The translations under genes and the position numbers were made by a program. Shown piece after piece: positions 1 to 64,000 of a stretch of 64,000 bases of DNA. Origin of the DNA: Candidatus Margulisiibacteriota bacterium (lineage in GTDB: Bacteria; Margulisbacteria; Marinamargulisbacteria; JBFWNS01); the NCBI GenBank assembly GCA_050250935.1, contig JBFWNS010000006.1, forward strand, positions 92,789 through 156,788, written 5' to 3'. The notes under the pieces are model-generated. The model was not told the origin of the DNA. It did no database searches and saw nothing but the letters and a program-made list of their open reading frames with translations. Numbering within the stretch: the first letter of the stretch is position 1; each line of letters begins with the position of its first letter.

Positions 1-654
1 TGCAATGGCTTTGGCCAACAGGGTTTTTCCGGTTCCAGGAGGGCCCATCAACAACACGCCTTTGGGAATTTTGGCGCCGATTTCCAAATATTTTTGGGGA
101 AGTTTGAGAAAGTCCACAATTTCGTTCACTTCCTGAACGGCTTCGTCGACCCCGGCTACATCTTTAAAGGTGATGGCTTGTTTGTCTTTTTTATCCCACA
201 TGGTGGCTTTGGATTTACCAAAAGACATGGCCTGGTTGTTGGCCCCTTGTGCTTGTCTGAAAATGAAGAACCAAAGCCCGCCAATAAAAATGAAAGGCAA
301 AAAGGTTTGAATAAAGACGCCCATCCAACCCGAATCGGTAGGGGCAACATTGATTTTGACGTTTTTGGCGCGGAGTTCTTTGACAAAGTCGGGGTAATCT
401 AAGAAAAACGTTTTGACGATTTTGCCGTCTTTGGTTTTTCCCGAAATCACTTTTTCACCAGAATTAACCGTAACTTCTTGAATTCGCCCTTCGCCCACTT
501 GTTTCATGAATTGGGTAAAATCGAGTTGGGACACGGCTTTGTTGCTGTTGAAATAGGTTGCCCCCAGCAGAATTACAATCGCGGCGATCAGAAAGTACCA
601 CACCAGGGATCCCCAGGGGTTTTTTACAGGACGTTGTTTTCGTTGTTTAGGCAT
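1..654 (-). CDS. ftsH: ATP-dependent zinc metalloprotease FtsH, N-terminal ~218 aa; rest of gene lies beyond the window start
   Basis: Reverse-strand translation gives [14 protein letters not shown]..., a transmembrane N-terminus and the AAA Walker A block [20 protein letters not shown] at the window edge. Start is 'cat' at 652-654. Confidence 0.85.
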
Positions 655-683
655 AAGGGTCCATTCTACTTAAAAGAAATTTT

Positions 684-1277
684 TTATAAAACCCCTTTTG
701 TGGAGGGGACATTTTTTTCGCGAGGGTTGTGGGATACGGCTTGGCGCAAAGTTCTGGCCAATCCCTTAAAACACCCTTCGATGATGTGGTGGGCATTTTC
801 GCCTTCAAGAACCGTCATGTGGAGGGTGATTTTGGCGTTGTTGACAAAGGCAATTAAGAATTCTTTGGCCAGCTCTGTTCCAAAATCCCCGAGCTGGGTA
901 TTCGGCAATTGGGGAGCCTTGAAGCTTAAATGAGGGCGATTGGAAATATCCACGGCCACTTGGCAGAGGGTTTCGTCCATGGGCAGCAAAATCGAGGCGT
1001 ATCGTTCGATGCCAACGCCAGTGCCCAAGGCTTCCTTAAAGGCTTGGCCCAAGCAAATGCCGGCATCTTCGACGGTGTGGTGGGCATCGACATGCAGGTC
1101 GCCTTGTACGGCTAAATTCAAATCAAACAACCCATGGCGGGCAAACAGGGTTAGCATGTGGTCAAAAAACCCGATGCCGGTGTTTACCGTGCTGTGGCCT
1201 TCCCCATCCAGATTTAAAGAAAGTTGGACTTGGGTTTCTGATGTTTTTCGTTCAATGCTGGCCTTACGTGGGTTCAT
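684..1277 (-). CDS. hisB: Imidazoleglycerol-phosphate dehydratase
   Basis: 197 aa with the IGPD hallmarks [30 protein letters not shown] and DxHH metal-binding motifs. Confidence 0.85.
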
Positions 1278-1298
1278 GGTGGGCTCCTTTTATTAAGT

Positions 1299-2333
1299 TT
1301 AAAACAAGGTAGGTTGGGCAGAGGTCGTGTCTTTGGGCAAGGCATAGCCCAAATGCTCGTAGGCAGCGGGTCTTGCCATCCGGCCGCGATTGGTTCTTTC
1401 GATGAACCCCAATTGTAGCAAATAAGGTTCGTAAACGTCTTCAATGGTATCGGATTCTTCGGCAATGCTGGCGGCGATGGTGTCCACGCCCACGGGGCCG
1501 CCGTTGTATTTGGTGATGATGGTGGACAGGTATTTTCTGTCGATTTCATCCAAACCAAAGTGGTCGATGCCCATGCCGGTTAGGGCGTCGTGGATCAAGC
1601 CAAAATGGATGGTGCCATTGGTTTTAATTTGGGCCCAGTCCCTAACCCGTTTGAGAAGCCGGTTGGCAATACGTGGGGTTCCCCTGGACCGTTTTGCAAT
1701 TTCGGCAGCGGCTTCATCATCCAAAGGACAATTTAAAATGTCGGCGGCTCGGGAAATAATCACTTTTAAATCTGAAATGTCATAAAATTCCAGACGCTCG
1801 ATAATGCCAAATCGGTCTCGCAAGGGGGCGCTTAAAAGCCCAGCTCGGGTGGTGGCGCCAATCAGGGTGAAGGGGGGCAGATCAATGCGAATGGACCTTG
1901 CAGAAGGGCCTTTGCCAATGACGATGTCCAATTCGTAGTCTTCCAAGGCAGGGTAAAGCACTTCCTCGACGGTTCGGTTTAACCGGTGAATCTCGTCAAT
2001 GAACAAAATATCGCCTTTTTCCAAATTGGTCAGAATGGCTGCAAGATCTCCGGGGCGTTCGATGGCGGGGCCGGAGGTGGTTTTGATGTTCACATTCATT
2101 TCGTGGGAAACAATGTTGGCCAAGGTGGTTTTACCCAAGCCCGGTGGGCCATAGAGCAAGACGTGTTCCAGACTTTCATCCCGCTGTTTGGCGGCATCGA
2201 TAAAAATGCTGAGGTTTTGCTTGATTTTGGGTTGACCGATGAACTGGTGAAGGCGTTGAGGACGCAAGGTGAGTTCTTTGGTATCGTCACTGGTTTTGTC
2301 TGGATCCACCAGACGTTCGTCGTCGAGGCTCAT
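1299..2333 (-). CDS. ruvB: Holliday junction branch-migration helicase RuvB
   Basis: 344 aa with [19 protein letters not shown], Walker [17 protein letters not shown], and a typical RuvB C-terminal winged helix. Confidence 0.9.
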
Positions 2334-2339
2334 GGTTAG

Positions 2340-2453
2340 AGTGTATAAGTGTTGGCAGAATTTGTCAGGGGGTGTACAATTGCGCTCCTCACCTGTAGAC
2401 CGTCGTCTTTGATGGCCGGTCTTACGACGGAATTAATCAAGGAGTTCTCTTTC
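2340..2453 (+). promoter_or_regulatory. rpsF 5' leader with a hairpin (CCGTCGT...ACGACGG) just upstream of the SD; candidate S6:S18 autoregulatory element
   Basis: An inverted repeat lies at ~2398-2437, immediately before the 'aaggag' SD and the ATG at 2454. It resembles structured rpsF leaders described in several phyla. Confidence 0.35.
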
Positions 2454-2810
2454 ATGAAAGAATACGAAATTCTCTTTATTGTTAAGCCTCATTTGGGCGA
2501 TGACCAATATCAAGATCTATCTGATAAATTTGTGTCTTGGGTTAAAGACAACGGTGGCGACATCATCTTTATCAAACCCATGGGGCTTCGCGAATTGGGG
2601 CCTACTTTTGGCCGTCATTTGCAAGGCTACTACATTCAAAGTCATTTCAAAGCTACGCCTAAAACCCTTACTGAAATCAAAAATCGTTTTGCGGTTACCG
2701 AAACCGTTATCCGACATTTGATTGTGACTTTGGATTCGATTCAATCCAGCAAACCCCGAGTTGAAAAACCCAAACGCGAAAAAGCAGAAGCCCAGCCTCA
2801 AGAGGCCTAG
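2454..2810 (+). CDS. rpsF: 30S ribosomal protein S6
   Basis: MKEYEILFIVKPHLGDDQYQ... is the canonical S6 N-terminus, with an acidic or Lys-rich C-terminal tail. It is the first gene of the rpsF-ssb-rpsR-rplI cluster. Confidence 0.9.
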   Translation: MKEYEILFIVKPHLGDDQYQDLSDKFVSWVKDNGGDIIFIKPMGLRELGPTFGRHLQGYYIQSHFKATPKTLTEIKNRFAVTETVIRHLIVTLDSIQSSKPRVEKPKREKAEAQPQEA

Positions 2811-2819
2811 TTTGATCGC

Positions 2820-3281
2820 ATGTCTAGCTTAAACCGCATCATCCTTATCGGCACTGTTTCTTCGGATCCCGATCCCCGTGCAACCGCGGGTGGGGATTCT
2901 TTTTTGCGGTTTAATTTGTCTGTGGATCGCCCCATGCGTGCCGATGGTTTGGCCGGGCAGCCAGACGACATGCCGGTTGTGGCTTGGCGGCAAACAGCCG
3001 ATCAGGCCAAAGGCATTCAAAAAGGCCAGTTGGTGTTGGTGGACGGTAAAATTATTACCCGAACCTTGGATGATGCCCAAGGCAAACGGAAATGGATTAC
3101 CGAAATCGAAGCCAAAGATATTCGGTCTTTTGCCGGTGGTGTGGTTGCTGATGCCCCCGCTTATGTGCCGGCTCAGCCCGAAGCGTTTTCTGCGCCTTTC
3201 CCAAGCGATTCTTTAGAGAAAAAACAAGTGAGCATGGTGGAAGAATCAGACTTTGATTTTGGAGAGGAAATTCCTTTTTAA
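2820..3281 (+). CDS. ssb: Single-stranded DNA-binding protein (full length, with acidic C-terminal tip DFDFGEEIPF)
   Basis: OB-fold N-terminus NRIILIGTVSSDPDPRAT, a Gly/Pro/Ala-rich linker, and the acidic C-terminal peptide ending in IPF. Confidence 0.9.
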   Translation: MSSLNRIILIGTVSSDPDPRATAGGDSFLRFNLSVDRPMRADGLAGQPDDMPVVAWRQTADQAKGIQKGQLVLVDGKIITRTLDDAQGKRKWITEIEAKDIRSFAGGVVADAPAYVPAQPEAFSAPFPSDSLEKKQVSMVEESDFDFGEEIPF

Positions 3282-3283
3282 CC

Positions 3284-3643
3284 ATGTACAATAAAGTTTT
3301 TTTGATTGGGCGTTTGGTCAGAGATCCCGAAGTAAGAACCACTGTTTCTGGTATTGCGGTTGCCCGTTTTACCATTGCTGTGGACAGGTCGAAGCGTCGG
3401 GATACCAACGAAAAAATAACCGATTTTTTACGGATTGTGACTTGGCGACGCCAAGCTGAAATTGCTGGCCAGTATCTTCGAAAAGGGAAACTGGTTGCCA
3501 TCGAAGGACGCTTGCAGCTAGAATCGTACGAAAAAGACGGGGAAAAACAAAGTATGGCCGAAATTGTGGCCGATACGTTTCAGATGTTAGACAGCAAAGC
3601 GAGCACCGAGGCGGATTCGTCCGTTTCGATGCCCGAATTTTAG
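3284..3643 (+). CDS. Second SSB-like OB-fold paralog (119 aa) lacking the canonical acidic tip; PriB-like position between ssb and rpsR
   Basis: MYNKVFLIGRLVRDPEVRTTVSGIAVARFTIAV... is an SSB OB fold. There is no Gly-rich linker or DDDIPF tail; it ends in ...SMPEF. Confidence 0.75.
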   Translation: MYNKVFLIGRLVRDPEVRTTVSGIAVARFTIAVDRSKRRDTNEKITDFLRIVTWRRQAEIAGQYLRKGKLVAIEGRLQLESYEKDGEKQSMAEIVADTFQMLDSKASTEADSSVSMPEF

Positions 3644-3673
3644 CCCTAGTTTAGAGAGAGAAGGAGAGTTATT

Positions 3674-3913
3674 GTGGAACAAAAATCACATTTAAAACGC
3701 CGCGTTAAACGCCGCAAGCCCTGTTTGTTTTGTGTGGATAAGGTGGATGTTGTGGATTACAAAGACACCCCACGGTATCGCCGGTTTGTTACCGATCGGG
3801 GCAAAATTTTTCCCCGTCGTAATTCTGGCATGTGTGCCAAGCATCAACGTGCTTTGGCCGAAGCCATCAAACGTGCACGCTACATTGGCTTGTTGCCATT
3901 TTGCATAGACTAA
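3674..3913 (+). CDS. rpsR: 30S ribosomal protein S18
   Basis: 79 aa with [63 protein letters not shown]. Start is GTG. Confidence 0.9.
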
Positions 3914-3928
3914 TTTAGAGGATAAACC

Positions 3929-4387
3929 ATGGGTGCAGAACTAGAAGTTATTTTTGTTAAAGATGTTAAAAACGTAGGGAAATTGGGTCAACGCCGCAAG
4001 GTTAGAATGGGATTTGCCAAAAATTTCTTGTTTCCAGAAGGCTTGGCGTTGTTGGTGAATAAGGCCAACCTTAGCTATTTCGAATCGATTCGCAAAAAAG
4101 AAGAAGCTCGCCGCGAACAATTGAAAGGTGAAGCTGAAACCCTTAAAACCCAATTGGAAGGCAAAGAAATTACCTTGTCTGCCACCACCCACGACGAAGG
4201 CAAATTGTATGGTTCCATTACCAAATCGGAAGTGGCCAAACAAATCGAAGCGGCCTTTTCGGTGTCTGTGGATAAAAATGACTTGGATATGGCTGAACAT
4301 ATCCGAGAAATTGGAACTTACACCGTTCGGTTGGTTCCCCATGCTGACGTGGTCATTTCTTTGACCCTTAACGTTAACGCTGCTTAA
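3929..4387 (+). CDS. rplI: 50S ribosomal protein L9
   Basis: MGAELEVIFVKDVKNVGKLGQRRKVRMGFAKNFLFPEGLA is the L9 N-domain signature. Confidence 0.9.
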   Translation: MGAELEVIFVKDVKNVGKLGQRRKVRMGFAKNFLFPEGLALLVNKANLSYFESIRKKEEARREQLKGEAETLKTQLEGKEITLSATTHDEGKLYGSITKSEVAKQIEAAFSVSVDKNDLDMAEHIREIGTYTVRLVPHADVVISLTLNVNAA

Positions 4388-4436
4388 GCATCAAGCCCTT
4401 TTAAAAACACTTCCAACAGACCCCGGCATTTACAAG

Positions 4437-6188
4437 ATGATTGATCTTGCCGGGGTCGTTTTGTATGTTGGCAAAGCCAAAAACCTAAAGCGCCGGGTTT
4501 CGAGCTATTTTAACCGGCATCACGATCATCCCAAGACAGCCGTTTTGGTTTCCAAGATCGAGCATATCGAGGTGATTGTGACCCGCACGGAGCACGATGC
4601 CTTGGTGCTGGAAAGTCAGTTGATTAAGGCCCTTCAGCCCCGATACAACATGGCGCTTAAAGACGACAAACATTATCCGTTTTTAAAGATTACCACCGAT
4701 CCTTTTCCCCGGGTGGTTATTGCCCGGTCGGTTGATAAAGACGGGGCCCAGTATTTTGGTCCTTACCCGTCCATTGGGTCTACGACGTTTTTGTTGCGGT
4801 TGTTGAACGATATTTTTCCGATTCGAGACTGTAAGCAGGCCATAGATTTGGTGGACCTTCAGCCCAAATGTATCAATTTGGATATTGGGCGCTGTTTGGG
4901 GCCTTGTGTGTTCAAACAGATTAAACCCGATTACGATGCCTTGATTCGCGATTTAACCCTGTTGCTTTCCGGCAAAAATGCCGATGTGATGCGCCGACTT
5001 GAAGCCGAAATGAAGCGACAAGCCGAAACCCTGCACTTCGAAGCAGCCGCCAAACTTCGGGATCGGTTGGCCAAACTAGAGCAACTATCGAGCCGGCAAA
5101 CAGTGTGCTTGAACACGGCAGATACGGTGCATGTGTGGGTGGTGGTGGAAAACGAAACCCAGTATTACCTGTTGGTTCAAACCTTGGTTGAGGGGCGCTT
5201 GTTGTATCAAAAAGGGGTTTATTTTGCCAAAGCCGATGGGGATATCGCTTTCTTTTTGGAGCAAGCCGTTTTGGGGTATTTGGAATTTTGCAAACCCGAG
5301 CATTATCCAGACGAGATTTGGTGTCAGTCGGTGTTTCTGGCGGATTTCGAAGCCATTGTGCCGGTGTTGGTTAAGCCCATTTTGGTGTTGGCTCCCCAGC
5401 GTGGCCTTAAAAAAACAGTGCTCGAAACCGCCGAGAAAAATGCCACCTTGTCCCTGCTTCGGCTTAAAAAATTGCCCACAACCAAACCCAAAAACGATGG
5501 GCAAGTTTTGGCTTTGGCCCAGGATATTTTGCGGCTTAAGGCCCTGCCAGAACGAATTATTGGGTTTGATATTTCTCATTTGCAGGGCACGGATATTGTG
5601 GCTTCTGCGGTACTCTTTAAAAACGGTCATCCCTATAAAACGGGGTATCGCCATTTTGCGATTAAGTCGGTTAGTGACCAGAGCAACGACCCCAAATCCA
5701 TGGCAGAAGTGGTGCATCGGCGGTTGTGGCAGTGTTTGCAAGACGAGGAGCCCTTGCCCCAGCTGTTGTTGATTGATGGCGGCAGAACCCAATTGAATGC
5801 CGCTTTAACCGTGATTCACGACCTGCGCCTGACTGGGGTGGTCGAGGCTGTTGCCTTGGCCAAACGTTGGGAAGAGATCTATTTACCCGGTCGGGATGTT
5901 CCGATAAGATTGGGGTTAAGCCACCCCGTGGTTCATCTGTTTCAACGTGTTCGGGATGAATCGCATCGGTTTGCTGGCCGCCTTCAGGGCAAAAAGCGAA
6001 CCCAGCGAACGTTTCGGTCTCGGTTTGATGGCATTCGGGGCCTTGGACCTCGAACCAAACAAAAATTGTTTGGTCTGTATCGAACTTTGGATCAGATGGC
6101 GCAGGTTACGGCCCAGTCTTTGGCTGATGATTTGGGGATTTCCTTGAAGATAGCCGAAGAAATTCAAAACCGATTGAAACAGAAGTGA
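4437..6188 (+). CDS. uvrC: Excinuclease ABC subunit C
   Basis: GIY-YIG motif at the N-terminus (GIYKMIDLAGVVLYVGKAKNLKRRV), a UvrBC-interaction region, an RNase H-like endonuclease domain, and a C-terminal (HhH)2. The true start may be a non-ATG codon slightly upstream (CTG at 4380). Confidence 0.85.
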   Translation: MIDLAGVVLYVGKAKNLKRRVSSYFNRHHDHPKTAVLVSKIEHIEVIVTRTEHDALVLESQLIKALQPRYNMALKDDKHYPFLKITTDPFPRVVIARSVDKDGAQYFGPYPSIGSTTFLLRLLNDIFPIRDCKQAIDLVDLQPKCINLDIGRCLGPCVFKQIKPDYDALIRDLTLLLSGKNADVMRRLEAEMKRQAETLHFEAAAKLRDRLAKLEQLSSRQTVCLNTADTVHVWVVVENETQYYLLVQTLVEGRLLYQKGVYFAKADGDIAFFLEQAVLGYLEFCKPEHYPDEIWCQSVFLADFEAIVPVLVKPILVLAPQRGLKKTVLETAEKNATLSLLRLKKLPTTKPKNDGQVLALAQDILRLKALPERIIGFDISHLQGTDIVASAVLFKNGHPYKTGYRHFAIKSVSDQSNDPKSMAEVVHRRLWQCLQDEEPLPQLLLIDGGRTQLNAALTVIHDLRLTGVVEAVALAKRWEEIYLPGRDVPIRLGLSHPVVHLFQRVRDESHRFAGRLQGKKRTQRTFRSRFDGIRGLGPRTKQKLFGLYRTLDQMAQVTAQSLADDLGISLKIAEEIQNRLKQK

Positions 6189-7324
6189 ACATGAGACGAG
6201 CCGTTTTTTGGGGTTTGATAGGCATGATGGTGATGAGCACGGGCTTGTTTGCTGCCGATGCTGCCAAAGAAAAGCTGGATCAAATCAATACCAAAATCGA
6301 GAAAAATCGCCAGAAAATTCAGCAAAAAGAACGCGAAAAGCGCCAGGCTGAAAGGGCCTTGGTTTCGGTTACCCGTGAATTGCGATATACCGAATTGCGT
6401 TTAAGTGTTGCGAAACGAAATCTTAGAGATTCCCAATACAAGGTGGCCGCTACCCGGTCTCAATTGGGGGATCTTCAAAAACAATATAACGATAAAAGTG
6501 GCCAATTTTCCCGCCGCTTGGTGGATATTTATAAAAATAGAAACTTGGGCTTTTTGGAATTTTTGTTTTCTCCTGAACGGTTCGTGTCGTTGGTGGATTC
6601 GTCGTATTATTTTGACCGTATAGTGCGCCAAGATACGGCCCTGATCCAAGACATGAAGGCCCGCTATAAAAACCTCGAAGTGGCCAAAACCCGCTACGAA
6701 GCCGAGACCCAACGCATTGAAGGGTTAAAGCAACAGATCTCTTCTGAAGAAAGCAATTTGTCGGCCCAGCGTCAAAAACACGCGGGATATGTGTCGGCCT
6801 TGGCTTCTGAGATCGAGGATATGGAGCGAAAAAATCGGGAGTTGGAGGCATCTTCAGAAGAAATCGCCCGATTGTTAAGGGGAACAACCGGCAAGCACGA
6901 GGTTTTGGGGACAGGGTCTTTTATTCGCCCCGCCTCTGGGTTTTTGTCGTCCCGATTTGGGGTTCGCAGGCATCCCATTTTTAAACGGTTGATCCGCCAC
7001 ATGGGTGTGGATTTTGCTTCGGGTACTGGGACTCCCATTTATGCAGCAGATTCTGGGGTTGTGGTGGTTGCAGGCGCAAAGCCTATTTATCATGGGTATG
7101 GGAACATTACGATTATTGATCATGGAAACCGGGGTGGAGATTCTCGCCGCTTTTCAACCATTTATGCCCATCAATCGCGGATTGTGGTGTCGGAAGGCCA
7201 ATCGGTTAAACAAGGGCAATTGATTGGCTATGTGGGGAGCACCGGCTATGCCACTGGCCCGCATTTGCATTTTGAAGTTCGTATTGACGGGGTTCCGGTG
7301 GATCCGTTGCGGTATTTGCAGTAG
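6185..7324 (+). CDS. Coiled-coil M23 family peptidoglycan endopeptidase (EnvC/NlpD-like with intact catalytic motifs)
   Basis: Signal peptide, a long Q/E/K/R-rich coiled coil, and a C-terminal M23 domain with HxxxD (HMGVDFAS) and HxH (HLHFEV). Start could be GTG 6185 or ATG 6191. Confidence 0.8.
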   Translation: MNMRRAVFWGLIGMMVMSTGLFAADAAKEKLDQINTKIEKNRQKIQQKEREKRQAERALVSVTRELRYTELRLSVAKRNLRDSQYKVAATRSQLGDLQKQYNDKSGQFSRRLVDIYKNRNLGFLEFLFSPERFVSLVDSSYYFDRIVRQDTALIQDMKARYKNLEVAKTRYEAETQRIEGLKQQISSEESNLSAQRQKHAGYVSALASEIEDMERKNRELEASSEEIARLLRGTTGKHEVLGTGSFIRPASGFLSSRFGVRRHPIFKRLIRHMGVDFASGTGTPIYAADSGVVVVAGAKPIYHGYGNITIIDHGNRGGDSRRFSTIYAHQSRIVVSEGQSVKQGQLIGYVGSTGYATGPHLHFEVRIDGVPVDPLRYLQ

Positions 7325-7327
7325 GGC

Positions 7328-8443
7328 TTAAAGCTCTGGCAACTTCACCCATTTGGGTGAGAATTTTGACCATTTCATGGAGACCACGCGGACAAATTTG
7401 GCGCCGTCTTCGTCTTTGAATTCCAAAATGCCGTCCATGAAGTATTTGACGTTGTTTAAGACAATGTCACTGACGGTGCCGTCTTCCATTAAAAACAAGG
7501 AGGTGACACCGCCATAGCTGGTCGAGGTTCTGGAAATTTGTCCCACAAAGCGTTGAACAGAAGGCAGGTCAAAATTGACCAATAGGCTGGAAATTGAGTC
7601 GATGACCCGTCGTCCCCCCAACTTGGTTTGAATCGACTGGCCCAGTTCGGCGCTGGCATCGGAAATGAGGCCAGACAGTTGTGTCAGTTCCAGCATGCCG
7701 GTCACAGCAAATTTTTCGTTTTCGGGTTGGATGAAGGTGGTCCAGGAATAGGCATCGACGAACCGAATCAGATCGTATTTTTCGAGTTCGGACACTGGCT
7801 TTGGCATGGCCGAGGTTAAGGCTCCACGGATTTGGTCGGGATTGTCATCTACAGCCACAAACAGGCATCGATCGGCATGTGTGAGGCCATCGACCAAAAA
7901 TTGCCTGCCAAACGTGGATTTTCCGCTGCCGAAAGCCCCAATCACCAACATATTCGAGCCCACTGGAAATCCGCCGGACAAGGCTTCGTCCAGCTCTGGA
8001 ATGCGTGTTGAAACGGTTTTGATGCTGCTGGTATCGAGGCTTTCTTTGGCCTGATTGCTTTTCTTTTGGTACTTGGTGTAGCGCAACAATAGGGCATTGA
8101 CCCGGGCTTTGAGTTCTTCGATTAAAAACGGTTTGGTGATGTAGTCGTCGGCCCCTTCTTCGAACCCGGTTAGTTTGTGAAAATCGTCGTTCATGGCCGA
8201 CAAAATAATGATGGGGGTATCGGCCAAATCGGGGTCTTGGCGGACGGCTTTGCACACATCAAACCCGGTTTTGAAGGGCATTTGGATATCGGTGATGATG
8301 AGATCGGGCCTGATTTCGAAGGCCAGGCGAATGGCTTCTTGGCCGTCGGCTGCGGTGGTAATGTCCATGGTGTCGCTTTTTAAGCTGGCTTCCAATAAAG
8401 CCAAAATGGGCCGTTCGTCGTCGGCAACCAAAATTTTAAACAT
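7328..8443 (-). CDS. Response-regulator receiver domain fused to a KaiC/RecA-like ATPase domain
   Basis: N-terminus MFKILVADDERPILALL...ITDIQMPFKTGFDV is a CheY-like REC. The C-terminal half has Walker A GAFGSGKSTFGRQF and a KaiC/RadA-like core. Confidence 0.75.
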   Translation of the reverse strand: MFKILVADDERPILALLEASLKSDTMDITTAADGQEAIRLAFEIRPDLIITDIQMPFKTGFDVCKAVRQDPDLADTPIIILSAMNDDFHKLTGFEEGADDYITKPFLIEELKARVNALLLRYTKYQKKSNQAKESLDTSSIKTVSTRIPELDEALSGGFPVGSNMLVIGAFGSGKSTFGRQFLVDGLTHADRCLFVAVDDNPDQIRGALTSAMPKPVSELEKYDLIRFVDAYSWTTFIQPENEKFAVTGMLELTQLSGLISDASAELGQSIQTKLGGRRVIDSISSLLVNFDLPSVQRFVGQISRTSTSYGGVTSLFLMEDGTVSDIVLNNVKYFMDGILEFKDEDGAKFVRVVSMKWSKFSPKWVKLPEL

Positions 8444-8444
8444 G

Positions 8445-9146
8445 CTAGATGGGCTGGCGGATCACGATGCCGCGGTTGGGAAGGATGTCGAAACTGTATT
8501 CGGTAAGGTCGATTTTGGTGGCCCGCATTTTTCGTAGCCGAATGGTGCGGATGAACTTGTTATTGAGTTTGGTAAGCTTTAATAAAATAATGCCCGAGGC
8601 TGCAAATTCTTCGATGCCGTGGTGGCTGACTTTGTCGGAACCCACGGGAATATAAGAGGTGAGCAAGGTGGTGCAATTGAGATCGTCTTCAATGGCAAAA
8701 ATAAGTTTGCGAATGTATTCGTTGGCTTCTGGCGAGGTCATGCTGGAAAACACCAATGGGGCAATCGGATCGATGGCCATGCGGCCGATGTTCTGGCTTC
8801 TGACCAAGTCGATAATAAAGCCAATCACGGAATCGGTGTTCACGGGTTGATCGGCTTTGGGCAGAAAATGCGTGGTAATGTCGACCAGCTGAATGTCTTT
8901 GTTTTCGAGGTGGGGCAGAATATTCCATCCCAACGAGGCTGCATCGGCAATGATGTGTTCGGGGCGCTCGTCGATACAAATATAAAGCCCTTTTTTGCCT
9001 TGGCGAACGCCTTCTAGCAAAAACTGGAGGCAAAAAATGGTTTTTCCGGTGCCGGGTTCTCCAGAAATCAGGTAAGAACGGCCTTCGGGGAACCCCCCGT
9101 CCAAAAGTTGGTCAAATGCTTCTATCCCACTTTTGAGCTTATTCAC
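8445..9146 (-). CDS. Single-domain KaiC-like (RecA-superfamily) ATPase
   Basis: GIEAFDQLLDGGFPEGRSYLISGEPGTGKTIFCLQFL is the KaiC/RAD55-type Walker A context. 233 aa, one domain. It ends 1 bp before the REC-KaiC gene, so the two are likely co-transcribed. Confidence 0.75.
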   Translation of the reverse strand: MNKLKSGIEAFDQLLDGGFPEGRSYLISGEPGTGKTIFCLQFLLEGVRQGKKGLYICIDERPEHIIADAASLGWNILPHLENKDIQLVDITTHFLPKADQPVNTDSVIGFIIDLVRSQNIGRMAIDPIAPLVFSSMTSPEANEYIRKLIFAIEDDLNCTTLLTSYIPVGSDKVSHHGIEEFAASGIILLKLTKLNNKFIRTIRLRKMRATKIDLTEYSFDILPNRGIVIRQPI

Positions 9147-9198
9147 AGTTAAGACTATATCCCTTGTTTTTTTGTGGGGTCAAGGTTATAAAAGAACC

Positions 9199-9552
9199 AT
9201 GTACGCGAAGCTCTTGGTCGTTATTTTTTTACGAACCTGTACCGATCTTTCTTTTAAGGCTGGCGTCAATCAACTTGATTTTGATTCTTTGGGTTCTTTT
9301 GGGCCCAATGTAAAGCGGATGTTGGTGAACCCCTTTGTGTGGAGCGGGTTGCTGTTTGGGCTGATGAACATGTTGTTCTGGGCTGTTAGTTTGTCCAGTT
9401 TCGACCTCAGTTATGCCTATCCCTTTTTGAGCATTGTGTATATTGTGATGATGATTGCGGGCAAGTTGCTGTTTGGCGAACACATCGACCGGTATAAGCT
9501 GATTGGCCTTCTCTTTATTGTGGCTGGGGCAGGGATGTTGTTTATCCGATGA
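9199..9552 (+). CDS. Small 4-TM DMT/EamA-like half-transporter (ArnE/ArnF- or SMR-like), subunit 1
   Basis: Hydrophobic ~117 aa with the EamA-like ...DLSYAYPFLSIVYIV...LIGLLFIVAGAGMLF motif. The ATG at 9199 is preferred over the ORF-track start at 9133, which overlaps the divergent KaiC gene. Confidence 0.55.
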   Translation: MYAKLLVVIFLRTCTDLSFKAGVNQLDFDSLGSFGPNVKRMLVNPFVWSGLLFGLMNMLFWAVSLSSFDLSYAYPFLSIVYIVMMIAGKLLFGEHIDRYKLIGLLFIVAGAGMLFIR

Positions 9553-10034
9553 AAAAAATTCTGATTTTTATTTTGCTCCCCATTTTTATGACCGTTTTGG
9601 GCGAGCTGATGTTGAAACATTCTTTGAACAAGATGGGGGTTGCGATTCCCGCTGAAACGGTAGCGGTGTGGGTGGATCGGGTGCATCCGATTGTGCCTCA
9701 AATTCCCATGGCGTGGATTTCGAAGGCGATCGAAGGTGGGCTTCATTTGGCCATTTTGGCATCGCATCTGCCCGTGGTTTTGTCGCTGTTGACCATCGTC
9801 GTGGGTGGGGTTTTGTGGTTGATTGCCATGTCGAAGTTTGAAATTTCGTTTTTGTATCCCTTTTTGAGTATTAATTATTTGGTGATTTTGGCCGGATCGG
9901 CTTTGTTTTTGGGAGAAAAAGTCAGTTTGTATCGCTGCATTTCGGCCACGCTGATTGTGATTGGATTGGTGATTATGTCCCGCAGTCCCAATCGCGAAAA
10001 ACCCCACGATAGTCCCGTACAAAAGGAGCCCTAG
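9549..10034 (+). CDS. Small 4-TM DMT/EamA-like half-transporter, subunit 2
   Basis: 161 aa and hydrophobic, with ISFLYPFLSINYLVILAGSALFLGEKVSL. Its start overlaps the previous gene by 4 bp (ATGA), so the two probably form a heterodimeric pair. Confidence 0.55.
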   Translation: MKKILIFILLPIFMTVLGELMLKHSLNKMGVAIPAETVAVWVDRVHPIVPQIPMAWISKAIEGGLHLAILASHLPVVLSLLTIVVGGVLWLIAMSKFEISFLYPFLSINYLVILAGSALFLGEKVSLYRCISATLIVIGLVIMSRSPNREKPHDSPVQKEP

Positions 10035-10036
10035 CT

Positions 10037-11230
10037 ATGATTTCTGCCATTGCCAGTCAACTCGAAGATAGCATTACCATCGCCGTGACCTCGCTTGCCA
10101 AAAAACTCAAAGCCGAGGGCAAAGATGTGGTGGGTTTTGGGGCCGGAGAGCCCGATTTCCATACCCCTAAAAATATTCAGACGGCAGGTATCGATGCCAT
10201 TCAGGCTGGCAAAACCTGTTATACCCCAGAAAGTGGGATTGTCGAGCTTAAAAATGCCATCTGCGACAAACTCAAACGGGATAATCAATTGGACTATACC
10301 CCTGACAACATTGTGGTGTCTTGCGGAGCCAAACATTCCATCATCAACACCTTGATGGCCTTAATCGATCCCGGCGACGAAATTGTGATTCCTGCGCCTT
10401 ATTGGGTCAGCTATGTGGATCAGGCCAAGTTGGTGTCTGGGGTTGCGGTGATTGTGAAAACTGATGAATCCACAGGCTTCAAAATCACAGCCGACATGCT
10501 GCAACGCCACCTGACCCCGAAGTCCAAACTGTTGATTTTAAACAGTCCCTCTAACCCTACTGGGATGGTCTACAGCAAGGCCGAACTTGAAGCCATTGCC
10601 AAGGTGGTAGAAGCCCATCCCCGACTCTTTGTGATTTCAGACGAAATCTATGAAAAACTCATTTACACCGAGCAACCCCATGTGAGCATTGCCCAGTTGG
10701 GGTCTGTGATTAAAGACCGCACCATTGTGATTAATGGGGTTTCAAAATCCTATGCCATGACCGGATGGCGCATCGGCTATTTGGCGGCTCCTGCCCCCAT
10801 TGCCAAGGCCATTGGTCGCATTCAGGGGCATACAACCTCCAACCCCACCACGCCCTCCCAATGGGCCAGTGTTGAGGCTTTGAATGGGTCTCAGGACGAC
10901 GTGGCGGTGATGAAGGCCGAATTCGACCGTCGCCGGCATTACATGGTGGCAACCTTGAATACCATTCCTGGGTTTTCCTGTTTGGAGCCAGAAGGGGCGT
11001 TTTATGCGTTTCCCAATATCTCGGCCCTGTATGGTAAACGTTGTGCCTCTGGAGTCATTGCCAACTCCGCTGATTTTTGTAATTTTTTGTTAAAAGAAGC
11101 CTTGGTGGCCTGTGTGCCTGGTTCTGGATTTGGGGCTGATGCCTACATTCGACTCTCGTATTCCACCTCGATGGCGGATATCGAAAAAGGTTTGGGCCGC
11201 ATTAAGGCCTGGGTTGAGGCGCTTCAGTAG
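10037..11230 (+). CDS. Class I pyridoxal-phosphate-dependent aminotransferase (aspartate aminotransferase-like)
   Basis: 397 aa with GEPDF...P, NPSNPTGMVY, the PLP-lysine context SKSYAMTGWRIGY, and an overall AspC/AAT fold pattern. Confidence 0.8.
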   Translation: MISAIASQLEDSITIAVTSLAKKLKAEGKDVVGFGAGEPDFHTPKNIQTAGIDAIQAGKTCYTPESGIVELKNAICDKLKRDNQLDYTPDNIVVSCGAKHSIINTLMALIDPGDEIVIPAPYWVSYVDQAKLVSGVAVIVKTDESTGFKITADMLQRHLTPKSKLLILNSPSNPTGMVYSKAELEAIAKVVEAHPRLFVISDEIYEKLIYTEQPHVSIAQLGSVIKDRTIVINGVSKSYAMTGWRIGYLAAPAPIAKAIGRIQGHTTSNPTTPSQWASVEALNGSQDDVAVMKAEFDRRRHYMVATLNTIPGFSCLEPEGAFYAFPNISALYGKRCASGVIANSADFCNFLLKEALVACVPGSGFGADAYIRLSYSTSMADIEKGLGRIKAWVEALQ

Positions 11231-11233
11231 CCG

Positions 11234-12187
11234 ATGCGCTCGGTTGTTCCCCCTTCTGTAGAACTGTTTTTATTGATTGGGCGATATGCTGAGGCCATCG
11301 AGCCTGTTTTTGATCCCAATCAAGATATTTTTAAGGTTTTAAAAGACAGTTTGCGCTATGAAACGGCGTTTAACAACGCGCCCTATGTGCAGAACAACCC
11401 CATGTTGATTATCTATTTGCAACTGCTTTTGTTGTTGGCGTTGACGATGTATGGTGGGGTGTTTGTCCCCGAATTAAAACGCCTGAATTTAGAGGATAAT
11501 GGGGTTACTTTACAATGGTCCAATGGGGTGCGGGATCGTTTTACCTTTGGACTTTTTGATGACACGTTTTGCAAGTTTTATCGGTCGGTTTATACCCGGT
11601 TGTTTGTTCGGCTCGAACAGCAGCGCTCGAAGGGCAAAACCGTGCCAACCACCCTGGTGTTTTGGGTGGCCCAGATTTTGAGGGATTATGCCCAGACCCT
11701 GGCCTTGGTCGAAAAACGGGTGGTGTCGATTTATGAGCAAGAAGAAAGCTTGGTTCGGGTGTTTCAAAACGAATTGCAGCCCGATCTGTTGTTTTTAATT
11801 ATTGCGGCGTTTCCTTCTGAACAAATCAATGCCATGTTGTTGTATATTCGCCAGTTCTTTCCCCAGGAATTGGTGGTTAAACTTAAAAGTGGGAACCGTG
11901 TGAACGTGAATGCCCTGTGGCAAACCCCCTCTCCAGACATTCGCTATTTGCTTGAGAAAGTGGATTTGTATTTCGACTTGTATTTTACCTCCGAGCAACC
12001 CATTATTCGACACATTACCCAACTGAAAACCCGGGATTACGTGACTTCGATGCTGGAAAACCCTGCAGTGTTGCAGGTGGTTTTGACGAATTTAAAAGAA
12101 TTACATGCCAATCAAATTCAGGTTCGACAGACGATGTATCAGTTTTTTTTAACCCATTTGGATCGGTTGATTGCCCATGCGCCCTAG
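11234..12187 (+). CDS. Hypothetical protein (317 aa), no recognisable domain
   Basis: Long ORF with coding-like composition between the aminotransferase and the cysteine desulfurase. Its 3' end overlaps the next gene by 17 nt. Confidence 0.45.
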   Translation: MRSVVPPSVELFLLIGRYAEAIEPVFDPNQDIFKVLKDSLRYETAFNNAPYVQNNPMLIIYLQLLLLLALTMYGGVFVPELKRLNLEDNGVTLQWSNGVRDRFTFGLFDDTFCKFYRSVYTRLFVRLEQQRSKGKTVPTTLVFWVAQILRDYAQTLALVEKRVVSIYEQEESLVRVFQNELQPDLLFLIIAAFPSEQINAMLLYIRQFFPQELVVKLKSGNRVNVNALWQTPSPDIRYLLEKVDLYFDLYFTSEQPIIRHITQLKTRDYVTSMLENPAVLQVVLTNLKELHANQIQVRQTMYQFFLTHLDRLIAHAP

Positions 12188-13313
12188 AATCGATTTGGAT
12201 GCCAATGCCACCACGCCAGTGTGCGAGGCTTCGGCAAAAGCCCTTCAAAAAGCGCTGAAGATTTCGGGCAATCCCTCGAGTTTGCACGGGTTGGGCCAAG
12301 TGGCCAAAGCCTGTTTGGAAGAGGCCCGGGATGCAGTTGCTGGATTCGTCGATGCCCCTGCCGAGGGTGTGTATTTTTGTGGATCGGGTTCCGAGGCCAA
12401 TAACTGGGTGCTCAAGTCGGTGTTGGATTTTCGGCGCCGGGGTGAATCGGCCCATGTGGTGATCTCGGCCATCGAGCATTCTTGTGTGATGGAAACTTGT
12501 CGCTATTTGGAAACTTGGGGGGTGGCGGTGACGGCGGTTCCCTGTTCCGAGTCCGGGGTGATGAATCCTGGGGATATTCAGGCTGCAATCCGTCCCGATA
12601 CCCGTCTCGTTTCTGTAATGCTGGCCAATAACGAAACCGGGGCCATTCAACCGATTGCCGAGATGGCGGCTATTGCTCAATCGGCTGGCATTCCTTTTCA
12701 CACCGATGCGGTTCAAGCAGCTGGCAAACTGCCGATTTCGTTTCGGGAGTTGGGGGTGGACTATCTGAGTTTATCCGGCCATAAAGTTTATGCCCCCAAA
12801 GGCATTGGGGTGTTGGTGGCCCGGGAATCGGCGTTGTTGGTTCCCCTGATTCATGGCGGTTCTCAAGAAAAAAAACAGCGTGGCGGCACAGAGCCTGTGG
12901 CTTTGGCGGCGGCTTTGGGAGCGGCGGTGACCTGGGTTCAATCTCAGCAAAAATTTCCCTTTGAGGCCCTTAAAAAACGGTTTGTGGCCGGTTTGGCCCA
13001 ACTGCCGGGCGTGGGGTTCAATGGGGATCTGGAATGCTGTTTGGACACCACGGTGAATGTCAGTTTTGATGGCATTCGCAGTGATGGCCTGATGATGGCT
13101 TTGGATATGGCTGGCATTGCGGTTTCGACCGGGGCAGCTTGTTCGACCGGCACCATCGAGCCTTCTCATGTGTTGTTGGCCATGGGGTTGTCCAAGGCCA
13201 GGTCTTCTTCGGCCATTCGCTTTAGTTTTGGGCTGTACACCACCGAAGCCGATATCGACCAGACCCTGTCCGTTCTGGGGACCTTGGTTCCCAAATTAAG
13301 GCAGTTGTCATGA
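12171..13313 (+). CDS. Cysteine desulfurase (NifS/IscS family, class V aminotransferase)
   Basis: LDANATTPV, NPSSLHGLG, SLSGHKVYAPKGIGVL (PLP Lys) and a conserved Cys-loop region (GAACSTGT). Confidence 0.8.
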   Translation: MPMRPRIDLDANATTPVCEASAKALQKALKISGNPSSLHGLGQVAKACLEEARDAVAGFVDAPAEGVYFCGSGSEANNWVLKSVLDFRRRGESAHVVISAIEHSCVMETCRYLETWGVAVTAVPCSESGVMNPGDIQAAIRPDTRLVSVMLANNETGAIQPIAEMAAIAQSAGIPFHTDAVQAAGKLPISFRELGVDYLSLSGHKVYAPKGIGVLVARESALLVPLIHGGSQEKKQRGGTEPVALAAALGAAVTWVQSQQKFPFEALKKRFVAGLAQLPGVGFNGDLECCLDTTVNVSFDGIRSDGLMMALDMAGIAVSTGAACSTGTIEPSHVLLAMGLSKARSSSAIRFSFGLYTTEADIDQTLSVLGTLVPKLRQLS

Positions 13314-14488
13314 AGATTGCGATTTTGGGAGACGGGGTTACTGCAACCGCTGTTCGAGACGCTTGTTTGCGTTTGGGATTGGAAGAAACCGATATCGACC
13401 GTGCCGACTATGGGGTGGCCAGTCCCGGCATTCCGCCCAAAGACTATCCCAAAACCCAAACCCCGATTATTGCGGAAATTGAATTGGCCTATTTGCTTTG
13501 GGAACAGTTTGGCAACACCCCGCGCCTGATTGGGGTGACGGGGACCAACGGTAAAACAACGGTCACAGCCCTAATTGCTCATCTGTTGCAAGTGCCGGCG
13601 GCTGGCAATATTGGCTTGCCTTTAATTTCGCTGGTGAATCCCAAGGAAGCCCCACCTGCTGTGGTGGTGGAATTGAGCAGTTATCAGTTGGAGCGGTGTT
13701 TTCGGTTTCGGCCCGCAGTGGCTGTGGTGCTGAATCTGACCCCCGATCATTTGGCTAGACATGGGACCTTGGAAGCTTATGGCGAGGCCAAGGCGAGGAT
13801 TTTTCAGGCCCAAACCCCAGATGATGTGTTGATTTATTACGATCAAGATCCCCGGGTGTCGGACTTGGTGCAATCGGCCCAATCTCGGTTGGTACCTTTT
13901 AACGAAACCCATCCCATTCAATCGTTAATCAGCTCGCCTGCCTTGATTGGGGTTCACAATCGTCTGAATGGCATAGCGGCCTGCTTGGCTGCGACAGAAT
14001 TGGGTTTGGATGCGACAACCCTTCGGGATCGTATGGTTGATTTTTCCCTGCCACCCCACCGTTTGGAATGGGTTTTAACCCACGAGGGCCGGGATTTTTA
14101 CGACGATTCCAAGGCCACCAATCCCGATTCCGTGGAAGTCGCTTTGGCGGCTTTTGATCGACCTGTACATTTGTTGCTTTGTGGGGACGACAAAGGCTTG
14201 GATTTGACCAACTTTGTCCGGCACGTCACACTGAACGCCGCATCGGTGGTGGTGTTTGGCGCCATTGCCGATCGGTTTGTGGGATTGTTCGAGGCTTTGG
14301 CCCCGACTTTTCCGGTTCAGCGCTGTTCCGTTATGCCCGAAGCCATTGCCAAGGCCTATGCGGTTTCCAAGCCTGGGGATGTTATTTTGTTGTCTCCGGC
14401 CTGTTCTAGTTTTGATCAATTCGACAATTTTAACCATCGGGGAGACGTGTTTAAAGCCCTGGTGAGGGAGACTTATGCCAGCGTCTGA
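13310..14488 (+). CDS. murD: UDP-N-acetylmuramoylalanine--D-glutamate ligase
   Basis: Mur ligase P-loop IGVTGTNGKTTVTALIAHLL. The conserved order murD-ftsW-murG supports the call. 392 aa is a little shorter than typical. Confidence 0.75.
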   Translation: MKIAILGDGVTATAVRDACLRLGLEETDIDRADYGVASPGIPPKDYPKTQTPIIAEIELAYLLWEQFGNTPRLIGVTGTNGKTTVTALIAHLLQVPAAGNIGLPLISLVNPKEAPPAVVVELSSYQLERCFRFRPAVAVVLNLTPDHLARHGTLEAYGEAKARIFQAQTPDDVLIYYDQDPRVSDLVQSAQSRLVPFNETHPIQSLISSPALIGVHNRLNGIAACLAATELGLDATTLRDRMVDFSLPPHRLEWVLTHEGRDFYDDSKATNPDSVEVALAAFDRPVHLLLCGDDKGLDLTNFVRHVTLNAASVVVFGAIADRFVGLFEALAPTFPVQRCSVMPEAIAKAYAVSKPGDVILLSPACSSFDQFDNFNHRGDVFKALVRETYASV

Positions 14489-15680
14489 ACAAGGTCTAGC
14501 GGCCTCTAAAATTGATTGGTTTTTTCTGTTGGCCATGGCTGCTTTGGTGCTGATTGGTGCCATTATGATGTTGTCTTCTAGTGCTGTGGTTGGCTTCACG
14601 AGCTTTAACGACAGCTACTATTATGTCAAAAAACATTTGTTGTATTTGGCCATGGGCAGTGTGGCGTTTTTGGTGGGCATTCGGGTTCACCACAGTTTGT
14701 ATAAAAAATGGGCCCTGCAGGGATTGGCCCTGGCCAGTTTCTTGATTTTGCTGACCATTATTCCTGGGATTGGGCAAAAAATGGGTGGGGCGAATCGGTG
14801 GTTGAATTTGGGTTTTTTTCAATTTCAACCTTCTGAATTGGCCAAGTTTTTTATTGTGGTGTTTTTGGCCGTTTCGTTGGAGCGCAAGCAGCGTTATTTA
14901 AAAAACTTTGCCAAGGGTGTTATGCCCATTTTGGCGGTGATAGCGGTTCCGGCCTTGATTTTGGCCTTGCAGCCCGATTTGGGGAACGTGATTTTGATTA
15001 TGGGTGTGACCCTGACCCTACTGCTCTTAAGCGAAACCAAGATGGGCCAATTTACCCTGTTGGGCGGGTTGGCAGGTTTGGTGGTGGTGGTGAATGTGTT
15101 GATTCATCCCTATCAGATGGATCGGGTGAAGTCTTTTATCGATCCGTGGCGGGATCCTGCCGGTAAAAACTACCACATCATCCAATCGTTTATTGCCATT
15201 GGGTCTGGGGGCTTTATGGGCCAAGGATTGGGGCAAAGCAAGTTAAAGTATTTTTATTTGCCCTTGCAATATTCCGATTTTATTTTCTCGATTATTTGCG
15301 AAGAAGGGGGCTTTGTATTGGGAGCCTTTGTGATTTTGTTGTTTGCGGTTCTGTTTCACCGTGGGTTTCATATTGCCAGACGGGCCAACAACCGGTTTTC
15401 GGCTTATTTGGCCATGGGGTTAACCTTACTGTTGGTGTATCAGGCCTATATTAATATTGCAGTGGTCATCGGGGTTTTTCCGGTTAAGGGGATTCCGTTG
15501 ACGTTTATTAGTTTTGGGGGAACTTCCTTAATTGTATCGATGTTTGCTTCGGGTGTGATTTTGAACATTTCTAAAAATCAAGGCGAATTACCAGCCCGAA
15601 CCCCAAGGTCAAAACCTGCAGCCGATGCGGAGCCCACGCCCTTTGTTCTGCGACGAGACTATGACAATCGCCCCACTTAA
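14475..15680 (+). CDS. ftsW: Peptidoglycan glycosyltransferase FtsW (SEDS family)
   Basis: 10-TM SEDS protein with IDWFFLLAMAALVLIGAIMMLSSS and the SDFIFSIICEEGGF motif. It sits between murD and murG. Confidence 0.85.
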   Translation: MPASEQGLAASKIDWFFLLAMAALVLIGAIMMLSSSAVVGFTSFNDSYYYVKKHLLYLAMGSVAFLVGIRVHHSLYKKWALQGLALASFLILLTIIPGIGQKMGGANRWLNLGFFQFQPSELAKFFIVVFLAVSLERKQRYLKNFAKGVMPILAVIAVPALILALQPDLGNVILIMGVTLTLLLLSETKMGQFTLLGGLAGLVVVVNVLIHPYQMDRVKSFIDPWRDPAGKNYHIIQSFIAIGSGGFMGQGLGQSKLKYFYLPLQYSDFIFSIICEEGGFVLGAFVILLFAVLFHRGFHIARRANNRFSAYLAMGLTLLLVYQAYINIAVVIGVFPVKGIPLTFISFGGTSLIVSMFASGVILNISKNQGELPARTPRSKPAADAEPTPFVLRRDYDNRPT

Positions 15681-16740
15681 AATCGCTTTTACCTGTGGGG
15701 GGACGGGCGGTCATGTGTACCCGGCCATTGCCTTGGCTCAAGAATGGGTGGCGATGGGGCATGAGGTGGTGTTTTTGACCTCGGACTCTCGCATTGATGC
15801 CGAAGGCGTGCGCCGCTATGGCTTTCCTTTGGAGACTGTTTCTGTAGACCGTAAAACCGGTTTTGGATTATTCAACTCTTTTTGGCAAGCTTATCGCTAT
15901 TTTAAGACCCACACCCTTTCGGCTGTGGTTGCCACTGGGGGCTATGCCACCTTGCCGGTGGGCTTGGCCGCTTGGATGGCGGGTATTCCGCTTTATGTTC
16001 AAGAACAAAACAGCGTTCCGGGCCGGGTGAATCGACTTTTGGCCAGGGTAGCTCGACGTGTTTTTTTGACCTTTCCAGAATCTGGCCGGTTTTTCCCAGC
16101 ATCCAAAATTCAAGTGGTGGGGAACCCCATTCGGCGAACCTTTTTAAAAGGCGAGGTCGAGGCTGTTTTTGAAGGCTTGGATCTGGCGCCTTGTCCCACG
16201 GTGTTGGTGTTTGGGGGCAGCCAAGGATCAGCCGCTTTGAATGCTGTGATGGCTGAGCAGTATGATGAATTTGTGGAAGCCCCTTATTGTTTGATTCATC
16301 TGACCGGTGGGGCCTTGCCAGACCCTCATCCCCGTTGGACGGTGGTGACGCCCCAGCTGGTGGCGGCTGCCGATGCCCAGGGTCGTATTAAAGTGGTGGT
16401 GATGTCCTATTTCGAGGCCATGGATTTGCTTTATGCCAAAGCCGATGTGGTGATGTCCAGAGCCGGGGCGACCACCTTGGCCGAGCTGTTGGCTTTTCAT
16501 CAAAAAGCCATTTTGGTGCCCTATCCCTATGCGATGGACGATCATCAACGCCACAATGCCGAGGCCTTTTGTTTGACGGGTAATGGCACAGTCTTGCCCG
16601 AACAAGACATGAATGAGGCTGTGGTTTGGGACTTGTTCCAGCGTTGGGCTTCTGCGCCGTATCGACCGGCGACCTTGCCTAATCAGGCCCGGGTTCAGAT
16701 TACCCAGCAGCTTTTAACCGATTTGGGAGGACTGTCATGA
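15661..16740 (+). CDS. murG: UDP-N-acetylglucosamine--N-acetylmuramyl-(pentapeptide) pyrophosphoryl-undecaprenol N-acetylglucosamine transferase
   Basis: IAFTCGGTGGHVYPAIALAQE is the G-loop of MurG. GT-B fold. Start is taken at ATG 15661 (MTIAPLK). Confidence 0.85.
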   Translation: MTIAPLKIAFTCGGTGGHVYPAIALAQEWVAMGHEVVFLTSDSRIDAEGVRRYGFPLETVSVDRKTGFGLFNSFWQAYRYFKTHTLSAVVATGGYATLPVGLAAWMAGIPLYVQEQNSVPGRVNRLLARVARRVFLTFPESGRFFPASKIQVVGNPIRRTFLKGEVEAVFEGLDLAPCPTVLVFGGSQGSAALNAVMAEQYDEFVEAPYCLIHLTGGALPDPHPRWTVVTPQLVAAADAQGRIKVVVMSYFEAMDLLYAKADVVMSRAGATTLAELLAFHQKAILVPYPYAMDDHQRHNAEAFCLTGNGTVLPEQDMNEAVVWDLFQRWASAPYRPATLPNQARVQITQQLLTDLGGLS

Positions 16741-17696
16741 ATCCTGCTTATGCTGCTGTGATGGATGCCAATGTGAACCGTGTGGCGGAAGGGTTGAGGG
16801 TTATTGAGGAATACACCCGGTTTATTGCCGGCAAAAAAACCCTGACCGACCGTTTGGCGGTTTTGCGAAAGCACCTGAATCAGGTGCCTTATCCTTGGGA
16901 ATCGTTGTTGGCCATCCGCGACACAGCCCAGGACATGAGGGCCAAAGAAATCCCCCAAACCCGGTCCGATTTGGTGGGTCTGCTTAAAGCCAATTTCAAA
17001 CGGGTGGAAGAGGGATTGCGGGTCTTGGAAGAATATTCGGGTAACCCGGTTTACAACCAAGCCCGATACGATGTCTATGACTTGGAAAAAGAGGTGCTGT
17101 TGGGATTGGTTCAGAAAAACATTCGCCCTGGTATCTATTTGATTTCCGATTCTGTGGATGTGCTTCAACAAGGGTTGGCCTGGGGCGTGTCTGTGATTCA
17201 ACTGCGGGACAAACACGCCAGTAAGGCCGAGATTTTGGAAAAAGCCAGAGCTGTAGCGGCCCTGGACCGTGGGGATATTCCCTTGATTATCAACGATTTT
17301 ATCGATATTGCGCTCTTGGTGAATGCCGATGGTGTGCACACCGGCCAAGACGATCTGGCCATTGGGTTTCAGCGGCAGTTGCTGGGCCCCCATCGCATCA
17401 TTGGGCGAACCACCCACAGTTTGGACCAAGGGCTTCAAGCTCAGGCCGAGGGGGCCGATTACATCAGTGTGGGGCCGATTTGGGAAACCCCTTCCAAACC
17501 CGGTCGAGCTGGGATTGGCTTCGACTATTTGGCTGATGCTTCGGCCCACTTAACCGTGCCTTATGTGGCCATCGGTGGGGTGAACCGTGGTAATATCGAG
17601 GCTGTGTTGGCCCATAATCCCCCCATGGTGGGATTGATTCGCGACTTTGAGGCTATTCCAGAGTTGCAAAGGAAGATGAATGCCCGATTTGCCTAA
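16737..17696 (+). CDS. thiE: Thiamine-phosphate synthase with an N-terminal extension (~130 aa) containing an internal duplication
   Basis: C-terminal 190 aa has the ThiE TIM-barrel motifs (IYLISD..., IQLRDK, GADYISVGPIWETPSK, VAIGGV). The N-terminus has two repeats, RVAEGLRVIEEY and RVEEGLRVLEEY. Confidence 0.8.
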   Translation: MNPAYAAVMDANVNRVAEGLRVIEEYTRFIAGKKTLTDRLAVLRKHLNQVPYPWESLLAIRDTAQDMRAKEIPQTRSDLVGLLKANFKRVEEGLRVLEEYSGNPVYNQARYDVYDLEKEVLLGLVQKNIRPGIYLISDSVDVLQQGLAWGVSVIQLRDKHASKAEILEKARAVAALDRGDIPLIINDFIDIALLVNADGVHTGQDDLAIGFQRQLLGPHRIIGRTTHSLDQGLQAQAEGADYISVGPIWETPSKPGRAGIGFDYLADASAHLTVPYVAIGGVNRGNIEAVLAHNPPMVGLIRDFEAIPELQRKMNARFA

Positions 17697-18075
17697 AATT
17701 CTCTTGTTGGAAGACGAGGCTCTGCAATTGAACCGCATGGTCTCGATTTTGTCCCCTTATGCCACCCTGTTTGCCAAAGAAACCCAGGCTGAAACCCTGG
17801 TTGTTTTGGCCGAAAACCCCGATATCGCCCTGATTATTACGGATTTTAAATTCCCCGACGGGGATGGCAATAGCCTGATCAAAGCCCTGGTTGCTCAGGG
17901 TCAGGTTCCGCCCATTATTTTGCAGTCTGCCCACATGGCCCCACTCGATATGGTTTTGCCCGAATACCGGTCCTATGTGGTTGCGGTTTTGGAAAAACCC
18001 TTTGGCCGTTCAGTTTTTCTAGATTTGGTGTTGGCGCAGATTCAAGGATCGCCTAAAATAGATCCAAAGCTTTAA
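17680..18075 (+). CDS. Stand-alone response-regulator receiver (CheY-like) protein
   Basis: 131 aa: ILLLEDEALQLNRM...IITDFKFPDGDG...K. A REC fold with no output domain. It overlaps the thiE 3' end by 17 nt. Confidence 0.6.
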   Translation: MPDLPKILLLEDEALQLNRMVSILSPYATLFAKETQAETLVVLAENPDIALIITDFKFPDGDGNSLIKALVAQGQVPPIILQSAHMAPLDMVLPEYRSYVVAVLEKPFGRSVFLDLVLAQIQGSPKIDPKL

Positions 18076-18091
18076 TTTTAAGGACGCCATC

Positions 18092-19282
18092 ATGCCAAAA
18101 TTTATCGTGTGCTTGGGCGACGGCATGGCCGATTTGCCCATCGATCGTTTTAATGGAAAAACCCCCCTTCAGTTTGCCAAAACCCCCAACATGGATTGGT
18201 TGGCGGCCAAGGGTCAGTCGGGATTGGTTCACACGGTTCCTGCCGGCTTGAACCCCGGATCCGATGTCGCCAATATGGGTATTTTGGGCTATGACCCTCG
18301 CTTGTATTATACCGGTCGTGGACCCATCGAAGCCGCCAGTATGGGGGTTCCGGTAGAGGACAATCAGGTTATTTTTCGCTGTAACCTGGTCACCCTTCAG
18401 GATGGGGTGATGGCCGATTTTACGGCTGGGCACATTACCACCGAAGAAGCCGATGCCATTTTGGTCAGTTTAAATGCCCATTTTGAGGGTCGGGGCTTAA
18501 CCTTTTTTACTGGTGTGAGCTACCGCCACATTTTGCGGATGGACCAACGCTTTTTAGACTTGAAAACCCATGCCCCCCACGATGTCACCGACAAAGCTGT
18601 GGCGCCGTATTGGCCGTCTGGCTCTACGGCTGCCGAGTTGATGGCCCTTGTGGATGAAGCTGCCGAATTGTTAAGAACCCATCCGGTTAATGTGGGACGA
18701 TTGTCCGAGGGCAAAAAACCCGTCACCCACATTTGGCCGTGGAGCCAAGGGCGGTATCCGAGCCTGCCTTCGTTCAAAGAAATCTGGGGCCTTACCGGTG
18801 GCATTGTTACCGCTGTGGATTTGCTGCGGGGCTTGGCCACTTTAACCGGTTTGGAATCGCCAGCGGTTAAGGGGGCGACCGGCTTTTTGGATACGAATTA
18901 CGAGGCCAAGGTTCAGGCTGGTTTGGAGATCTTAAAGAACAACGATTTTTTGTATTTACACGTCGAAGCCCCCGATGAATGTGGGCACATGGGGGATCCC
19001 GAGCTTAAAGTTCAGGCCATCGAAGATTTTGATCGCGAAATTGTGGGCCGGGTTCTGGACTATGTGGCCAAGCACGACGATGTACATGTGTTGGTATTGC
19101 CCGATCATCCCACCCCTTGTGCATTGAAAACCCATTCTCATGCCCCTGTTCCCTATGCCCTGTATTACAGTGGCATCGAGGCCGATGCGGTTCAAGCCTA
19201 CGACGAAACCAGTGCCACGGGTTCTGGCGTTGAATTTGATACCCCTTGGGATTTGATGCGCCACTTTTTGGTGGGGCTCTGA
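18092..19282 (+). CDS. apgM: Cofactor-independent phosphoglycerate mutase, archaeal-type (ApgM family)
   Basis: MPKFIVCLGDGMADLPI..., LHVEAPDECGHMGD, VLPDHPTP. These are ApgM / metalloenzyme-superfamily motifs. Confidence 0.75.
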   Translation: MPKFIVCLGDGMADLPIDRFNGKTPLQFAKTPNMDWLAAKGQSGLVHTVPAGLNPGSDVANMGILGYDPRLYYTGRGPIEAASMGVPVEDNQVIFRCNLVTLQDGVMADFTAGHITTEEADAILVSLNAHFEGRGLTFFTGVSYRHILRMDQRFLDLKTHAPHDVTDKAVAPYWPSGSTAAELMALVDEAAELLRTHPVNVGRLSEGKKPVTHIWPWSQGRYPSLPSFKEIWGLTGGIVTAVDLLRGLATLTGLESPAVKGATGFLDTNYEAKVQAGLEILKNNDFLYLHVEAPDECGHMGDPELKVQAIEDFDREIVGRVLDYVAKHDDVHVLVLPDHPTPCALKTHSHAPVPYALYYSGIEADAVQAYDETSATGSGVEFDTPWDLMRHFLVGL

Positions 19283-20559
19283 TGCCACTTCCGATTCTTT
19301 CTCCAACAGCTTCAGCCATCGCCCAACTGCACGCCTTTTCCGAAGGGGATACGGCGACGTTTCAGGCCACAGTGGAAACCATTCGCCAAGCGGTTTTGGA
19401 AAAAGGGGATGCTGCTTTGGTGGATTTTGCGGCTCAGTTCGATAAAATTGATCCCCAAACCTTTATCCTGACCGTTTCAAAAGCGGATATCCAAGCAGCT
19501 TACCAAGCGGTTTCACCGGATTTTTTAGCAGCGCTTCAACATGCCAAGACCAACATCGAAGCTTTTCATGTTAAACAACGTCCCCACTCTTTTTCCGAAA
19601 CCACTGGGGCGGGCATCACGTCTGGGCTTCGGTATTCGGCCTTGGATCGGGCGGGTTTGTATGTGCCAGGCGGACGGGCTTTGTATCCGTCCACGGTGCT
19701 GATGAACGCCATTCCAGCCACCGTGGCTGGGGTCCGAGATTTGGTAATGGTGACCCCTCCAAAACCCGATGGCAGTATTGACCCAACCTTATTGGTGGCC
19801 GCGGATTTATGTGGGGTGACCGAGATTTACAAAGTGGGCGGTGCCCAGGCTGTCTTTGCCTTGGCTTACGGAACCTCCGCCATCGCCAAAGTCGATAAAA
19901 TTGTGGGGCCTGGCAACACTTTTGTAACCTTGGCCAAACAGCGGGTCTATGGGGTGGTGGACATCGACAAACCCGCTGGTCCTTCCGAGGTGTTGGTCTA
20001 CGTGGACGATGTGGCCAATGCCAAGGTTGCTGCTGCCGAACTCTTGGCCCAATTGGAACACGACCCCCATGCCATTGCGGTGGGATTGTCGATTTCTCAA
20101 CCTGTATTGGAGGCAGTAAATGCCCATTTGGAGGCCCTGTGGCCCACCTATTTGCGCAAAGACATCATCGCCCAGTCCCTTAAAAACAGTGTTTTGTTTA
20201 AAGCGGACTCCGAAGCCCAGGCCCTCGAGGTTATCAATGCCGTTGCTTCTGAACACTTGGTTTTGTTGACCGAAAACGCCGAGGCCATGCTTCCCCACAT
20301 CCGCCATGCCGGTTCGATTTTTATGGGGCTGTATACCCCCGTTACACTGGGTGATTATTTTGCGGGTCCCAACCATGTTTTGCCAACTTCAGGCACGGCC
20401 CGATTCGCCTCGCCTTTGGGGGTGATGGACTTTATGAAGTTCTCGACCCATCTATGCTACCCCAAAGCGGCCCTTCAAGCAGCAGCGTCTAGCCTTAAAA
20501 CCCTGACCGATGCGGAAGGGTTTGAGGGGCATTATCGGGCGGTGGAGGAGCGGCTGTAG
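19282..20559 (+). CDS. hisD: Histidinol dehydrogenase
   Basis: VTPPKPDGSIDP, YKVGGAQAVFALAYGT, GPGNTFV and a His/Zn site region. Start ATG 19282 overlaps the apgM stop (ATGA). Confidence 0.85.
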   Translation: MPLPILSPTASAIAQLHAFSEGDTATFQATVETIRQAVLEKGDAALVDFAAQFDKIDPQTFILTVSKADIQAAYQAVSPDFLAALQHAKTNIEAFHVKQRPHSFSETTGAGITSGLRYSALDRAGLYVPGGRALYPSTVLMNAIPATVAGVRDLVMVTPPKPDGSIDPTLLVAADLCGVTEIYKVGGAQAVFALAYGTSAIAKVDKIVGPGNTFVTLAKQRVYGVVDIDKPAGPSEVLVYVDDVANAKVAAAELLAQLEHDPHAIAVGLSISQPVLEAVNAHLEALWPTYLRKDIIAQSLKNSVLFKADSEAQALEVINAVASEHLVLLTENAEAMLPHIRHAGSIFMGLYTPVTLGDYFAGPNHVLPTSGTARFASPLGVMDFMKFSTHLCYPKAALQAAASSLKTLTDAEGFEGHYRAVEERL

Positions 20560-20655
20560 GGGATAATTTCTTCAATTTGAATTGCTAATTTAAGAGCACC
20601 CGTATACACTTAAACGCTTTCAACTTTTAAATTTACCGAGTAGAGGATATGACCC

Positions 20656-21033
20656 GTGTTTAAAAAATTTAGCTCCGATAAATTCAGTGATCGAGGTCCC
20701 AAAAAACGAGGTTTTGAGGGCGGGGGGCGTTCGAATCTCTTCAAGGCTGTGTGCAGCGACTGTGGGTCGTCTTGCGAGGTGCCGTTTAAGCCCATGGGTG
20801 GTCGCCCGGTGTTGTGCGATGCTTGCTTTAAAAAAGACGGTCCTGCCTATCCCAAACCCGATCGTTATGACCGATCAGACCGAGGGGCAGAACGCGGTTT
20901 TGATCGGGGTTCAGAGCGTGGTTTTGACCGTGGACCTGCAGCTGGTGGCGATGTGTCGCGTCAGTTGTCGGCCATCAATGCCAAGCTAGACCGCATTTTG
21001 AGCATTCTGGACGAGATCGACGAAGACTATTAG
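20656..21033 (+). CDS. Small CxxC...CxxC zinc-ribbon protein with an Arg/Gly/Asp-rich repetitive tail
   Basis: CSDCGSSCEVPFKPMGGRPVLCDACF is a four-Cys ribbon. It is followed by the DRYDRSDRGAERGFDRGSERGFDRG repeats and an acidic C-terminal helix. Upstream is a low-GC, promoter-like 96-bp region. Confidence 0.6.
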   Translation: MFKKFSSDKFSDRGPKKRGFEGGGRSNLFKAVCSDCGSSCEVPFKPMGGRPVLCDACFKKDGPAYPKPDRYDRSDRGAERGFDRGSERGFDRGPAAGGDVSRQLSAINAKLDRILSILDEIDEDY

Positions 21034-22550
21034 CGTTTCAGCTGCCGTTTAAGTTCGTCGGGTGGGGCATGTAATAGCCCTTGTTTGAAAGCTTTTTCGG
21101 CTTTGTCTGGGGCCTTTTGTTGATGGTAAGCATCGGCTAGCACAAAGGCCGCGGTGTAAAAGGTTGGGCAGGTGTTCAGCACCTGCTCATAACAGGCAAT
21201 GGCGGCCGTTAAATCGCCTCTTTTTTCAAAAATCCAGCCTTCAACCAAGACGCCCCAAATGCCCAGGGTTCCAAATTCGGTTTTAAGGGTTTCAAGCAGG
21301 GGCAGGGTGGCTTCATAATCGCCGGCCATAAAATATTTCAAACTCAGGGCTGTTAAGAAGGTGTGGTTTTTTTGATCGGCTTCCGACAGGGTGGCGAGTA
21401 AGGCTTTAAAAATGGGGGCCGTTGCCTCGACTTTTAAAAGGGTGGGTAGGGCGGTTTGAAGGGCATCCAAACAAGGGTCGTCGCTGGGATGAAGGTGGGT
21501 TTCGATCAGGTTTTTGTGGGCGGGGTTTTTAAAAATCACCCAGTCTTGTGTTTTGCCAGAATCTCGCTCGGTAAGCCAGGTGGAAAAGCCCAGTTGCTGG
21601 GTCAGAAAATTCAACAACGGATAATTTAGGCCATAAAAAAGGGTAGTGCCAAAGGGGGTAAACAGTTGGGCCATGTCCAAATTGCCCAGCTCGGTGCGTC
21701 CAAAATCGGCCACACAATACAAGCCGTTGGGGTGTAGGGCGGCTTCGATGTGTTTAAAATGATCGGCCAGGGCTGGAATAAAATTAAAGCTGATGGGGCC
21801 TTTTAGCCCCGAGTTTTCCACAAATTGCCGAACCCAAATTTTGTCTTCTTCGGTCCAATACGGCAGATCGTCCATGGCCATTAATCCAAAGGTTTCGGAC
21901 AGGGCCGGTACCCATTGGGGGGCAAGGGCCCGAGCGCGAAAGTCGCTGGGGTTTTGTAAAAGGTCGTGAAGGGCTTGGGGGGACAAGGGTGTTGGGGGAT
22001 CTTGGGTGGTGTCCAAAACGGTTGCGCCCTCTTTAAGCTCGGTTTTGACCAAAATTTCGCAGATTTGGCCGATGTTAACCCCAATGTGTCGGGTGGGTAG
22101 GGCATCGAGCACATAGACGCTGTAACAAAACGCAATGGGATGGTCGGGAGAAAAGGTTAAAAAGTCGACATTTTCTAGCCGAATATGAGTGTCGTGGCGG
22201 GTTAATCGCTGGTCTTGAGCCCAATGTTGAAGGGTTTCGGCAGAGGATTCGGTTAGGTGCAGGCAAGTTTTGGCATAAAGATCGGGATAATCGCTTTCGA
22301 GGGTTTCTAAAAAATACCGGCCCAACAGGCCTAACCCAGCGCCCAATTCATAGACATGCAGGGTTTCGTCGGGAATGGTTTTGGCAACGTCGGCAAATAA
22401 GCCCACCAGTTGTTTGGCAAAAACGGGGCTGTTTCGGGACGAAAAGGGCACCTCTTGGGTAAAGAAGGTATCGATGCCAAACTGCCAACTGTTTCGGGAG
22501 GCTTGTTCGCGCAAGGAATGGGGTCTGCTGGCAAAGGGTTGAAGGATCAT
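21030..22550 (-). CDS. Class I SAM-dependent methyltransferase (MidA/DUF185-like) fused to C-terminal TPR repeats
   Basis: VYELGAGLGLLGRYFL is a SAM-binding G-x-G-x-G in a MidA-like context. The C-terminal ~130 aa are TPR-like (AIACYEQVLNTCPTFYTAAFVLADAYHQQ). Confidence 0.55.
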   Translation of the reverse strand: MILQPFASRPHSLREQASRNSWQFGIDTFFTQEVPFSSRNSPVFAKQLVGLFADVAKTIPDETLHVYELGAGLGLLGRYFLETLESDYPDLYAKTCLHLTESSAETLQHWAQDQRLTRHDTHIRLENVDFLTFSPDHPIAFCYSVYVLDALPTRHIGVNIGQICEILVKTELKEGATVLDTTQDPPTPLSPQALHDLLQNPSDFRARALAPQWVPALSETFGLMAMDDLPYWTEEDKIWVRQFVENSGLKGPISFNFIPALADHFKHIEAALHPNGLYCVADFGRTELGNLDMAQLFTPFGTTLFYGLNYPLLNFLTQQLGFSTWLTERDSGKTQDWVIFKNPAHKNLIETHLHPSDDPCLDALQTALPTLLKVEATAPIFKALLATLSEADQKNHTFLTALSLKYFMAGDYEATLPLLETLKTEFGTLGIWGVLVEGWIFEKRGDLTAAIACYEQVLNTCPTFYTAAFVLADAYHQQKAPDKAEKAFKQGLLHAPPDELKRQLKR

Positions 22551-22599
22551 GGGGGTATCCTAGCGGATTTTTGGGGTTGTCGTAAGGGGAGGCCTTTGG

Positions 22600-23382
22600 T
22601 TGAATAGAGAGTGTATGATGAAGCGATCGATTTGGATTTTGGTTTTGTTTTTGGGTTTTGGTTTTTATTCCAGTGTCCAGGCCCAGGTTTTTATTTTGGA
22701 TTTGCCAGGGTACCCCTTGAACCCAGGGTTTAACAATCAGCTGAACTTTAATCAAAATAGCCAAGGTGGTAATACGGTTCTGAACGACACCCAGTGGTCG
22801 TTTCGGACAGACTATGTCAGCACTGGCAACCGGGTGGTGGTGGCTTGGAATTCGGAATATGGGGTTCAAAGTGGGGCCGTTTATGCCAACAAAGGGACCT
22901 TCGGCATTCGCAATGTTGGCTCCATTTCGGGTCTTTTTGATCTGGAGCTGATGCTCTCCAATCAATACAATTATCCCCAACAAATCCAAAACCGGTTTAT
23001 GGCTGGGGGTGGGATTCGGATGATCCTTTTGGGCACCCAAGATCAAGCCGCTACGGTTAATTTGAGTTTGGGGCTGGGGGCTTTAAATGAAAACCAGACC
23101 TTTGTGGCGGGGGGTACGAAGCAAGAAACCCGTTTGGTGAATTATTTGGCGTGGCTGTGGAATATCAATAGCAACCTGACTTTTAATTCGTCCTTGCAAA
23201 CCTTGGTGAATGTGACGCAGTTTTCTGATTTCAGACAAAACGCTGTTTTGAAACTCACCTGTCAGTTAACCAGCAATTTGGCCTTGAATTCCCAATTCGA
23301 TTACCAATACAACAGCCAACCCCAATCGGGGGTTTTGCCAACGGATACCCATTTTAGCAATGGGGTTACCTGGACTTTTTAA
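22600..23382 (+). CDS. Outer-membrane beta-barrel protein (DUF481/YdiY-like), signal peptide
   Basis: N-terminal signal peptide KRSIWILVLFLGFGFYSSVQAQ. Alternating amphipathic strands rich in Asn/Gln/Tyr, and a C-terminal ...GVTWTF aromatic terminus. Confidence 0.55.
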   Translation: MNRECMMKRSIWILVLFLGFGFYSSVQAQVFILDLPGYPLNPGFNNQLNFNQNSQGGNTVLNDTQWSFRTDYVSTGNRVVVAWNSEYGVQSGAVYANKGTFGIRNVGSISGLFDLELMLSNQYNYPQQIQNRFMAGGGIRMILLGTQDQAATVNLSLGLGALNENQTFVAGGTKQETRLVNYLAWLWNINSNLTFNSSLQTLVNVTQFSDFRQNAVLKLTCQLTSNLALNSQFDYQYNSQPQSGVLPTDTHFSNGVTWTF

Positions 23383-23921
23383 GAGATGTTAAAGGCGAAA
23401 AAAGCCCCAGATGATGATCGTTGATCCCCAAAGGTTTGTTTGGCAGCCAGTCTGTCGACCTTAAGTTCGTCTAAAAACTGTTTATAGCTGGGTTCGGATT
23501 CTGGGATCATGGTTAACATAAAATAGAGTCTTTGGTTGCGGTCCCAAGTGGGTTTAGGTTCGGTTTTAAGCGTGGGATCTAGAAAGTTTTGTTTTAAGTA
23601 TTCAATAATGGCGTCTGGAGATTTCGGGACCAGATAGCCCAAGATATGAAAAAAATGCATGGTTGCGTCGCTTTTCCAGATTTCTGGGCGAACCAAAAAA
23701 GCAATCAATCGCTCGGCCAGGGTTTCGGCGTAGGTTTTGTCCATGCTGGTTAGAACCCCAAGGACATCGTAAAAAATGGATTGAGATTGTGCCCAAATTT
23801 GTTTTTTCGGGAATCTGTCAGCTTCTAGTGCGCTTAGCCTTTCATTAAGGTATTCGTATCGAAAATTGTGGTCTTTTTGAGAGGGGATTGTGGGGATGCA
23901 GGGCAAATATTTGTGTTGCAT
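23379..23921 (-). CDS. Hypothetical protein
   Basis: ORF with no recognised motif. The ORF-track start at 23993 would leave only 4 bp to the divergent DUF1993 gene, so the ATG at 23921 (MQHKYLP...) is preferred. Confidence 0.35.
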   Translation of the reverse strand: MQHKYLPCIPTIPSQKDHNFRYEYLNERLSALEADRFPKKQIWAQSQSIFYDVLGVLTSMDKTYAETLAERLIAFLVRPEIWKSDATMHFFHILGYLVPKSPDAIIEYLKQNFLDPTLKTEPKPTWDRNQRLYFMLTMIPESEPSYKQFLDELKVDRLAAKQTFGDQRSSSGAFFAFNIS

Positions 23922-23997
23922 GGATAGTTGTCGATTAGAGGCGGAAAAAATTTCAAAAAACTGATATGCTGGAACCCTTAGTTTTTTTACCAAGGAG

Positions 23998-24522
23998 ATG
24001 GTTATGTCGTTTTCTGTTTACGAGATCAGTGTTCCTGCCTTTTTGAGGGGGTTGGATGCGTTGTCTGGGTTGCTTGATAAGGTTAAAATCCACGCCGAAG
24101 CCAAAAAAATCGATCCCACCGTGTTGTTACAAACCCGATTGATTCCCGATCAATTTCCCTTGGCCAAGCAAATTCAAATTGCCACCGACACGGCCAAATT
24201 GTTTGTGCCGCGTTTAACCGGGGTTCAGGCGCCTGCGTTTCAGGACACCGAAACCACCCTCGACGAGTTCCAAGCCCGTATTCAAACCACGGTTGATTTT
24301 CTTAAAACCCTCAAGCCAGAGCAATTTGATGGCTGGGAAACCAAAACCGTTTCGTTTCCTTGGAAGCCGGGGCAATATATCGACGCTCCCGACTATGTGT
24401 TGCAATATGCCCTTCCCAATTTTTATTTCCACGTCACCACGGCCTATTCTATTTTGAGGGCTTCTGGTGTTGAAATTGGCAAAAGCGATTATTTGCGGGT
24501 GAATTGGAAAGCAGCATCATGA
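23998..24522 (+). CDS. DUF1993 family protein
   Basis: FSVYEISVPAFLRGLDALSGLLDKVKIHAEAKKIDPTVLLQTRLIPDQFPL matches the DUF1993 pattern. An SD 'aaggag' lies upstream. Confidence 0.6.
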   Translation: MVMSFSVYEISVPAFLRGLDALSGLLDKVKIHAEAKKIDPTVLLQTRLIPDQFPLAKQIQIATDTAKLFVPRLTGVQAPAFQDTETTLDEFQARIQTTVDFLKTLKPEQFDGWETKTVSFPWKPGQYIDAPDYVLQYALPNFYFHVTTAYSILRASGVEIGKSDYLRVNWKAAS

Positions 24523-25826
24523 GTTTGTTTTCAACCTATGGACTTTCTCCAGATTTGTTGGCGGCCATCGAGGCCAGTGGGTATGTCACCCCAACCCCCA
24601 TTCAAGAACAAGCTTTGCCTGTGGTTTTGGCTGGTCAAGATGTGATGGGCTTGGCCCAGACGGGTACGGGGAAAACCGCTGCTTTTGTGTTGCCCATGTT
24701 GCAGCGATTTTTGAAAGGCCCCAAAGGCAAGGTTCGGGGTCTCATTATTGCCCCCACCCGAGAATTGGCCGAGCAAATTCACGAAACCATCCGGGCTTTG
24801 GGCAAGCGGACCGGCATTCGAAGCGTTACGGTTTATGGGGGTGTGAACATCAACACCCAAATTCGCAACCTTCGACAAGGGGCCGATATCGTGGTGGCTT
24901 GTCCGGGTCGGTTGTTGGACCATTTGGGCCAAGGAACCTTGTCTTTGGATGGCATCGAGGTGCTGGTGTTGGACGAGGCCGACCACATGTTCGACATGGG
25001 GTTTTTACCGGATATCCGCCGGGTTCTTAAACAAGTTCCTGCGGTTCGCCAAACCCTGCTGTTTTCGGCCACCATGCCCGAAGATATTCGCCGGCTGGCC
25101 AACGCCATTTTGAAAAACCCGGTTATTCTGGAAGTCAGCAATACCCGCCCAGTAGATGCCATTACCCATGCGATTTTTCCGGTCAAAAGCCATTTGAAAA
25201 CCGATTTGTTGTTTGCCTTACTCAAACGTACCGATACAAAATCCATTTTGATTTTTACCAAAACCAAACACCGGGCCAAAAGCCTTGATTTAAAGCTTCA
25301 AAGTTTGGGCTATAAAAGCGCTTCTTTGCAAGGCAATTTGTCCCAAAACCGACGCCAAGAAGCTTTGAATGGATTTCGAACGGGTCAGTATCAAATTATG
25401 GTGGCCACCGACATCGCAGCCCGAGGCATCGACATTTCTTTGGTGTCTCATGTGATTAACTACGATGTTCCCGATACCCCAGAAGCCTATACCCACCGGA
25501 TTGGCCGAACGGGTCGTGCGTCGCGTACGGGCGATGCGTTTACGTTTGTAACCCCAGAAGATTCCGGGGCGTTGCGGGGCATTGAACGCCGGTTGGGTGC
25601 GCCGATTCCCAAACAGTTCATCGACGATTTTAACTATGATGCCTTGCCCGATAAAAAGCCCGAGTTTCCCCGTGCCCCAAGGCCGCCTAGAGGTCCTGGA
25701 AAAAGCCGCCGTCAGTCCTCTGGTTTTTCTGGAAAATCTGATAACCCGCGTTCATCCCATTCATCAAACGGGCCCCGAAAACCGGGTTCTTCGAACAAGC
25801 CGAAACCCAAACCCAGGTTCCGCTAG
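24519..25826 (+). CDS. DEAD-box ATP-dependent RNA helicase with a basic Pro/Ser/Arg-rich C-terminal tail
   Basis: Q-motif region, AQTGTGKTAAF (motif I), PTRELA, DEAD (VLDEAD), SAT, HRIGRTGR. The tail is PRAPRPPRGPGKSRRQSSG...KPKPKPRFR. Confidence 0.85.
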   Translation: MSLFSTYGLSPDLLAAIEASGYVTPTPIQEQALPVVLAGQDVMGLAQTGTGKTAAFVLPMLQRFLKGPKGKVRGLIIAPTRELAEQIHETIRALGKRTGIRSVTVYGGVNINTQIRNLRQGADIVVACPGRLLDHLGQGTLSLDGIEVLVLDEADHMFDMGFLPDIRRVLKQVPAVRQTLLFSATMPEDIRRLANAILKNPVILEVSNTRPVDAITHAIFPVKSHLKTDLLFALLKRTDTKSILIFTKTKHRAKSLDLKLQSLGYKSASLQGNLSQNRRQEALNGFRTGQYQIMVATDIAARGIDISLVSHVINYDVPDTPEAYTHRIGRTGRASRTGDAFTFVTPEDSGALRGIERRLGAPIPKQFIDDFNYDALPDKKPEFPRAPRPPRGPGKSRRQSSGFSGKSDNPRSSHSSNGPRKPGSSNKPKPKPRFR

Positions 25827-26341
25827 TGCCCCGCTTTGTTGCGTTTTTGCGGGGCATTAATGTGGGGGGGCATCATCAAATTCGAATGCCCGATTTAAAA
25901 GCCAGTTTTGAAGCCCTTGGGTTTGAGGACGTTAAAACCATTTTGCAAACCGGAAACGTTGTGTTTTCCACTGCCGAAACGGACAGTCTGAGCCTGAAAC
26001 CCACCCTCGAAGCGGGATTGTCCAGCCGATTTAATTACGATGCCAAGGTGATTGTTCGATCCTATGACGATGTGCGGGCAATAGCGCAAGCCATGCCCTT
26101 TCCACCTGCCGAAGACAAACACAATTATGTGGTTTTTTTGGATACGCCAGACTTGGCGGAAAGCCTGCTTCAAACCCCAATGGATGGGGATGTAGAAGCC
26201 CTGGCTTCTGGCGATGGCGTGGTGTACTGGCGTGTGGACCGTGGCATGACCCTTAAAAGTGCCGTCGCCAAACAACTGGCAAAATCGAGCTTTAAGGCGC
26301 ATAATACAGTACGAAATGTTAAGACTTTACTAAAATTGTAA
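25826..26341 (+). CDS. DUF1697 family protein
   Basis: MPRFVAFLRGINVGGHHQIRMPDLKASFEALGF matches the DUF1697 N-terminal signature. Start GTG overlaps the helicase stop. Confidence 0.6.
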   Translation: MPRFVAFLRGINVGGHHQIRMPDLKASFEALGFEDVKTILQTGNVVFSTAETDSLSLKPTLEAGLSSRFNYDAKVIVRSYDDVRAIAQAMPFPPAEDKHNYVVFLDTPDLAESLLQTPMDGDVEALASGDGVVYWRVDRGMTLKSAVAKQLAKSSFKAHNTVRNVKTLLKL

Positions 26342-26347
26342 TGGGAG

Positions 26348-26698
26348 ATGGGTGCTTTGCCTTACGATCCAGGATTGGCTGAACGACTAAAAGATTTGCT
26401 TGGCGGACGGCCAGATATGATGGAAAAAAAGATGTTTGGCGGTATTGGGTGGATGTTGGGCGGTAATATGTGTGTTGGCGTGTACAAAGAGTGGTTGATT
26501 GTTCGGGTGGGTGAAGGCTTGAAAGACTTGTTAAACAACCCTACTTTGAATGCCCATGCGAAAGCCATGGACATTACCGGAAAACCCATGAAAGGGTGGG
26601 GCATGGTTGCTCCCGAAGGGGTTGCCGAAGACGATCAACTGGCCGAATGGACCCAAAGGGCCATCGACTTTGTTCAAACCCTCCCTGTGAAAGCCTAG
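26348..26698 (+). CDS. TfoX N-terminal domain protein
   Basis: LAERLKDLLGG...MEKKMFGGIGWMLGGNMCVGVYKEWLIVRV resembles the TfoX/Sxy N-domain. Confidence 0.55.
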   Translation: MGALPYDPGLAERLKDLLGGRPDMMEKKMFGGIGWMLGGNMCVGVYKEWLIVRVGEGLKDLLNNPTLNAHAKAMDITGKPMKGWGMVAPEGVAEDDQLAEWTQRAIDFVQTLPVKA

Positions 26699-26701
26699 GG
26701 G

Positions 26702-27997
26702 ATGGGTAGGCTTAAAAAAAAATTATCGGTTCGTTCTAGGCAACTGGTTTATCACCTTTTTTATGGCATTGCGGCCGTGCTGACGGGGTTGGTTTCGGTT
26801 GGCTATGCCAAATCGTTTCATTATGCCGAACATGTGTTTTGGAAGCTTCAATCGGCTCACCCCCACATTGCCTTTGTCTTGACCCCCCTGTGTTTTGTGG
26901 TGGGGTGGTGGTTGGTTAAAACCTTTGCCCCCATGGCCGCTGGTAGTGGCTTGCCCCAGGTGGCCTATGCCGCCGAACTTCCCGAACCTGAAAAGGTTCC
27001 GATTGTGCATCAGATTTTTAGTTTTAAGGCCATGGTCATCAAAATTGTCAGTTCGATTTGCTGTGCATTTGGCGGTGGCGCTATGGGCCGAGAAGGGCCA
27101 ACAGCCCAACTGGCTGGTGGGATCTTTTTTCAGATGGGCCGATTGTTTAAACTCAAAATAGGAAAAACCAAAATAGACAATTGGGTGGTTGCAGGGGCTG
27201 CCTCTGGCATTGCGGCTGCCTTTAATACCCCTTTGGGCGGGATTGTGTTTGCCATTGAAGAATTGTCCAGGAATCACCTTAAACAATTTCGCTCGATTTT
27301 GATGATTTCTGTGATTTTGGGCGGTTTGACCAGCCAGGTGTTGTTGGGACCCTATTTGTTGTTGGGCTATCCGGTGGTTAACCCTGGGGGGTGGACGAAT
27401 GTCATTTGGGCGGTTGGTATTGGGGCCTTGTTGGGGGTTTTGGGGGCTGTCGTTACCCATGGTTTGTGGCTGGTTTTGGAACTTAAACGCAAAATAAAAT
27501 GGGGACGCTACGAAATTTTGGTGCCCCTATGCTGTGGGTTGGTGATTGCGGCTACGGCCTCTGTCTTGGGCAACGAAACCTTTGGCTCTGGATTTGAATT
27601 GCTTCGGCGGTTGCTGTTTGATGCCTCGTATACCGTGACTTGGCAAGACATCGTGGCTCGGGTCATTAGTCCGTTTGTGTCCTATTTATCGGGGGCTTCT
27701 GGGGGTGTTTTTGCCCCAATTTTGGCCATTGGCGGTACCATTGCCGGCTTGATTGGCCAATGGTTTAACCCCGAAAATGTGCATTTGATGGTGTTGATGG
27801 GTATGATTGGCACCCTAACCGGTTTGACCCGCGCCCCTTTGACCTCGTTTGTGTTGGTGTTTGAAATGACAGATCGACATACCTTGATTTTTCCGTTGTT
27901 GGTTGCGGCCATCTCGGCGACCTTGGTGACCCAATGGGTGATCAAAAAATCCTTCTATGATTTGATTAAAGAAGGCTTGGAAGAGCGATATACTTAG
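26702..27997 (+). CDS. ClC family voltage-gated chloride channel/transporter
   Basis: GSGLP (GSGIP-like), GREGP, GIVFAIEEL and a GxFxP-like segment. Multi-TM. Confidence 0.8.
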   Translation: MGRLKKKLSVRSRQLVYHLFYGIAAVLTGLVSVGYAKSFHYAEHVFWKLQSAHPHIAFVLTPLCFVVGWWLVKTFAPMAAGSGLPQVAYAAELPEPEKVPIVHQIFSFKAMVIKIVSSICCAFGGGAMGREGPTAQLAGGIFFQMGRLFKLKIGKTKIDNWVVAGAASGIAAAFNTPLGGIVFAIEELSRNHLKQFRSILMISVILGGLTSQVLLGPYLLLGYPVVNPGGWTNVIWAVGIGALLGVLGAVVTHGLWLVLELKRKIKWGRYEILVPLCCGLVIAATASVLGNETFGSGFELLRRLLFDASYTVTWQDIVARVISPFVSYLSGASGGVFAPILAIGGTIAGLIGQWFNPENVHLMVLMGMIGTLTGLTRAPLTSFVLVFEMTDRHTLIFPLLVAAISATLVTQWVIKKSFYDLIKEGLEERYT

Positions 27998-28016
27998 ACT
28001 TTAAGGGAGAGAATAC

Positions 28017-28739
28017 ATGAAACTTTGGCTAATGATGGTTGCAGTACTGGCGATGTTGGGTGGGACGGTGGTTGCCGCGCCTTCTCCTGTGGCCCCTGTG
28101 TCGGTGGTGAAGGGCATTGATATTTCCAAGTTTCAGGGCGATTTGATCGGACATTTGGGCGATCGTCCCGACATTCGGTTTATTCTTTGTAAAGCAACCG
28201 AGGGCTTGGACTATGTTGACCCTGACTTCCGAAAAAACTGGCGGGCCATCGAAAGCCAAGGCAAGGTTCGTGGGGCCTATCATTTTTTTCATGTTCAAGA
28301 CGACCCCATTTTGCAGGCCGATGCCTATATTAAGGCCCTTAATTCTTGGTGGTTGTTGTGGCATCGGGGACTTAAATCCAAGGATTTGCCCCCGGTTGTG
28401 GATATCGAGCGTGCCAGCTTAAAAGGACCCGTGGATATTGCCGAATTGCACAAGCGCTTGTTGGCTTTTTTGAATCGAATCGAGGCTAAAACGGGGCGTC
28501 GGCCTATTTTGTACACCAATGGTTATTTTGCGGACATCTATTTGGTGAACCCGGCTTTTGCCAAATATCCGCTTTGGTTGGCAGACTATACCAATCAAGA
28601 TCAGCCCACGGTTCCCAAGACCTGGCAAACGGTTGGGTATCGGTTGTGGCAAAAAAGCGAGTCGTACACCCTGGATTCTCAAGCTGTCGATTTTGATGTG
28701 TTTAATGGCACCGAAGCCGAGTTCAAAAAGGGCTTTTAG
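28017..28739 (+). CDS. Secreted glycoside hydrolase family 25 (lysozyme/muramidase)
   Basis: Signal peptide, then GIDISKFQGDL..., FILCKATEGLDYVDPDF, RGAYHFF. These are GH25 motifs. Confidence 0.7.
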   Translation: MKLWLMMVAVLAMLGGTVVAAPSPVAPVSVVKGIDISKFQGDLIGHLGDRPDIRFILCKATEGLDYVDPDFRKNWRAIESQGKVRGAYHFFHVQDDPILQADAYIKALNSWWLLWHRGLKSKDLPPVVDIERASLKGPVDIAELHKRLLAFLNRIEAKTGRRPILYTNGYFADIYLVNPAFAKYPLWLADYTNQDQPTVPKTWQTVGYRLWQKSESYTLDSQAVDFDVFNGTEAEFKKGF

Positions 28740-29512
28740 TGGCTCAACACCCCCTTCTTGCGCCCATTAAAACGGCCCTTGTTCCCCTTCAAGACAAGCT
28801 TCGTAACCATCCCGTTTATGCGGCTTTAAACACCCCAGCCGAGTTGATGGTGTTTATGAACCACCATGTTTATTCGGTGTGGGATTTTATGAATTTGCTG
28901 AAGACCCTTCAGGCTGCCTTAACCTGTGTGTCTGTTCCCTGGCGTCCAGTGCTTCATCCTGACAATGCCCGCTTGATCAACGAAATTGTCCTTGAAGAAG
29001 AAAGTGATCACATTAACGGGGCCACCACCAGCCATTTTGCTTTTTATGTGTCGGCGTTGCAGGCTTTGGACACCGGCAGTGGGATTGGGACTTTTGTGGG
29101 GCATCTGCAAGCAGGGTTGCCCTATACATCTTTAATCGAATTACCTGAAGTTCCCACAGGGGCTAAACCGTTTTTGAGGACAACCTTCGATTTGATTCAA
29201 GGTCCCTTGGTGGGCGTGGCCTCGGCCTTTACCTTTGGTCGAGAATCCCTGATTCCCACCCTGTTTTCCCAGCTGGTTAGCCAAGCGGCTGTGGCCGAAG
29301 ATCCGGCATTATCGACCTTTATGGACTACATTCACCGACATATCGAGCTGGATGGGGATGTACATTCCCACCTGGCCGAAACCATGACAGCCAACCTGAT
29401 TCAAACCCCAGCCGATGTCGAGGTCGCCATTGCAGCGGCCACCCAAGCTTTGGCCGCCAGACTGGGACTTTGGGATGCCATTTATGCAGCTTTAAAGGAG
29501 CAAAAACCATGA
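28739..29512 (+). CDS. DUF3050 family protein (heme-oxygenase-like fold)
   Basis: LRNHPVYAALNTPAELMVFMNHHVYSVWDFMNLLKTLQ matches DUF3050. Confidence 0.55.
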   Translation: MAQHPLLAPIKTALVPLQDKLRNHPVYAALNTPAELMVFMNHHVYSVWDFMNLLKTLQAALTCVSVPWRPVLHPDNARLINEIVLEEESDHINGATTSHFAFYVSALQALDTGSGIGTFVGHLQAGLPYTSLIELPEVPTGAKPFLRTTFDLIQGPLVGVASAFTFGRESLIPTLFSQLVSQAAVAEDPALSTFMDYIHRHIELDGDVHSHLAETMTANLIQTPADVEVAIAAATQALAARLGLWDAIYAALKEQKP

Positions 29513-29874
29513 AACTTTGGATTCGAATCGCGGGCGTTTTGGGGTTTTTGGGGGTGGCTTTGGGGGCGTTTGGGGCCCATGCTTTGAAAGCCACGTTTTC
29601 TGGGGACCAAACGCAGGTGTATCAAACGGCGGTACACTATCAGCTTGTCCATTGTTTGGCCTTGTTGGCCTATGGGGTTTGGGCAGAAAATAAGTCGGTT
29701 TCGGCTTGGCCAGCCTGGTGTTTTGCTGGGGGAATTGTGGTTTTTTCGGGGAGTTTGTATCTGTTGGCTTTAACCCAAATCAAGTGGTTGGGTGCCATCA
29801 CCCCGATGGGCGGGGTGATGTTCCTTTTGGGGTGGATAGGCCTTTTTGTGCAGGCTGGCTCTGCAAAAACCTAG
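29509..29874 (+). CDS. DUF423 (YgdD-like) small membrane protein
   Basis: MKLWIRIAGVLGFLGVALGAFGAHALK...AVHYQLVHCLALLA is the DUF423 signature. Start overlaps the upstream stop (ATGA). Confidence 0.65.
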   Translation: MKLWIRIAGVLGFLGVALGAFGAHALKATFSGDQTQVYQTAVHYQLVHCLALLAYGVWAENKSVSAWPAWCFAGGIVVFSGSLYLLALTQIKWLGAITPMGGVMFLLGWIGLFVQAGSAKT

Positions 29875-30431
29875 TCGCGGTCTTCGTCGGTTTGTTCGAG
29901 CTGGGTTTTGAGGTTGTTCAGGCTGTTGTCAAACTGGGTAATCATTTCCTTTTCTTGGCCGCAGCACAGGCTCATTACAAAATGAACCGCGTTAAGGGGG
30001 AAGGGCATTTTGCAGTCGATACCCATGACGACTTTGGTGTGTGTTTCGCCGATGGGTGTGGTTGTCATAAATGAATCGAATTGTGTTTTAAACGGTTTTG
30101 TAAACCGAATCTCGGTGTCCAAGCGTTCGTTAAGGGTGATGGCTTTGATTTCTTGTTCGCCAGTGCCAACATTTTTGTTGGTGCTTTCCCAAGAGGTCAC
30201 ATAACCAACCGTTCCATCGGTGCCCTTGGCATCGGTTTTCATGGTGGGGTCCATCAGCATCCAGGCATTCCAGGTGTTGCTGTTTTGAAGCAAGGTAATA
30301 TAAGAAAACACATCGGCAACAGGTCGATCGATGACAATTTCTCGCTCCAAGTGATAGTTTCTTGGGGCTAAAAGTCCAAGGCCAGCAACCAGAACGATCA
30401 ACACCAACACAATACGCAGTGCAATTTTCAT
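29871..30431 (-). CDS. SRPBCC (START/Bet v1-like, polyketide-cyclase-like) protein with an N-terminal TM/signal anchor
   Basis: MKIALRIVLVLIVLVAGLGLLAPRNYHLEREIVIDRPVADVFSYI has the SRPBCC layout. Start is taken at ATG 30431 rather than the longer ORF. Confidence 0.5.
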   Translation of the reverse strand: MKIALRIVLVLIVLVAGLGLLAPRNYHLEREIVIDRPVADVFSYITLLQNSNTWNAWMLMDPTMKTDAKGTDGTVGYVTSWESTNKNVGTGEQEIKAITLNERLDTEIRFTKPFKTQFDSFMTTTPIGETHTKVVMGIDCKMPFPLNAVHFVMSLCCGQEKEMITQFDNSLNNLKTQLEQTDEDRD

Positions 30432-30522
30432 GGGGAAAATCCTTTCCAAATCTGGGGATGGCCTATGGTGTTCTTTTTTTGAGAATTTGTCTAGTTTTTT
30501 TGTCTGAATCGGGTTTGTGGGG

Positions 30523-31914
30523 TTATCGAATTCGGAACGCAGCCACCGAGGCCATCGCTGCAAAGACAGCGCCCACCACAAAGGCCCAATGATAGCCACT
30601 GGTTAGGGCCGATAAAACGGGGGTACCAAGGCTTAAGACCGCTTCATATCGCGCAGCGGAGATACTGGCTAGGATGGCCAACCCCAAAGCGCCCCCCATC
30701 ATAAAGGCTGTGTTGACCACGCCGGAAGCCAGCCCTGATTCGTGTTCGGGCACCCCGTTCATGGCGGCCAATAAGAGCGGGTTCAAGGCGGTTCCACCTC
30801 CCAGTCCCAAACACATCATGGCAGGGAAAATATGAAGCCAAAACTGACCTTTTACGGGGGCAAAGGCAAAGAGTCCCAATCCGATGGCCACGAAAGCCAT
30901 CCCCACAATAATAGGCTTTTTAAGGCCAAACTTTCCAACCAATTTGGCCGAAATGCCCAAGGAAAACAGGGCCATGGTGATGTTGGCAGGCAAAAAAGCG
31001 AGCCCCACTTTTAGGGGCGAATACCCCAACACCATTTGCATGTAGAGGGCCGATAGAAAAAACCAGGCAAACATGCCAGCCGACCACAACACCCCAATGA
31101 TATTCGCGGTTCGCAAATTTCCGAATTTAAACAAATGCAGGGGCATTAAAGGGGCTTTAACTTTGGCTTCGATGGCTAAAAACAAGGCAAACAGTCCCGC
31201 AGCCACCCCAATGAATCCCAGGGTATGGGCCGATAGCCAGCCCATTTCGTTGCCCTTGATAATGCCATAGACCGCCAACATTAACGACGAGGTGATGGTG
31301 ATGGCCCCACCCCAATCCAAGCGGTGGGGGTCGATGGCTTTGTTCCCGGCGGGAAGAAGCATCCGCACCAATAGCATCACCAAAATCCCGATGGGGACAT
31401 TCACCAGAAACACCCAGTGCCAGTTCAAGGTATTGGTTAACAACCCACCCAAAAACACCCCCACACTACCGCCACCCGCCATGACAAACCCGAAAACCCC
31501 CATGGCTTTGGCCCGTTCGGCTTCGTCGGTAAACAGATTCATAATCAAAGACAAAGCAACCGCCGAAACCACAGCCCCGCCAATGCCTTGTAAAGCTCGG
31601 GTGGCCACCAGCATTTCTTCGCTGACGGACACCCCGCAACCCAAAGAGGCCAGGGTAAAGAGGGCTAATCCTGCAATAAACAAGCGCCGGTATCCAAACA
31701 AATCCCCCAAACGCCCACCCAATAATAAAAACCCGCCAAAGGTTAACATGTAGGCATTAATCACCCATACCAATCCGGTTTGAGAAAACCCCAAACTGGC
31801 TTGAATCGAGGGTAAGGCCACATTGACGATGGTGGTGTCGAGTACGATCATAAAATCGCCCAGGCATAGCACGAATAAAGCCAGCCAGCGGTTGGTGGGT
31901 TTGGACATAGGCAC
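30523..31914 (-). CDS. MFS transporter, DHA2 (14-TMS EmrB/QacA-like) drug:H+ antiporter family
   Basis: 463 aa with 14 predicted TMs, LALFVLCLGDFMIVLDTTIVNVALPSI, and GxLxDxxGxRR motif A (GGRLGDLFGYRR). Confidence 0.75.
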   Translation of the reverse strand: MPMSKPTNRWLALFVLCLGDFMIVLDTTIVNVALPSIQASLGFSQTGLVWVINAYMLTFGGFLLLGGRLGDLFGYRRLFIAGLALFTLASLGCGVSVSEEMLVATRALQGIGGAVVSAVALSLIMNLFTDEAERAKAMGVFGFVMAGGGSVGVFLGGLLTNTLNWHWVFLVNVPIGILVMLLVRMLLPAGNKAIDPHRLDWGGAITITSSLMLAVYGIIKGNEMGWLSAHTLGFIGVAAGLFALFLAIEAKVKAPLMPLHLFKFGNLRTANIIGVLWSAGMFAWFFLSALYMQMVLGYSPLKVGLAFLPANITMALFSLGISAKLVGKFGLKKPIIVGMAFVAIGLGLFAFAPVKGQFWLHIFPAMMCLGLGGGTALNPLLLAAMNGVPEHESGLASGVVNTAFMMGGALGLAILASISAARYEAVLSLGTPVLSALTSGYHWAFVVGAVFAAMASVAAFRIR

Positions 31915-32092
31915 TCCTTTTGAAGCAGGAAAAATCGAAAAAAGGGTGTCAGTATAGCCTTAAAGGGGGTGTTGTGCCAATTGTGAGCCTTTGGTTTTTT
32001 GGCAGAATTTCACTGTGTTAAAGAAATTTCTGGGATTAAAGCCTATTGTTTGGTAGTTTTGGTGAAGTTTTTGTCAAAAAAGGAAGTCTTAA

Positions 32093-33190
32093 ATGATGCA
32101 CAAATTGATTAGTCTTGCTTTCTCTTCTGATGTTGCAGAACCCCTGTCTTTAGCCGCGCTTTCCCAATTGGTGTTGGCCCAACAAAATCGGTTAGCGGTT
32201 TTGGAGCAGCAGCTTGTTCAAGAAGCCACCCATGACAATGTGATTTCGGCCGCAAAAATTCTCATGAGAACCTGTGTTCAGACGCAGTTTCAACCCCAGT
32301 TTGCGTTAACCGAAGGCAGTGGGGTGGATGTTTCGAGCTTGGGCCAGGAAGTATTTAGGTTGGATTTGGATGAGTTGGGGTATCCGCGTTCCGAAGTGTC
32401 AGGGCATGAAAAACGGTTTGTAAGGGGGTTGATGATTGAAGGGAAGCATGTGTTGGTATTACCTCGGTTTCACCCTTATGAAAAGAAAGAAAATCAGGCC
32501 TATGCAGTTGACAATGCCCTTCGCAAAAATACATTTGGCGCTAGATTGGCCAGTTTGGTGGGGGTGGAAACCATGGTGTTTACAACAGCCTGTGGTGTGA
32601 TTTATTCCCGAGAACAAGATGGACAATCCGATTTGCCAGTTCAGTTGGGCAACGTGTTTTCGATTGACCAGTTTGTTACGGTGGGGCAGACCTTTGGGGT
32701 GTTGGACCCTTCCGAGGTTTTAAAAGGGTTTTATGCAAAAGGCGTTGCTGCAAGTTCAGAATGGGGTAGTCAGTTAAAAGCCCCTCGTTCGGATCGAAAT
32801 TATTTTGATTCTTTTCCCCAACCCGATAAAGATTTGTCAGCACAAGCACGGCAGGCACCGACTTTGGATGCCAAAGTGGCCATTCGTCATATTCAAACCC
32901 CTGGCCCAAATTATGAAGAGCGTGGGGTTAAGCAGGCCTTAATGGTTTATGCCCGTCCCGGTCAGCCTGTTGCGGTGTCGATGAGCACCCAATCCGAAGC
33001 CATTGCGGCTGGGTTCTTGGGGATCAAAACAGTTGCCTTTGGTATTGCCACCAACATCGAATACGGCGATGCCGAACATAAGGCCCCCAACCATGCCGAA
33101 GTCAAAGAACAAGTCGGGCATGCAAGTTCTCGGTTAAATATCATTCTGGCAGAATTCTTTAAGGGTGCTGCTGGGCCGGTTAAGACTTAA
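32093..33190 (+). CDS. Purine nucleoside phosphorylase/MTA phosphorylase family (PNP family 2) homolog with ~100-aa N-terminal extension
   Basis: PRFHPYEK (cf. GRFHMYEG), [17 protein letters not shown] (cf. LGVDTLVVTNAAGGLN), and [33 protein letters not shown]...HAEVKEQ (cf. DAVGMSTVPEVIVARH...ITNKV...HEEVL). Confidence 0.7.
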
Positions 33191-33941
33191 TCCGATACCC
33201 CGTTTTAAAGATCACGGCGATGGTGGCCAGGCAGGTGAGCATAAACAGGCTCATCATGCCCAGGCTTAGGCCGAGGTTAACATCGGCCAGATTGTAAAAA
33301 CTCCAGCGAAAGGCGCTGATTAAGTACACAATCGGGTTTAAAAGCGATAGTTTTTGAAACAAGGGGGGCAACATAGAAATCGAATAAAAACTGCCGCCCA
33401 AAAAGGTCAGGGGGGTAATGACCATCATGGGCACAATTTGAAGTTTTTCAAACCCGTCGGCCCAAATGCCTAAGATAAATCCAAACAAACAAAAGGTGAT
33501 GGAGGTTAGGGTTAAAATCAGGATCATCCAAAACGGATGGGCAATCGAAAACGGGACAAACAGGCGGGCTGTTCCCAAAATCACCAACCCTAAAATCATG
33601 GATTTTGTTGCGGCCGCACCCACATAGCCGGCCACAATTTCAAGCGGTGATAAAGGGGCGGATAAGACTTCGTAAATGGTGCCTGTAAATCGGGGCAAAT
33701 AGATGCCAAACGAGGCGTTGGACAAACTTTCTGTCAGCACCGATAACAGCAACAATCCGGGCACGATGAAGGCTGCAAAAGACACCCCGTTCATGTCGCT
33801 CATTCTGGATCCGATGGCGGAGCCGAACACAATAAAATACAGCGACGTTGAAATCACCGGTGTGGCCAAACTGCCCAAAATGGTTCTTAAAAACCGAGAC
33901 AACTCAAAATGATACAGCGCTTTTATCCCATAAAAATTCAT
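33180..33941 (-). CDS. ABC-2 type transporter permease
   Basis: 253 aa with 6 TMs and an ABC-2 family layout. Translationally coupled to the upstream ATPase. Confidence 0.7.
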
Positions 33942-34864
33942 GATTTTGCTCCCACCAGATTCACAAAAATATCTTCCAAAGAGCTTTGTTCGGTTTCCAA
34001 ATCCCGATAGGCAATGCCCAGTTCACCCAAGGTTTGTAAGAAGGTCGAAATGCCCGTATCGTCGCTTTTGCTTTCAAAGCTGTAGGCCAGGTGAAGGCCA
34101 TCTTCGGAAAGGCTGATGTTATCGGCAACCAAGGCTGGCGGCAGACTTGTTAAAGGGGTCATTAAGGCAGCGGTGATCTTTTTTTGACCCAGGCGTTTGA
34201 TCAGGGTGGTTTTGTCTTCGACCAACATCAAATTCCCTTTGTTAATCACGCCAATGCGGTCGGCCATTTCTTCGGCTTCTTCAATATAATGGGTGGTTAA
34301 AATGATAGTGACACCAGTTTCGCGCAACTGCCGAACCAAATTCCACATGTCCCGGCGCAATTCCACATCGACGCCTGCGGTGGGTTCGTCCAAAAACAAC
34401 ACCTTGGGTTCGTGGGACAAGGCTTTGGCAATCATGACCCGGCGTTTCATGCCGCCAGATAGTTCTCGGATTTTGTTGTTGCGTTTTTCCCACAACGACA
34501 GATCTTTAAGGATTTTTTCGATATACGCTGGATTGGGGGCTTTGCCAAAGAGGCCTCGGCTTAAACTGACGGTATCCCACACCTTTTCGAACATGTCGGT
34601 GGAGAGTTCTTGGGGAACCAAGCCAATATGGGTTCGGGTTTGGCGATAGTCGCGTAAGATGTCGAATCCATCCACCGTTACGCTGCCACTGGTGGGGTTT
34701 ACAATGCCGCAAACGATGCTGATCAGGGTGGTTTTGCCCGCACCGTTGGGGCCTAATAAGGCAAAAATTTCGCCGCGGTTAATGGCTAGGCTTACCGTTT
34801 GCAAGGCTTTAAACCCAGCCGCATAGGTTTTGTTTAGATTGGTGATTGAAATAATGGGAGTCAT
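33938..34864 (-). CDS. ABC transporter ATP-binding protein
   Basis: Walker [10 protein letters not shown], signature LSGGMKRR, Walker [12 protein letters not shown]. Confidence 0.85.
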
Positions 34865-34875
34865 GGGACGACATC

Positions 34876-35658
34876 ATGCCATGGGCAAGTTGCCTGTGCA
34901 ATGGTATTTTCAGCAGCATGCGCCGGCAACTTTCTGTGCGATTTTTATCGGATGGCAGCGTGATTCAGCACCTGGGGGCTTTGGAAAATCCCAAGTTGGT
35001 GGTGATCTTGGGCCGGGAAGATGTCGAGCGAGACAATGGGGTTTTTGGGTTGTTGTATCAGCCCCTTTTAGACGAGGGCTATACCCTGATTTGGTATGAA
35101 TTTTACAGCCGGTATTTGGCGGCCAGGCTTGCGGACCCTTTTGGAGACCTTTCCCCAAAACCGGCTTGGATTCGGCGGGTTTTGGGGGGCGTTCGTTTGC
35201 TAGCGTATCGATCGTTTTGGGGTAAATTGTGGAAAAGTAGGTCCGTCCCTTGGCCATCTTTTGAAGACCGGTATGACAGTGTTCGGCAGTTTTTTGCAAC
35301 ATTTCCAGGTGGACAATCGAGCTTGGTGGTTTTGTCTCGGTCTAGCGGTGGCGTGGTTGCTTCCACTTTGGCCGAATCGGTTGGCATTCACCGCATCGTT
35401 TGTGCGGGATATCCTTTTAAACATCCCCAAAAGCCTGAAGAAGTCTATCGGACCCAACATTTGGAAACCCTCAAAACCCCTTTTTTGATTTTTCAGGGAC
35501 GGTCAGATGCGTATGGTGGCGAGGCCGCGGTAGACAGATATGCGTTGTCTGACAACATTCAAGTGCAGTGGGTGGAATCGGATCATGATTTTGGATTGAA
35601 GGCCGAGGATCAAGCACAATTTATTGCACAATCTTTGCGGTTTCTGGGGTTCGGATAA
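34876..35658 (+). CDS. Alpha/beta-hydrolase fold protein (dienelactone-hydrolase-like)
   Basis: Nucleophile elbow context ...LSRSSGGVVAS..., C-terminal ...FLIFQGRSDAYGG...DHDF with a catalytic His context. The start is uncertain; 34918 is possible. Confidence 0.5.
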   Translation: MPWASCLCNGIFSSMRRQLSVRFLSDGSVIQHLGALENPKLVVILGREDVERDNGVFGLLYQPLLDEGYTLIWYEFYSRYLAARLADPFGDLSPKPAWIRRVLGGVRLLAYRSFWGKLWKSRSVPWPSFEDRYDSVRQFFATFPGGQSSLVVLSRSSGGVVASTLAESVGIHRIVCAGYPFKHPQKPEEVYRTQHLETLKTPFLIFQGRSDAYGGEAAVDRYALSDNIQVQWVESDHDFGLKAEDQAQFIAQSLRFLGFG

Positions 35659-35720
35659 TCGGGTATACTTTCCCAATCCAGAATATATGTTTTCCATCAC
35701 AGATGGAGTAGGAGTTTCCC

Positions 35721-36773
35721 ATGTACAAATACATAGCTTGTTCGGTATCGGTTGATGTTTATCCTTTTGATGGCGGGCAGCACCGGGTTGGCACACGGGA
35801 TGGTTGGGAAAAATTGGATTTAGGGCCAGGGACCACTATTTATCACGAGGTGGATCATGGTAGTGGGTATGACGGGTATGGGCTTGATGACACTCACTAT
35901 CCCCAAAGACCTCCGGTTTTAAGCGCTTGGGAGCCTTATATGTGGAATCCGCAAAGCCTTATGGACAATACCCGGCGTTTGTTTGATATTGCCTCCCAGA
36001 CGCCACTTAATCCACACCATCGCCGGGTAACCATTTTGGGCGATCATTCAATGGCGGCTGCAACCACGTTGGCCAGCTTACATCGTTTTTCAGGTGACCC
36101 TGTTTATGTGGTGATGGTGGATGCCCACGGGGATGTCAATTCGCCTGAAATTTCTCCGTCTGGAAATTGTCATGGCATGTGGTTGGGCGCGATGACGATG
36201 GGCACGGAATTGTTGTATGCCTCGCATCCGGCGTATGCCAATGGTATGAAGATAATTGATTTGGAGGAACTAAGGCCCCTCATCAATTTTGGTGAAAAGC
36301 CTTTTGCTTATCGTGGTAAAACGTGGCTTCCTCAAGTGGCGCCTTTACATCCCAGAAATTTAACTATGTTTGGCACCACCAGTTTGGACTCTTTGGAAGC
36401 TGTCACCTTACACGCTTATAAACTAGCGGGTGCACGGGTATACACACCCGAAGACATTGAGCATTTGGGGGTAGAACGTGTGTTGTCGGAGCTTCAATCT
36501 CAATTAGGTGGGCAACTGACCCACTTGAGTTTGGATGTGGATGTGACCTCCAATGTTCCTTGCGAGGGCCAAGAAACGGGCATGCAATGCACGGGAACCC
36601 CTGAAGGGAAGGTGCCATTCCCTGTGGTAAAACGCTTTTTAGAAGGTGTTCGTGATATGAGTGATTTGGTTGGGGCTGATATGTCCGAAATGAATCCCAG
36701 ACTTCGGCCAGAACATTTAGAAGGCAACCGCGAGATGTGGCAAGCGTATTTCGATGCCTTGACCAGAATTTAG
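35721..36773 (+). CDS. Arginase/agmatinase/formiminoglutamase (ureohydrolase) family protein, divergent
   Basis: GDHSMAAA (GGDHS-like), VDAHGD (DAHxD), SLDVDV (SxDxD). There is a ~60-aa N-terminal extension, and the third motif is followed by an unusual Cys-containing insert. Confidence 0.6.
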   Translation: MYKYIACSVSVDVYPFDGGQHRVGTRDGWEKLDLGPGTTIYHEVDHGSGYDGYGLDDTHYPQRPPVLSAWEPYMWNPQSLMDNTRRLFDIASQTPLNPHHRRVTILGDHSMAAATTLASLHRFSGDPVYVVMVDAHGDVNSPEISPSGNCHGMWLGAMTMGTELLYASHPAYANGMKIIDLEELRPLINFGEKPFAYRGKTWLPQVAPLHPRNLTMFGTTSLDSLEAVTLHAYKLAGARVYTPEDIEHLGVERVLSELQSQLGGQLTHLSLDVDVTSNVPCEGQETGMQCTGTPEGKVPFPVVKRFLEGVRDMSDLVGADMSEMNPRLRPEHLEGNREMWQAYFDALTRI

Positions 36774-36837
36774 TTGGGGGTTACTCCACGGGTTTTGGTC
36801 TATAATCATTCAAATCTAAGCTGAAAGGATAACCAAA

Positions 36838-37674
36838 ATGATGATGGTTTTAGTTTTGATAGTTATTGCTTTTGTATTAAGTGGACTTCGTATTGTTCGG
36901 CCTACACACAGGGGTTTGATTGAACGTTTGGGGAAATATAATCGGTTTGCTATGCCCGGCTTAAATTTAACCATTCCCATCATTGAAAGCATGTATAAAG
37001 TGAATGTGACCGAGCAAATGGTGGATGCTGAACCCCAAGAGATTATTACCTTTGATAATTTGAATGCTGTGGTGGATGCCCAAGTGTATTTTAAAATCAG
37101 GGTTGATGAAGAACATGTTAAAAATTCTCAATATAATGTCAGCAACGTCAACAGCCAGATTGTAAGTTTGGCCAGAACCACGTTGCGCAATATCATTGGG
37201 ACGTTGACTTTAAAATCGGCAAACAATGAACGGGGACGCATCAACACCGAGTTGCTGCAGGTGTTAACCCAAGAAACCCAAAGCTGGGGCATTGAAATGG
37301 TTCGTGCAGAACTTAAGCAAATTGATCCCCCCAAAGATGTTCAAGAGACCATGAATAAAATTGTTAAAGCCGAAAATGAAAAATTGGCTGCTGTGGATTA
37401 TGCAACAGCCCAAGAAACCAAGGCCGATGGTCAGAAACGGGCGGCCATTAAAGTGGCAGAAGGCGAAGCAGAGGCCATTCGGTTGGTTAATGAAGCCGCT
37501 AATCGGTATTTTGTAGGCAATGCTCAGGTATTGAAGCGATTGGAAACGGTTGAAAAAGCATTGGGTAACAATGCCAAAATTATTGTTCCCTCGGGTTCTG
37601 GGCTTACCAATGTGATTGGCGATTTGGCGGGACTTGCCCGGCCGACAGAACCTGACCCGGTTGAGTTTGGTTAG
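36838..37674 (+). CDS. SPFH/band-7 (stomatin/HflC-like) membrane protein
   Basis: N-terminal TM, then RIVRPTHRGLIERLGKYNRFAMPGLNLTIPIIE and a coiled-coil region. Confidence 0.8.
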   Translation: MMMVLVLIVIAFVLSGLRIVRPTHRGLIERLGKYNRFAMPGLNLTIPIIESMYKVNVTEQMVDAEPQEIITFDNLNAVVDAQVYFKIRVDEEHVKNSQYNVSNVNSQIVSLARTTLRNIIGTLTLKSANNERGRINTELLQVLTQETQSWGIEMVRAELKQIDPPKDVQETMNKIVKAENEKLAAVDYATAQETKADGQKRAAIKVAEGEAEAIRLVNEAANRYFVGNAQVLKRLETVEKALGNNAKIIVPSGSGLTNVIGDLAGLARPTEPDPVEFG

Positions 37675-37834
37675 TCGCTGAGAATCACCGCATCCAACTT
37701 ATCCAACCGCCCAATCCAACCGCCCGTCATACTGATGCACCGGTTGCATACCGCCATGACCGAAACCCTGACGTTAGAACAGTTGATGATGGTGGGACAT
37801 CATGTGGCCCTGTTTGTGTACCAGTTGGAGGCGC

Positions 37835-38809
37835 CTAACTTGGGCTCGGTGCTGTTGGTGTGTGTGCAGCAGCTTGTTCAGTATTTGGCGGAGCAGGGGC
37901 TGTTAAAGCCGATGGTTCCCCGGGCGATGTTGTAGTTCTGGCGCAGTCCAAAAACCCTTGAATGTAAGGGGTTAACAGCGCTTGATGGCGAATGCCGACA
38001 TGAATGTGTTTGTGAATGCCTTGTTTACCCAACGGAAGGCCCACAATTGCAAACTGCTTTTGGTAATGCTCGATTAACCAATGGGGAAGGGCCGAAACGC
38101 CCCGTCCTGCGGCCACCAACTGCACCATTAAATCGGTGGACTCCATGGCCTTGTGTCGCTTTGGAAAGCACTGGGCCGGACTAAAAAATTGGGTAAATAT
38201 ATCCAGCCGTTCGATGGGTACTGGATAGGTAAAAATAGTTTCTTCCACCAAATCCTGAGGGGTTAAAAAGGGGGTGCCGGCTAAGCGGTGATGGGCGGCC
38301 ACCACGCCGTCAAACCGATACGCAAAAACCGGCTCAAACCGCAGTCCCGGATGCGGTATCGGGTCGGGGGTAATCAGGACATCGATGTCGTTGTTTAGCA
38401 GGGCGGCTTGCCCGTTAAATTGGAATTGCTCGGTAATGTCGAGTTCGATATCTGCAAACCGGTGCATGTAGGTTTTAAGAATTCCTGTGAGCCATTGCCG
38501 ACACGGGTGACATTCCATGCCCATGCGCAGGCGGCCCCGTTTGCCGTGGGGGTACAAGGCCAACTGGCTTTGAAGGTGCTCAAACTGGGGTAAGAGTCGA
38601 TTGGCGGCTTCCAGCACATCTAAACCGGCCGGTGTGAGTATGAGGCTACGACCTTGTTTGGTCCATAACGGCGTTTTGAGCTGGGTTTCCAGCTTTTTGA
38701 TGGTATGACTCAGGGCGGATTGGGTCAGGTTTAACAGCTTGGCCGCTGCCGTCACGGTGCCGGTGTCTTGTACAGCTTTAACAATTTCAAGATGATGTTT
38801 TTCGATCAT
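37835..38809 (-). CDS. metR: LysR-family transcriptional regulator, MetR-like (divergent from metE)
   Basis: HTH LEIVKAVQDTGTVTAAAKLLNLTQSALSHTIKKLE, a LysR substrate-binding domain, and the divergent arrangement with metE that is typical for MetR. Confidence 0.75.
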   Translation of the reverse strand: MIEKHHLEIVKAVQDTGTVTAAAKLLNLTQSALSHTIKKLETQLKTPLWTKQGRSLILTPAGLDVLEAANRLLPQFEHLQSQLALYPHGKRGRLRMGMECHPCRQWLTGILKTYMHRFADIELDITEQFQFNGQAALLNNDIDVLITPDPIPHPGLRFEPVFAYRFDGVVAAHHRLAGTPFLTPQDLVEETIFTYPVPIERLDIFTQFFSPAQCFPKRHKAMESTDLMVQLVAAGRGVSALPHWLIEHYQKQFAIVGLPLGKQGIHKHIHVGIRHQALLTPYIQGFLDCARTTTSPGEPSALTAPAPPNTEQAAAHTPTAPSPS

Positions 38810-38824
38810 TAATGGTTAGTATAA

Positions 38825-38837
38825 TGAATTTTATTCA
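38825..38837. promoter_or_regulatory. Candidate MetR box TGAA-N5-TTCA in the metR-metE divergent intergenic region
   Basis: tgaattttattca at 38825-38837 matches the MetR consensus TGAANNNNNTTCA. It sits in the 94-bp divergent promoter region. Confidence 0.45.
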
Positions 38838-38903
38838 TGAATTAAAGCCAAAGGATCATTGTTCTAAACCCCCAGTTTGTTTGTATTTTAAGGCCATACT
38901 TGA

Positions 38904-41201
38904 GTGAAGGAGCACCATCAAATGGCCAAAGTACACAACCTGGGGTTTCCCCGCATCGGACAAAACCGCGAATTAAAAACGGCCCTTGAGGCTTATTGGT
39001 CCGGCAAATCGGATCGAGACAGCGTATTGCAAACCGCCGCCAGCCTTCGGGCTGACGCCCTGACCCGCCAACAGGGGTTGGACTGGATTCCCGTGGGCGA
39101 TTTTGCTTTGTATGACCACGTTTTAAACACCAGCGTTTTACTGGGCAATTTACCCAAACGGGCGTTGGAAAATGCCGATCATCCGCTAGACCAGTATTTC
39201 CGGGCTGCCCGTGGCCGTTCGGCAACCGACACCGAGGCTACCTCGGTACGTGCCAGTGAAATGACCAAGTGGTTTGACAGTAACTACCACTACCTGGTTC
39301 CCGAATTTGATGCCGCTACCCGTTTCAAAGCCAGCCCGGATTGGTTGCTCACCCACCTTAAACAGGCCAAAGCCCCTAATCTGAAACCGGTTTTGGTGGG
39401 GCCTTTAACCTATTTGTGGATCGGCAAAAGCAGTGATGGGACTTCCAAGCTCAGTTTGCTGAATCAGTTGGTGGCTGAATATGCAGTTGTATTAACCGAA
39501 TTGGCTCAGCACGGCATCACCTGGGTGCAGATCGATGAACCTATTTTGTGCTTGGAATTGCCCAAAGATTGGCAAGACGCCTTCAAAACCGCCTATACCA
39601 CCCTAAACAAAGCCTTGGCCCAAACCGCCATTCAGCTTTTGATGGCCACCTATTTCGGTCGCTTGGCCGAAAATTTGGACCTGGCTTTGTCATTGCCCGT
39701 TGCCGGGTTGCATGTGGATGCCATTAACGCCAAAGCCGATGTGTTACGGGCTGCTGAGTTGTTGGGGCCGGAACAGGTGTTGTCGGTGGGGGTGGTGAAT
39801 GGGCGTAATATTTGGAAAACGGATTTAACCACAGCGTTGGCGTGGTTGGAGCCGCTTCATGCCTGGTTGGGGGATCGGTTGTGGATTGCGCCGTCGTCGT
39901 CGCTGTTGCATGTGCCACTTTCGTTGGCGGCCGAAGCCCGGTTGGATGACGAGATAAAGTCTTGGCTGGCCTTTGCCGTAGAAAAGTTGGACGAAGTTCG
40001 GGTGTTGGGTAAAGCGTTAAATGACGGTCGGCTTGCTGTGGCCGATGCGTTGACAGCCAATGCCGCCGCCATAGCCGCCCGGCGAAACTCAGCACGCATT
40101 CACCAGCCCACAGTTCAGGCGCGTGTCGCTGCAGTATCTGTGGATGCTGGCAACCGCACCTCGGCCTATGCCCGCCGCCAAGCTTTACAACAACAGCTGT
40201 TGAACTTGCCTTTGTATCCCACCACCACCATCGGCTCTTTTCCCCAAACCGCCGATATTCGCAAAACCCGCCAACAGTTCAAACAAGGCCTGATCGATGC
40301 AGCCACCTACACAAACCGCATGCATCAAGAAATTGAAGCCTGTGTTCGCGAGCAAGAGGCCTTGGGGTTGGATGTTTTGGTCCACGGCGAAGCCGAGCGT
40401 AACGATATGGTGGAGTATTTTGGTGAGCAGCTCAGTGGGTTTGCCTTTACCCAAGCGGGGTGGGTACAGTCTTACGGTTCTCGCTGTGTTAAACCCCCGA
40501 TTTTGTTTGGCGATTGTTCCCGCCCCACGCCCATGACCGTTGCTTGGATTACCCATGCCCAATCTCTGACCGATAAACCCATGAAAGGCATGCTCACCGG
40601 TCCGGTCACCATCTTAAATTGGTCCTTTGTGCGGGACGATCAACCCCGCCGTGACACCTGCTTGCAACTGGCCGTGGCCCTGCGTGACGAAGTTTTGGAC
40701 TTGGAAAAAGCTGGTATTCGCATCATTCAAATCGATGAAGCCGCCCTGCGCGAAGGTCTTCCCCTGCGCCAAAGCGATTGGCAAACGTATCTGGATTGGT
40801 CGGTTTTGGCTTTTCGCATCACCGCCAACGGTGTGGCTGATGATACCCAAATCCACACCCACATGTGCTATTCCGAATTTAACGATATTTTGCCCGACAT
40901 TGCCGCCATGGATGCCGATGTCATCACCATCGAAACCTCTCGGTCCAATATGGAACTATTGGATGCCTTTGAAGCGTTTCGCTATCCCAACGGCATCGGG
41001 CCTGGTGTCTATGACATCCATTCCCCTAATGTGCCCACCACCCACAGCATCCAAGCCCTCATCCAAAAAGCCGAGCAACGCATTCCTGCCGAACAGCTTT
41101 GGGTGAATCCCGATTGTGGTCTCAAAACACGGGGCTGGCCCGAGGTGAGGCAGGCGTTGACCCACATGGTTGAAGCGGCTCAGGCGTTGCGCAGTAGATA
41201 G
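38904..41201 (+). CDS. metE: 5-methyltetrahydropteroyltriglutamate--homocysteine methyltransferase (cobalamin-independent methionine synthase)
   Basis: 765 aa: [19 protein letters not shown]..., two (beta/alpha)8 barrels, and C-terminal zinc ligands (H...C...E...C) in ...[10 protein letters not shown]... / ...DCGLKTR... Confidence 0.9.
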
Positions 41202-41214
41202 GTGAATGGCAGCA

Positions 41215-41275
41215 AGGCTCCTTTACAGTAGTTTCCTAGGAAACTATAATCTCTTTAGAAAACCCAAAGGAGCCT
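41215..41275 (+). promoter_or_regulatory. Inverted repeat AGGCTCCTTT/AAAGGAGCCT enclosing a perfect 18-bp palindrome TAGTTTCCTAGGAAACTA; the 3' arm contains the SD of the downstream gene
   Basis: Read directly: 41215-41224 pairs with 41266-41275, and the palindrome is at 41229-41246. The ATG of the next gene is at 41280. Confidence 0.5.
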
Positions 41276-41279
41276 GCCC

Positions 41280-41702
41280 ATGACCCCCATCGATCAGTTG
41301 AACACCGCTCTCGCTTTTGCCATGAAACACCGTCCCAAAGTCGGTGGCTTTCCGGTATTGGCTGAGGTGTTACGCCAAGCTGGGGTCACCCGTAATATGT
41401 GGGAGCTGCCGTCTTGTCAGTCCCTGTATGTGATGGCAAGTGGAACGGTGGTCAATCAGGGCGTCCCGTTAATTTCCGGCATGGCCGAGGTGCCGTCTTT
41501 TGATGAAGCAGCCTTAATTCACGCCCTTCGCCAAGACCAAGCCGGATACACCACGTTTCCTAAGTTTTTAATGAGTGCCTGGAAGGCTGGTGTGGTGCAT
41601 TATGAGGTAGATTTTGCGGCTAGAACCGTTGCGTATTATGGGCGTTTGGGCGAGGTGTATCTTGAAGCGTATCCTGCGGTAGAGGGCGTGACCTTTGCCT
41701 AG
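41280..41702 (+). CDS. DUF1398-like small protein
   Basis: ...GVVHYEVDFAARTVAYYG... resembles the DUF1398 (YbcV-like) C-terminal pattern. 140 aa. Confidence 0.4.
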   Translation: MTPIDQLNTALAFAMKHRPKVGGFPVLAEVLRQAGVTRNMWELPSCQSLYVMASGTVVNQGVPLISGMAEVPSFDEAALIHALRQDQAGYTTFPKFLMSAWKAGVVHYEVDFAARTVAYYGRLGEVYLEAYPAVEGVTFA

Positions 41703-42144
41703 CGATTTGACTCATCACCTTGGCTATTGGCTGCGGGTGGTCTCCAACCAAGTGTCCCATGCCTTTGCCAAAAAATTGGAAGCCAGCGGTGTGACTGTAG
41801 CCGAGTGGGTGGTCTTGCGCAACATGTATGGTGGTGATCAAACCACCTCGCCCAGTGTGGTAGCCGACTATACAGGATTATCCCGTGGGGCGATTTCCAA
41901 GCTTATCTCACGCCTTTTGAAAAAAGACCTGGTAACCCGTACCGAAGCGGCAGGAGACCGGCGCTATCAAGACATTCAACTGACCGCCGCTGCTCTGAAA
42001 CTGGTGCCCAAACTGGCCCAGTTGGCCGATGCCAACGACGACGCGTTTTTTGCTGTTTTAAATCCGGGTGAGCGTCGTACACTCAAGGAACTATTGCAAA
42101 GGATAGCGGATGACCATGCCTTTAAAACGGTTCCGATTGATTAA
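41695..42144 (+). CDS. MarR family transcriptional regulator
   Basis: Winged HTH: VTVAEWVVLRNMYGG...YTGLSRGAISKLISRLLKKDLVTRTEAAGDRR. Confidence 0.75.
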   Translation: MPSDLTHHLGYWLRVVSNQVSHAFAKKLEASGVTVAEWVVLRNMYGGDQTTSPSVVADYTGLSRGAISKLISRLLKKDLVTRTEAAGDRRYQDIQLTAAALKLVPKLAQLADANDDAFFAVLNPGERRTLKELLQRIADDHAFKTVPID

Positions 42145-42147
42145 CTG

Positions 42148-44721
42148 TTATGCCGACCCAACCACGCTATCCACCCAGTTTTCAACATGCTCAATCTTGA
42201 GCCCGTTGTCTAAATACCCTTGTTTGGCTTTGGCTAGCAGGGTAAAAAAATGATGCGCTTCGGGTTGTAGGGTGCTTAACTCGGTGATTAAGTCTTGGTC
42301 TGTGACGGGGAACCGGCCTGTGATTTCATAAATCGCCCGTTGTCCCACAGCCAGCCCATAGCTGATCCAATTGTCCAGGCTGGGGCAGGTGGTTAAGGTT
42401 TCCCAGGTGGCATCTTCGTGTTGGTCGATGAGGGCGGGGATGTTGTTTTCCAGGCGGTGGTGAAGGTCGGCTTGGCAAGCCTCGCCCCAAATGACCTGCA
42501 GGGGTTGGCTGTGCAACAGTTTGGCGTTGCAGGCCGTGTCCTCGAGGGTGGCCATACTTGCAATCCCAACGTCATGCCCATCCGGCAGCGTAGGACCGGC
42601 GATGAGGGTGAGAACCCAGTGGGTTTGGGCGTTATCGTCCAAGGGGGATCGGGTCACGATGACCAGGGGCAGGGGTTCTTTTTTGAATTGAGGATGGGGG
42701 CCTTCGCCTCGTCCATAGCCGCCTGCCAAAAGGACGGTTTGAATGGGTGCTCTTAGTGCTTCCGGGGTATTTTGTAGGATGCAATGCAGGGTGGCCAGTT
42801 GCCAGCGAATCAGCCGCTCTCCGTTGTCGCAGGCCATGGCGAAATGGGCAGCGTCAAACTGCGTTGTACTTTGAAGTAGGGCGCTGACTTGAAGGGGCAT
42901 GGCCAATGCGGTTGCCAGCGCTGCATGGTGGGGTTGGCCAAGATCTAGAACCTGGTGAAGTGCTGTTAAAAATCGGTGGAGTAGCATGGGTTCAAGTTGA
43001 AGAATCAGTAGCTGTAATTGGCGGTTGAACTGGGGTTCTGAAAAGGTATTTGTTTGAGGGTCAATGCAGGTATTTTGAGCCAAAAAGAGTCGCAGAACTT
43101 GGTCCATGATGATGGGTGCCGCCTGTAAATAGTCGGCCTGGACAAACAACCCGACACAGTCATCAGCACAGAGCCGTCTTGGGGTGCTTGGCCATTGGCT
43201 GGCCAGTTCCAGTAGGTGTTGGACTCGGTTTCCTTGGGGTAAACAAAGGTCCACGGTGGATTGCCCGGTTTTAATCCATTGGGCTGCCGATTCAATATAG
43301 CCAAACAACGGGCTAACCGTTGGAACATGCAGGGGAATTTGACAGGAGGGATGAAGCGCATCCTGTAAGGTGACGACCACCGTATCTGTTTCAGCTTGAA
43401 GTCGGTTCACAATGGCTGCGTGCAGACCTGGGTCCAAGCGGTGTGTTCGAATCAGCTGATACAACGCATCCAATCGAAGGGCTGGGTCCAGGCCTGGAAT
43501 CTCCAGGGTTTCACAGCAGGTGCTTAACCAAAAAATGGCTTTGGGGTTGTCTTGAAACACCTGAAAAAGCCTTGCCATAAGCGCGGGGTGGGGCGCTACA
43601 GTGGTTTGGATAAACGGCTTGAAATCCCGATGAAAATCTTGATGCTCAATCAAATCTGCGACTACCACGATGGCGGCTCTTTCATAAAAATCTGGGGTGG
43701 TTGTGGTGATGGTGCGAAGTGCTACGGCGCAAAAAGTGACGTTCAGCGTGGGTACATCCTGCTGCCGCTCGCACAACAGACTCACGGTTTGGGTATAATT
43801 TGGGTCCTGCGGATCCAACTGGTCAAATTTGGCCATGGTGGCGATAGCCCAGTTTTTGGCTTCTGTTTGGAGGTGTTGTTGAATCGCTTTGCAATAGGGT
43901 AAAGAGGGCCGTAGCGATTCGGTGACCCGTTCTAAGATCGTAGGGAATAAGAGGTTTAAAATGCAGATCTGTGATCTAGCCTGGTGTGGATCGGTAGTTG
44001 AAGGGGGGGTGTTTAGAATCGATTTGCACCGTTCATGGTTTTCGGGGGAACTTAGGTCGTGGGGTTGAAAGCCTTGTTTAAAAATAATGCTCAAGGCTTG
44101 TTGTTGAACGTGGCGTGGGCCTTCTGCCAGGTCTCTGAAAAGGCGTTGGATATAGTGCTGGGTCAGTTTTGCTGAGGGGTTTTTGTGTAGCATGATCGAC
44201 CTCACTTTTTCTGCATCGGTCAGGGGGATGGTGTCCCAGGCGCGTTGTAAGACCGCTTCAGGTTCACTACAGTTGAGTAGAACCATCGATAAGGCATGAG
44301 GTGTACCCAACAGTATATAAGCATCGCGGATTCGGGGTGACATCTTTATGTAATAGAGCCCTCGCTCACTAAAATGGTATGCATATTCCTGGTAGGGGAG
44401 GGCAGGAATGTTGGTGCGCTCCCACCCGTTTTCAAACCTAAAGAAATTGAGGGCCAAAATGAGTTGCAATTGGGTTTCGCGATCATCAGCCAGGTGTTCG
44501 ACATGCTCGATCAGATAGTTCGTATAGTGTTTACACGCAGGTATTCTCGGGAGGTGTTTAAGCCATTGGGCTGGTCCGGCCATCTTTAAGGTTGCTAAAA
44601 AGGTGTCCCGTGTTTCTGACGTAGACCTGGTATCACTGGCCCTGATCTCGAGGAAGCCCCAGTGATACTTCCAGTCTTTTTCAGGAATAAGGTGTTGGAC
44701 GGCAATGTATTTATGGTTCAT
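42148..44721 (-). CDS. Large orphan protein (857 aa) with a C-terminal degenerate GlnD/GlnE-like 'GGYGRGE' nucleotidyltransferase-like motif
   Basis: No signal peptide or TM seen. Mostly alpha-helical, Leu/Gln-rich composition. LLAGGYGRGEG lies at ~aa 663-673 (nt ~42697-42730), but the expected SDIDL is replaced by an insert and LPLVI. An AT-rich promoter is upstream. Confidence 0.5.
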   Translation of the reverse strand: MNHKYIAVQHLIPEKDWKYHWGFLEIRASDTRSTSETRDTFLATLKMAGPAQWLKHLPRIPACKHYTNYLIEHVEHLADDRETQLQLILALNFFRFENGWERTNIPALPYQEYAYHFSERGLYYIKMSPRIRDAYILLGTPHALSMVLLNCSEPEAVLQRAWDTIPLTDAEKVRSIMLHKNPSAKLTQHYIQRLFRDLAEGPRHVQQQALSIIFKQGFQPHDLSSPENHERCKSILNTPPSTTDPHQARSQICILNLLFPTILERVTESLRPSLPYCKAIQQHLQTEAKNWAIATMAKFDQLDPQDPNYTQTVSLLCERQQDVPTLNVTFCAVALRTITTTTPDFYERAAIVVVADLIEHQDFHRDFKPFIQTTVAPHPALMARLFQVFQDNPKAIFWLSTCCETLEIPGLDPALRLDALYQLIRTHRLDPGLHAAIVNRLQAETDTVVVTLQDALHPSCQIPLHVPTVSPLFGYIESAAQWIKTGQSTVDLCLPQGNRVQHLLELASQWPSTPRRLCADDCVGLFVQADYLQAAPIIMDQVLRLFLAQNTCIDPQTNTFSEPQFNRQLQLLILQLEPMLLHRFLTALHQVLDLGQPHHAALATALAMPLQVSALLQSTTQFDAAHFAMACDNGERLIRWQLATLHCILQNTPEALRAPIQTVLLAGGYGRGEGPHPQFKKEPLPLVIVTRSPLDDNAQTHWVLTLIAGPTLPDGHDVGIASMATLEDTACNAKLLHSQPLQVIWGEACQADLHHRLENNIPALIDQHEDATWETLTTCPSLDNWISYGLAVGQRAIYEITGRFPVTDQDLITELSTLQPEAHHFFTLLAKAKQGYLDNGLKIEHVENWVDSVVGSA

Positions 44722-44808
44722 CGAAGGCCCCCATTTTTTAATTTATTGAAAAAATAATTTACATCCTACTATAAATTTTCGATGAAAATGTTCATAAATT
44801 TCAATAAA

Positions 44809-45753
44809 TTAAAGGGTTGTGAGTGCCTCCTCCAACCGATCCAAGGTCCCGGTCCAACCCCCTGTCATGCTGTCGTGGCCGTTGTTAAAGCACTCAATTT
44901 CAGCTGGGGTTGCGTTAATGGGAACCCATTCGATGGTAAGGTTGGTTTTGCCGTTCTCGGATTCAAAGTGAATGGTGCTGAGCAGTTCTTTGGGCCATCC
45001 TGGGTTCATGGGGTGTTGGGCAATGCCACCGTGTTCGTCCGAAAAGCCGTTAATAAACATCAAGCGCTTGTGAAGCACAATGTCTTTAAACCACATTTTC
45101 CCCCAAATCGTGCTGCCATCGGGGTTTGTCATGCCGTAGTGGTAAGACCCACCGCGTCTAAAGTCCATCTTGGAATAGGCCACCCCAAAGTCTTGGGCGC
45201 CCCACCACCGACGCATGTGTTCGGGCTTTGTCCACATGTCCCACAAAATTTCCGGTGAGGCGTTGAAGGTACGAGACAGCACAAACGGCTTGGCCAGCAC
45301 CGTGCCAGTTTTTTCGGCCAAGGCTGCTTCCAGGCGTTCTAAATTTTGTTCGTTGCCCAAAATCGCATAGTCTTTAATGGCTTCGGCAACCTCGGGGTTT
45401 TCGAAGGTCATGTCGAATTGAATCCAGGTCCGATTGGGATCGTCTTTGGCGGGCTCAAAGCCAATGGTCACCTGAAACTTGGGGTGAGAGCGGTGGTCCA
45501 TGACCAAACGGGTTTTGGGGGTAATGTCTTTATAAATCCAGAGGTTGGGATAATCCGTGCCGTCAGGACCGTGCATGATAAATTCCCATTCCCCGCCAGG
45601 CTTGAATTCATGCCGAGAAATGGTGTTGCGAAACCCACGGGGTCCCCACCACTGGGCCAAATGGGTTGGGTCGGACCACAGTTCCCACACCACATCCAAA
45701 GGGGCATTTAAAAGGCGGCTGTTGCTGATATCTGGCATTAAAACAGGGGTCAT
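44809..45753 (-). CDS. Tandem SRPBCC/AHSA1 (activator of Hsp90 ATPase homolog-like) domain protein
   Basis: Two repeats carrying the ...W.W....H...WWGP.GF... pattern (DVVWELWSDPTHLAQWWGPRGF and EILWDMWTKPEHMRRWWGAQDF). Start at ATG 45753 with an 'aaggag' SD. Downstream of arsR. Confidence 0.65.
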   Translation of the reverse strand: MTPVLMPDISNSRLLNAPLDVVWELWSDPTHLAQWWGPRGFRNTISRHEFKPGGEWEFIMHGPDGTDYPNLWIYKDITPKTRLVMDHRSHPKFQVTIGFEPAKDDPNRTWIQFDMTFENPEVAEAIKDYAILGNEQNLERLEAALAEKTGTVLAKPFVLSRTFNASPEILWDMWTKPEHMRRWWGAQDFGVAYSKMDFRRGGSYHYGMTNPDGSTIWGKMWFKDIVLHKRLMFINGFSDEHGGIAQHPMNPGWPKELLSTIHFESENGKTNLTIEWVPINATPAEIECFNNGHDSMTGGWTGTLDRLEEALTTL

Positions 45754-45763
45754 GGGGGTCTCC

Positions 45764-46114
45764 TTAGTTGTTTTTTTCGGTTTGGTTGGTTGGTAGGGTT
45801 TCGAGATAGGCTTCGAGCCGATCAAATCGGTCGTCCCATAGTTTTTTGTGCTCCAAAATCCAATCGGTTGCTTTTTGAAACCCTTGGGGGTGAATTTTGC
45901 AGGGTCGTTGTTGGGCTTGTCGTTGTCGGGTAATCAGGCCTGCGTTTTCCAATACTTTAAGGTGTTTGGTAATGGCTGGCATGCTCATGTTAAAGGGTTC
46001 CGAAAGTTCGGTTACCGTGGCTTCTTTTTGAGACAGGCGATGCAAAATCTGAAGCCGGGTGGGGTCCGACAAAGCCTGAAACGTTGCACTGAGTTGATCG
46101 TAAGCCAGGGCCAT
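45764..46114 (-). CDS. ArsR/SmtB family transcriptional regulator
   Basis: FQALSDPTRLQILHRLSQKEATVTELSEPFNMSMPAITKHLKVLENAGLI is the ArsR HTH. Confidence 0.8.
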   Translation of the reverse strand: MALAYDQLSATFQALSDPTRLQILHRLSQKEATVTELSEPFNMSMPAITKHLKVLENAGLITRQRQAQQRPCKIHPQGFQKATDWILEHKKLWDDRFDRLEAYLETLPTNQTEKNN

Positions 46115-46208
46115 CGCAAACCTCCTTATTTAACTTTTTGTTAATATAACCAAATGGTTAAATAAAGGTCAAGGGGGGACTTTCTTGGTAGCGCTACAGA
46201 GATTCTGC

Positions 46209-46607
46209 TTAAGACAAAAAAGATTTAACCACCGAGCCTGGGATATTGGGGTTTTCGGGGTTAATCATAACGGCTTGTTTGGCGGGGCTTAGGATTAAAT
46301 CCATGTCTTCCATGGGAACGGCACCCAACAATACTTCATCCCCCAAGACGAGGGCACCCGTAAAACAAGATCTATTTTGAAAGGTAATTTGAATCGGACC
46401 CACATAGGGAACCACATGTTTTTTGCTGTCTGCGGTTGTGACTTCTCGGACCATCGAGGTGTTAAGGTCATACCCCAACTGAAGGGCCACGTGTTCTGGA
46501 ATGCACAAATGGAGGGCGCCGGTGTCGACCAAAGCGGTTGCTTCTAGACTGTTTAAGGCCTCGATTTTAGGATTTTTTAAAGCAATTTTGGTGTGAATTA
46601 AACCCAT
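46209..46607 (-). CDS. Retropepsin-like (clan AA) aspartic protease
   Basis: EATALVDTGALHLCIP has the D-T-G active-site motif in the usual context. 132 aa, single domain. Confidence 0.55.
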   Translation of the reverse strand: MGLIHTKIALKNPKIEALNSLEATALVDTGALHLCIPEHVALQLGYDLNTSMVREVTTADSKKHVVPYVGPIQITFQNRSCFTGALVLGDEVLLGAVPMEDMDLILSPAKQAVMINPENPNIPGSVVKSFLS

Positions 46608-46669
46608 GTTTTTTACTATAGCATGTTTCCAAATTTGCGTGTTGGATCAAAAATCGGTAATGTTTTTGC

Positions 46670-47251
46670 ATGACCCACCCCCAAGTCGATGACTTCCTGG
46701 CCAAAGCCAAAACCTGGGCCAAAGAATTTAAAGCCCTGCGCCATCTTGTTTTAGATAGCGAACTGACTGAAACCCTTAAGTGGGGGCAGCCCTGTTATAC
46801 CCTTGGAGACAAAAACATCGTTCTGATCCACGGGTTTAAAGACTATTGCGCTCTGTTGTTTTTTAAAGGGGCTTTGCTTGATGACCCCCACGGCCTGCTG
46901 GTTCAACAAACCGAAAATGTGCAAGCGGCCCGCCAAATTCGCTTTACAACTTTAGAACAAATCAATGCTCAAGCACCTTTACTCAAAACGTATCTTCAAA
47001 ACGCCATTGCCATTGAAAAAGCCGGCCTTAAAGTGGCCTTTAAAGCGAGTACCAATTTTGCGGCTCCTGAAGAATTTCAGGTGTATTTGGACGAAGATGC
47101 CGATTTAAAAACCGCCTTTGAAGCCCTGACACCAGGCCGACAACGGGCGTATTTGTTGTATTTTGGCGGCGCTAAACAAGCTAAGACGCGGGAAGACCGA
47201 GTCAAAAAACACTTGGGACGTATTTTAGAGAGAAAAGGATTGGATGATTAA
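46670..47251 (+). CDS. YdeI/OmpD-associated family protein (DUF1801 + YdeI)
   Basis: N-terminal VDDFLAKAKTWAKEFKALRHLVL, and a C-terminal ...GRQRAYLLYFGGAKQAKTREDRVKKHLGRIL pattern typical of YdeI. Confidence 0.5.
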   Translation: MTHPQVDDFLAKAKTWAKEFKALRHLVLDSELTETLKWGQPCYTLGDKNIVLIHGFKDYCALLFFKGALLDDPHGLLVQQTENVQAARQIRFTTLEQINAQAPLLKTYLQNAIAIEKAGLKVAFKASTNFAAPEEFQVYLDEDADLKTAFEALTPGRQRAYLLYFGGAKQAKTREDRVKKHLGRILERKGLDD

Positions 47252-47258
47252 CCCCCCA

Positions 47259-47696
47259 TTAAACGATTTCCCAGGGCTCGACGTCGCCGGGGATCAGGTT
47301 AAATAGCGGGTGAGGGGTTGGGTTTTTGAGGGTTTTGAGTTGTTCAAACCGAGCTGGGTCTCGGGTTTCGATTTTCTTTAAAAAATGCTGCCATTCATAG
47401 GCCAATTGACCTTGTGTGACGGTTAATGGGTGTAGGGCAGATGGGTGTAGATAGTCTGTAATTTTACTGCGGTCGAAATTGTAGTTTCGGGCTTTGGCTT
47501 CGGTGGTAATGCCATCCAGAAACGTTGCCACATAAGCCACGGGGTTTTGGCTGGCTTTAAACCGATTCAGTTGGGGATGGTTCACATAGCCCTTGGTTTT
47601 GCCAAGCACCACGTGCAGGGCCAACAGCCCTTCCCGCCAGCTGGCGACCAGGCCTTTGGTATCTAGATAGGTGGGGTGAAGGCTCCAGAGTCTCAT
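47259..47696 (-). CDS. Pyrimidine dimer DNA glycosylase (T4 endonuclease V-like) family protein
   Basis: MRLWSLHPTYLDTKGLVASWREGLLALHVVLGKTKGYVNHPQLNRF matches the pdg-family N-terminus. Start overlaps the upstream gene stop (ATGA). Confidence 0.6.
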   Translation of the reverse strand: MRLWSLHPTYLDTKGLVASWREGLLALHVVLGKTKGYVNHPQLNRFKASQNPVAYVATFLDGITTEAKARNYNFDRSKITDYLHPSALHPLTVTQGQLAYEWQHFLKKIETRDPARFEQLKTLKNPTPHPLFNLIPGDVEPWEIV

Positions 47697-48499
47697 GATA
47701 GGCAGTCCTTTAATGCCCCCAATAGCGTGGGGTGGTTGAATTGAAATGTGGGGTCCAAAACAGGATCTGGGCTTACCCGAATACTGTCCAATAATAATGA
47801 AGCACTTTCGCCCAGGGCAAGGCTTAGGGCCCATTCTGGAACCTTTAATAAAACAGGTCGATCCAGTGCTTGGCCCAGGGTTTTGGCAAACTCCCTGGCT
47901 TGAACCGGGTTGGGAGAACAGGCATTGAGGGGGCCGGCAAGCGTGTTGTCTTCCACGGCTTTGCAATAGAGGGCAACCAAATCGTCCAAATGAATCCAGC
48001 TGACCCATTGGGCGCCACTTCCCATCACCGCGCCCAATCCCCAGTTAAAGGGGGGAATCAGTTGCGCCAAAACACCGCCGTTTTTGCCCAAAACCAAACC
48101 GGTTCGCACACAAACAGAGCGAATACCCAACCCCCGAAACTGGGTGGCCGATGCTTCCCATGCTTGGCATACTTCGGCCAAAAACCCAGTGCCATAAACG
48201 CCGATGGCCGAGGCGGAGACCCAAGTTTTAACGCGGCCAGGGTTGTGTTGGAGGGCTTTAAACAGGGTGTTGGCCGTTTCAATGCGGCTGGATAGAATTT
48301 CTTTTTTGTAAGTTTTTGTCCACCGCTTGGCAATGGTAGCGCCAGCCAAATGAACCACGGCATCACAATCCTGAAGCCAGCTTGGGGGATGGGCAAGATC
48401 GTTTCGGGTGAGGGGTAAAACGGTGTGTCCACGCTGGGTTAGGGCCTGGGTTAAAGCTTGGCCAACAAAGCCGCTGGCACCGGTTATGGCGATTTGCAT
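47693..48499 (-). CDS. TIGR01777/YfcH family epimerase-like NAD(P)-binding protein
   Basis: MQIAITGASGFVGQALTQAL has a Rossmann GxxGxxG. The C-terminal DUF1731-like region is present. Confidence 0.7.
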   Translation of the reverse strand: MQIAITGASGFVGQALTQALTQRGHTVLPLTRNDLAHPPSWLQDCDAVVHLAGATIAKRWTKTYKKEILSSRIETANTLFKALQHNPGRVKTWVSASAIGVYGTGFLAEVCQAWEASATQFRGLGIRSVCVRTGLVLGKNGGVLAQLIPPFNWGLGAVMGSGAQWVSWIHLDDLVALYCKAVEDNTLAGPLNACSPNPVQAREFAKTLGQALDRPVLLKVPEWALSLALGESASLLLDSIRVSPDPVLDPTFQFNHPTLLGALKDCLS

Positions 48500-48594
48500 G
48501 GGGGTAGTGTATCACGTGTTTGCTTGAGACTAGACTAAGATCTAATAATTTAGTAAATTACTAAATAACTAAATTAAACCAAAGGTGACTTGCC

Positions 48595-49077
48595 ATGAAA
48601 ATTCCAACCCAACTCAAACACAAACCCGTGATTGTTTCTGAAGACTACAACTTAATCGACGGTCGAACCGCCCCCGATTCTGAAGCCCAGGGCCTGTCTT
48701 TGGGGCTTGCCCAGTGGAATGACCGTGGTGGTGTGGATATTTCCGCTAAAATCTGGCGCTATACCGGCGAAAAATGGTCCCGCCAATCCGAAGAAATGCC
48801 CCTGCACCGCGTCCTGGATCTAGCCATTCTCATTTGCCAAACCAAACTTTTTTTCAAAGAGCGCTACCACAAAAACGAAAAAGACTACAAAACTTATCCT
48901 GTCCTCAACCGCGTTGGGCTTCAGGGCGGTGCCTTAAACGTGGCCATTTGCGAAGACAACGACCTCATCCAAAAAGATATCGATTTGTTTGAAGCATGCC
49001 TCAACAAAGACGATGAGTTTTTAGGCGAGCGTTTGGCGGTGTTGCATCGGGTGTTGGGGGAGTTGAGGGAGGGGTAA
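48595..49077 (+). CDS. Hypothetical protein (160 aa)
   Basis: ORF preceded by an AT-rich region with repeated taaat(t)actaa motifs. No recognised domain. Confidence 0.35.
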   Translation: MKIPTQLKHKPVIVSEDYNLIDGRTAPDSEAQGLSLGLAQWNDRGGVDISAKIWRYTGEKWSRQSEEMPLHRVLDLAILICQTKLFFKERYHKNEKDYKTYPVLNRVGLQGGALNVAICEDNDLIQKDIDLFEACLNKDDEFLGERLAVLHRVLGELREG

Positions 49078-49106
49078 AGCTGGTTTTGCCAAGCCAAGCT
49101 TGGGGT

Positions 49107-49530
49107 TCAAGTGGTGTGCGACTTCAATAGTTGTTGAACATGCATGGAAAAGCGGGTATTAAACGGTTCATGATTAAACGCGCCATCCAACAGTGCATAG
49201 GAGGGTTCGTCTCGATGGGGAGTCGGATTAAGGGTGTGCCAAAGCGCCGATTCATCGCTGAACTTTGCAATCGCTTCTTTGAGTCGCTGAACAAAAAATA
49301 ACCTTAGGGATTCATCTGCTTCGGTTTCTAAAATGGTGTCATTTAAATCGTTGAATAAGTCGAGTAGTGCTAGAGAAAATGGATTTTTTTCTCTTAAATA
49401 CCGTTCCTTTGAGAGATTGAAGCAGTGGTCTACCAGGTAGGTTTTACAGTCTTTTAGGCCTTGAAAAAGCCCTGTTGGGTTATCCCAAGTGATTCTGTAG
49501 CATTTGTTTTGATGCGGTGTTAAAAGATAG
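49107..49530 (-). pseudogene. Truncated ORF abutting the IS boundary; possibly the C-terminal remnant of the interrupted hipA/hipT-like kinase gene
   Basis: The frame is open right up to, and 4 codons into, the IS3 element end (TTG inside the IS is the only possible start). ...YRITWDNPTG... may correspond to the HipA ...SPAYDLNPT... segment after the catalytic loop. No kinase core is present. Confidence 0.3.
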
Positions 49531-49570
49531 TGTAAAGAGCCCAATCTATGTACCAGTTAAAAATGGAGAG

Positions 49571-50362
49571 CTAAAAAGTGTTTAACAAAGCCCTTGGGGG
49601 GATCCACCCAAGGGCTTTGTGAGGTCGAAAGTGGTTGTAGTCATACATCCATTCGGAGGTTATGTCTCGGACATCGTCTAAGGTTCGAAAGATATACAGG
49701 TCTAAAATGTCCTCACGGTAAGTTTTGTTGAAGCGTTCAATAAAGGCGTTTTGTGTGGGTTTGCCTGGCTTAATGTGTTCCAGTTTGACGCTGTTGGATT
49801 CAGCCCAAGATTCCAACTTAACCGACATAAACTCACGTCCGTTGTCTACTCGAATTTCATCAGGTATACCCCGTTCTTCGGCAATTTGGTTTAAGACCCG
49901 AACCACCCGTTCTGCCGGAATCGAATAGTCAATTTCAATCGCCAACACTTCTCGGTTGTGGTTATCAATGACATTAAGCGTTCTAAACTTTCGGCCCATC
50001 TCCAAACTGTCCGACATAAAATCCATGGACCAGGTCCCATTCGCTTTTTGAGGGACTTCCAACCGTTTTGGCGTTCTATTGGGAAGGCGTTTTTTTGGCT
50101 TAATCCGGTGTTTTAATTTCAGCTCTCGGTAAATCCGTCGAACCCGCTTGTGGTTCCAATGGTGCCCTTGCAATTTCAGCCAATCATAGATCTTGCCAAA
50201 GCCCCATCGTAACTTGCTCTCGGCTAGCCGACTCACCACTTCGATGACTTCCCTGTCGCCTTCTCGAATCGATTTATACCCAAATGTCCCTCGGTTCACC
50301 CATACCAATTCACACACTCGCCGTATTGAATACCCTTGCGTTTTGAGAATATGGTGTACCAA
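49571..50362 (-). CDS. IS3-family transposase OrfB (DDE integrase domain)
   Basis: ...NVIDNHNREVLAIEID... and RVDNGREFMS are rve-domain motifs. Confidence 0.85.
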   Translation of the reverse strand: MVHHILKTQGYSIRRVCELVWVNRGTFGYKSIREGDREVIEVVSRLAESKLRWGFGKIYDWLKLQGHHWNHKRVRRIYRELKLKHRIKPKKRLPNRTPKRLEVPQKANGTWSMDFMSDSLEMGRKFRTLNVIDNHNREVLAIEIDYSIPAERVVRVLNQIAEERGIPDEIRVDNGREFMSVKLESWAESNSVKLEHIKPGKPTQNAFIERFNKTYREDILDLYIFRTLDDVRDITSEWMYDYNHFRPHKALGWIPPRALLNTF

Positions 50363-50382
50363 CTCCCGTTTCGCTTCGGGCT

Positions 50383-50670
50383 TTAGAGCTTTTTTTCGAT
50401 CAGCTGCTGCAACACTTCTTTATCCATACAGACTTCGGCATACATCTTTTTAAGTCGTCGGTTTTCTTCTTCCAAACCCTTTAGCTTTTTCATCATCGGC
50501 AGGTCCATCCCGCCATATTTTGACCGCCAGCTGTAGTAGGTCGGCTGGCTGACTTTGTACTCCCGACACAACTCTGCTACTGGCATCCCGCTTTCTCCAA
50601 GTTTTAATATCTTGAAGATCTCACCTTCGCTGAATTTGCTCCGCTTCATTCGCCACTCCTTTTTAAACAT
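50383..50670 (-). CDS. IS3-family transposase OrfA (HTH)
   Basis: MKRSKFSEGEIFKILKLGESGMPVAELCREYKVSQPTYYSWRSKYGG, then a leucine zipper. It ends at the slippery GAAAAAAAG (50391-50399 on the minus strand) used for -1 frameshifting into orfB. Confidence 0.85.
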   Translation of the reverse strand: MFKKEWRMKRSKFSEGEIFKILKLGESGMPVAELCREYKVSQPTYYSWRSKYGGMDLPMMKKLKGLEEENRRLKKMYAEVCMDKEVLQQLIEKKL

Positions 50671-50724
50671 AGGCTTTCGCCTATCTTATTTTATATTTTT
50701 CTGTGGCTCAATTTTAGGGGATGC

Positions 50725-50988
50725 TTACACAAAATCATTTTGTTCAGAAAGGCCGAGCTTTTTTGTGATGGCGGTTCGTATGGCACCTTCCGGTAAAAGA
50801 TTGGCGAAGAAAAATCTGACCGAATCACCTTGATGTGGTGCTTGTTGTAATGGCAAAGATACTGAAATGGGCTGTTTTTCCTGGTTTAGCCAGGATGGGT
50901 CATACTGTAAAAACCACTGTGCCCCTTCCTTCCCCAGGTGGGCGACCAATTTTTCTTCCCAAAAAACATACAGTAGCTGTTTAGACAC
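50725..50988 (-). pseudogene. HipA N-terminal subdomain (HipS-like) fragment, truncated exactly at the IS3 right end
   Basis: ...PISVSLPLQQAPHQGDSVRFFFANLLPEGAIRTAITKKLGLSEQNDF matches the HipA_N conserved core (SLPL...FF.NLLPEG..R......s..NDF/FDLL). The stop codon is contributed by the IS terminal TTACA. Confidence 0.6.
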
Positions 50989-51238
50989 GGGTTGACTTGG
51001 ATTGAATCACAATAAACAACCCCAATCCTTTTAAAATGCTAATCACTTTAGAGAGCGAAACCGTAGGCTTTCCGTTTTCCAACTCAGACAAAAAGCGAAC
51101 CCCCACATTACATAAAGCGGCGGTTTCGGCTTGTCTTAGCCCCATTCGTTTTCTGGTCGCTCGGATGATGAGGCCGAGTTCTTTGGGGGTGTCTATAATA
51201 GTCCCGTTCGGGAAAATAGTGGTGCTTTTGGTGTTCAT
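50981..51238 (-). CDS. hipB: XRE-family HTH protein (HipB-like antitoxin)
   Basis: LGLIIRATRKRMGLRQAETAALCNVGVRFLSELENGKPTVSL is a Cro/C1-type HTH. It overlaps the downstream HipA_N fragment by 8 nt. Confidence 0.65.
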   Translation of the reverse strand: MNTKSTTIFPNGTIIDTPKELGLIIRATRKRMGLRQAETAALCNVGVRFLSELENGKPTVSLSKVISILKGLGLFIVIQSKSTRV

Positions 51239-51347
51239 GTGGTTAATTTGTTCCCGATCGGGAATAATATAGCAGACTTAATTCAAAAAGGCTACTATTA
51301 TCCCGATCGGGAATATAAAAGTCCCTTAAAAAGCCCTTAGTCAGAGA

Positions 51348-52322
51348 CTAAACCTGATCACAAAGCACAGTCAGTAGTTGGGTCGCCTTTCCGTGCCGGG
51401 CCCATCCGTACATATCCTCTCGATTGCGAGGGGGTTGGCTTAAAATAGAGAGGAGCAATTGCCCATCGTGGCCAATGCAGAATGGGGCTTTGTATTCGCC
51501 GTGTGCGCCATTGAAGGTCACGATATAAACGGCTTTAATGTCGCTGAATTTTAGGTCTATTTGGTCTGGGTCTTGAGTCAGCAAAAGCCCGTTTGGTGAA
51601 ATCTCGGCTTCTTCAAGCGAGCTGTTGCGTTGAAAGATGACCGAGGGTGTTCCCATGCTGAGGAGAAGGTCGGTTTTGGTTTTCTGGAGTTCAGTTAACA
51701 TGTGGACCAGGGGTTCTGAAACGCTGGTTAATGGGCGTACTGAGTCAGTGGCTTTACTGAGCAAGGTTAGGACGTCTTCCATGGTTTTGCCGGTGGTTAG
51801 GCGGACAATATCGGGGGCATGAGGGTGGCCTAAAACCCAAGCGCTTACGCAACCATACTCTAAGGGAACGGGTGGGGTGGTGCTGGGGCTGGTGCTTTGC
51901 AAGAGTGGGGGTGTCTCAATGGGGTCGGCAGGGGTAAGGGTTGCCACGATGGTGCCGTTCGGATTACACAGGTAAATGGTTTGGGGTGTGGTTGACGAGA
52001 CATGGGCTGTGGCACCGGGATACGACCGCAGCAAAATACCCTCAAGCCAAAATTGACCTGTTACGTCAGAAATACCTGCTTTTACGTCGGCAGGAATACT
52101 ACGCATAAATGCTTTAAGCGGTGCTTCGCTTCCCCCAATAACCGTTCCCGATGTGCGGTATGACCCACTTCCTACCTGAACTTCGCCACTAACCATGGTT
52201 CCCTCTAAGGCCTTTAAAACACCCAAAAGAGAGGTCGGTGTAGCCGAAGCATCCAAGGTTGTAAGGGATTGTCCTAATGGGGAAACAGTGAGGGGTTGGG
52301 GCGTGGCAAGGACTTTGAACAT
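51348..52322 (-). CDS. Hypothetical Ser/Thr/Pro-rich protein (324 aa), first gene of the hipB-containing transcription unit
   Basis: No recognisable motif. Low-complexity STP-rich stretches (TTPQTIY..., QSTSPSTTPPVP). Confidence 0.4.
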   Translation of the reverse strand: MFKVLATPQPLTVSPLGQSLTTLDASATPTSLLGVLKALEGTMVSGEVQVGSGSYRTSGTVIGGSEAPLKAFMRSIPADVKAGISDVTGQFWLEGILLRSYPGATAHVSSTTPQTIYLCNPNGTIVATLTPADPIETPPLLQSTSPSTTPPVPLEYGCVSAWVLGHPHAPDIVRLTTGKTMEDVLTLLSKATDSVRPLTSVSEPLVHMLTELQKTKTDLLLSMGTPSVIFQRNSSLEEAEISPNGLLLTQDPDQIDLKFSDIKAVYIVTFNGAHGEYKAPFCIGHDGQLLLSILSQPPRNREDMYGWARHGKATQLLTVLCDQV

Positions 52323-52367
52323 GTGGGTATCCTTTAATGGTTGGGGATGTAAAAATTTTGTCTAGTT

Positions 52368-52423
52368 TATCATGTTGATACTATACAAGTCATTTCTCGG
52401 GTCATTTCCCGTGTCATTCGCCC
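52368..52423. promoter_or_regulatory. Palindrome TATCATGTTGATA plus three tandem imperfect 12-bp repeats (GTCATTTCTCGG/GTCATTTCCCGT/GTCATTCGCCC) upstream of the 324-aa/hipB operon
   Basis: Read directly at 52368-52380 and 52389-52423. The repeats lie between the pirin stop and the start of the 324-aa gene (52322, minus strand). Confidence 0.4.
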
Positions 52424-53337
52424 GGCAACGGAATAAACTCCCCCAAATCTGTTGGAATCTTGGGGAATTGTTGGGCTTTCCATCGTTTTTTGGCGTCTTC
52501 AATGCGGTCTTTGTCGCTGGCGACCAGGTTCCACCAAATGTGCCGAGGCCCGTCCATGGCAGCGCCGCCCAGCAGCATAAACCGAACGTGGGTATGGGCT
52601 GTGACATCCACCGATTTTTGGGGTTTTAGGACGATCATTTTGGGTTGGTCGGGGGCGGTGGGGCGATAACCGGCCACATCCAGATCGCCGGACAAAATAT
52701 ACAAGGCCCGTTCTTCAACCTCGGCAGGAATGCAGAGTTTTGAGCCGGGTTCTAGGGTAATGTCGGCATAAAGGGTTTCGTGGGGGAAGGGGGTGGGGGC
52801 TTTTTCGCCCAGCAACTGGCCGGTAATCAGGGTAATGCGGGTGCCGGTGTCTTGTAACTGGGGTAGCGTGGCGGTGTGGGTGAAGGTGGGCGTGCAGTCT
52901 TCCAAATGTTTGGGCAGGGCTAGCCAAGATTGAATGCCAAACAGGGCGCTGTCGTGTTGGCGCAGGGGTTGGGGTGTACGTTCGGAATGGACAATGCCGT
53001 TGCCTGCCGTCATCAGGTTCATTTCACCGGGTTTAATCACCATGTTGGTGCCCAGCGAATCCTGATGCTGAACCTCGCCCTTAAACAAATAGGTCAGGGT
53101 CGATAAGCCAATGTGTGGGTGAGGCCGAACGTCCAGCCCACTGCCCGTAATAAACTCCCCAGGCCCCATTTGATCCCAAAAAATAAAGGGACCCACCATT
53201 TGCCGATCTTTGGCCGGTAAGGCACGGTGAACCTGAAAATTCCCAATATCGCCCAGGCGCGGCAAAATGACCGTTTCGACATGCTCAAATGCGGCGCTGG
53301 CTTGATCGTCGGGGGTGGGGCAGTTGAAGTAGCTCAT
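52414..53337 (-). CDS. Pirin family (bicupin) protein
   Basis: ...DVRPHPHIGLSTLTYLFKGEVQHQDSLG... is the pirin N-terminal cupin with metal ligands. 307 aa. Confidence 0.8.
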   Translation of the reverse strand: MSYFNCPTPDDQASAAFEHVETVILPRLGDIGNFQVHRALPAKDRQMVGPFIFWDQMGPGEFITGSGLDVRPHPHIGLSTLTYLFKGEVQHQDSLGTNMVIKPGEMNLMTAGNGIVHSERTPQPLRQHDSALFGIQSWLALPKHLEDCTPTFTHTATLPQLQDTGTRITLITGQLLGEKAPTPFPHETLYADITLEPGSKLCIPAEVEERALYILSGDLDVAGYRPTAPDQPKMIVLKPQKSVDVTAHTHVRFMLLGGAAMDGPRHIWWNLVASDKDRIEDAKKRWKAQQFPKIPTDLGEFIPLPGE

Positions 53338-53838
53338 GGGGTTTTTGGGGCGAGTTCTGCCAATAAACTTTCAATATTCAACGCTTTGGTGAACATGTCT
53401 AGGCTGCCGTCGGCGCGGCTGGGCCATTGGTCTTTAGGGCGGTCCCAGTAGAGTTCGACGCCGTTTTGGTCTGGGTCGTTGAGGTATAAGGCTTCGGAGA
53501 CGCCATGGTTGCTGGCACCGGTCAGCGGATAGTTTTCGGCCATGAGTCGGGCCAGTACCGTGGCCAAGTCTTTGCGGGTGGGGTACAAAATGGCGGTGTG
53601 AAACAGGCCGGGGCTGGTGACGGGGGCAGGGTTCTGGCCTTGGCTGTACCAGGTATTTAACCCGATATGGTGGGTGGTAGCCGCCAGCCGACAAAAAAGC
53701 GGCCTGAGCCCCTATTTTTAGGGTGACTTCAAAGCCCAATAAATCCCGATAAAACCCCAACGCTCGGTCCAAATCAGCTACTTTCAAATGCACATGGCCA
53801 ATACGGGTTTGGGTGGGTAGGGTGTAGGGAGTGTTCAT
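53334..53838 (-). pseudogene. VOC/glyoxalase-family (CatE-like) gene disrupted by a +1 frameshift (extra C in a CACCACCC tract)
   Basis: The N-terminal part MNTPYTLPTQTRIGHVHLKVADLDRALGFYRDLLGFEV...AGGYH runs into the wrong frame. Frame +1 continues HHIGLNTWQSQGQNPAPVTSPGLFHTAILYPTRKDLATV... to the stop at 53334. The junction is at ~53667-53682. Confidence 0.6.
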
Positions 53839-55040
53839 GAGTGTCCTCCTAATGATTTTGGATTTTTCTCCACCAAACTCCACACCCCCAATACCCCCAA
53901 CAGCGGAAGTGGCAATAAGACCAGGGTTTTCCAGCCCACGGCAAACAGTAACCATCCTGCCCCTAGGCTGGCGATGGCTTGGGTGCCGAAGACCAGCAGG
54001 TCGTTCAGACCTTGGGCTTTAAACCGTTCCGGACCGGTGAAGTCTACTGAAATTCGGGTGGAGCCGGCTAGGTATAAAAAATTCCAACCAATGCCCAATA
54101 GGACCAGGGCTATCCAATAGCTGGGCAGTTGGCGGCTTAAAAATGCGCAAAGGATGCTGGCGAAAAAAATAAAAATGCCTGCCAGTGTGAGCTTTTTGAG
54201 CCCGATTTTAGCAAGCAGGAGGCCACTGAATAGGGAGGGTAAAAACATGGCGATGATGTGGCTTTGAATAATGAAGGTGGTGTTCGGCTTCGAAAAATGA
54301 CAGAGGGTGTGCATTTGAAGTGGGGTTGCCGACATGAGCAAGGTCATGGTGGCAAAGGCGGTGATCCCGCTTAGTGCAGCCAGTAAAAACTGGGGCTGGG
54401 TTGTGATAGGTGAGGCCACTGCCAAGGGGGTTTCTCCACCGCGGCTTTGTCTTGGGGGTGGTGTGGGGGTGATGCCTAGTAAAAGCCCGCCACTGACGAT
54501 GAGCCCTAGGCCCAACAGCAGCAAGGAGCCCAGGTAATCGGTTGTGAATAAAGTCTGTCCATACAGGGTCATACCAGGACCAATGATGGCGGAAAAGAGA
54601 CTGAACATTAAAACCCAAGAGTGAACCAGGGCTTTTTCGGTGTTGGTTTGCTCGGCGGCGGTAAATCGAATCTGATTGGTAAATGCAATGCCGCCTCCCG
54701 ACACCAAATTCCCCAAACAAAACACGCTAAACTGGGTCTTGATTAACCCCACGCCCAAAAGACCAATTCCCAATAGGCTGAGCAGTAGGCCTGCCAAATG
54801 CCCTTTTTTGCGACCGATTTTGGAAAAAATCCAGGTTGAAACCGGACTGCAGGCGGCTACCCCAACAATCATGGCGGCCATGGGCAGGGTGGACAGTACC
54901 AAGGTTGGTGCCAACTCGACGCCCTTAAGCCCGCTGATTAAAAACAAAACCGGACCGGTAGAGCCTGCCAATGCTTGAACCAGGAGCAAGCATAAAAGGT
55001 TTCGGTTAAACGTTGGCAGCCAGTGCATCCTTAGAACCAA
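53835..55040 (-). CDS. MFS transporter (12 TMS)
   Basis: 401 aa and hydrophobic, with MFS motif-A-like GxxxxKIGRKKG. Its stop overlaps the VOC start (4 bp). Confidence 0.7.
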   Translation of the reverse strand: MVLRMHWLPTFNRNLLCLLLVQALAGSTGPVLFLISGLKGVELAPTLVLSTLPMAAMIVGVAACSPVSTWIFSKIGRKKGHLAGLLLSLLGIGLLGVGLIKTQFSVFCLGNLVSGGGIAFTNQIRFTAAEQTNTEKALVHSWVLMFSLFSAIIGPGMTLYGQTLFTTDYLGSLLLLGLGLIVSGGLLLGITPTPPPRQSRGGETPLAVASPITTQPQFLLAALSGITAFATMTLLMSATPLQMHTLCHFSKPNTTFIIQSHIIAMFLPSLFSGLLLAKIGLKKLTLAGIFIFFASILCAFLSRQLPSYWIALVLLGIGWNFLYLAGSTRISVDFTGPERFKAQGLNDLLVFGTQAIASLGAGWLLFAVGWKTLVLLPLPLLGVLGVWSLVEKNPKSLGGHS

Positions 55041-55669
55041 TAATCCGGGTAATGCCGGTTTTTGACAGTGTTGTTGGTGAGGTAGGCAATGGCAACCATG
55101 ATCACCGCTCCCAATAAGACCGGCGATAAAATATAGCGAAAGCCCAGCGAATAAATCCGCTCACCGCCAATAATGGCAATGAGTGCGGTTGCTCCACCGG
55201 GCGGGTGCAGGGTTTTGGTCAGGTGCATGCCTGCAATCGCACACGAAACCGCCAAAGCCGATCCCAACCAAATGGGCTGGGGCAGCGCCAAATGAATACA
55301 GACCCCACAAAGGGCCGAAATTACATGCCCACCAATGATATTTCGAGGCTGGGCCAACGGGCTTCGCGGTGCCCCATAAGCCAAAACTGCAGAGGCTCCG
55401 AATGACCCGATCATGATTAATAAAGAGGGTTCAAACAGGTGTAACAGTCCCAAAGCCGCAATCCCAATAAACGAAAACACCCAAGAAAACAAAATCTCAT
55501 GCCAGTTGGCAAAGGGAATGAGGGGCCAGTTGTGTTTCTTTTTGCGGTCCTGCCGGTTTTTTTCCAAGAGTGTTACAAGTTCAGCAACGTCATCCACCGT
55601 GATATCCACAAACCCATCCATTTTGCTGATGGCGGTTTCAATTTCTGTTTTGGTGTAAGGGGTTGGCAT
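55031..55669 (-). CDS. HPP family membrane protein
   Basis: ...MHLTKTLHPPGGATALIAIIGG... is the diagnostic HPPGGAT motif. It has a soluble N-terminal extension. Confidence 0.7.
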   Translation of the reverse strand: MPTPYTKTEIETAISKMDGFVDITVDDVAELVTLLEKNRQDRKKKHNWPLIPFANWHEILFSWVFSFIGIAALGLLHLFEPSLLIMIGSFGASAVLAYGAPRSPLAQPRNIIGGHVISALCGVCIHLALPQPIWLGSALAVSCAIAGMHLTKTLHPPGGATALIAIIGGERIYSLGFRYILSPVLLGAVIMVAIAYLTNNTVKNRHYPDYWF

Positions 55670-55779
55670 GGGGTTTAAAGTTTAATACTGGGGTTCTGGA
55701 TAGGTCAAAGGTTGGAAAGTAAGGTATTCTTTCAGTTTTCTTTCGGTGGTGGTTCTGGATAGTGATCCATGGTGTTTCA

Positions 55780-55986
55780 CTAGTGGTCATAATTTATAAG
55801 GGGGTTTTGGTCGCGGTGTGTTGGGTTAAATCGATGGTAATATTTTTTGGGTTGGGCTAGGGCATAGGTTGTGGGCTCGCTTGGGGATGTGGCGGCTGTG
55901 CACCCCATGAGGGGTGTCAGGAAAAGACCTATCAAAAAAAAGAGCAGGGTTCTGTTGAGAGGGTTGATTTTCATGGGTTTTAACAA
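55780..55986 (-). CDS. Small putative lipoprotein (lipobox L-M-G-C)
   Basis: LLFFLIGLFLTPLMGCTAATSP is a signal peptide with a lipobox. Confidence 0.35.
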   Translation of the reverse strand: MLKPMKINPLNRTLLFFLIGLFLTPLMGCTAATSPSEPTTYALAQPKKYYHRFNPTHRDQNPLINYDH

Positions 55987-55998
55987 TTAAATTGTGCT

Positions 55999-56397
55999 TT
56001 ATTTTAGAGAATGTAGACCGAACATATTGCCTTCGGAATCAAAAACAATCGAGATAAACCCATATTGGCCAATCGAAAATTTGGTTTTTTCGACTTTTCC
56101 GCCGTTGGCTTGGATTCGAGATTCTTCCACCACACAATCGTCGCAAGAAAAATAAACCAGAACGCTGTTTTTTCCTGCAGACATGCCAGGCATTTTAACC
56201 AGGGCACCACCGGCGCCGTACAGGTTCATGTCGGCTGGGAAGGACCACATTTCGAAGCCAGGAATACCGGCATCGGATTCTCCGATTCGGTCGAAGGACA
56301 CTTTGAAGACCCCTTCGTAGAAGCGTTTGGCTCTGGCCATATCCTCTACATAAATTTCGAACCAACCCACTGGATTTTTCGCAACTGTATTTGACAT
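55999..56397 (-). CDS. VOC family protein (glyoxalase/bleomycin-resistance fold)
   Basis: 132 aa: ...GWFEIYVEDMARAKRFYEGVF... with paired beta-alpha-beta-beta-beta modules. Confidence 0.65.
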   Translation of the reverse strand: MSNTVAKNPVGWFEIYVEDMARAKRFYEGVFKVSFDRIGESDAGIPGFEMWSFPADMNLYGAGGALVKMPGMSAGKNSVLVYFSCDDCVVEESRIQANGGKVEKTKFSIGQYGFISIVFDSEGNMFGLHSLK

Positions 56398-56459
56398 ATC
56401 AAACTCCTTTCAAATTTTTCATCAGTTTATCGGTTTGTTGTGACAACCGTGTGTCATAG

Positions 56460-57392
56460 TTAAACATAGTTTTTTGCAAGATCTATGGCGGTTTTTTGGA
56501 GTTGTTTGGCCAATCGAAGTGGGGATTCGACCACCACGTTGCTGCCAAAGCCCAGCAAGATCGACAAAATCCAGTCGCCGTCCGGAACGGTGGTTTGGAT
56601 GCGGCCAACCTCGCCGTCCCAGGTAATTTGCTCGAAACCCAACCAATCCCCAATGTTTACCCAAATGGCCTTGGTAAACCGCAGCCGAAGTGTGATTTGT
56701 TTTTCGGGAAAAAGACAGTTGGGCTTATAGGTTTCGTAGGTTTGGTTTTTTCGCGTAAACGGTTCTGGTGTTTGGCCGGTGTCGAACATGCGGGAGAGTC
56801 GAAACAAGCGATAGTCTTTTTTGGCGGTGCAAAAGGCAAACAAATACCAACTGTTGCCCTTTAATACCAAGGTCATGGGTTCCACAGTTCTGGCCGATTT
56901 TTCGTTTTTAAGATTCAGATAGTCGAAGCGAATGCGATAGCCGTCCTCGATGGCTTGGGCAACCACTTTGAGGGTGTCTTGGCCTTTTTTTCGGGCCAGC
57001 CATTCTTGGGGATCAATCACAATGTGTTGAAGCTTGGTTTGAATTTGGGACTGTTTGTCGGGGGTGATCAAGCTTTTGATTTTATCCAGGGTTTTCTGGA
57101 GTTTTTCAGACTCGTTTTTTTGTAGCAGGGCATCCAAGCCCGAGATTAAATGGGCAATGTCGTCGGCGGTTAAAAGCCGGCGGTCCAGCACATAGTCCGG
57201 ATCCAGTTCCCATCCCCCGTTTTGGCCTTGAAACGAGATCACGGGCATACCCGAAACAGACAGGGTTTGTATGTCCCGGTAAATGGTGCGGGACGACACC
57301 CCAAATTCTGTGGCCAACGCCTGGGTTGTCCATCGGCGTCGGGACAGCAGCTTAATGGCTATCGCCAAAAGACGGTCTAATCGAATTCCCAT
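56460..57392 (-). CDS. WYL-domain transcriptional regulator (HTH-WYL-WCX, YafY-like)
   Basis: N-terminal HTH MGIRLDRLLAIAIKLLSRRRWTTQALATEFGVSSRTIYRDIQTL, a central WYL region (...KGNSWYLFAFC...DYRLFRLSRM), and a C-terminal WCX. Confidence 0.75.
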   Translation of the reverse strand: MGIRLDRLLAIAIKLLSRRRWTTQALATEFGVSSRTIYRDIQTLSVSGMPVISFQGQNGGWELDPDYVLDRRLLTADDIAHLISGLDALLQKNESEKLQKTLDKIKSLITPDKQSQIQTKLQHIVIDPQEWLARKKGQDTLKVVAQAIEDGYRIRFDYLNLKNEKSARTVEPMTLVLKGNSWYLFAFCTAKKDYRLFRLSRMFDTGQTPEPFTRKNQTYETYKPNCLFPEKQITLRLRFTKAIWVNIGDWLGFEQITWDGEVGRIQTTVPDGDWILSILLGFGSNVVVESPLRLAKQLQKTAIDLAKNYV

Positions 57393-57494
57393 GGGGGTAT
57401 GGTAGCAAATAAAATAAAATCGGGGATCTAAAGCGAGCCTTGCCATGGATTTTGCAACCAGAACCAACCGGATTGTTCAAGAACCCACCATCGG

Positions 57495-57914
57495 GTGTAT
57501 TCTTGGGCCATGTCTTGCTACTGTGGTCATCCCGACCCCTATTTAGAGTGTTGCGGCCAATATGTGGTGTTTGGCCAAAAACCAGAAACGGCCGAAAAAC
57601 TCATGCGGTCTCGGTATTCGGCTTATGCCACCGGGGCGGTTCCCTATTTGATTCAAACCACCCACCCTGACTTTCGAAATTCCACTTTAGGGGTTTCGAT
57701 TTCCACATGGATAGCCCAAGTGAGTGCTTGGCGGGGACTAACCATTGTGTCGGTCCAAAAAGGCGGGCCAAAAGACGAGATCGGATGGGTGAACTTCCAA
57801 GCCACCTTTGTCCAAGATGGGCAAGAACAGCGTTTGCAAGAGCGGTCTCGGTTTAGCCGGTTTTTGGGGGAATGGGTTTATGAGGATCGGGAGGAGAAGT
57901 GGGCAAGTTCTTAA
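57495..57914 (+). CDS. YchJ family (UPF0225) protein with a SEC-C-like metal-binding motif
   Basis: CYCGHPDPYLECCGQY; an internal YSAYATGAVPYLIQTTHP motif; a second ...WVYEDREE region. Confidence 0.6.
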   Translation: MYSWAMSCYCGHPDPYLECCGQYVVFGQKPETAEKLMRSRYSAYATGAVPYLIQTTHPDFRNSTLGVSISTWIAQVSAWRGLTIVSVQKGGPKDEIGWVNFQATFVQDGQEQRLQERSRFSRFLGEWVYEDREEKWASS

Positions 57915-57949
57915 CGCTTGGATCGTTTTAACAACACTAAGGAGTTCAA

Positions 57950-58441
57950 ATGCAAAAAATCGTCACGTTTTTATGGTTTAACCATCAGGCCAAAGAGGCT
58001 GTGGAGTTGTATGTATCCCTGTTTGAAAATGCCAAAATAACCAACACCTCTTATTTTACAGACTCGGTAGCCAAAATGGCTGGAAAGAAGCCAGGCGAGC
58101 TTTCTACCATCGATTTTGAACTGAATGGCCAGGCGTTTACTGCCTTGAATGGTGGTCCCATGTTTCGCTTTAACGAGGCCATCTCTATCCAAGTCCACTG
58201 CAAAACCCAAGCCGAGATCGACCGGCTGTGGGAGGCCCTGTCCAAAGGCGGCGAAATCAGTGCTTGCGGCTGGCTGAAGGATGCCTATGGTCTCTCCTGG
58301 CAGATAGTTCCCGAAAGCCTAGACCCCATGCTCCGAGACCCCGACCCTGCCAAAGCAGACCGGGTGAGCGCTGCCATGTTGGGGATGGCGGGCAAATTGG
58401 ATTTGGGGGTGTTGGAGAGGGCTTATTGGGGGGAAGCCTAG
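57950..58441 (+). CDS. PhnB-like VOC-superfamily protein (3-demethylubiquinone-9 3-methyltransferase domain)
   Basis: MQKIVTFLWFNHQAKEAVELYVSLFENAKI...IDFELNGQAFTALNGGP...CGWLKDAYGLSWQIVP. Confidence 0.65.
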   Translation: MQKIVTFLWFNHQAKEAVELYVSLFENAKITNTSYFTDSVAKMAGKKPGELSTIDFELNGQAFTALNGGPMFRFNEAISIQVHCKTQAEIDRLWEALSKGGEISACGWLKDAYGLSWQIVPESLDPMLRDPDPAKADRVSAAMLGMAGKLDLGVLERAYWGEA

Positions 58442-59217
58442 TCCGCAGGTTTTTCTGCTTGAATCCGAAGGCGTTTATAATCGGCGTACCAGGCCCCATT
58501 TTGGTACAATGCTGGTCGGGTTTTGGTCTCAATAAAGCGGATCATTTCATTCCGAATGTTGGCTGGAATGCCTTCAAAAAAGGGTGATGCAAACATATTC
58601 AGCCAATGTCGAAGCCCCAAATCGCCGTCATCTAATACGGTTGGGCGATCAAAATAGGCAACCTTTCTGACCGTAAAGTGAGCTTGTTCCAGCAGGCTGG
58701 TGTAGTCTGCAACGGTTGGGAAATACCAGGGATTTTTTTCTTGATTCTCTTTATAGCCAAACTGTTCCAAAGCCTGATTGATTCCATTTACAATTTGTCC
58801 AATATTACGATGTCCTCCAAACTCTATAACCAACCGTCCACCGGGTTTTAATGCTCGAAACATGGAATCGGCTGCTGCCCGGGCCTCTTTGACCCAATGC
58901 AAAGCAGCATTCGAGAAAATGGCATCAAATTCATCTTGATAACCCAGTTCCCGTACGTCTCTGATTTGAAAGTTGAGCTCTGGAAATTTTTGTTGTGCTG
59001 CAGCAATCATGAAATCGGACTGATCAATTCCCAGAACCCGAGCGCCTAGGTCTGCTATTTCTTTGGTCAAATCCCCAGTCCCGCATCCGACATCACAAAT
59101 CTTTTCATTTTTGACAGGGTTCAATTCCTGTACCAACGATTTGCCATAGGCGGTATTAAAGCCGTGATGTTGGTCATAAAGCTGGGCATCCCAGTGGTTT
59201 GTTGGGTGGGTGGTCAT
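58438..59217 (-). CDS. Class I SAM-dependent methyltransferase, trans-aconitate 2-methyltransferase (Tam)-like
   Basis: WDAQLYDQHHGF, motif I VCDVGCGTGDLT, ...IFSNAALHWV. Confidence 0.7.
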   Translation of the reverse strand: MTTHPTNHWDAQLYDQHHGFNTAYGKSLVQELNPVKNEKICDVGCGTGDLTKEIADLGARVLGIDQSDFMIAAAQQKFPELNFQIRDVRELGYQDEFDAIFSNAALHWVKEARAAADSMFRALKPGGRLVIEFGGHRNIGQIVNGINQALEQFGYKENQEKNPWYFPTVADYTSLLEQAHFTVRKVAYFDRPTVLDDGDLGLRHWLNMFASPFFEGIPANIRNEMIRFIETKTRPALYQNGAWYADYKRLRIQAEKPAD

Positions 59218-59260
59218 GGTTTTTAATCCTCAACGAGATAGTCTCTATTGCAGACAGATT

Positions 59261-59539
59261 TTAAGCAGCTTTTGCAATTTCCAATGCTTCGTACTCTGGA
59301 AATACAATAATAGCCGGATGAACATTAAAGGCTTTTGCCAAAAGCTCGGCTCTTTTTTTACCAATATCCACTTTATTGTGCTCTAAAAGACTAATATTGC
59401 TAGAACTAATACCACATCGCAAGGCCAACTCTTCTTGCGTCCATCCCATCAATTCCCTCAACATACGAATAACTTCTCCTGTCGTAAGCGTCGCGTGCGA
59501 TTGTGCATTCATAAATTCGTTTTCTTTTAAGTATTTCAT
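59261..59539 (-). CDS. XRE-family HTH antitoxin (HigA-like)
   Basis: GEVIRMLRELMGWTQEELALRCGISSSNISLLEHNK is a Cro/C1 HTH. It lies immediately downstream of a RelE/ParE-family toxin gene. Low GC. Confidence 0.6.
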   Translation of the reverse strand: MKYLKENEFMNAQSHATLTTGEVIRMLRELMGWTQEELALRCGISSSNISLLEHNKVDIGKKRAELLAKAFNVHPAIIVFPEYEALEIAKAA

Positions 59540-59557
59540 TAGCGACTCCTTCTCTTT

Positions 59558-59830
59558 TTAATAGTTATGGGGTGTAATTTCCAAAACATAAATTGTAATG
59601 ATGTCTTGATTGATTGAATAAATCACTCGATATTGAAGATTAAGTCGAGATGATCTTTGTCCTCTTCTATCCCCAACGAGCTTTTCATCATGAAATCCAG
59701 GAAATTGTTTTAATTTTTCAGGGCCGTGCCTAAATACAATGTCTTTCCAAAGCTCATATTTTTTCAATACAGCAATTGGGATTTTTTTACAAATCTTCTC
59801 GAGGTTCCTATGTTCTTTGATATGCCACAT
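59558..59830 (-). CDS. RelE/ParE-superfamily toxin (HigB-like; toxin-first gene order)
   Basis: ...GDRRGQRSSRLNLQYRVIYSINQDIITIYVLEITPHNY has the RelE/ParE C-terminal pattern. 90 aa. Preceded by an operator-like IR. Confidence 0.55.
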   Translation of the reverse strand: MWHIKEHRNLEKICKKIPIAVLKKYELWKDIVFRHGPEKLKQFPGFHDEKLVGDRRGQRSSRLNLQYRVIYSINQDIITIYVLEITPHNY

Positions 59831-59835
59831 ATATT

Positions 59836-59855
59836 AAAAATAATAACTTATTAAA
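59836..59855. promoter_or_regulatory. Inverted repeat ACTTATT-N6-AATAAGT upstream of the toxin gene (candidate operator)
   Basis: Read directly. Located 6-25 bp upstream of the higB-like start in an AT-rich region. Confidence 0.35.
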
Positions 59856-59963
59856 TATAATAAGTACACAAGAGAAACCCAGGAAGATATTCTAGGAATG
59901 TTGAGCAGTATGGCTTCCTAGTTTAAGAGGCTATAGAACAGGCATTATTCTTTCGCTATTCTT

Positions 59964-60608
59964 TCAATTTTCTTTCATCTTTTTTGACCAGCAAAAGGAT
60001 ATACTGCCCCCAATTAATGCCCACATCATATCCTTTTGGGTATCCCATACATCTCCTTGAGCTCCCAAAAAATCGTCAGCTTTAGTACCGGTCCATAGTG
60101 CAACTTGCCATTCAAAAAGCTCATAAGCTGCACTCAAGGCGAGTGCCATACATAGGGATAAAAAAATCACCCATGTTCTTTGTTTAACGCCTACTTTACG
60201 GACCAAGATATCTTGAGCCAATAAGGCCGGAACAAAACCTTGAAAAAAATGTCCAACCTTGTCGTAATTATTGCGGGTCCATCCCATTATCGGCTTTAAT
60301 TGATCAAACAAGGGAACGCGAGCGTAGGTATAATGTCCGCCAATCATAAGAACGCAAGCATGTATTAGCAGTACCCAATACAAATAGCGAGGCAGAGGAT
60401 AAGATTTGTATGTCCAAAATAAAAGAGGTAATCCGATAAAGGTAGGCAGGACTTCCAAAAACCATGTGAAGTGATCGTAAGCACCTATGTAAGACCAGAT
60501 TAGTGTGAAGACATATCCCAATAGTAATAACGTGGCTTCTCGTTTTGACATAGCAGGAGTATAGCTCAGCTTAACACTCATGTCTTTGACCCTAGTTAAC
60601 GACTCCAC
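59964..60608 (-). CDS. YjdF-family (DUF2238) inner-membrane protein
   Basis: Multi-TM with the ...GGHYTYARVPLFD...NYDKVGHFFQGFVPA... pattern of the YjdF family. The start is uncertain (several in-frame Met). Confidence 0.5.
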   Translation of the reverse strand: MESLTRVKDMSVKLSYTPAMSKREATLLLLGYVFTLIWSYIGAYDHFTWFLEVLPTFIGLPLLFWTYKSYPLPRYLYWVLLIHACVLMIGGHYTYARVPLFDQLKPIMGWTRNNYDKVGHFFQGFVPALLAQDILVRKVGVKQRTWVIFLSLCMALALSAAYELFEWQVALWTGTKADDFLGAQGDVWDTQKDMMWALIGGSISFCWSKKMKEN

Positions 60609-60616
60609 CCCATTAA

Positions 60617-60650
60617 CCCCCTCACCACAACGCAGTGAGGGGATTTTTTG
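60617..60650 (+). terminator. Rho-independent terminator-like hairpin (CCCCTCAC-N10-GTGAGGGG + ATTTTTTG), plus-strand oriented, between two minus-strand genes
   Basis: An 8-bp GC-rich stem followed by a T6 run on the plus strand. A second small hairpin GGGCTTCGGAGCCC lies at 60654-60667. Confidence 0.4.
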
Positions 60651-60666
60651 CTCGGGCTTCGGAGCC

Positions 60667-63600
60667 CTATAGTTTCCAATCGATCGTCAAGCGGATGGGG
60701 ACGTTTTTCAGATCGGGGGTGCCTAGGGAATAGGCTTCGAGTCGGGCACTGAGATTTTGGGAAATGGCATAGATGGTACCTACCCGTAGCAGTAGGGTGC
60801 TGTCTGAAGTGGACGAATCTGAAAATGTCTGTGCTGTGTTCGCAAGTTTATAGGAAGCGGATTGTCCAGAGAGTAGCGAATGTCCACTGACGCCGACTTC
60901 AGCAAAGGTACGGAGGTTGTCCGTATCAAAAACAAGGCCAGCACTGGTGTTCCAGATTCCAGAAACCATCGTGCGGGAATCCCAACGGAACTGGTCGCCT
61001 TCGGAATAAGCGTCTTGGTATTCGTAAACGGTGGAGACGTCGCCTGCAAGGCGTAAACTCAACCCATTTCCAAGCGCGATGGGACGTTTCAAAGATACGC
61101 CCAGCAAGGCTTCCGAGCTTTGGGTGTTCCCATGAATGGTTTGGCTTCCTGATTCTGAACCAAAATTGGTCAAAATGGTTCTAGAGGTATCCAGCCATCT
61201 TTTTCCAACGCCAATGCGCCATGACATATCGAGATCCCATAGTTTGGCAGGCCTTGATTGATAGCCAAGACGTAGACCCTTATCGGTTATCTTTTGAGCG
61301 TCATCGTTTTCAATGGCGAGTTGTGATTGCTGAACATCCAGCCAGAAAGAACCGGAAGGATCTAGTGTGAAGCCGGTGTTGATCCCTTGCGCTGCGAGGC
61401 TATATCTCGCAGTTGATTGTGCATTACGGATGCTGTTTTCTAGATAGGGGCTTACCCAAAAAGAAGTGGGGTTTTCAGGTAAGACACGCAGCAGGCTGTT
61501 GGTCCGCGCTGCGATCCAATCGTTGGCGATATCCAGTGCATCTGCGTTGGCCGCGAGTATCAGATTATTGTTTTGAGCAAACGCGCGGGTAGGGCTAGCG
61601 TTGTCGGTTACCGTCCATGTTCCTTGGGTTGCGAAGATATAAGAGCGTTTGCCAAGGTCAATCGTGAGGTCTGCGGTGTCATGGGTAAACAGGGTTCCGG
61701 TAATCAAGGTCCCACTTTTTAAGGCCAGTTTATTGGTAGAGCCCGATGCAAAATAGACCGCGTAGGCTTGGGATGCATCAGAAGCTTTGGCAGAAACGCG
61801 ACCGTTAATCGTTACAGAATTGGTTTCTCCAGAAACATAAAGGGCTGTTGCGGTACCGTTAGTAGCCGTAGCCCGTACATCCCCATTCACGTCGATGGTG
61901 ATCTGATTCTGGTCACCACTTTGATGGATCGCAAAGGCATTGCCATTGCTGGAATCGGTATAGACTTTACCAGAGACAGAGACGAGGTTATCCTGCCCCC
62001 CTTCTTGCTTGATGCCATAGCCAAGGGTTGTGCTGCCAGATGCGGAAACCATCATCTGACCGGTAACCGTGACGGTATTGCTTCCCCCACTGCCACTGGT
62101 TCCGCTAGAACCTGCTACGCCATCGGCACCCGCCACACCCGCAGAGCCGGTCAAACCACTGGCACCATCCACACCGGCCGCGCCATTAGCGCCAGCAACA
62201 CCATTGTCGCCAGCACCTGAATTGTCAGACAAACCGTCTGTACCCGAGAATCCATTCGTGCCGGAGGTGCCATTTTCAGTGTCTCCGATACCGCCAACTC
62301 CACCCATACCTTCGCTCCCACCCGTTCCGCCAGTGCTGCCAATACCGCCAGCACCGCCATTCCCGCCGTCACCGCCATTGCCGCCAAAATCGCCATCGCC
62401 GCCAGCGCCTCCAAAACCACCATTACCGCCAGCGCCTCCAAAACCACCACTACCGCCAGCACCAGCAGCGCCACCTGTTCCGCCAACGCCGCCAGATCCG
62501 CCAAGGCCGCCAATACCGCCAGCGCCGCTAACACCGCCAGAACCAGCTGCGCCGCCAACACCGGCCGCACCGCCCGTGACAACTTGTTTTATTCCATAGG
62601 CTGTTGCTTCCCCGGAAGTCGAGGTTGCTGAAGCAGAGATATGCCCAGAAAGCGTGACAACGTTGTTTCCACTGCCCCCTGTGCCACCATTACCGCCCAC
62701 ACCGCCAGTGCCGCCAATCCCTCCAGTACCACCAACCCCGCCTGCGCCGCCAGCACCGCCATCGCCGCCAGCACCACCGGCACCGCCAGCGCCACCAACA
62801 CCAGCAGCACCGCCAGCACCGCCATTGCCACCATCACCACCATTGCCGCCATTGGTGCCTGCAAATCCAGCGCCGCCAGCGCCGCCAGAACCGCCAGCGC
62901 CGCCGTTCCCGCCATTGCCGCCGTCGCCGCCAGCACCCCCCGTACTGCCAGCGCCACCATCGCCGCCAACGCCGCCGGCACCGCCAGCACCACCGGCGCC
63001 GCCAGCACCACCAGCACCGCCCGAGCCGCCAGCACCGCCGGTAGCCGATTGTTGTATCCCATAAGCAATAGCCGTATTGGCGCTGGTAGCCGTGGCTGTC
63101 ACCGTGTGAGAGAGGGTAAGGATGTTACTCCCCGTGCCGCCGCTGGCACCGTTTGTCCCATTTTGGCCATTGGCCCCAGTACCGCCAGTACCGCCACTGG
63201 CCCCGCTTCCGCCAAAAGCCCCACTTTCGCCACTATCCCCAGTTCCTCCAACGCCGCCATTGGTTCCGTCTCCTCCCGCTGTGCCATCACCTCCATCATT
63301 GCCATCGGGTGACACACCGGTTCCGTCTTGCCCAGGCATGCCTGCAGCGCCAGCAGTGCCATGGTCCCCAGCGACGCCACTAGACCCATTGGCCCCAGCC
63401 GTAGTCGCATCTGCCCCAGCGACGCCACTGGTTCCATTGGCCCCAGCCGTTCCCGTAGCTCCAGTTGTTCCAGTAGCCCCAGCTGTTCCGCTTTCACCAA
63501 CAGCAGTTTGTCCTATTCCGATGGCCGTTTCAGCGGTGCTGGACTGGTCTTCAGTGGAAATATACGTGTTGGATGTTGGGGTATCCGTTCCATAGATTGT

Positions 63601-63735
63601 AACCGGTGTTAATAACAAGAGGATCAAACACAGTTTGATATAAACAAATTTATCAAAATAGTTAATCGAGACAGTGGCTTCTGTACCCTTTGGTTGGGCA
63701 CTAGCCATCCTAGATTTGGTTGATTTTGTAGACAT
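60667..63735 (-). CDS. Giant (1022 aa) glycine-rich autotransporter-like surface protein: signal peptide, three Gly-Gly-X repeat modules, C-terminal beta-barrel
   Basis: N-terminus has a TM/signal (FVYIKLCLILLLLTPVTIYG). Residues ~60-520 are (GGX)n tracts such as GGAGGSGGAGGAGG..., each followed by a conserved ~25-aa segment (..TLSGHISASATSTSGEATAYGIKQ / ..LSHTVTATATSANTAIAYGIQQ / ..VTGQMMVSASGSTTLGYGIKQ). The C-terminal ~280 aa have alternating aromatic beta-strands ending ...RLTIDWKL. Confidence 0.65.
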   Translation of the reverse strand: MSTKSTKSRMASAQPKGTEATVSINYFDKFVYIKLCLILLLLTPVTIYGTDTPTSNTYISTEDQSSTAETAIGIGQTAVGESGTAGATGTTGATGTAGANGTSGVAGADATTAGANGSSGVAGDHGTAGAAGMPGQDGTGVSPDGNDGGDGTAGGDGTNGGVGGTGDSGESGAFGGSGASGGTGGTGANGQNGTNGASGGTGSNILTLSHTVTATATSANTAIAYGIQQSATGGAGGSGGAGGAGGAGGAGGAGGVGGDGGAGSTGGAGGDGGNGGNGGAGGSGGAGGAGFAGTNGGNGGDGGNGGAGGAAGVGGAGGAGGAGGDGGAGGAGGVGGTGGIGGTGGVGGNGGTGGSGNNVVTLSGHISASATSTSGEATAYGIKQVVTGGAAGVGGAAGSGGVSGAGGIGGLGGSGGVGGTGGAAGAGGSGGFGGAGGNGGFGGAGGDGDFGGNGGDGGNGGAGGIGSTGGTGGSEGMGGVGGIGDTENGTSGTNGFSGTDGLSDNSGAGDNGVAGANGAAGVDGASGLTGSAGVAGADGVAGSSGTSGSGGSNTVTVTGQMMVSASGSTTLGYGIKQEGGQDNLVSVSGKVYTDSSNGNAFAIHQSGDQNQITIDVNGDVRATATNGTATALYVSGETNSVTINGRVSAKASDASQAYAVYFASGSTNKLALKSGTLITGTLFTHDTADLTIDLGKRSYIFATQGTWTVTDNASPTRAFAQNNNLILAANADALDIANDWIAARTNSLLRVLPENPTSFWVSPYLENSIRNAQSTARYSLAAQGINTGFTLDPSGSFWLDVQQSQLAIENDDAQKITDKGLRLGYQSRPAKLWDLDMSWRIGVGKRWLDTSRTILTNFGSESGSQTIHGNTQSSEALLGVSLKRPIALGNGLSLRLAGDVSTVYEYQDAYSEGDQFRWDSRTMVSGIWNTSAGLVFDTDNLRTFAEVGVSGHSLLSGQSASYKLANTAQTFSDSSTSDSTLLLRVGTIYAISQNLSARLEAYSLGTPDLKNVPIRLTIDWKL

Positions 63736-63873
63736 AAGTCTCCCCCGTTTTTATAAATTTGGTTATATTTTCTTGAATGAAAAGCTCAGCGAGTTAATGC
63801 CCTATAAAAAAATTTGTTAAACGTATTTTTCAGGGATTCTAATTTAACGATTCTAGAGCCCTAAGAATGCTTT

Positions 63874-64000
63874 TGTAAAGAGCCCAATCTATGTACCAGT
63901 TAAAAATAGAGAACTAAAAAGTGTTTAACAAAGCCCTTGGGGGGATCCCCCCAAGGGCTTTGTGCGGTCGAAAATGGTTGTAGTCATACATCCATTCGGA
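63874..64000 (-). mobile_element. Second, diverged copy of the same IS3-family element (left end plus 3' end of orfB), continuing beyond the window
   Basis: 63874-64000 aligns to 49531-49657 with ~5 mismatches in 127 bp. Same orientation as copy 1. The orfB C-terminus would end at ~63914. Confidence 0.8.

Follow-up and report, generated by a model that had tools for sequence, protein, structure and literature searches.

A probable type Va autotransporter with glycine-rich tracts between its β-helix rungs

The window analysed here, a 64,000-nt stretch of a bacterial contig, carries on its minus strand a gene whose product is very probably a classical monomeric (type Va) autotransporter with Gly-rich tracts lodged between the rungs of its β-helix. 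The 1022-aa open reading frame, picked out in an earlier sequence-only reading, proved intact; it starts with an ATG, and 255 of its 1022 residues are Gly. No catalytic domain was found in the 1022-aa protein, and its role is most likely that of a surface coat, spacer, adhesin or antigenic module. Its giant Gly insertions make it an unusual version of a secretion system that is already well known; the system itself is not new.

The DNA from 51001 to 62781 is 100% identical to an independent Logan contig from the same strain (L001). This confirmation stops at 62781, and 62782–63735, comprising tract 1 and part of tract 2, lies outside it. The short-read contig breaks at this position, inside tract 2. 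The gene is a near-orphan, known otherwise only from L001, of the same strain, and from a 141-aa fragment that is 65% identical; no related loci for the gene were found in the public collections searched.

Table 1. Coordinates of the autotransporter gene, the segments of its product and the flanking elements within the window
Feature	Coordinates	Strand	Details
IS3-family copy 2, 3′ end	63874..64000	-	runs off the window; ends ...TTTACA, 138 bp upstream of the ATG
Putative promoter, TTTACA-18-TAGAAT	63850..63879	-	consensus scan, 10/12 matches
Shine-Dalgarno-like GGGGGAG	63740..63746	-	4 nt 5′ of the ATG; direct reading
CDS, probable type Va autotransporter with Gly-rich insertions	60667..63735	-	complete, 1022 aa + stop; ORF list
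Putative N-terminal signal region, aa 1–49	63589..63735	-	basic N-region, hydrophobic core FVYIKLCLILLLLTPVTIYG; hydropathy and AF2 helix
Gly tract 1, aa 80–203 (124 aa)	63127..63498	-	mainly G-X-Y (T, A, S, N, D), becoming GGX
Predicted β-helix rung 1 (first 'anchor'), aa 204–228	63052..63126	-	AF2: three strands, aa 204–231, pLDDT 82–91
Gly tract 2, aa 229–357 (129 aa)	62665..63051	-	nearly pure (GGX)n
Predicted β-helix rung 2 (second 'anchor'), aa 358–384	62584..62664	-	AF2: three strands, aa 358–386, pLDDT ≤93
Gly tract 3, aa 385–552 (168 aa)	62080..62583	-	GGX with some Phe, then G-X-Y
Predicted contiguous β-helix passenger core, aa 553–730	61546..62079	-	rung 3 (third 'anchor') and later rungs
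Predicted α-helical linker, aa 732–751	61483..61542	-	AF2 helices aa 732–735 and 737–751
Predicted 12-strand translocator β-barrel, aa 760–1022	60670..61458	-	C-terminus ...IRLTIDWKL
Stem-loop	60601..60666	-	in the spacer ahead of the next gene (DUF2238); RNA fold
IS3-family copy 1	49531..50670	-	orfB 49571..50362, orfA-like 50383..50670; 50670 is the mapped extent

Translocator barrel and β-helical passenger

The C-terminal region, which had been read as an autotransporter β-barrel, is modelled with high confidence (pLDDT 93.3, pTM 0.88) and ends in a 12-strand barrel, in agreement with the barrel prediction proposed as a check. In a Foldseek search of the PDB, type Va translocators account for the eight best matches and for 10 of the first 11, and for the C-terminal model EstA is matched at 1.6e-24 and NalP with a TMt of 0.79. 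The modelled barrel superposes on those of NalP, EstA, AIDA-I, Hbp, EspP and BrkA.

The Pfam model PF03797, the other check proposed for the C-terminus, has no match even at E ≤ 10 to the whole protein or to its C-terminal 277–387 aa, and no other Pfam or NCBIfam outer-membrane protein (OMP) model matches the protein directly. The link to PF03797 is transitive. Specifically, an exhaustive phmmer search retrieved 65 relatives of the protein, and PF03797 matches 7 of 50 aligned relatives and misses the other 43. Proteins P0008 and P0009, which match the query barrel at E≈1e-16, match PF03797 at 3e-17 and 2e-18 over positions 2–253 of its 255. Furthermore, the family profile matches the 9qe7 and Vag8 autotransporters. 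The autotransporter assignment is supported by the C-terminal model together with the link through P0008 and P0009.

The terminus contains Trp, as had been noticed, retains an alternating hydrophobic pattern and has Leu as its last residue. The OMP β-signal usually ends in Phe or Trp. In most family relatives the last residue is F; P0001, the closest fragment (65% identical), ends in WKL. Directly before barrel strand 1 lies the linker helix, which corresponds to helix 180–199 of the C-terminal model and presumably occupies the barrel pore.

At the other end of the protein, a 19-aa hydrophobic segment (aa 30–48, hydropathy) and an AF2 helix (aa 27–41) lie where the sequence-only reading placed an N-terminal signal anchor, and may belong to a Sec signal peptide. 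The hydrophobic core is followed by a putative cleavage site between IYG and TD, where the long N-terminal region would be removed.

The passenger is predicted to be β-helical, with a short right-handed contiguous core. The roughly 25-aa segments that follow Gly tracts 1, 2 and 3 (NILTLSHTVTATATSANTAIAYGIQ, NVVTLSGHISASATSTSGEATAYGIKQ and NTVTVTGQMMVSASGSTTLGYGIKQ) are conserved and do follow each tract, as stated for the three 'anchors', but they are ordinary β-helix rungs, like the next four to six. Rungs 1 and 2 are 54% identical. In the full-length AF2 model the rungs reach a pLDDT of 80–93 and the Gly tracts about 30. Judged by high pLDDT alone, rungs 1 and 2 would be stacked on the β-helix core.

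In the mechanism that we propose, Sec would export the protein and BAM would insert the barrel with the linker helix inside the pore, and the passenger would thread outward in the C-to-N direction. The contiguous rungs would fold first as a nucleus, with rung 2 and then rung 1 stacking above, and this would leave the three Gly tracts as large excursions on the surface, at the distal end of a short stalk.

Composition and state of the glycine tracts

Tract 1 precedes rung 1, tract 2 lies between rungs 1 and 2, and tract 3 lies between rung 2 and the core. Their Gly content is 39%, 61% and 48%, respectively; none contains Lys, Arg or Cys, and Pro is limited to two residues in tract 1. Tract 1 has 10 Asp/Glu residues and tract 3 has 11, and the whole of aa 50–552 holds 1 Lys/Arg against 30 Asp/Glu. 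In tracts 2 and 3 the X of GGX is most often A (24), followed by N (8), S (7), V (6) and D (6). The (GGX)n pattern covers less of the passenger than had been claimed: in tract 1 and at the end of tract 3 the triplets are G-X-Y, and about 260 passenger residues belong to the ordinary β-helix. A tract of (GGX)≥3 occurs in 0 of the 65 family relatives, and on sequence comparison the Gly tracts are insertions between rungs that are specific to this lineage.

The low AF2 confidence of all three tracts is no proof of disorder, because they have no MSA coverage. The passage of PMC4174580 that summarises Kang'ethe and Bernstein (2013) describes efficient secretion of disordered acidic passengers by the autotransporter pathway, and the acidic composition of the tracts would fit such a tolerance.

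Could the tracts instead be folded, as antiparallel polyglycine-II (PGII) helices packed into flat 'PGII sandwich' lobes on the β-helix stalk? The snow-flea antifreeze protein (AFP) has such a PGII arrangement. For the tracts we regard it as possible but rather unlikely. The sequence is triplet-periodic, with Gly keeping a fixed register through as many as 26 triplets, and tract 2 aligns weakly to the whole of the 81-aa AFP 2pne (E 0.009, query 41–117 to chain 3–79). In addition, PGRS domains of like composition are predicted to form PGII sandwiches (PMC9436101), and the tracts are better conserved at the peptide level than at the DNA level. Against this, AF2 packs none of the tracts (again without MSA coverage), and every PDB match has a bias score above its net score. 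The hydrophobic/aromatic turn motifs of the PGRS sandwich edge are essentially absent, with 0 hydrophobic doublets and 6 aromatic residues (F/W/Y) in 421 aa. The question concerns the state of the tracts alone, and either answer is compatible with the autotransporter assignment. Somewhat less likely again is the fuller claim that the tracts are PGII sandwich lobes with an origin separate from that of mycobacterial PGRS, carried by an autotransporter of type V in a bacterium close to the candidate phylum Margulisbacteria. If true, it would make them a PGRS-like module that evolved convergently for surface display on another secretion platform, and a natural E. coli-compatible scaffold with which to make and solve a PGII-sandwich domain, refractory to experiment in mycobacteria. 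A collagen triple helix in the G-X-Y parts (aa 80–140 and 495–550), which would make the protein a trimeric stalk adhesin like Scl1/2 or BclA, is highly improbable. Pfam Collagen (PF01391) does match aa 80–138 at E 0.0068, NCBIfam SclA matches at E 8.5e-4, and collagens appear among the PDB matches. However, PF01391 scores 16.6 bits against a cut-off of 27.2 and NF038330 19.1 against 400 bits, and the PDB alignments pair only one Gly per triplet, with bias exceeding score. The 421 tract residues include just the 2 Pro of tract 1, pure G-X-Y runs do not exceed 13 triplets, and the protein has no trimerisation domain; its 12-strand barrel is of the monomeric type Va, unlike the trimeric type Vc with 4 strands per chain.

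Repeat DNA and genomic setting

The DNA of the tracts, the GCC/GGC array first noticed, is GC-rich (GC 0.61–0.74 across 62150–63350), but its units are not near-identical. TRF finds exclusively periods of 9, 18 and 27 nt, whose copies are degenerate (64–81% matches); exact repeated words reach at most 24 nt, and perfect tandems at most 2.4 × 9 nt. The same peptide triplets are written by many synonymous 9-mers. Gly codons are 85% GGC/GGT, and housekeeping genes use 37% GGG. G-runs of at least 6 are seen once against 11.2 expected, the lowest of 1000 simulations having 2, and the longest G-run is 6. The promoter and the 5′ part of the coding sequence contain no long homopolymer or short tandem repeat, the longest runs being T7 and G5.

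These features bear on the suggestion that the gene is a contingency locus, in which slipped-strand mispairing in the GCC/GGC array would act as an ON/OFF switch or cause fast variation in antigen length. Such a locus is improbable, although the period-9/18/27 arrays extend over about 1.3 kb, exact words of up to 24 nt could allow occasional in-frame recombination, the short-read assembly collapses inside tract 2, and copy number varies in the (GGXXP)n region of pertactin (PMC1459169). The periods are all multiples of 9 nt, which keeps changes in frame; the copies are just 64–81% alike, with perfect tandems of no more than 2.4 × 9 nt, runs upstream and in the 5′ coding sequence are short, none of the 1000 simulations had as few long G-runs as the gene, and no second allele was found in the collections searched. 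Because length changes could occur in frame only and the codons avoid frameshifts, the autotransporter gene is very probably no ON/OFF contingency gene, and the proposal of phase variation is not supported. Very improbable, too, are the readings in which the repeat region is non-coding or has its true frame on the plus strand, for a Pro-rich protein, and those in which the gene is a remnant, in decay or misassembled, in an IS-flanked island. PPxPP frames are indeed open on the opposite strand (62069..62599 and 62654..63064), IS3 lies on both sides, and 62782–63735 is outside the independent confirmation. The antisense frames, however, mirror GGN/GCN codons, are short and have no start context, while one 3069-nt frame spans the signal region, three well-placed rungs and a confidently folded helix and barrel. 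The synonymous-site pattern agrees with selection on the Gly frame, and from 62781 downward the DNA is fully matched by the independent assembly.

The host lineage is tentatively placed near Margulisbacteria. The autotransporter gene does lie between two IS3 copies, as had been stated, but these copies, which share one orientation, are about 13–13.5 kb apart and bracket about a dozen other genes as well. Copy 1 encodes rve, rve_3 and HTH_21 domains, and its transposase matches NF033516 at 207.9 bits. The end of copy 2, which translates as ...SEWMYDYNHFRPHKALGGIPP*, matches the corresponding end of copy 1 (49531–49657) at 96% identity across 127 nt. Its final 6 nt form the −35 hexamer TTTACA, the boundary of IS homology being at 63874, and by sequence the upstream IS3 end may supply the −35 box of a hybrid promoter. 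As for the toxin–antitoxin (TA) modules noted next to the gene, the toxin has a sub-threshold YoeB/RelE match only. Downstream, the spacer between the autotransporter stop codon and the DUF2238 gene is 58 nt, and the stem-loop there (−36.5 kcal/mol, z −4.9; 0 of 200 shuffles equally stable) has no U-tract.

Significance and comparison with known systems

In this protein more than 420 acidic, Lys/Arg-free and probably non-β-helical residues must cross the type V pathway among folding rungs. It is a natural case in which to ask whether vectorial folding drives the secretion of passengers, or whether charge and other interactions do. PGRS-like GGX arrays are also portable, extending beyond mycobacteria as cassettes in unrelated surface proteins; here the array sits on a secretion platform that is functional in E. 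coli. The barrel subfamily comprises about 65 cluster representatives, mostly metagenomic; as PF03797 misses most of them, autotransporter censuses in uncultured lineages undercount. The immediate impact is modest, since the find consists of one near-orphan gene, known from sequence alone, in an organism that is uncultured.

The likeness to PE_PGRS proteins first proposed holds for composition: both have GGA/GGN/GGS/GGD triplet arrays with a similar X-position spectrum, the PE-containing P0103 is among the compositional matches, and both could plausibly be surface-exposed and serve as a decoy or adhesin (PMC9436101). It does not extend to homology, as neither the PE domain (PF00934) nor GRPLI was found in the 1022-aa protein and nothing is alignable. 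Secretion is of type V here and of type VII/ESX-5 there, the host is diderm and non-mycobacterial, and the hydrophobic/aromatic turn motifs, a criterion taken from PMC9436101, are absent.

Similarly, snow-flea AFP (2pne/3bog) shares Gly-X-X/GGX triplets and the weak full-length match to tract 2, but that match is driven by compositional bias, and the AFP is disulfide-bonded whereas the tracts lack Cys. RTX proteins resemble the tracts in being Gly/Asp-rich, acidic and secreted unfolded, and the part of PMC4174580 on secretion presents an RTX segment as an experimental model for disordered-passenger export by an autotransporter. The tracts were rightly read as not RTX: the protein has 0 strict GGxGxDxUx nonapeptides and no PF00353 (HemolysinCabind) match, and its 6 loose GG.G.D matches all lack the hydrophobic position. 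Chlamydial Pmp proteins were considered and rejected (0 GGA[ILV], 2 incidental FxxN, no PF02415 match).

Among autotransporters, NalP (1uyn/1uyo), EstA (3kvn), AIDA-I (4mee), Hbp (3aeh), EspP (2qom/3slo) and BrkA (3qq2) are just 8–14% identical to the protein. Compared with these solved type Va translocators, the passenger core here is short and cut by three 124–168-aa Gly tracts, and the C-terminal residue is Leu instead of Phe/Trp. In pertactin, the (GGXXP)n and (PQP)n regions are short, whereas the tracts here make up about 60% of the passenger, and the GGxxP and RGD motifs are absent from this protein. Shigella IcsA (VirG) is likewise of type Va, with a Gly-rich and repeated N-terminal part of the passenger. 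The IcsA repeats are units of about 32–34 aa. They span aa 117–307, are functionally important, contain Cys130 and have been mapped as a passenger subregion on an AlphaFold model (PMC9769942). The tracts described here differ from them in being low-complexity arrays with a triplet period and as much as 61% Gly, which lie between rungs and are not confidently modelled.

A divergent type Va autotransporter barrel

The open reading frame called from the sequence alone is found exactly at 60667..63735 on the minus strand, with an ATG start and a product of 1022 aa, 255 of which are Gly. A Shine-Dalgarno-like GGGGGAG box lies 4 nt 5′ of the ATG. Consistent with the sequence-only reading, in the putative N-terminal signal a basic stretch precedes a hydrophobic core of 19 residues (aa 30–48), and the C-terminal end does contain a Trp (...IRLTIDWKL). 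The GC content over 62150–63350 rises from ~0.5 to 0.61–0.74 and the GC skew is strongly negative there, as expected of GGN/GCN codons seen from the opposite strand. Plus-strand ORFs of 130–220 aa at 62069–63595, with PPxPP-type Pro-rich or Ala/Thr-rich products, are mirror artefacts of this GGN/GCN array and not genes; antisense Pro-rich coding was rejected.

The proposed check against PF03797 and other outer-membrane protein (OMP) families failed when made directly: Pfam gave no match of this kind to the whole protein or to its C-terminal 277 or 387 aa (E ≤ 10), and NCBIfam gave no autotransporter or OMP match to the whole protein. The only HMM matches of the whole protein (Pfam, NCBIfam) are sub-threshold ones to Collagen and SclA, both in Gly tract 1. 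Searching 5.8 billion proteins by word index with the C-terminal 397 aa returned no match, no record matched the full protein exactly, and aa 553–1022 found no relative in 185,579 representative genomes. An exhaustive phmmer search with aa 553–1022 against 1.84 billion cluster representatives revealed 65 relatives; of these, a 141-aa fragment shares 65% identity with the query, and the others share 23–33%.

These relatives link the protein to known autotransporters. Specifically, P0008 and P0009, two of the relatives, align with its barrel region at ~1e-16 and themselves cover positions 2–253 of 255 in PF03797 (E = 3e-17 and 2e-18, respectively), and the profile of the relatives' family matches the solved autotransporters 9qe7 and Vag8. 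The barrel subfamily (P0002–P0065 in alignment A1, the aligned set of relatives) comprises ~65 cluster representatives, for the most part of metagenomic origin (ENA, Logan and TARA), and is largely missed by PF03797, which matches 7 of 50 aligned relatives (E ≤ 0.01). Separately, the C-terminal residues 523–583 of P0009 also match PF24653, a cyanophage outer-membrane-protein-like β-barrel family, a sequence match which hints that a phage OMP family may be linked to autotransporter barrels.

AlphaFold2, with the relatives as the MSA, modelled aa 553–1022 at a pLDDT of 93.3 and a pTM of 0.88; the model combines short three-strand rungs with a single α-helix and twelve long strands. Type Va translocators account for the best eight Foldseek matches in the PDB and for 10 of the top 11; they include EstA (1.6e-24), NalP (TMt 0.79), AaaA, EspP and AIDA-I, with BrkA and Hbp ranking lower. 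The fold of the passenger part matches the β-helices of UpaB, pertactin, Vag8 and Hap. Taken together, the PF03797-linked relatives, the AlphaFold2 model and the Foldseek matches bear out the proposed autotransporter identity, and we therefore assign the protein with high confidence to the classical type Va autotransporters, in a divergent barrel subfamily.

Glycine-rich insertions in a short β-helix

In the predicted structure, the passenger is a short β-helix whose N-terminal rungs are set apart by three very long Gly-rich insertions (see table). The full-length AlphaFold2 model places three-strand rungs at aa 204–231, 358–386 and 553–578 (pLDDT 80–93), while all three Gly tracts, which had no alignment depth, are modelled at a pLDDT of ~30 with no secondary structure. 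As the sequence-only reading had noted, a related ~25-aa anchor segment ending in A/GYGI(Q/K)Q follows each tract. The three anchors share the pattern of the later rungs, N-x-(V/I)-T-(V/L)-x-G-...-A-x-(G/A)-(I/V)-x-x. The proposed three tandem modules are thus present as three tract/anchor units, but the model recasts the anchors as β-helix rungs and the tracts as insertions. The description of the passenger as (GGX)n is likewise partly right: the three Gly tracts are there, but a large part of tract 1 and the final stretch of tract 3 consist of G-X-Y rather than GGX triplets. Rungs 1–3 share 36–54% pairwise identity in protein and ~60% in DNA, so any duplication of rungs would be old.

A (GGX)≥3 run occurs in 0 of the 65 relatives, and the highest Gly fraction in any of their 60-aa windows is 0.27. 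The insertions, absent from all 65, are specific to the lineage of this protein. The gene is real and intact, and its product belongs to a known system as an unusual type Va autotransporter whose three Gly-rich insertions are lineage-specific.

Features of the autotransporter protein (aa) and of the surrounding DNA (nt, window coordinates)
Feature	Position	Strand	Description
Gly tract 1	aa 80–203		124 aa; 39% Gly
Gly tract 2	aa 229–357		129 aa; 61% Gly
Gly tract 3	aa 385–552		168 aa; 48% Gly
Orphan 857-aa ORF	42148–44721	−	no Pfam/NCBIfam match
IS3-family copy 1	~49531–50670		rve domains; NF033516 207.9 bits
324-aa ORF	51348–52322	−	no Pfam/NCBIfam match; gene call also on L001
Putative TA pair	59261–59830	−	90-aa YoeB/RelE-like ORF upstream of 92-aa HTH_3 protein
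Stem-loop	60601–60666	−	−36.5 kcal/mol, z −4.9; fills 58-nt spacer from autotransporter stop to DUF2238 gene
Promoter-like site	63850–63879	−	TTTACA (63879–63874), TAGAAT 18 nt on; σ70 consensus 10/12
IS3 copy 2, 3′ end	63874–64000		96% identical over 127 nt; same orientation as copy 1

The tracts are acidic and simple in composition. Residues 50–552 include one Lys/Arg versus 30 Asp/Glu; tract 1 has two Pro, and tracts 2 and 3 have none; Cys is confined to the signal region; and the 421 tract residues include six aromatic residues and no hydrophobic doublets. A motif search of the protein found no strict RTX nonapeptide, GRPLI, GGA(I/L/V), GGxxP or RGD. An RTX β-roll, in agreement with the sequence-only reading, and a chlamydial Pmp were both rejected.

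The likeness to PE-PGRS proteins and collagen suggested by the sequence-only reading holds for composition and periodicity but not for homology. A search with a rung–tract–rung segment (aa 196–580) gave 113 weak matches, none with a BLASTP-alignable segment. All 113 are unrelated GGX-cassette proteins (including Lachnospiraceae-type and myxobacterial ones and one PE protein), among which we found no barrel or rung anchors. Sequence matches of the tracts in the PDB are collagens, the fibril protein 8zxl and the snow-flea antifreeze protein; in every case the bias score exceeds the net score, and the matches align only one Gly per triplet. With no alignable segment and with bias-driven PDB matches, the resemblance of the tracts to PE-PGRS, collagen and RTX proteins is compositional and periodic, not homologous. 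PE_PGRS membership is rejected, GRPLI being absent as well, and so is a collagen triple helix, given the sub-threshold Collagen and SclA matches, the scarcity of Pro and the bias-dominated PDB matches. The tracts may be disordered or may fold as polyglycine-II (PGII) bundles; that they are convergent PGII-sandwich domains on a type V scaffold is a viable reading that seems to us rather unlikely.

Repeat array, reading frame and genomic setting

The DNA units of the array had been read as near-identical but are far from it: TRF matches are only 64–81%, with periods of 9, 18 and 27 nt, no exact repeated word exceeds 24 nt, and perfect tandem repetition extends to at most 2.4 copies of a 9-mer. 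At the DNA level the same peptide triplets recur as many different synonymous 9-mers (TGG as 8 versions in 8 occurrences, AGG as 6 in 20), indicating that the array is old and that selection acts on the peptide. GGC and GGT make up 85% of the tract Gly codons, and GGG makes up 37% of the Gly codons of housekeeping genes in the window. Owing to this choice of GGC/GGT rather than GGG, the tracts contain a single G-run ≥6 in 1.4 kb, versus a mean of 11.2 and a minimum of 2 when recoded with housekeeping usage (1000 simulations).

The depletion of G-runs, together with repeat periods that are all multiples of 9 nt and with homopolymers no longer than T7 and G5 in the promoter and 5′ coding region, argues against the suggested ON/OFF phase variation. 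The gene seems organised so as to preserve its reading frame; in-frame length change via recombination between words of ≤24 nt is possible. The sole other copy of the locus, L001 (Logan contig SRR27751816_505112, an independent short-read assembly), is from the same strain and is 100% identical over 11.8 kb. L001 corresponds to ~50701–62781 of the window and ends inside Gly tract 2 and inside an IS3 copy; since both repeats break short-read assembly, independent confirmation stops at 62781, and 62782–63735 comes from the window sequence alone. A protein scan of metagenome contigs for related loci gave no match, and the three hits in such contigs of a DNA pattern degenerate for RTFAEVGVSG were due to chance, with no tblastn relation.

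The gene is indeed flanked on each side by an IS3-family copy, and the two bracket ~13 kb. Besides the autotransporter, this segment carries genes for a DUF2238 membrane protein, a RelE/YoeB-like (sub-threshold) and HTH pair, two methyltransferase-fold proteins and YchJ-like, WYL regulator, glyoxalase-like, HPP, MFS and pirin proteins, and two unannotated ORFs. Several genes of this segment have a lower GC3 (0.40–0.43 at 58438–59217 and 59964–60608) than the housekeeping genes (0.56–0.61). It resembles a composite transposon or an acquired island that includes the autotransporter. For the neighbouring toxin–antitoxin (TA) modules of the sequence-only reading there is a toxin-first pair, whose YoeB and RelE matches are sub-threshold (22.8 and 19.5 bits); a TA module in HigB/HigA-like order is plausible, at scores below the family cut-offs. 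The orphan 857-aa ORF was considered as a paralog of the autotransporter and rejected, having no similarity to it.

The final six nucleotides of the IS3 end supply the TTTACA of the promoter-like site, which faces the autotransporter gene. Judged by consensus match, the IS3 end and TAGAAT could be an IS-created hybrid promoter. The hairpin following the gene is very stable; lacking a U-tract, it does not qualify as a canonical intrinsic terminator and may stabilise the mRNA or be REP-like.

UvrC (4437–6188) tentatively places the host near Margulisbacteria, as a single marker. Its best non-self relatives share 42–53% identity with it, the named ones being only Candidatus Margulisbacteria and Candidatus Marinamargulisbacteria; a pattern-limited scan of GTDB species representatives gave a best match of 31–38% identity; and 100% matches are confined to Logan assemblies (SRR27751816). 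These comparisons revealed no close sequenced relative of the host, and Rfam and tRNA scans of the window found no taxonomic markers.

Proposed export and surface role

We propose that the long signal region directs export via Sec and that the barrel is inserted by BAM, with the helix of aa 732–751 inside the pore. The passenger would then be translocated from C to N terminus, the contiguous rungs at aa 553–730 being the first to fold. Rung 2 and then rung 1 would join the β-helix, leaving the three acidic Gly tracts as large surface excursions. The composition of the tracts fits experiments in which EspP efficiently secreted an intrinsically disordered Gly/Asp-rich RTX segment of >200 residues, for which acidic residues were critical (PMC4174580). 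As the protein has no catalytic domain, it likely serves as a surface coat, spacer, adhesin or antigenic module. The closest functional analogies are found in pertactin, with its polymorphic (GGXXP)n region (PMC1459169), and in IcsA, with its glycine-rich repeat region (PMC9769942).
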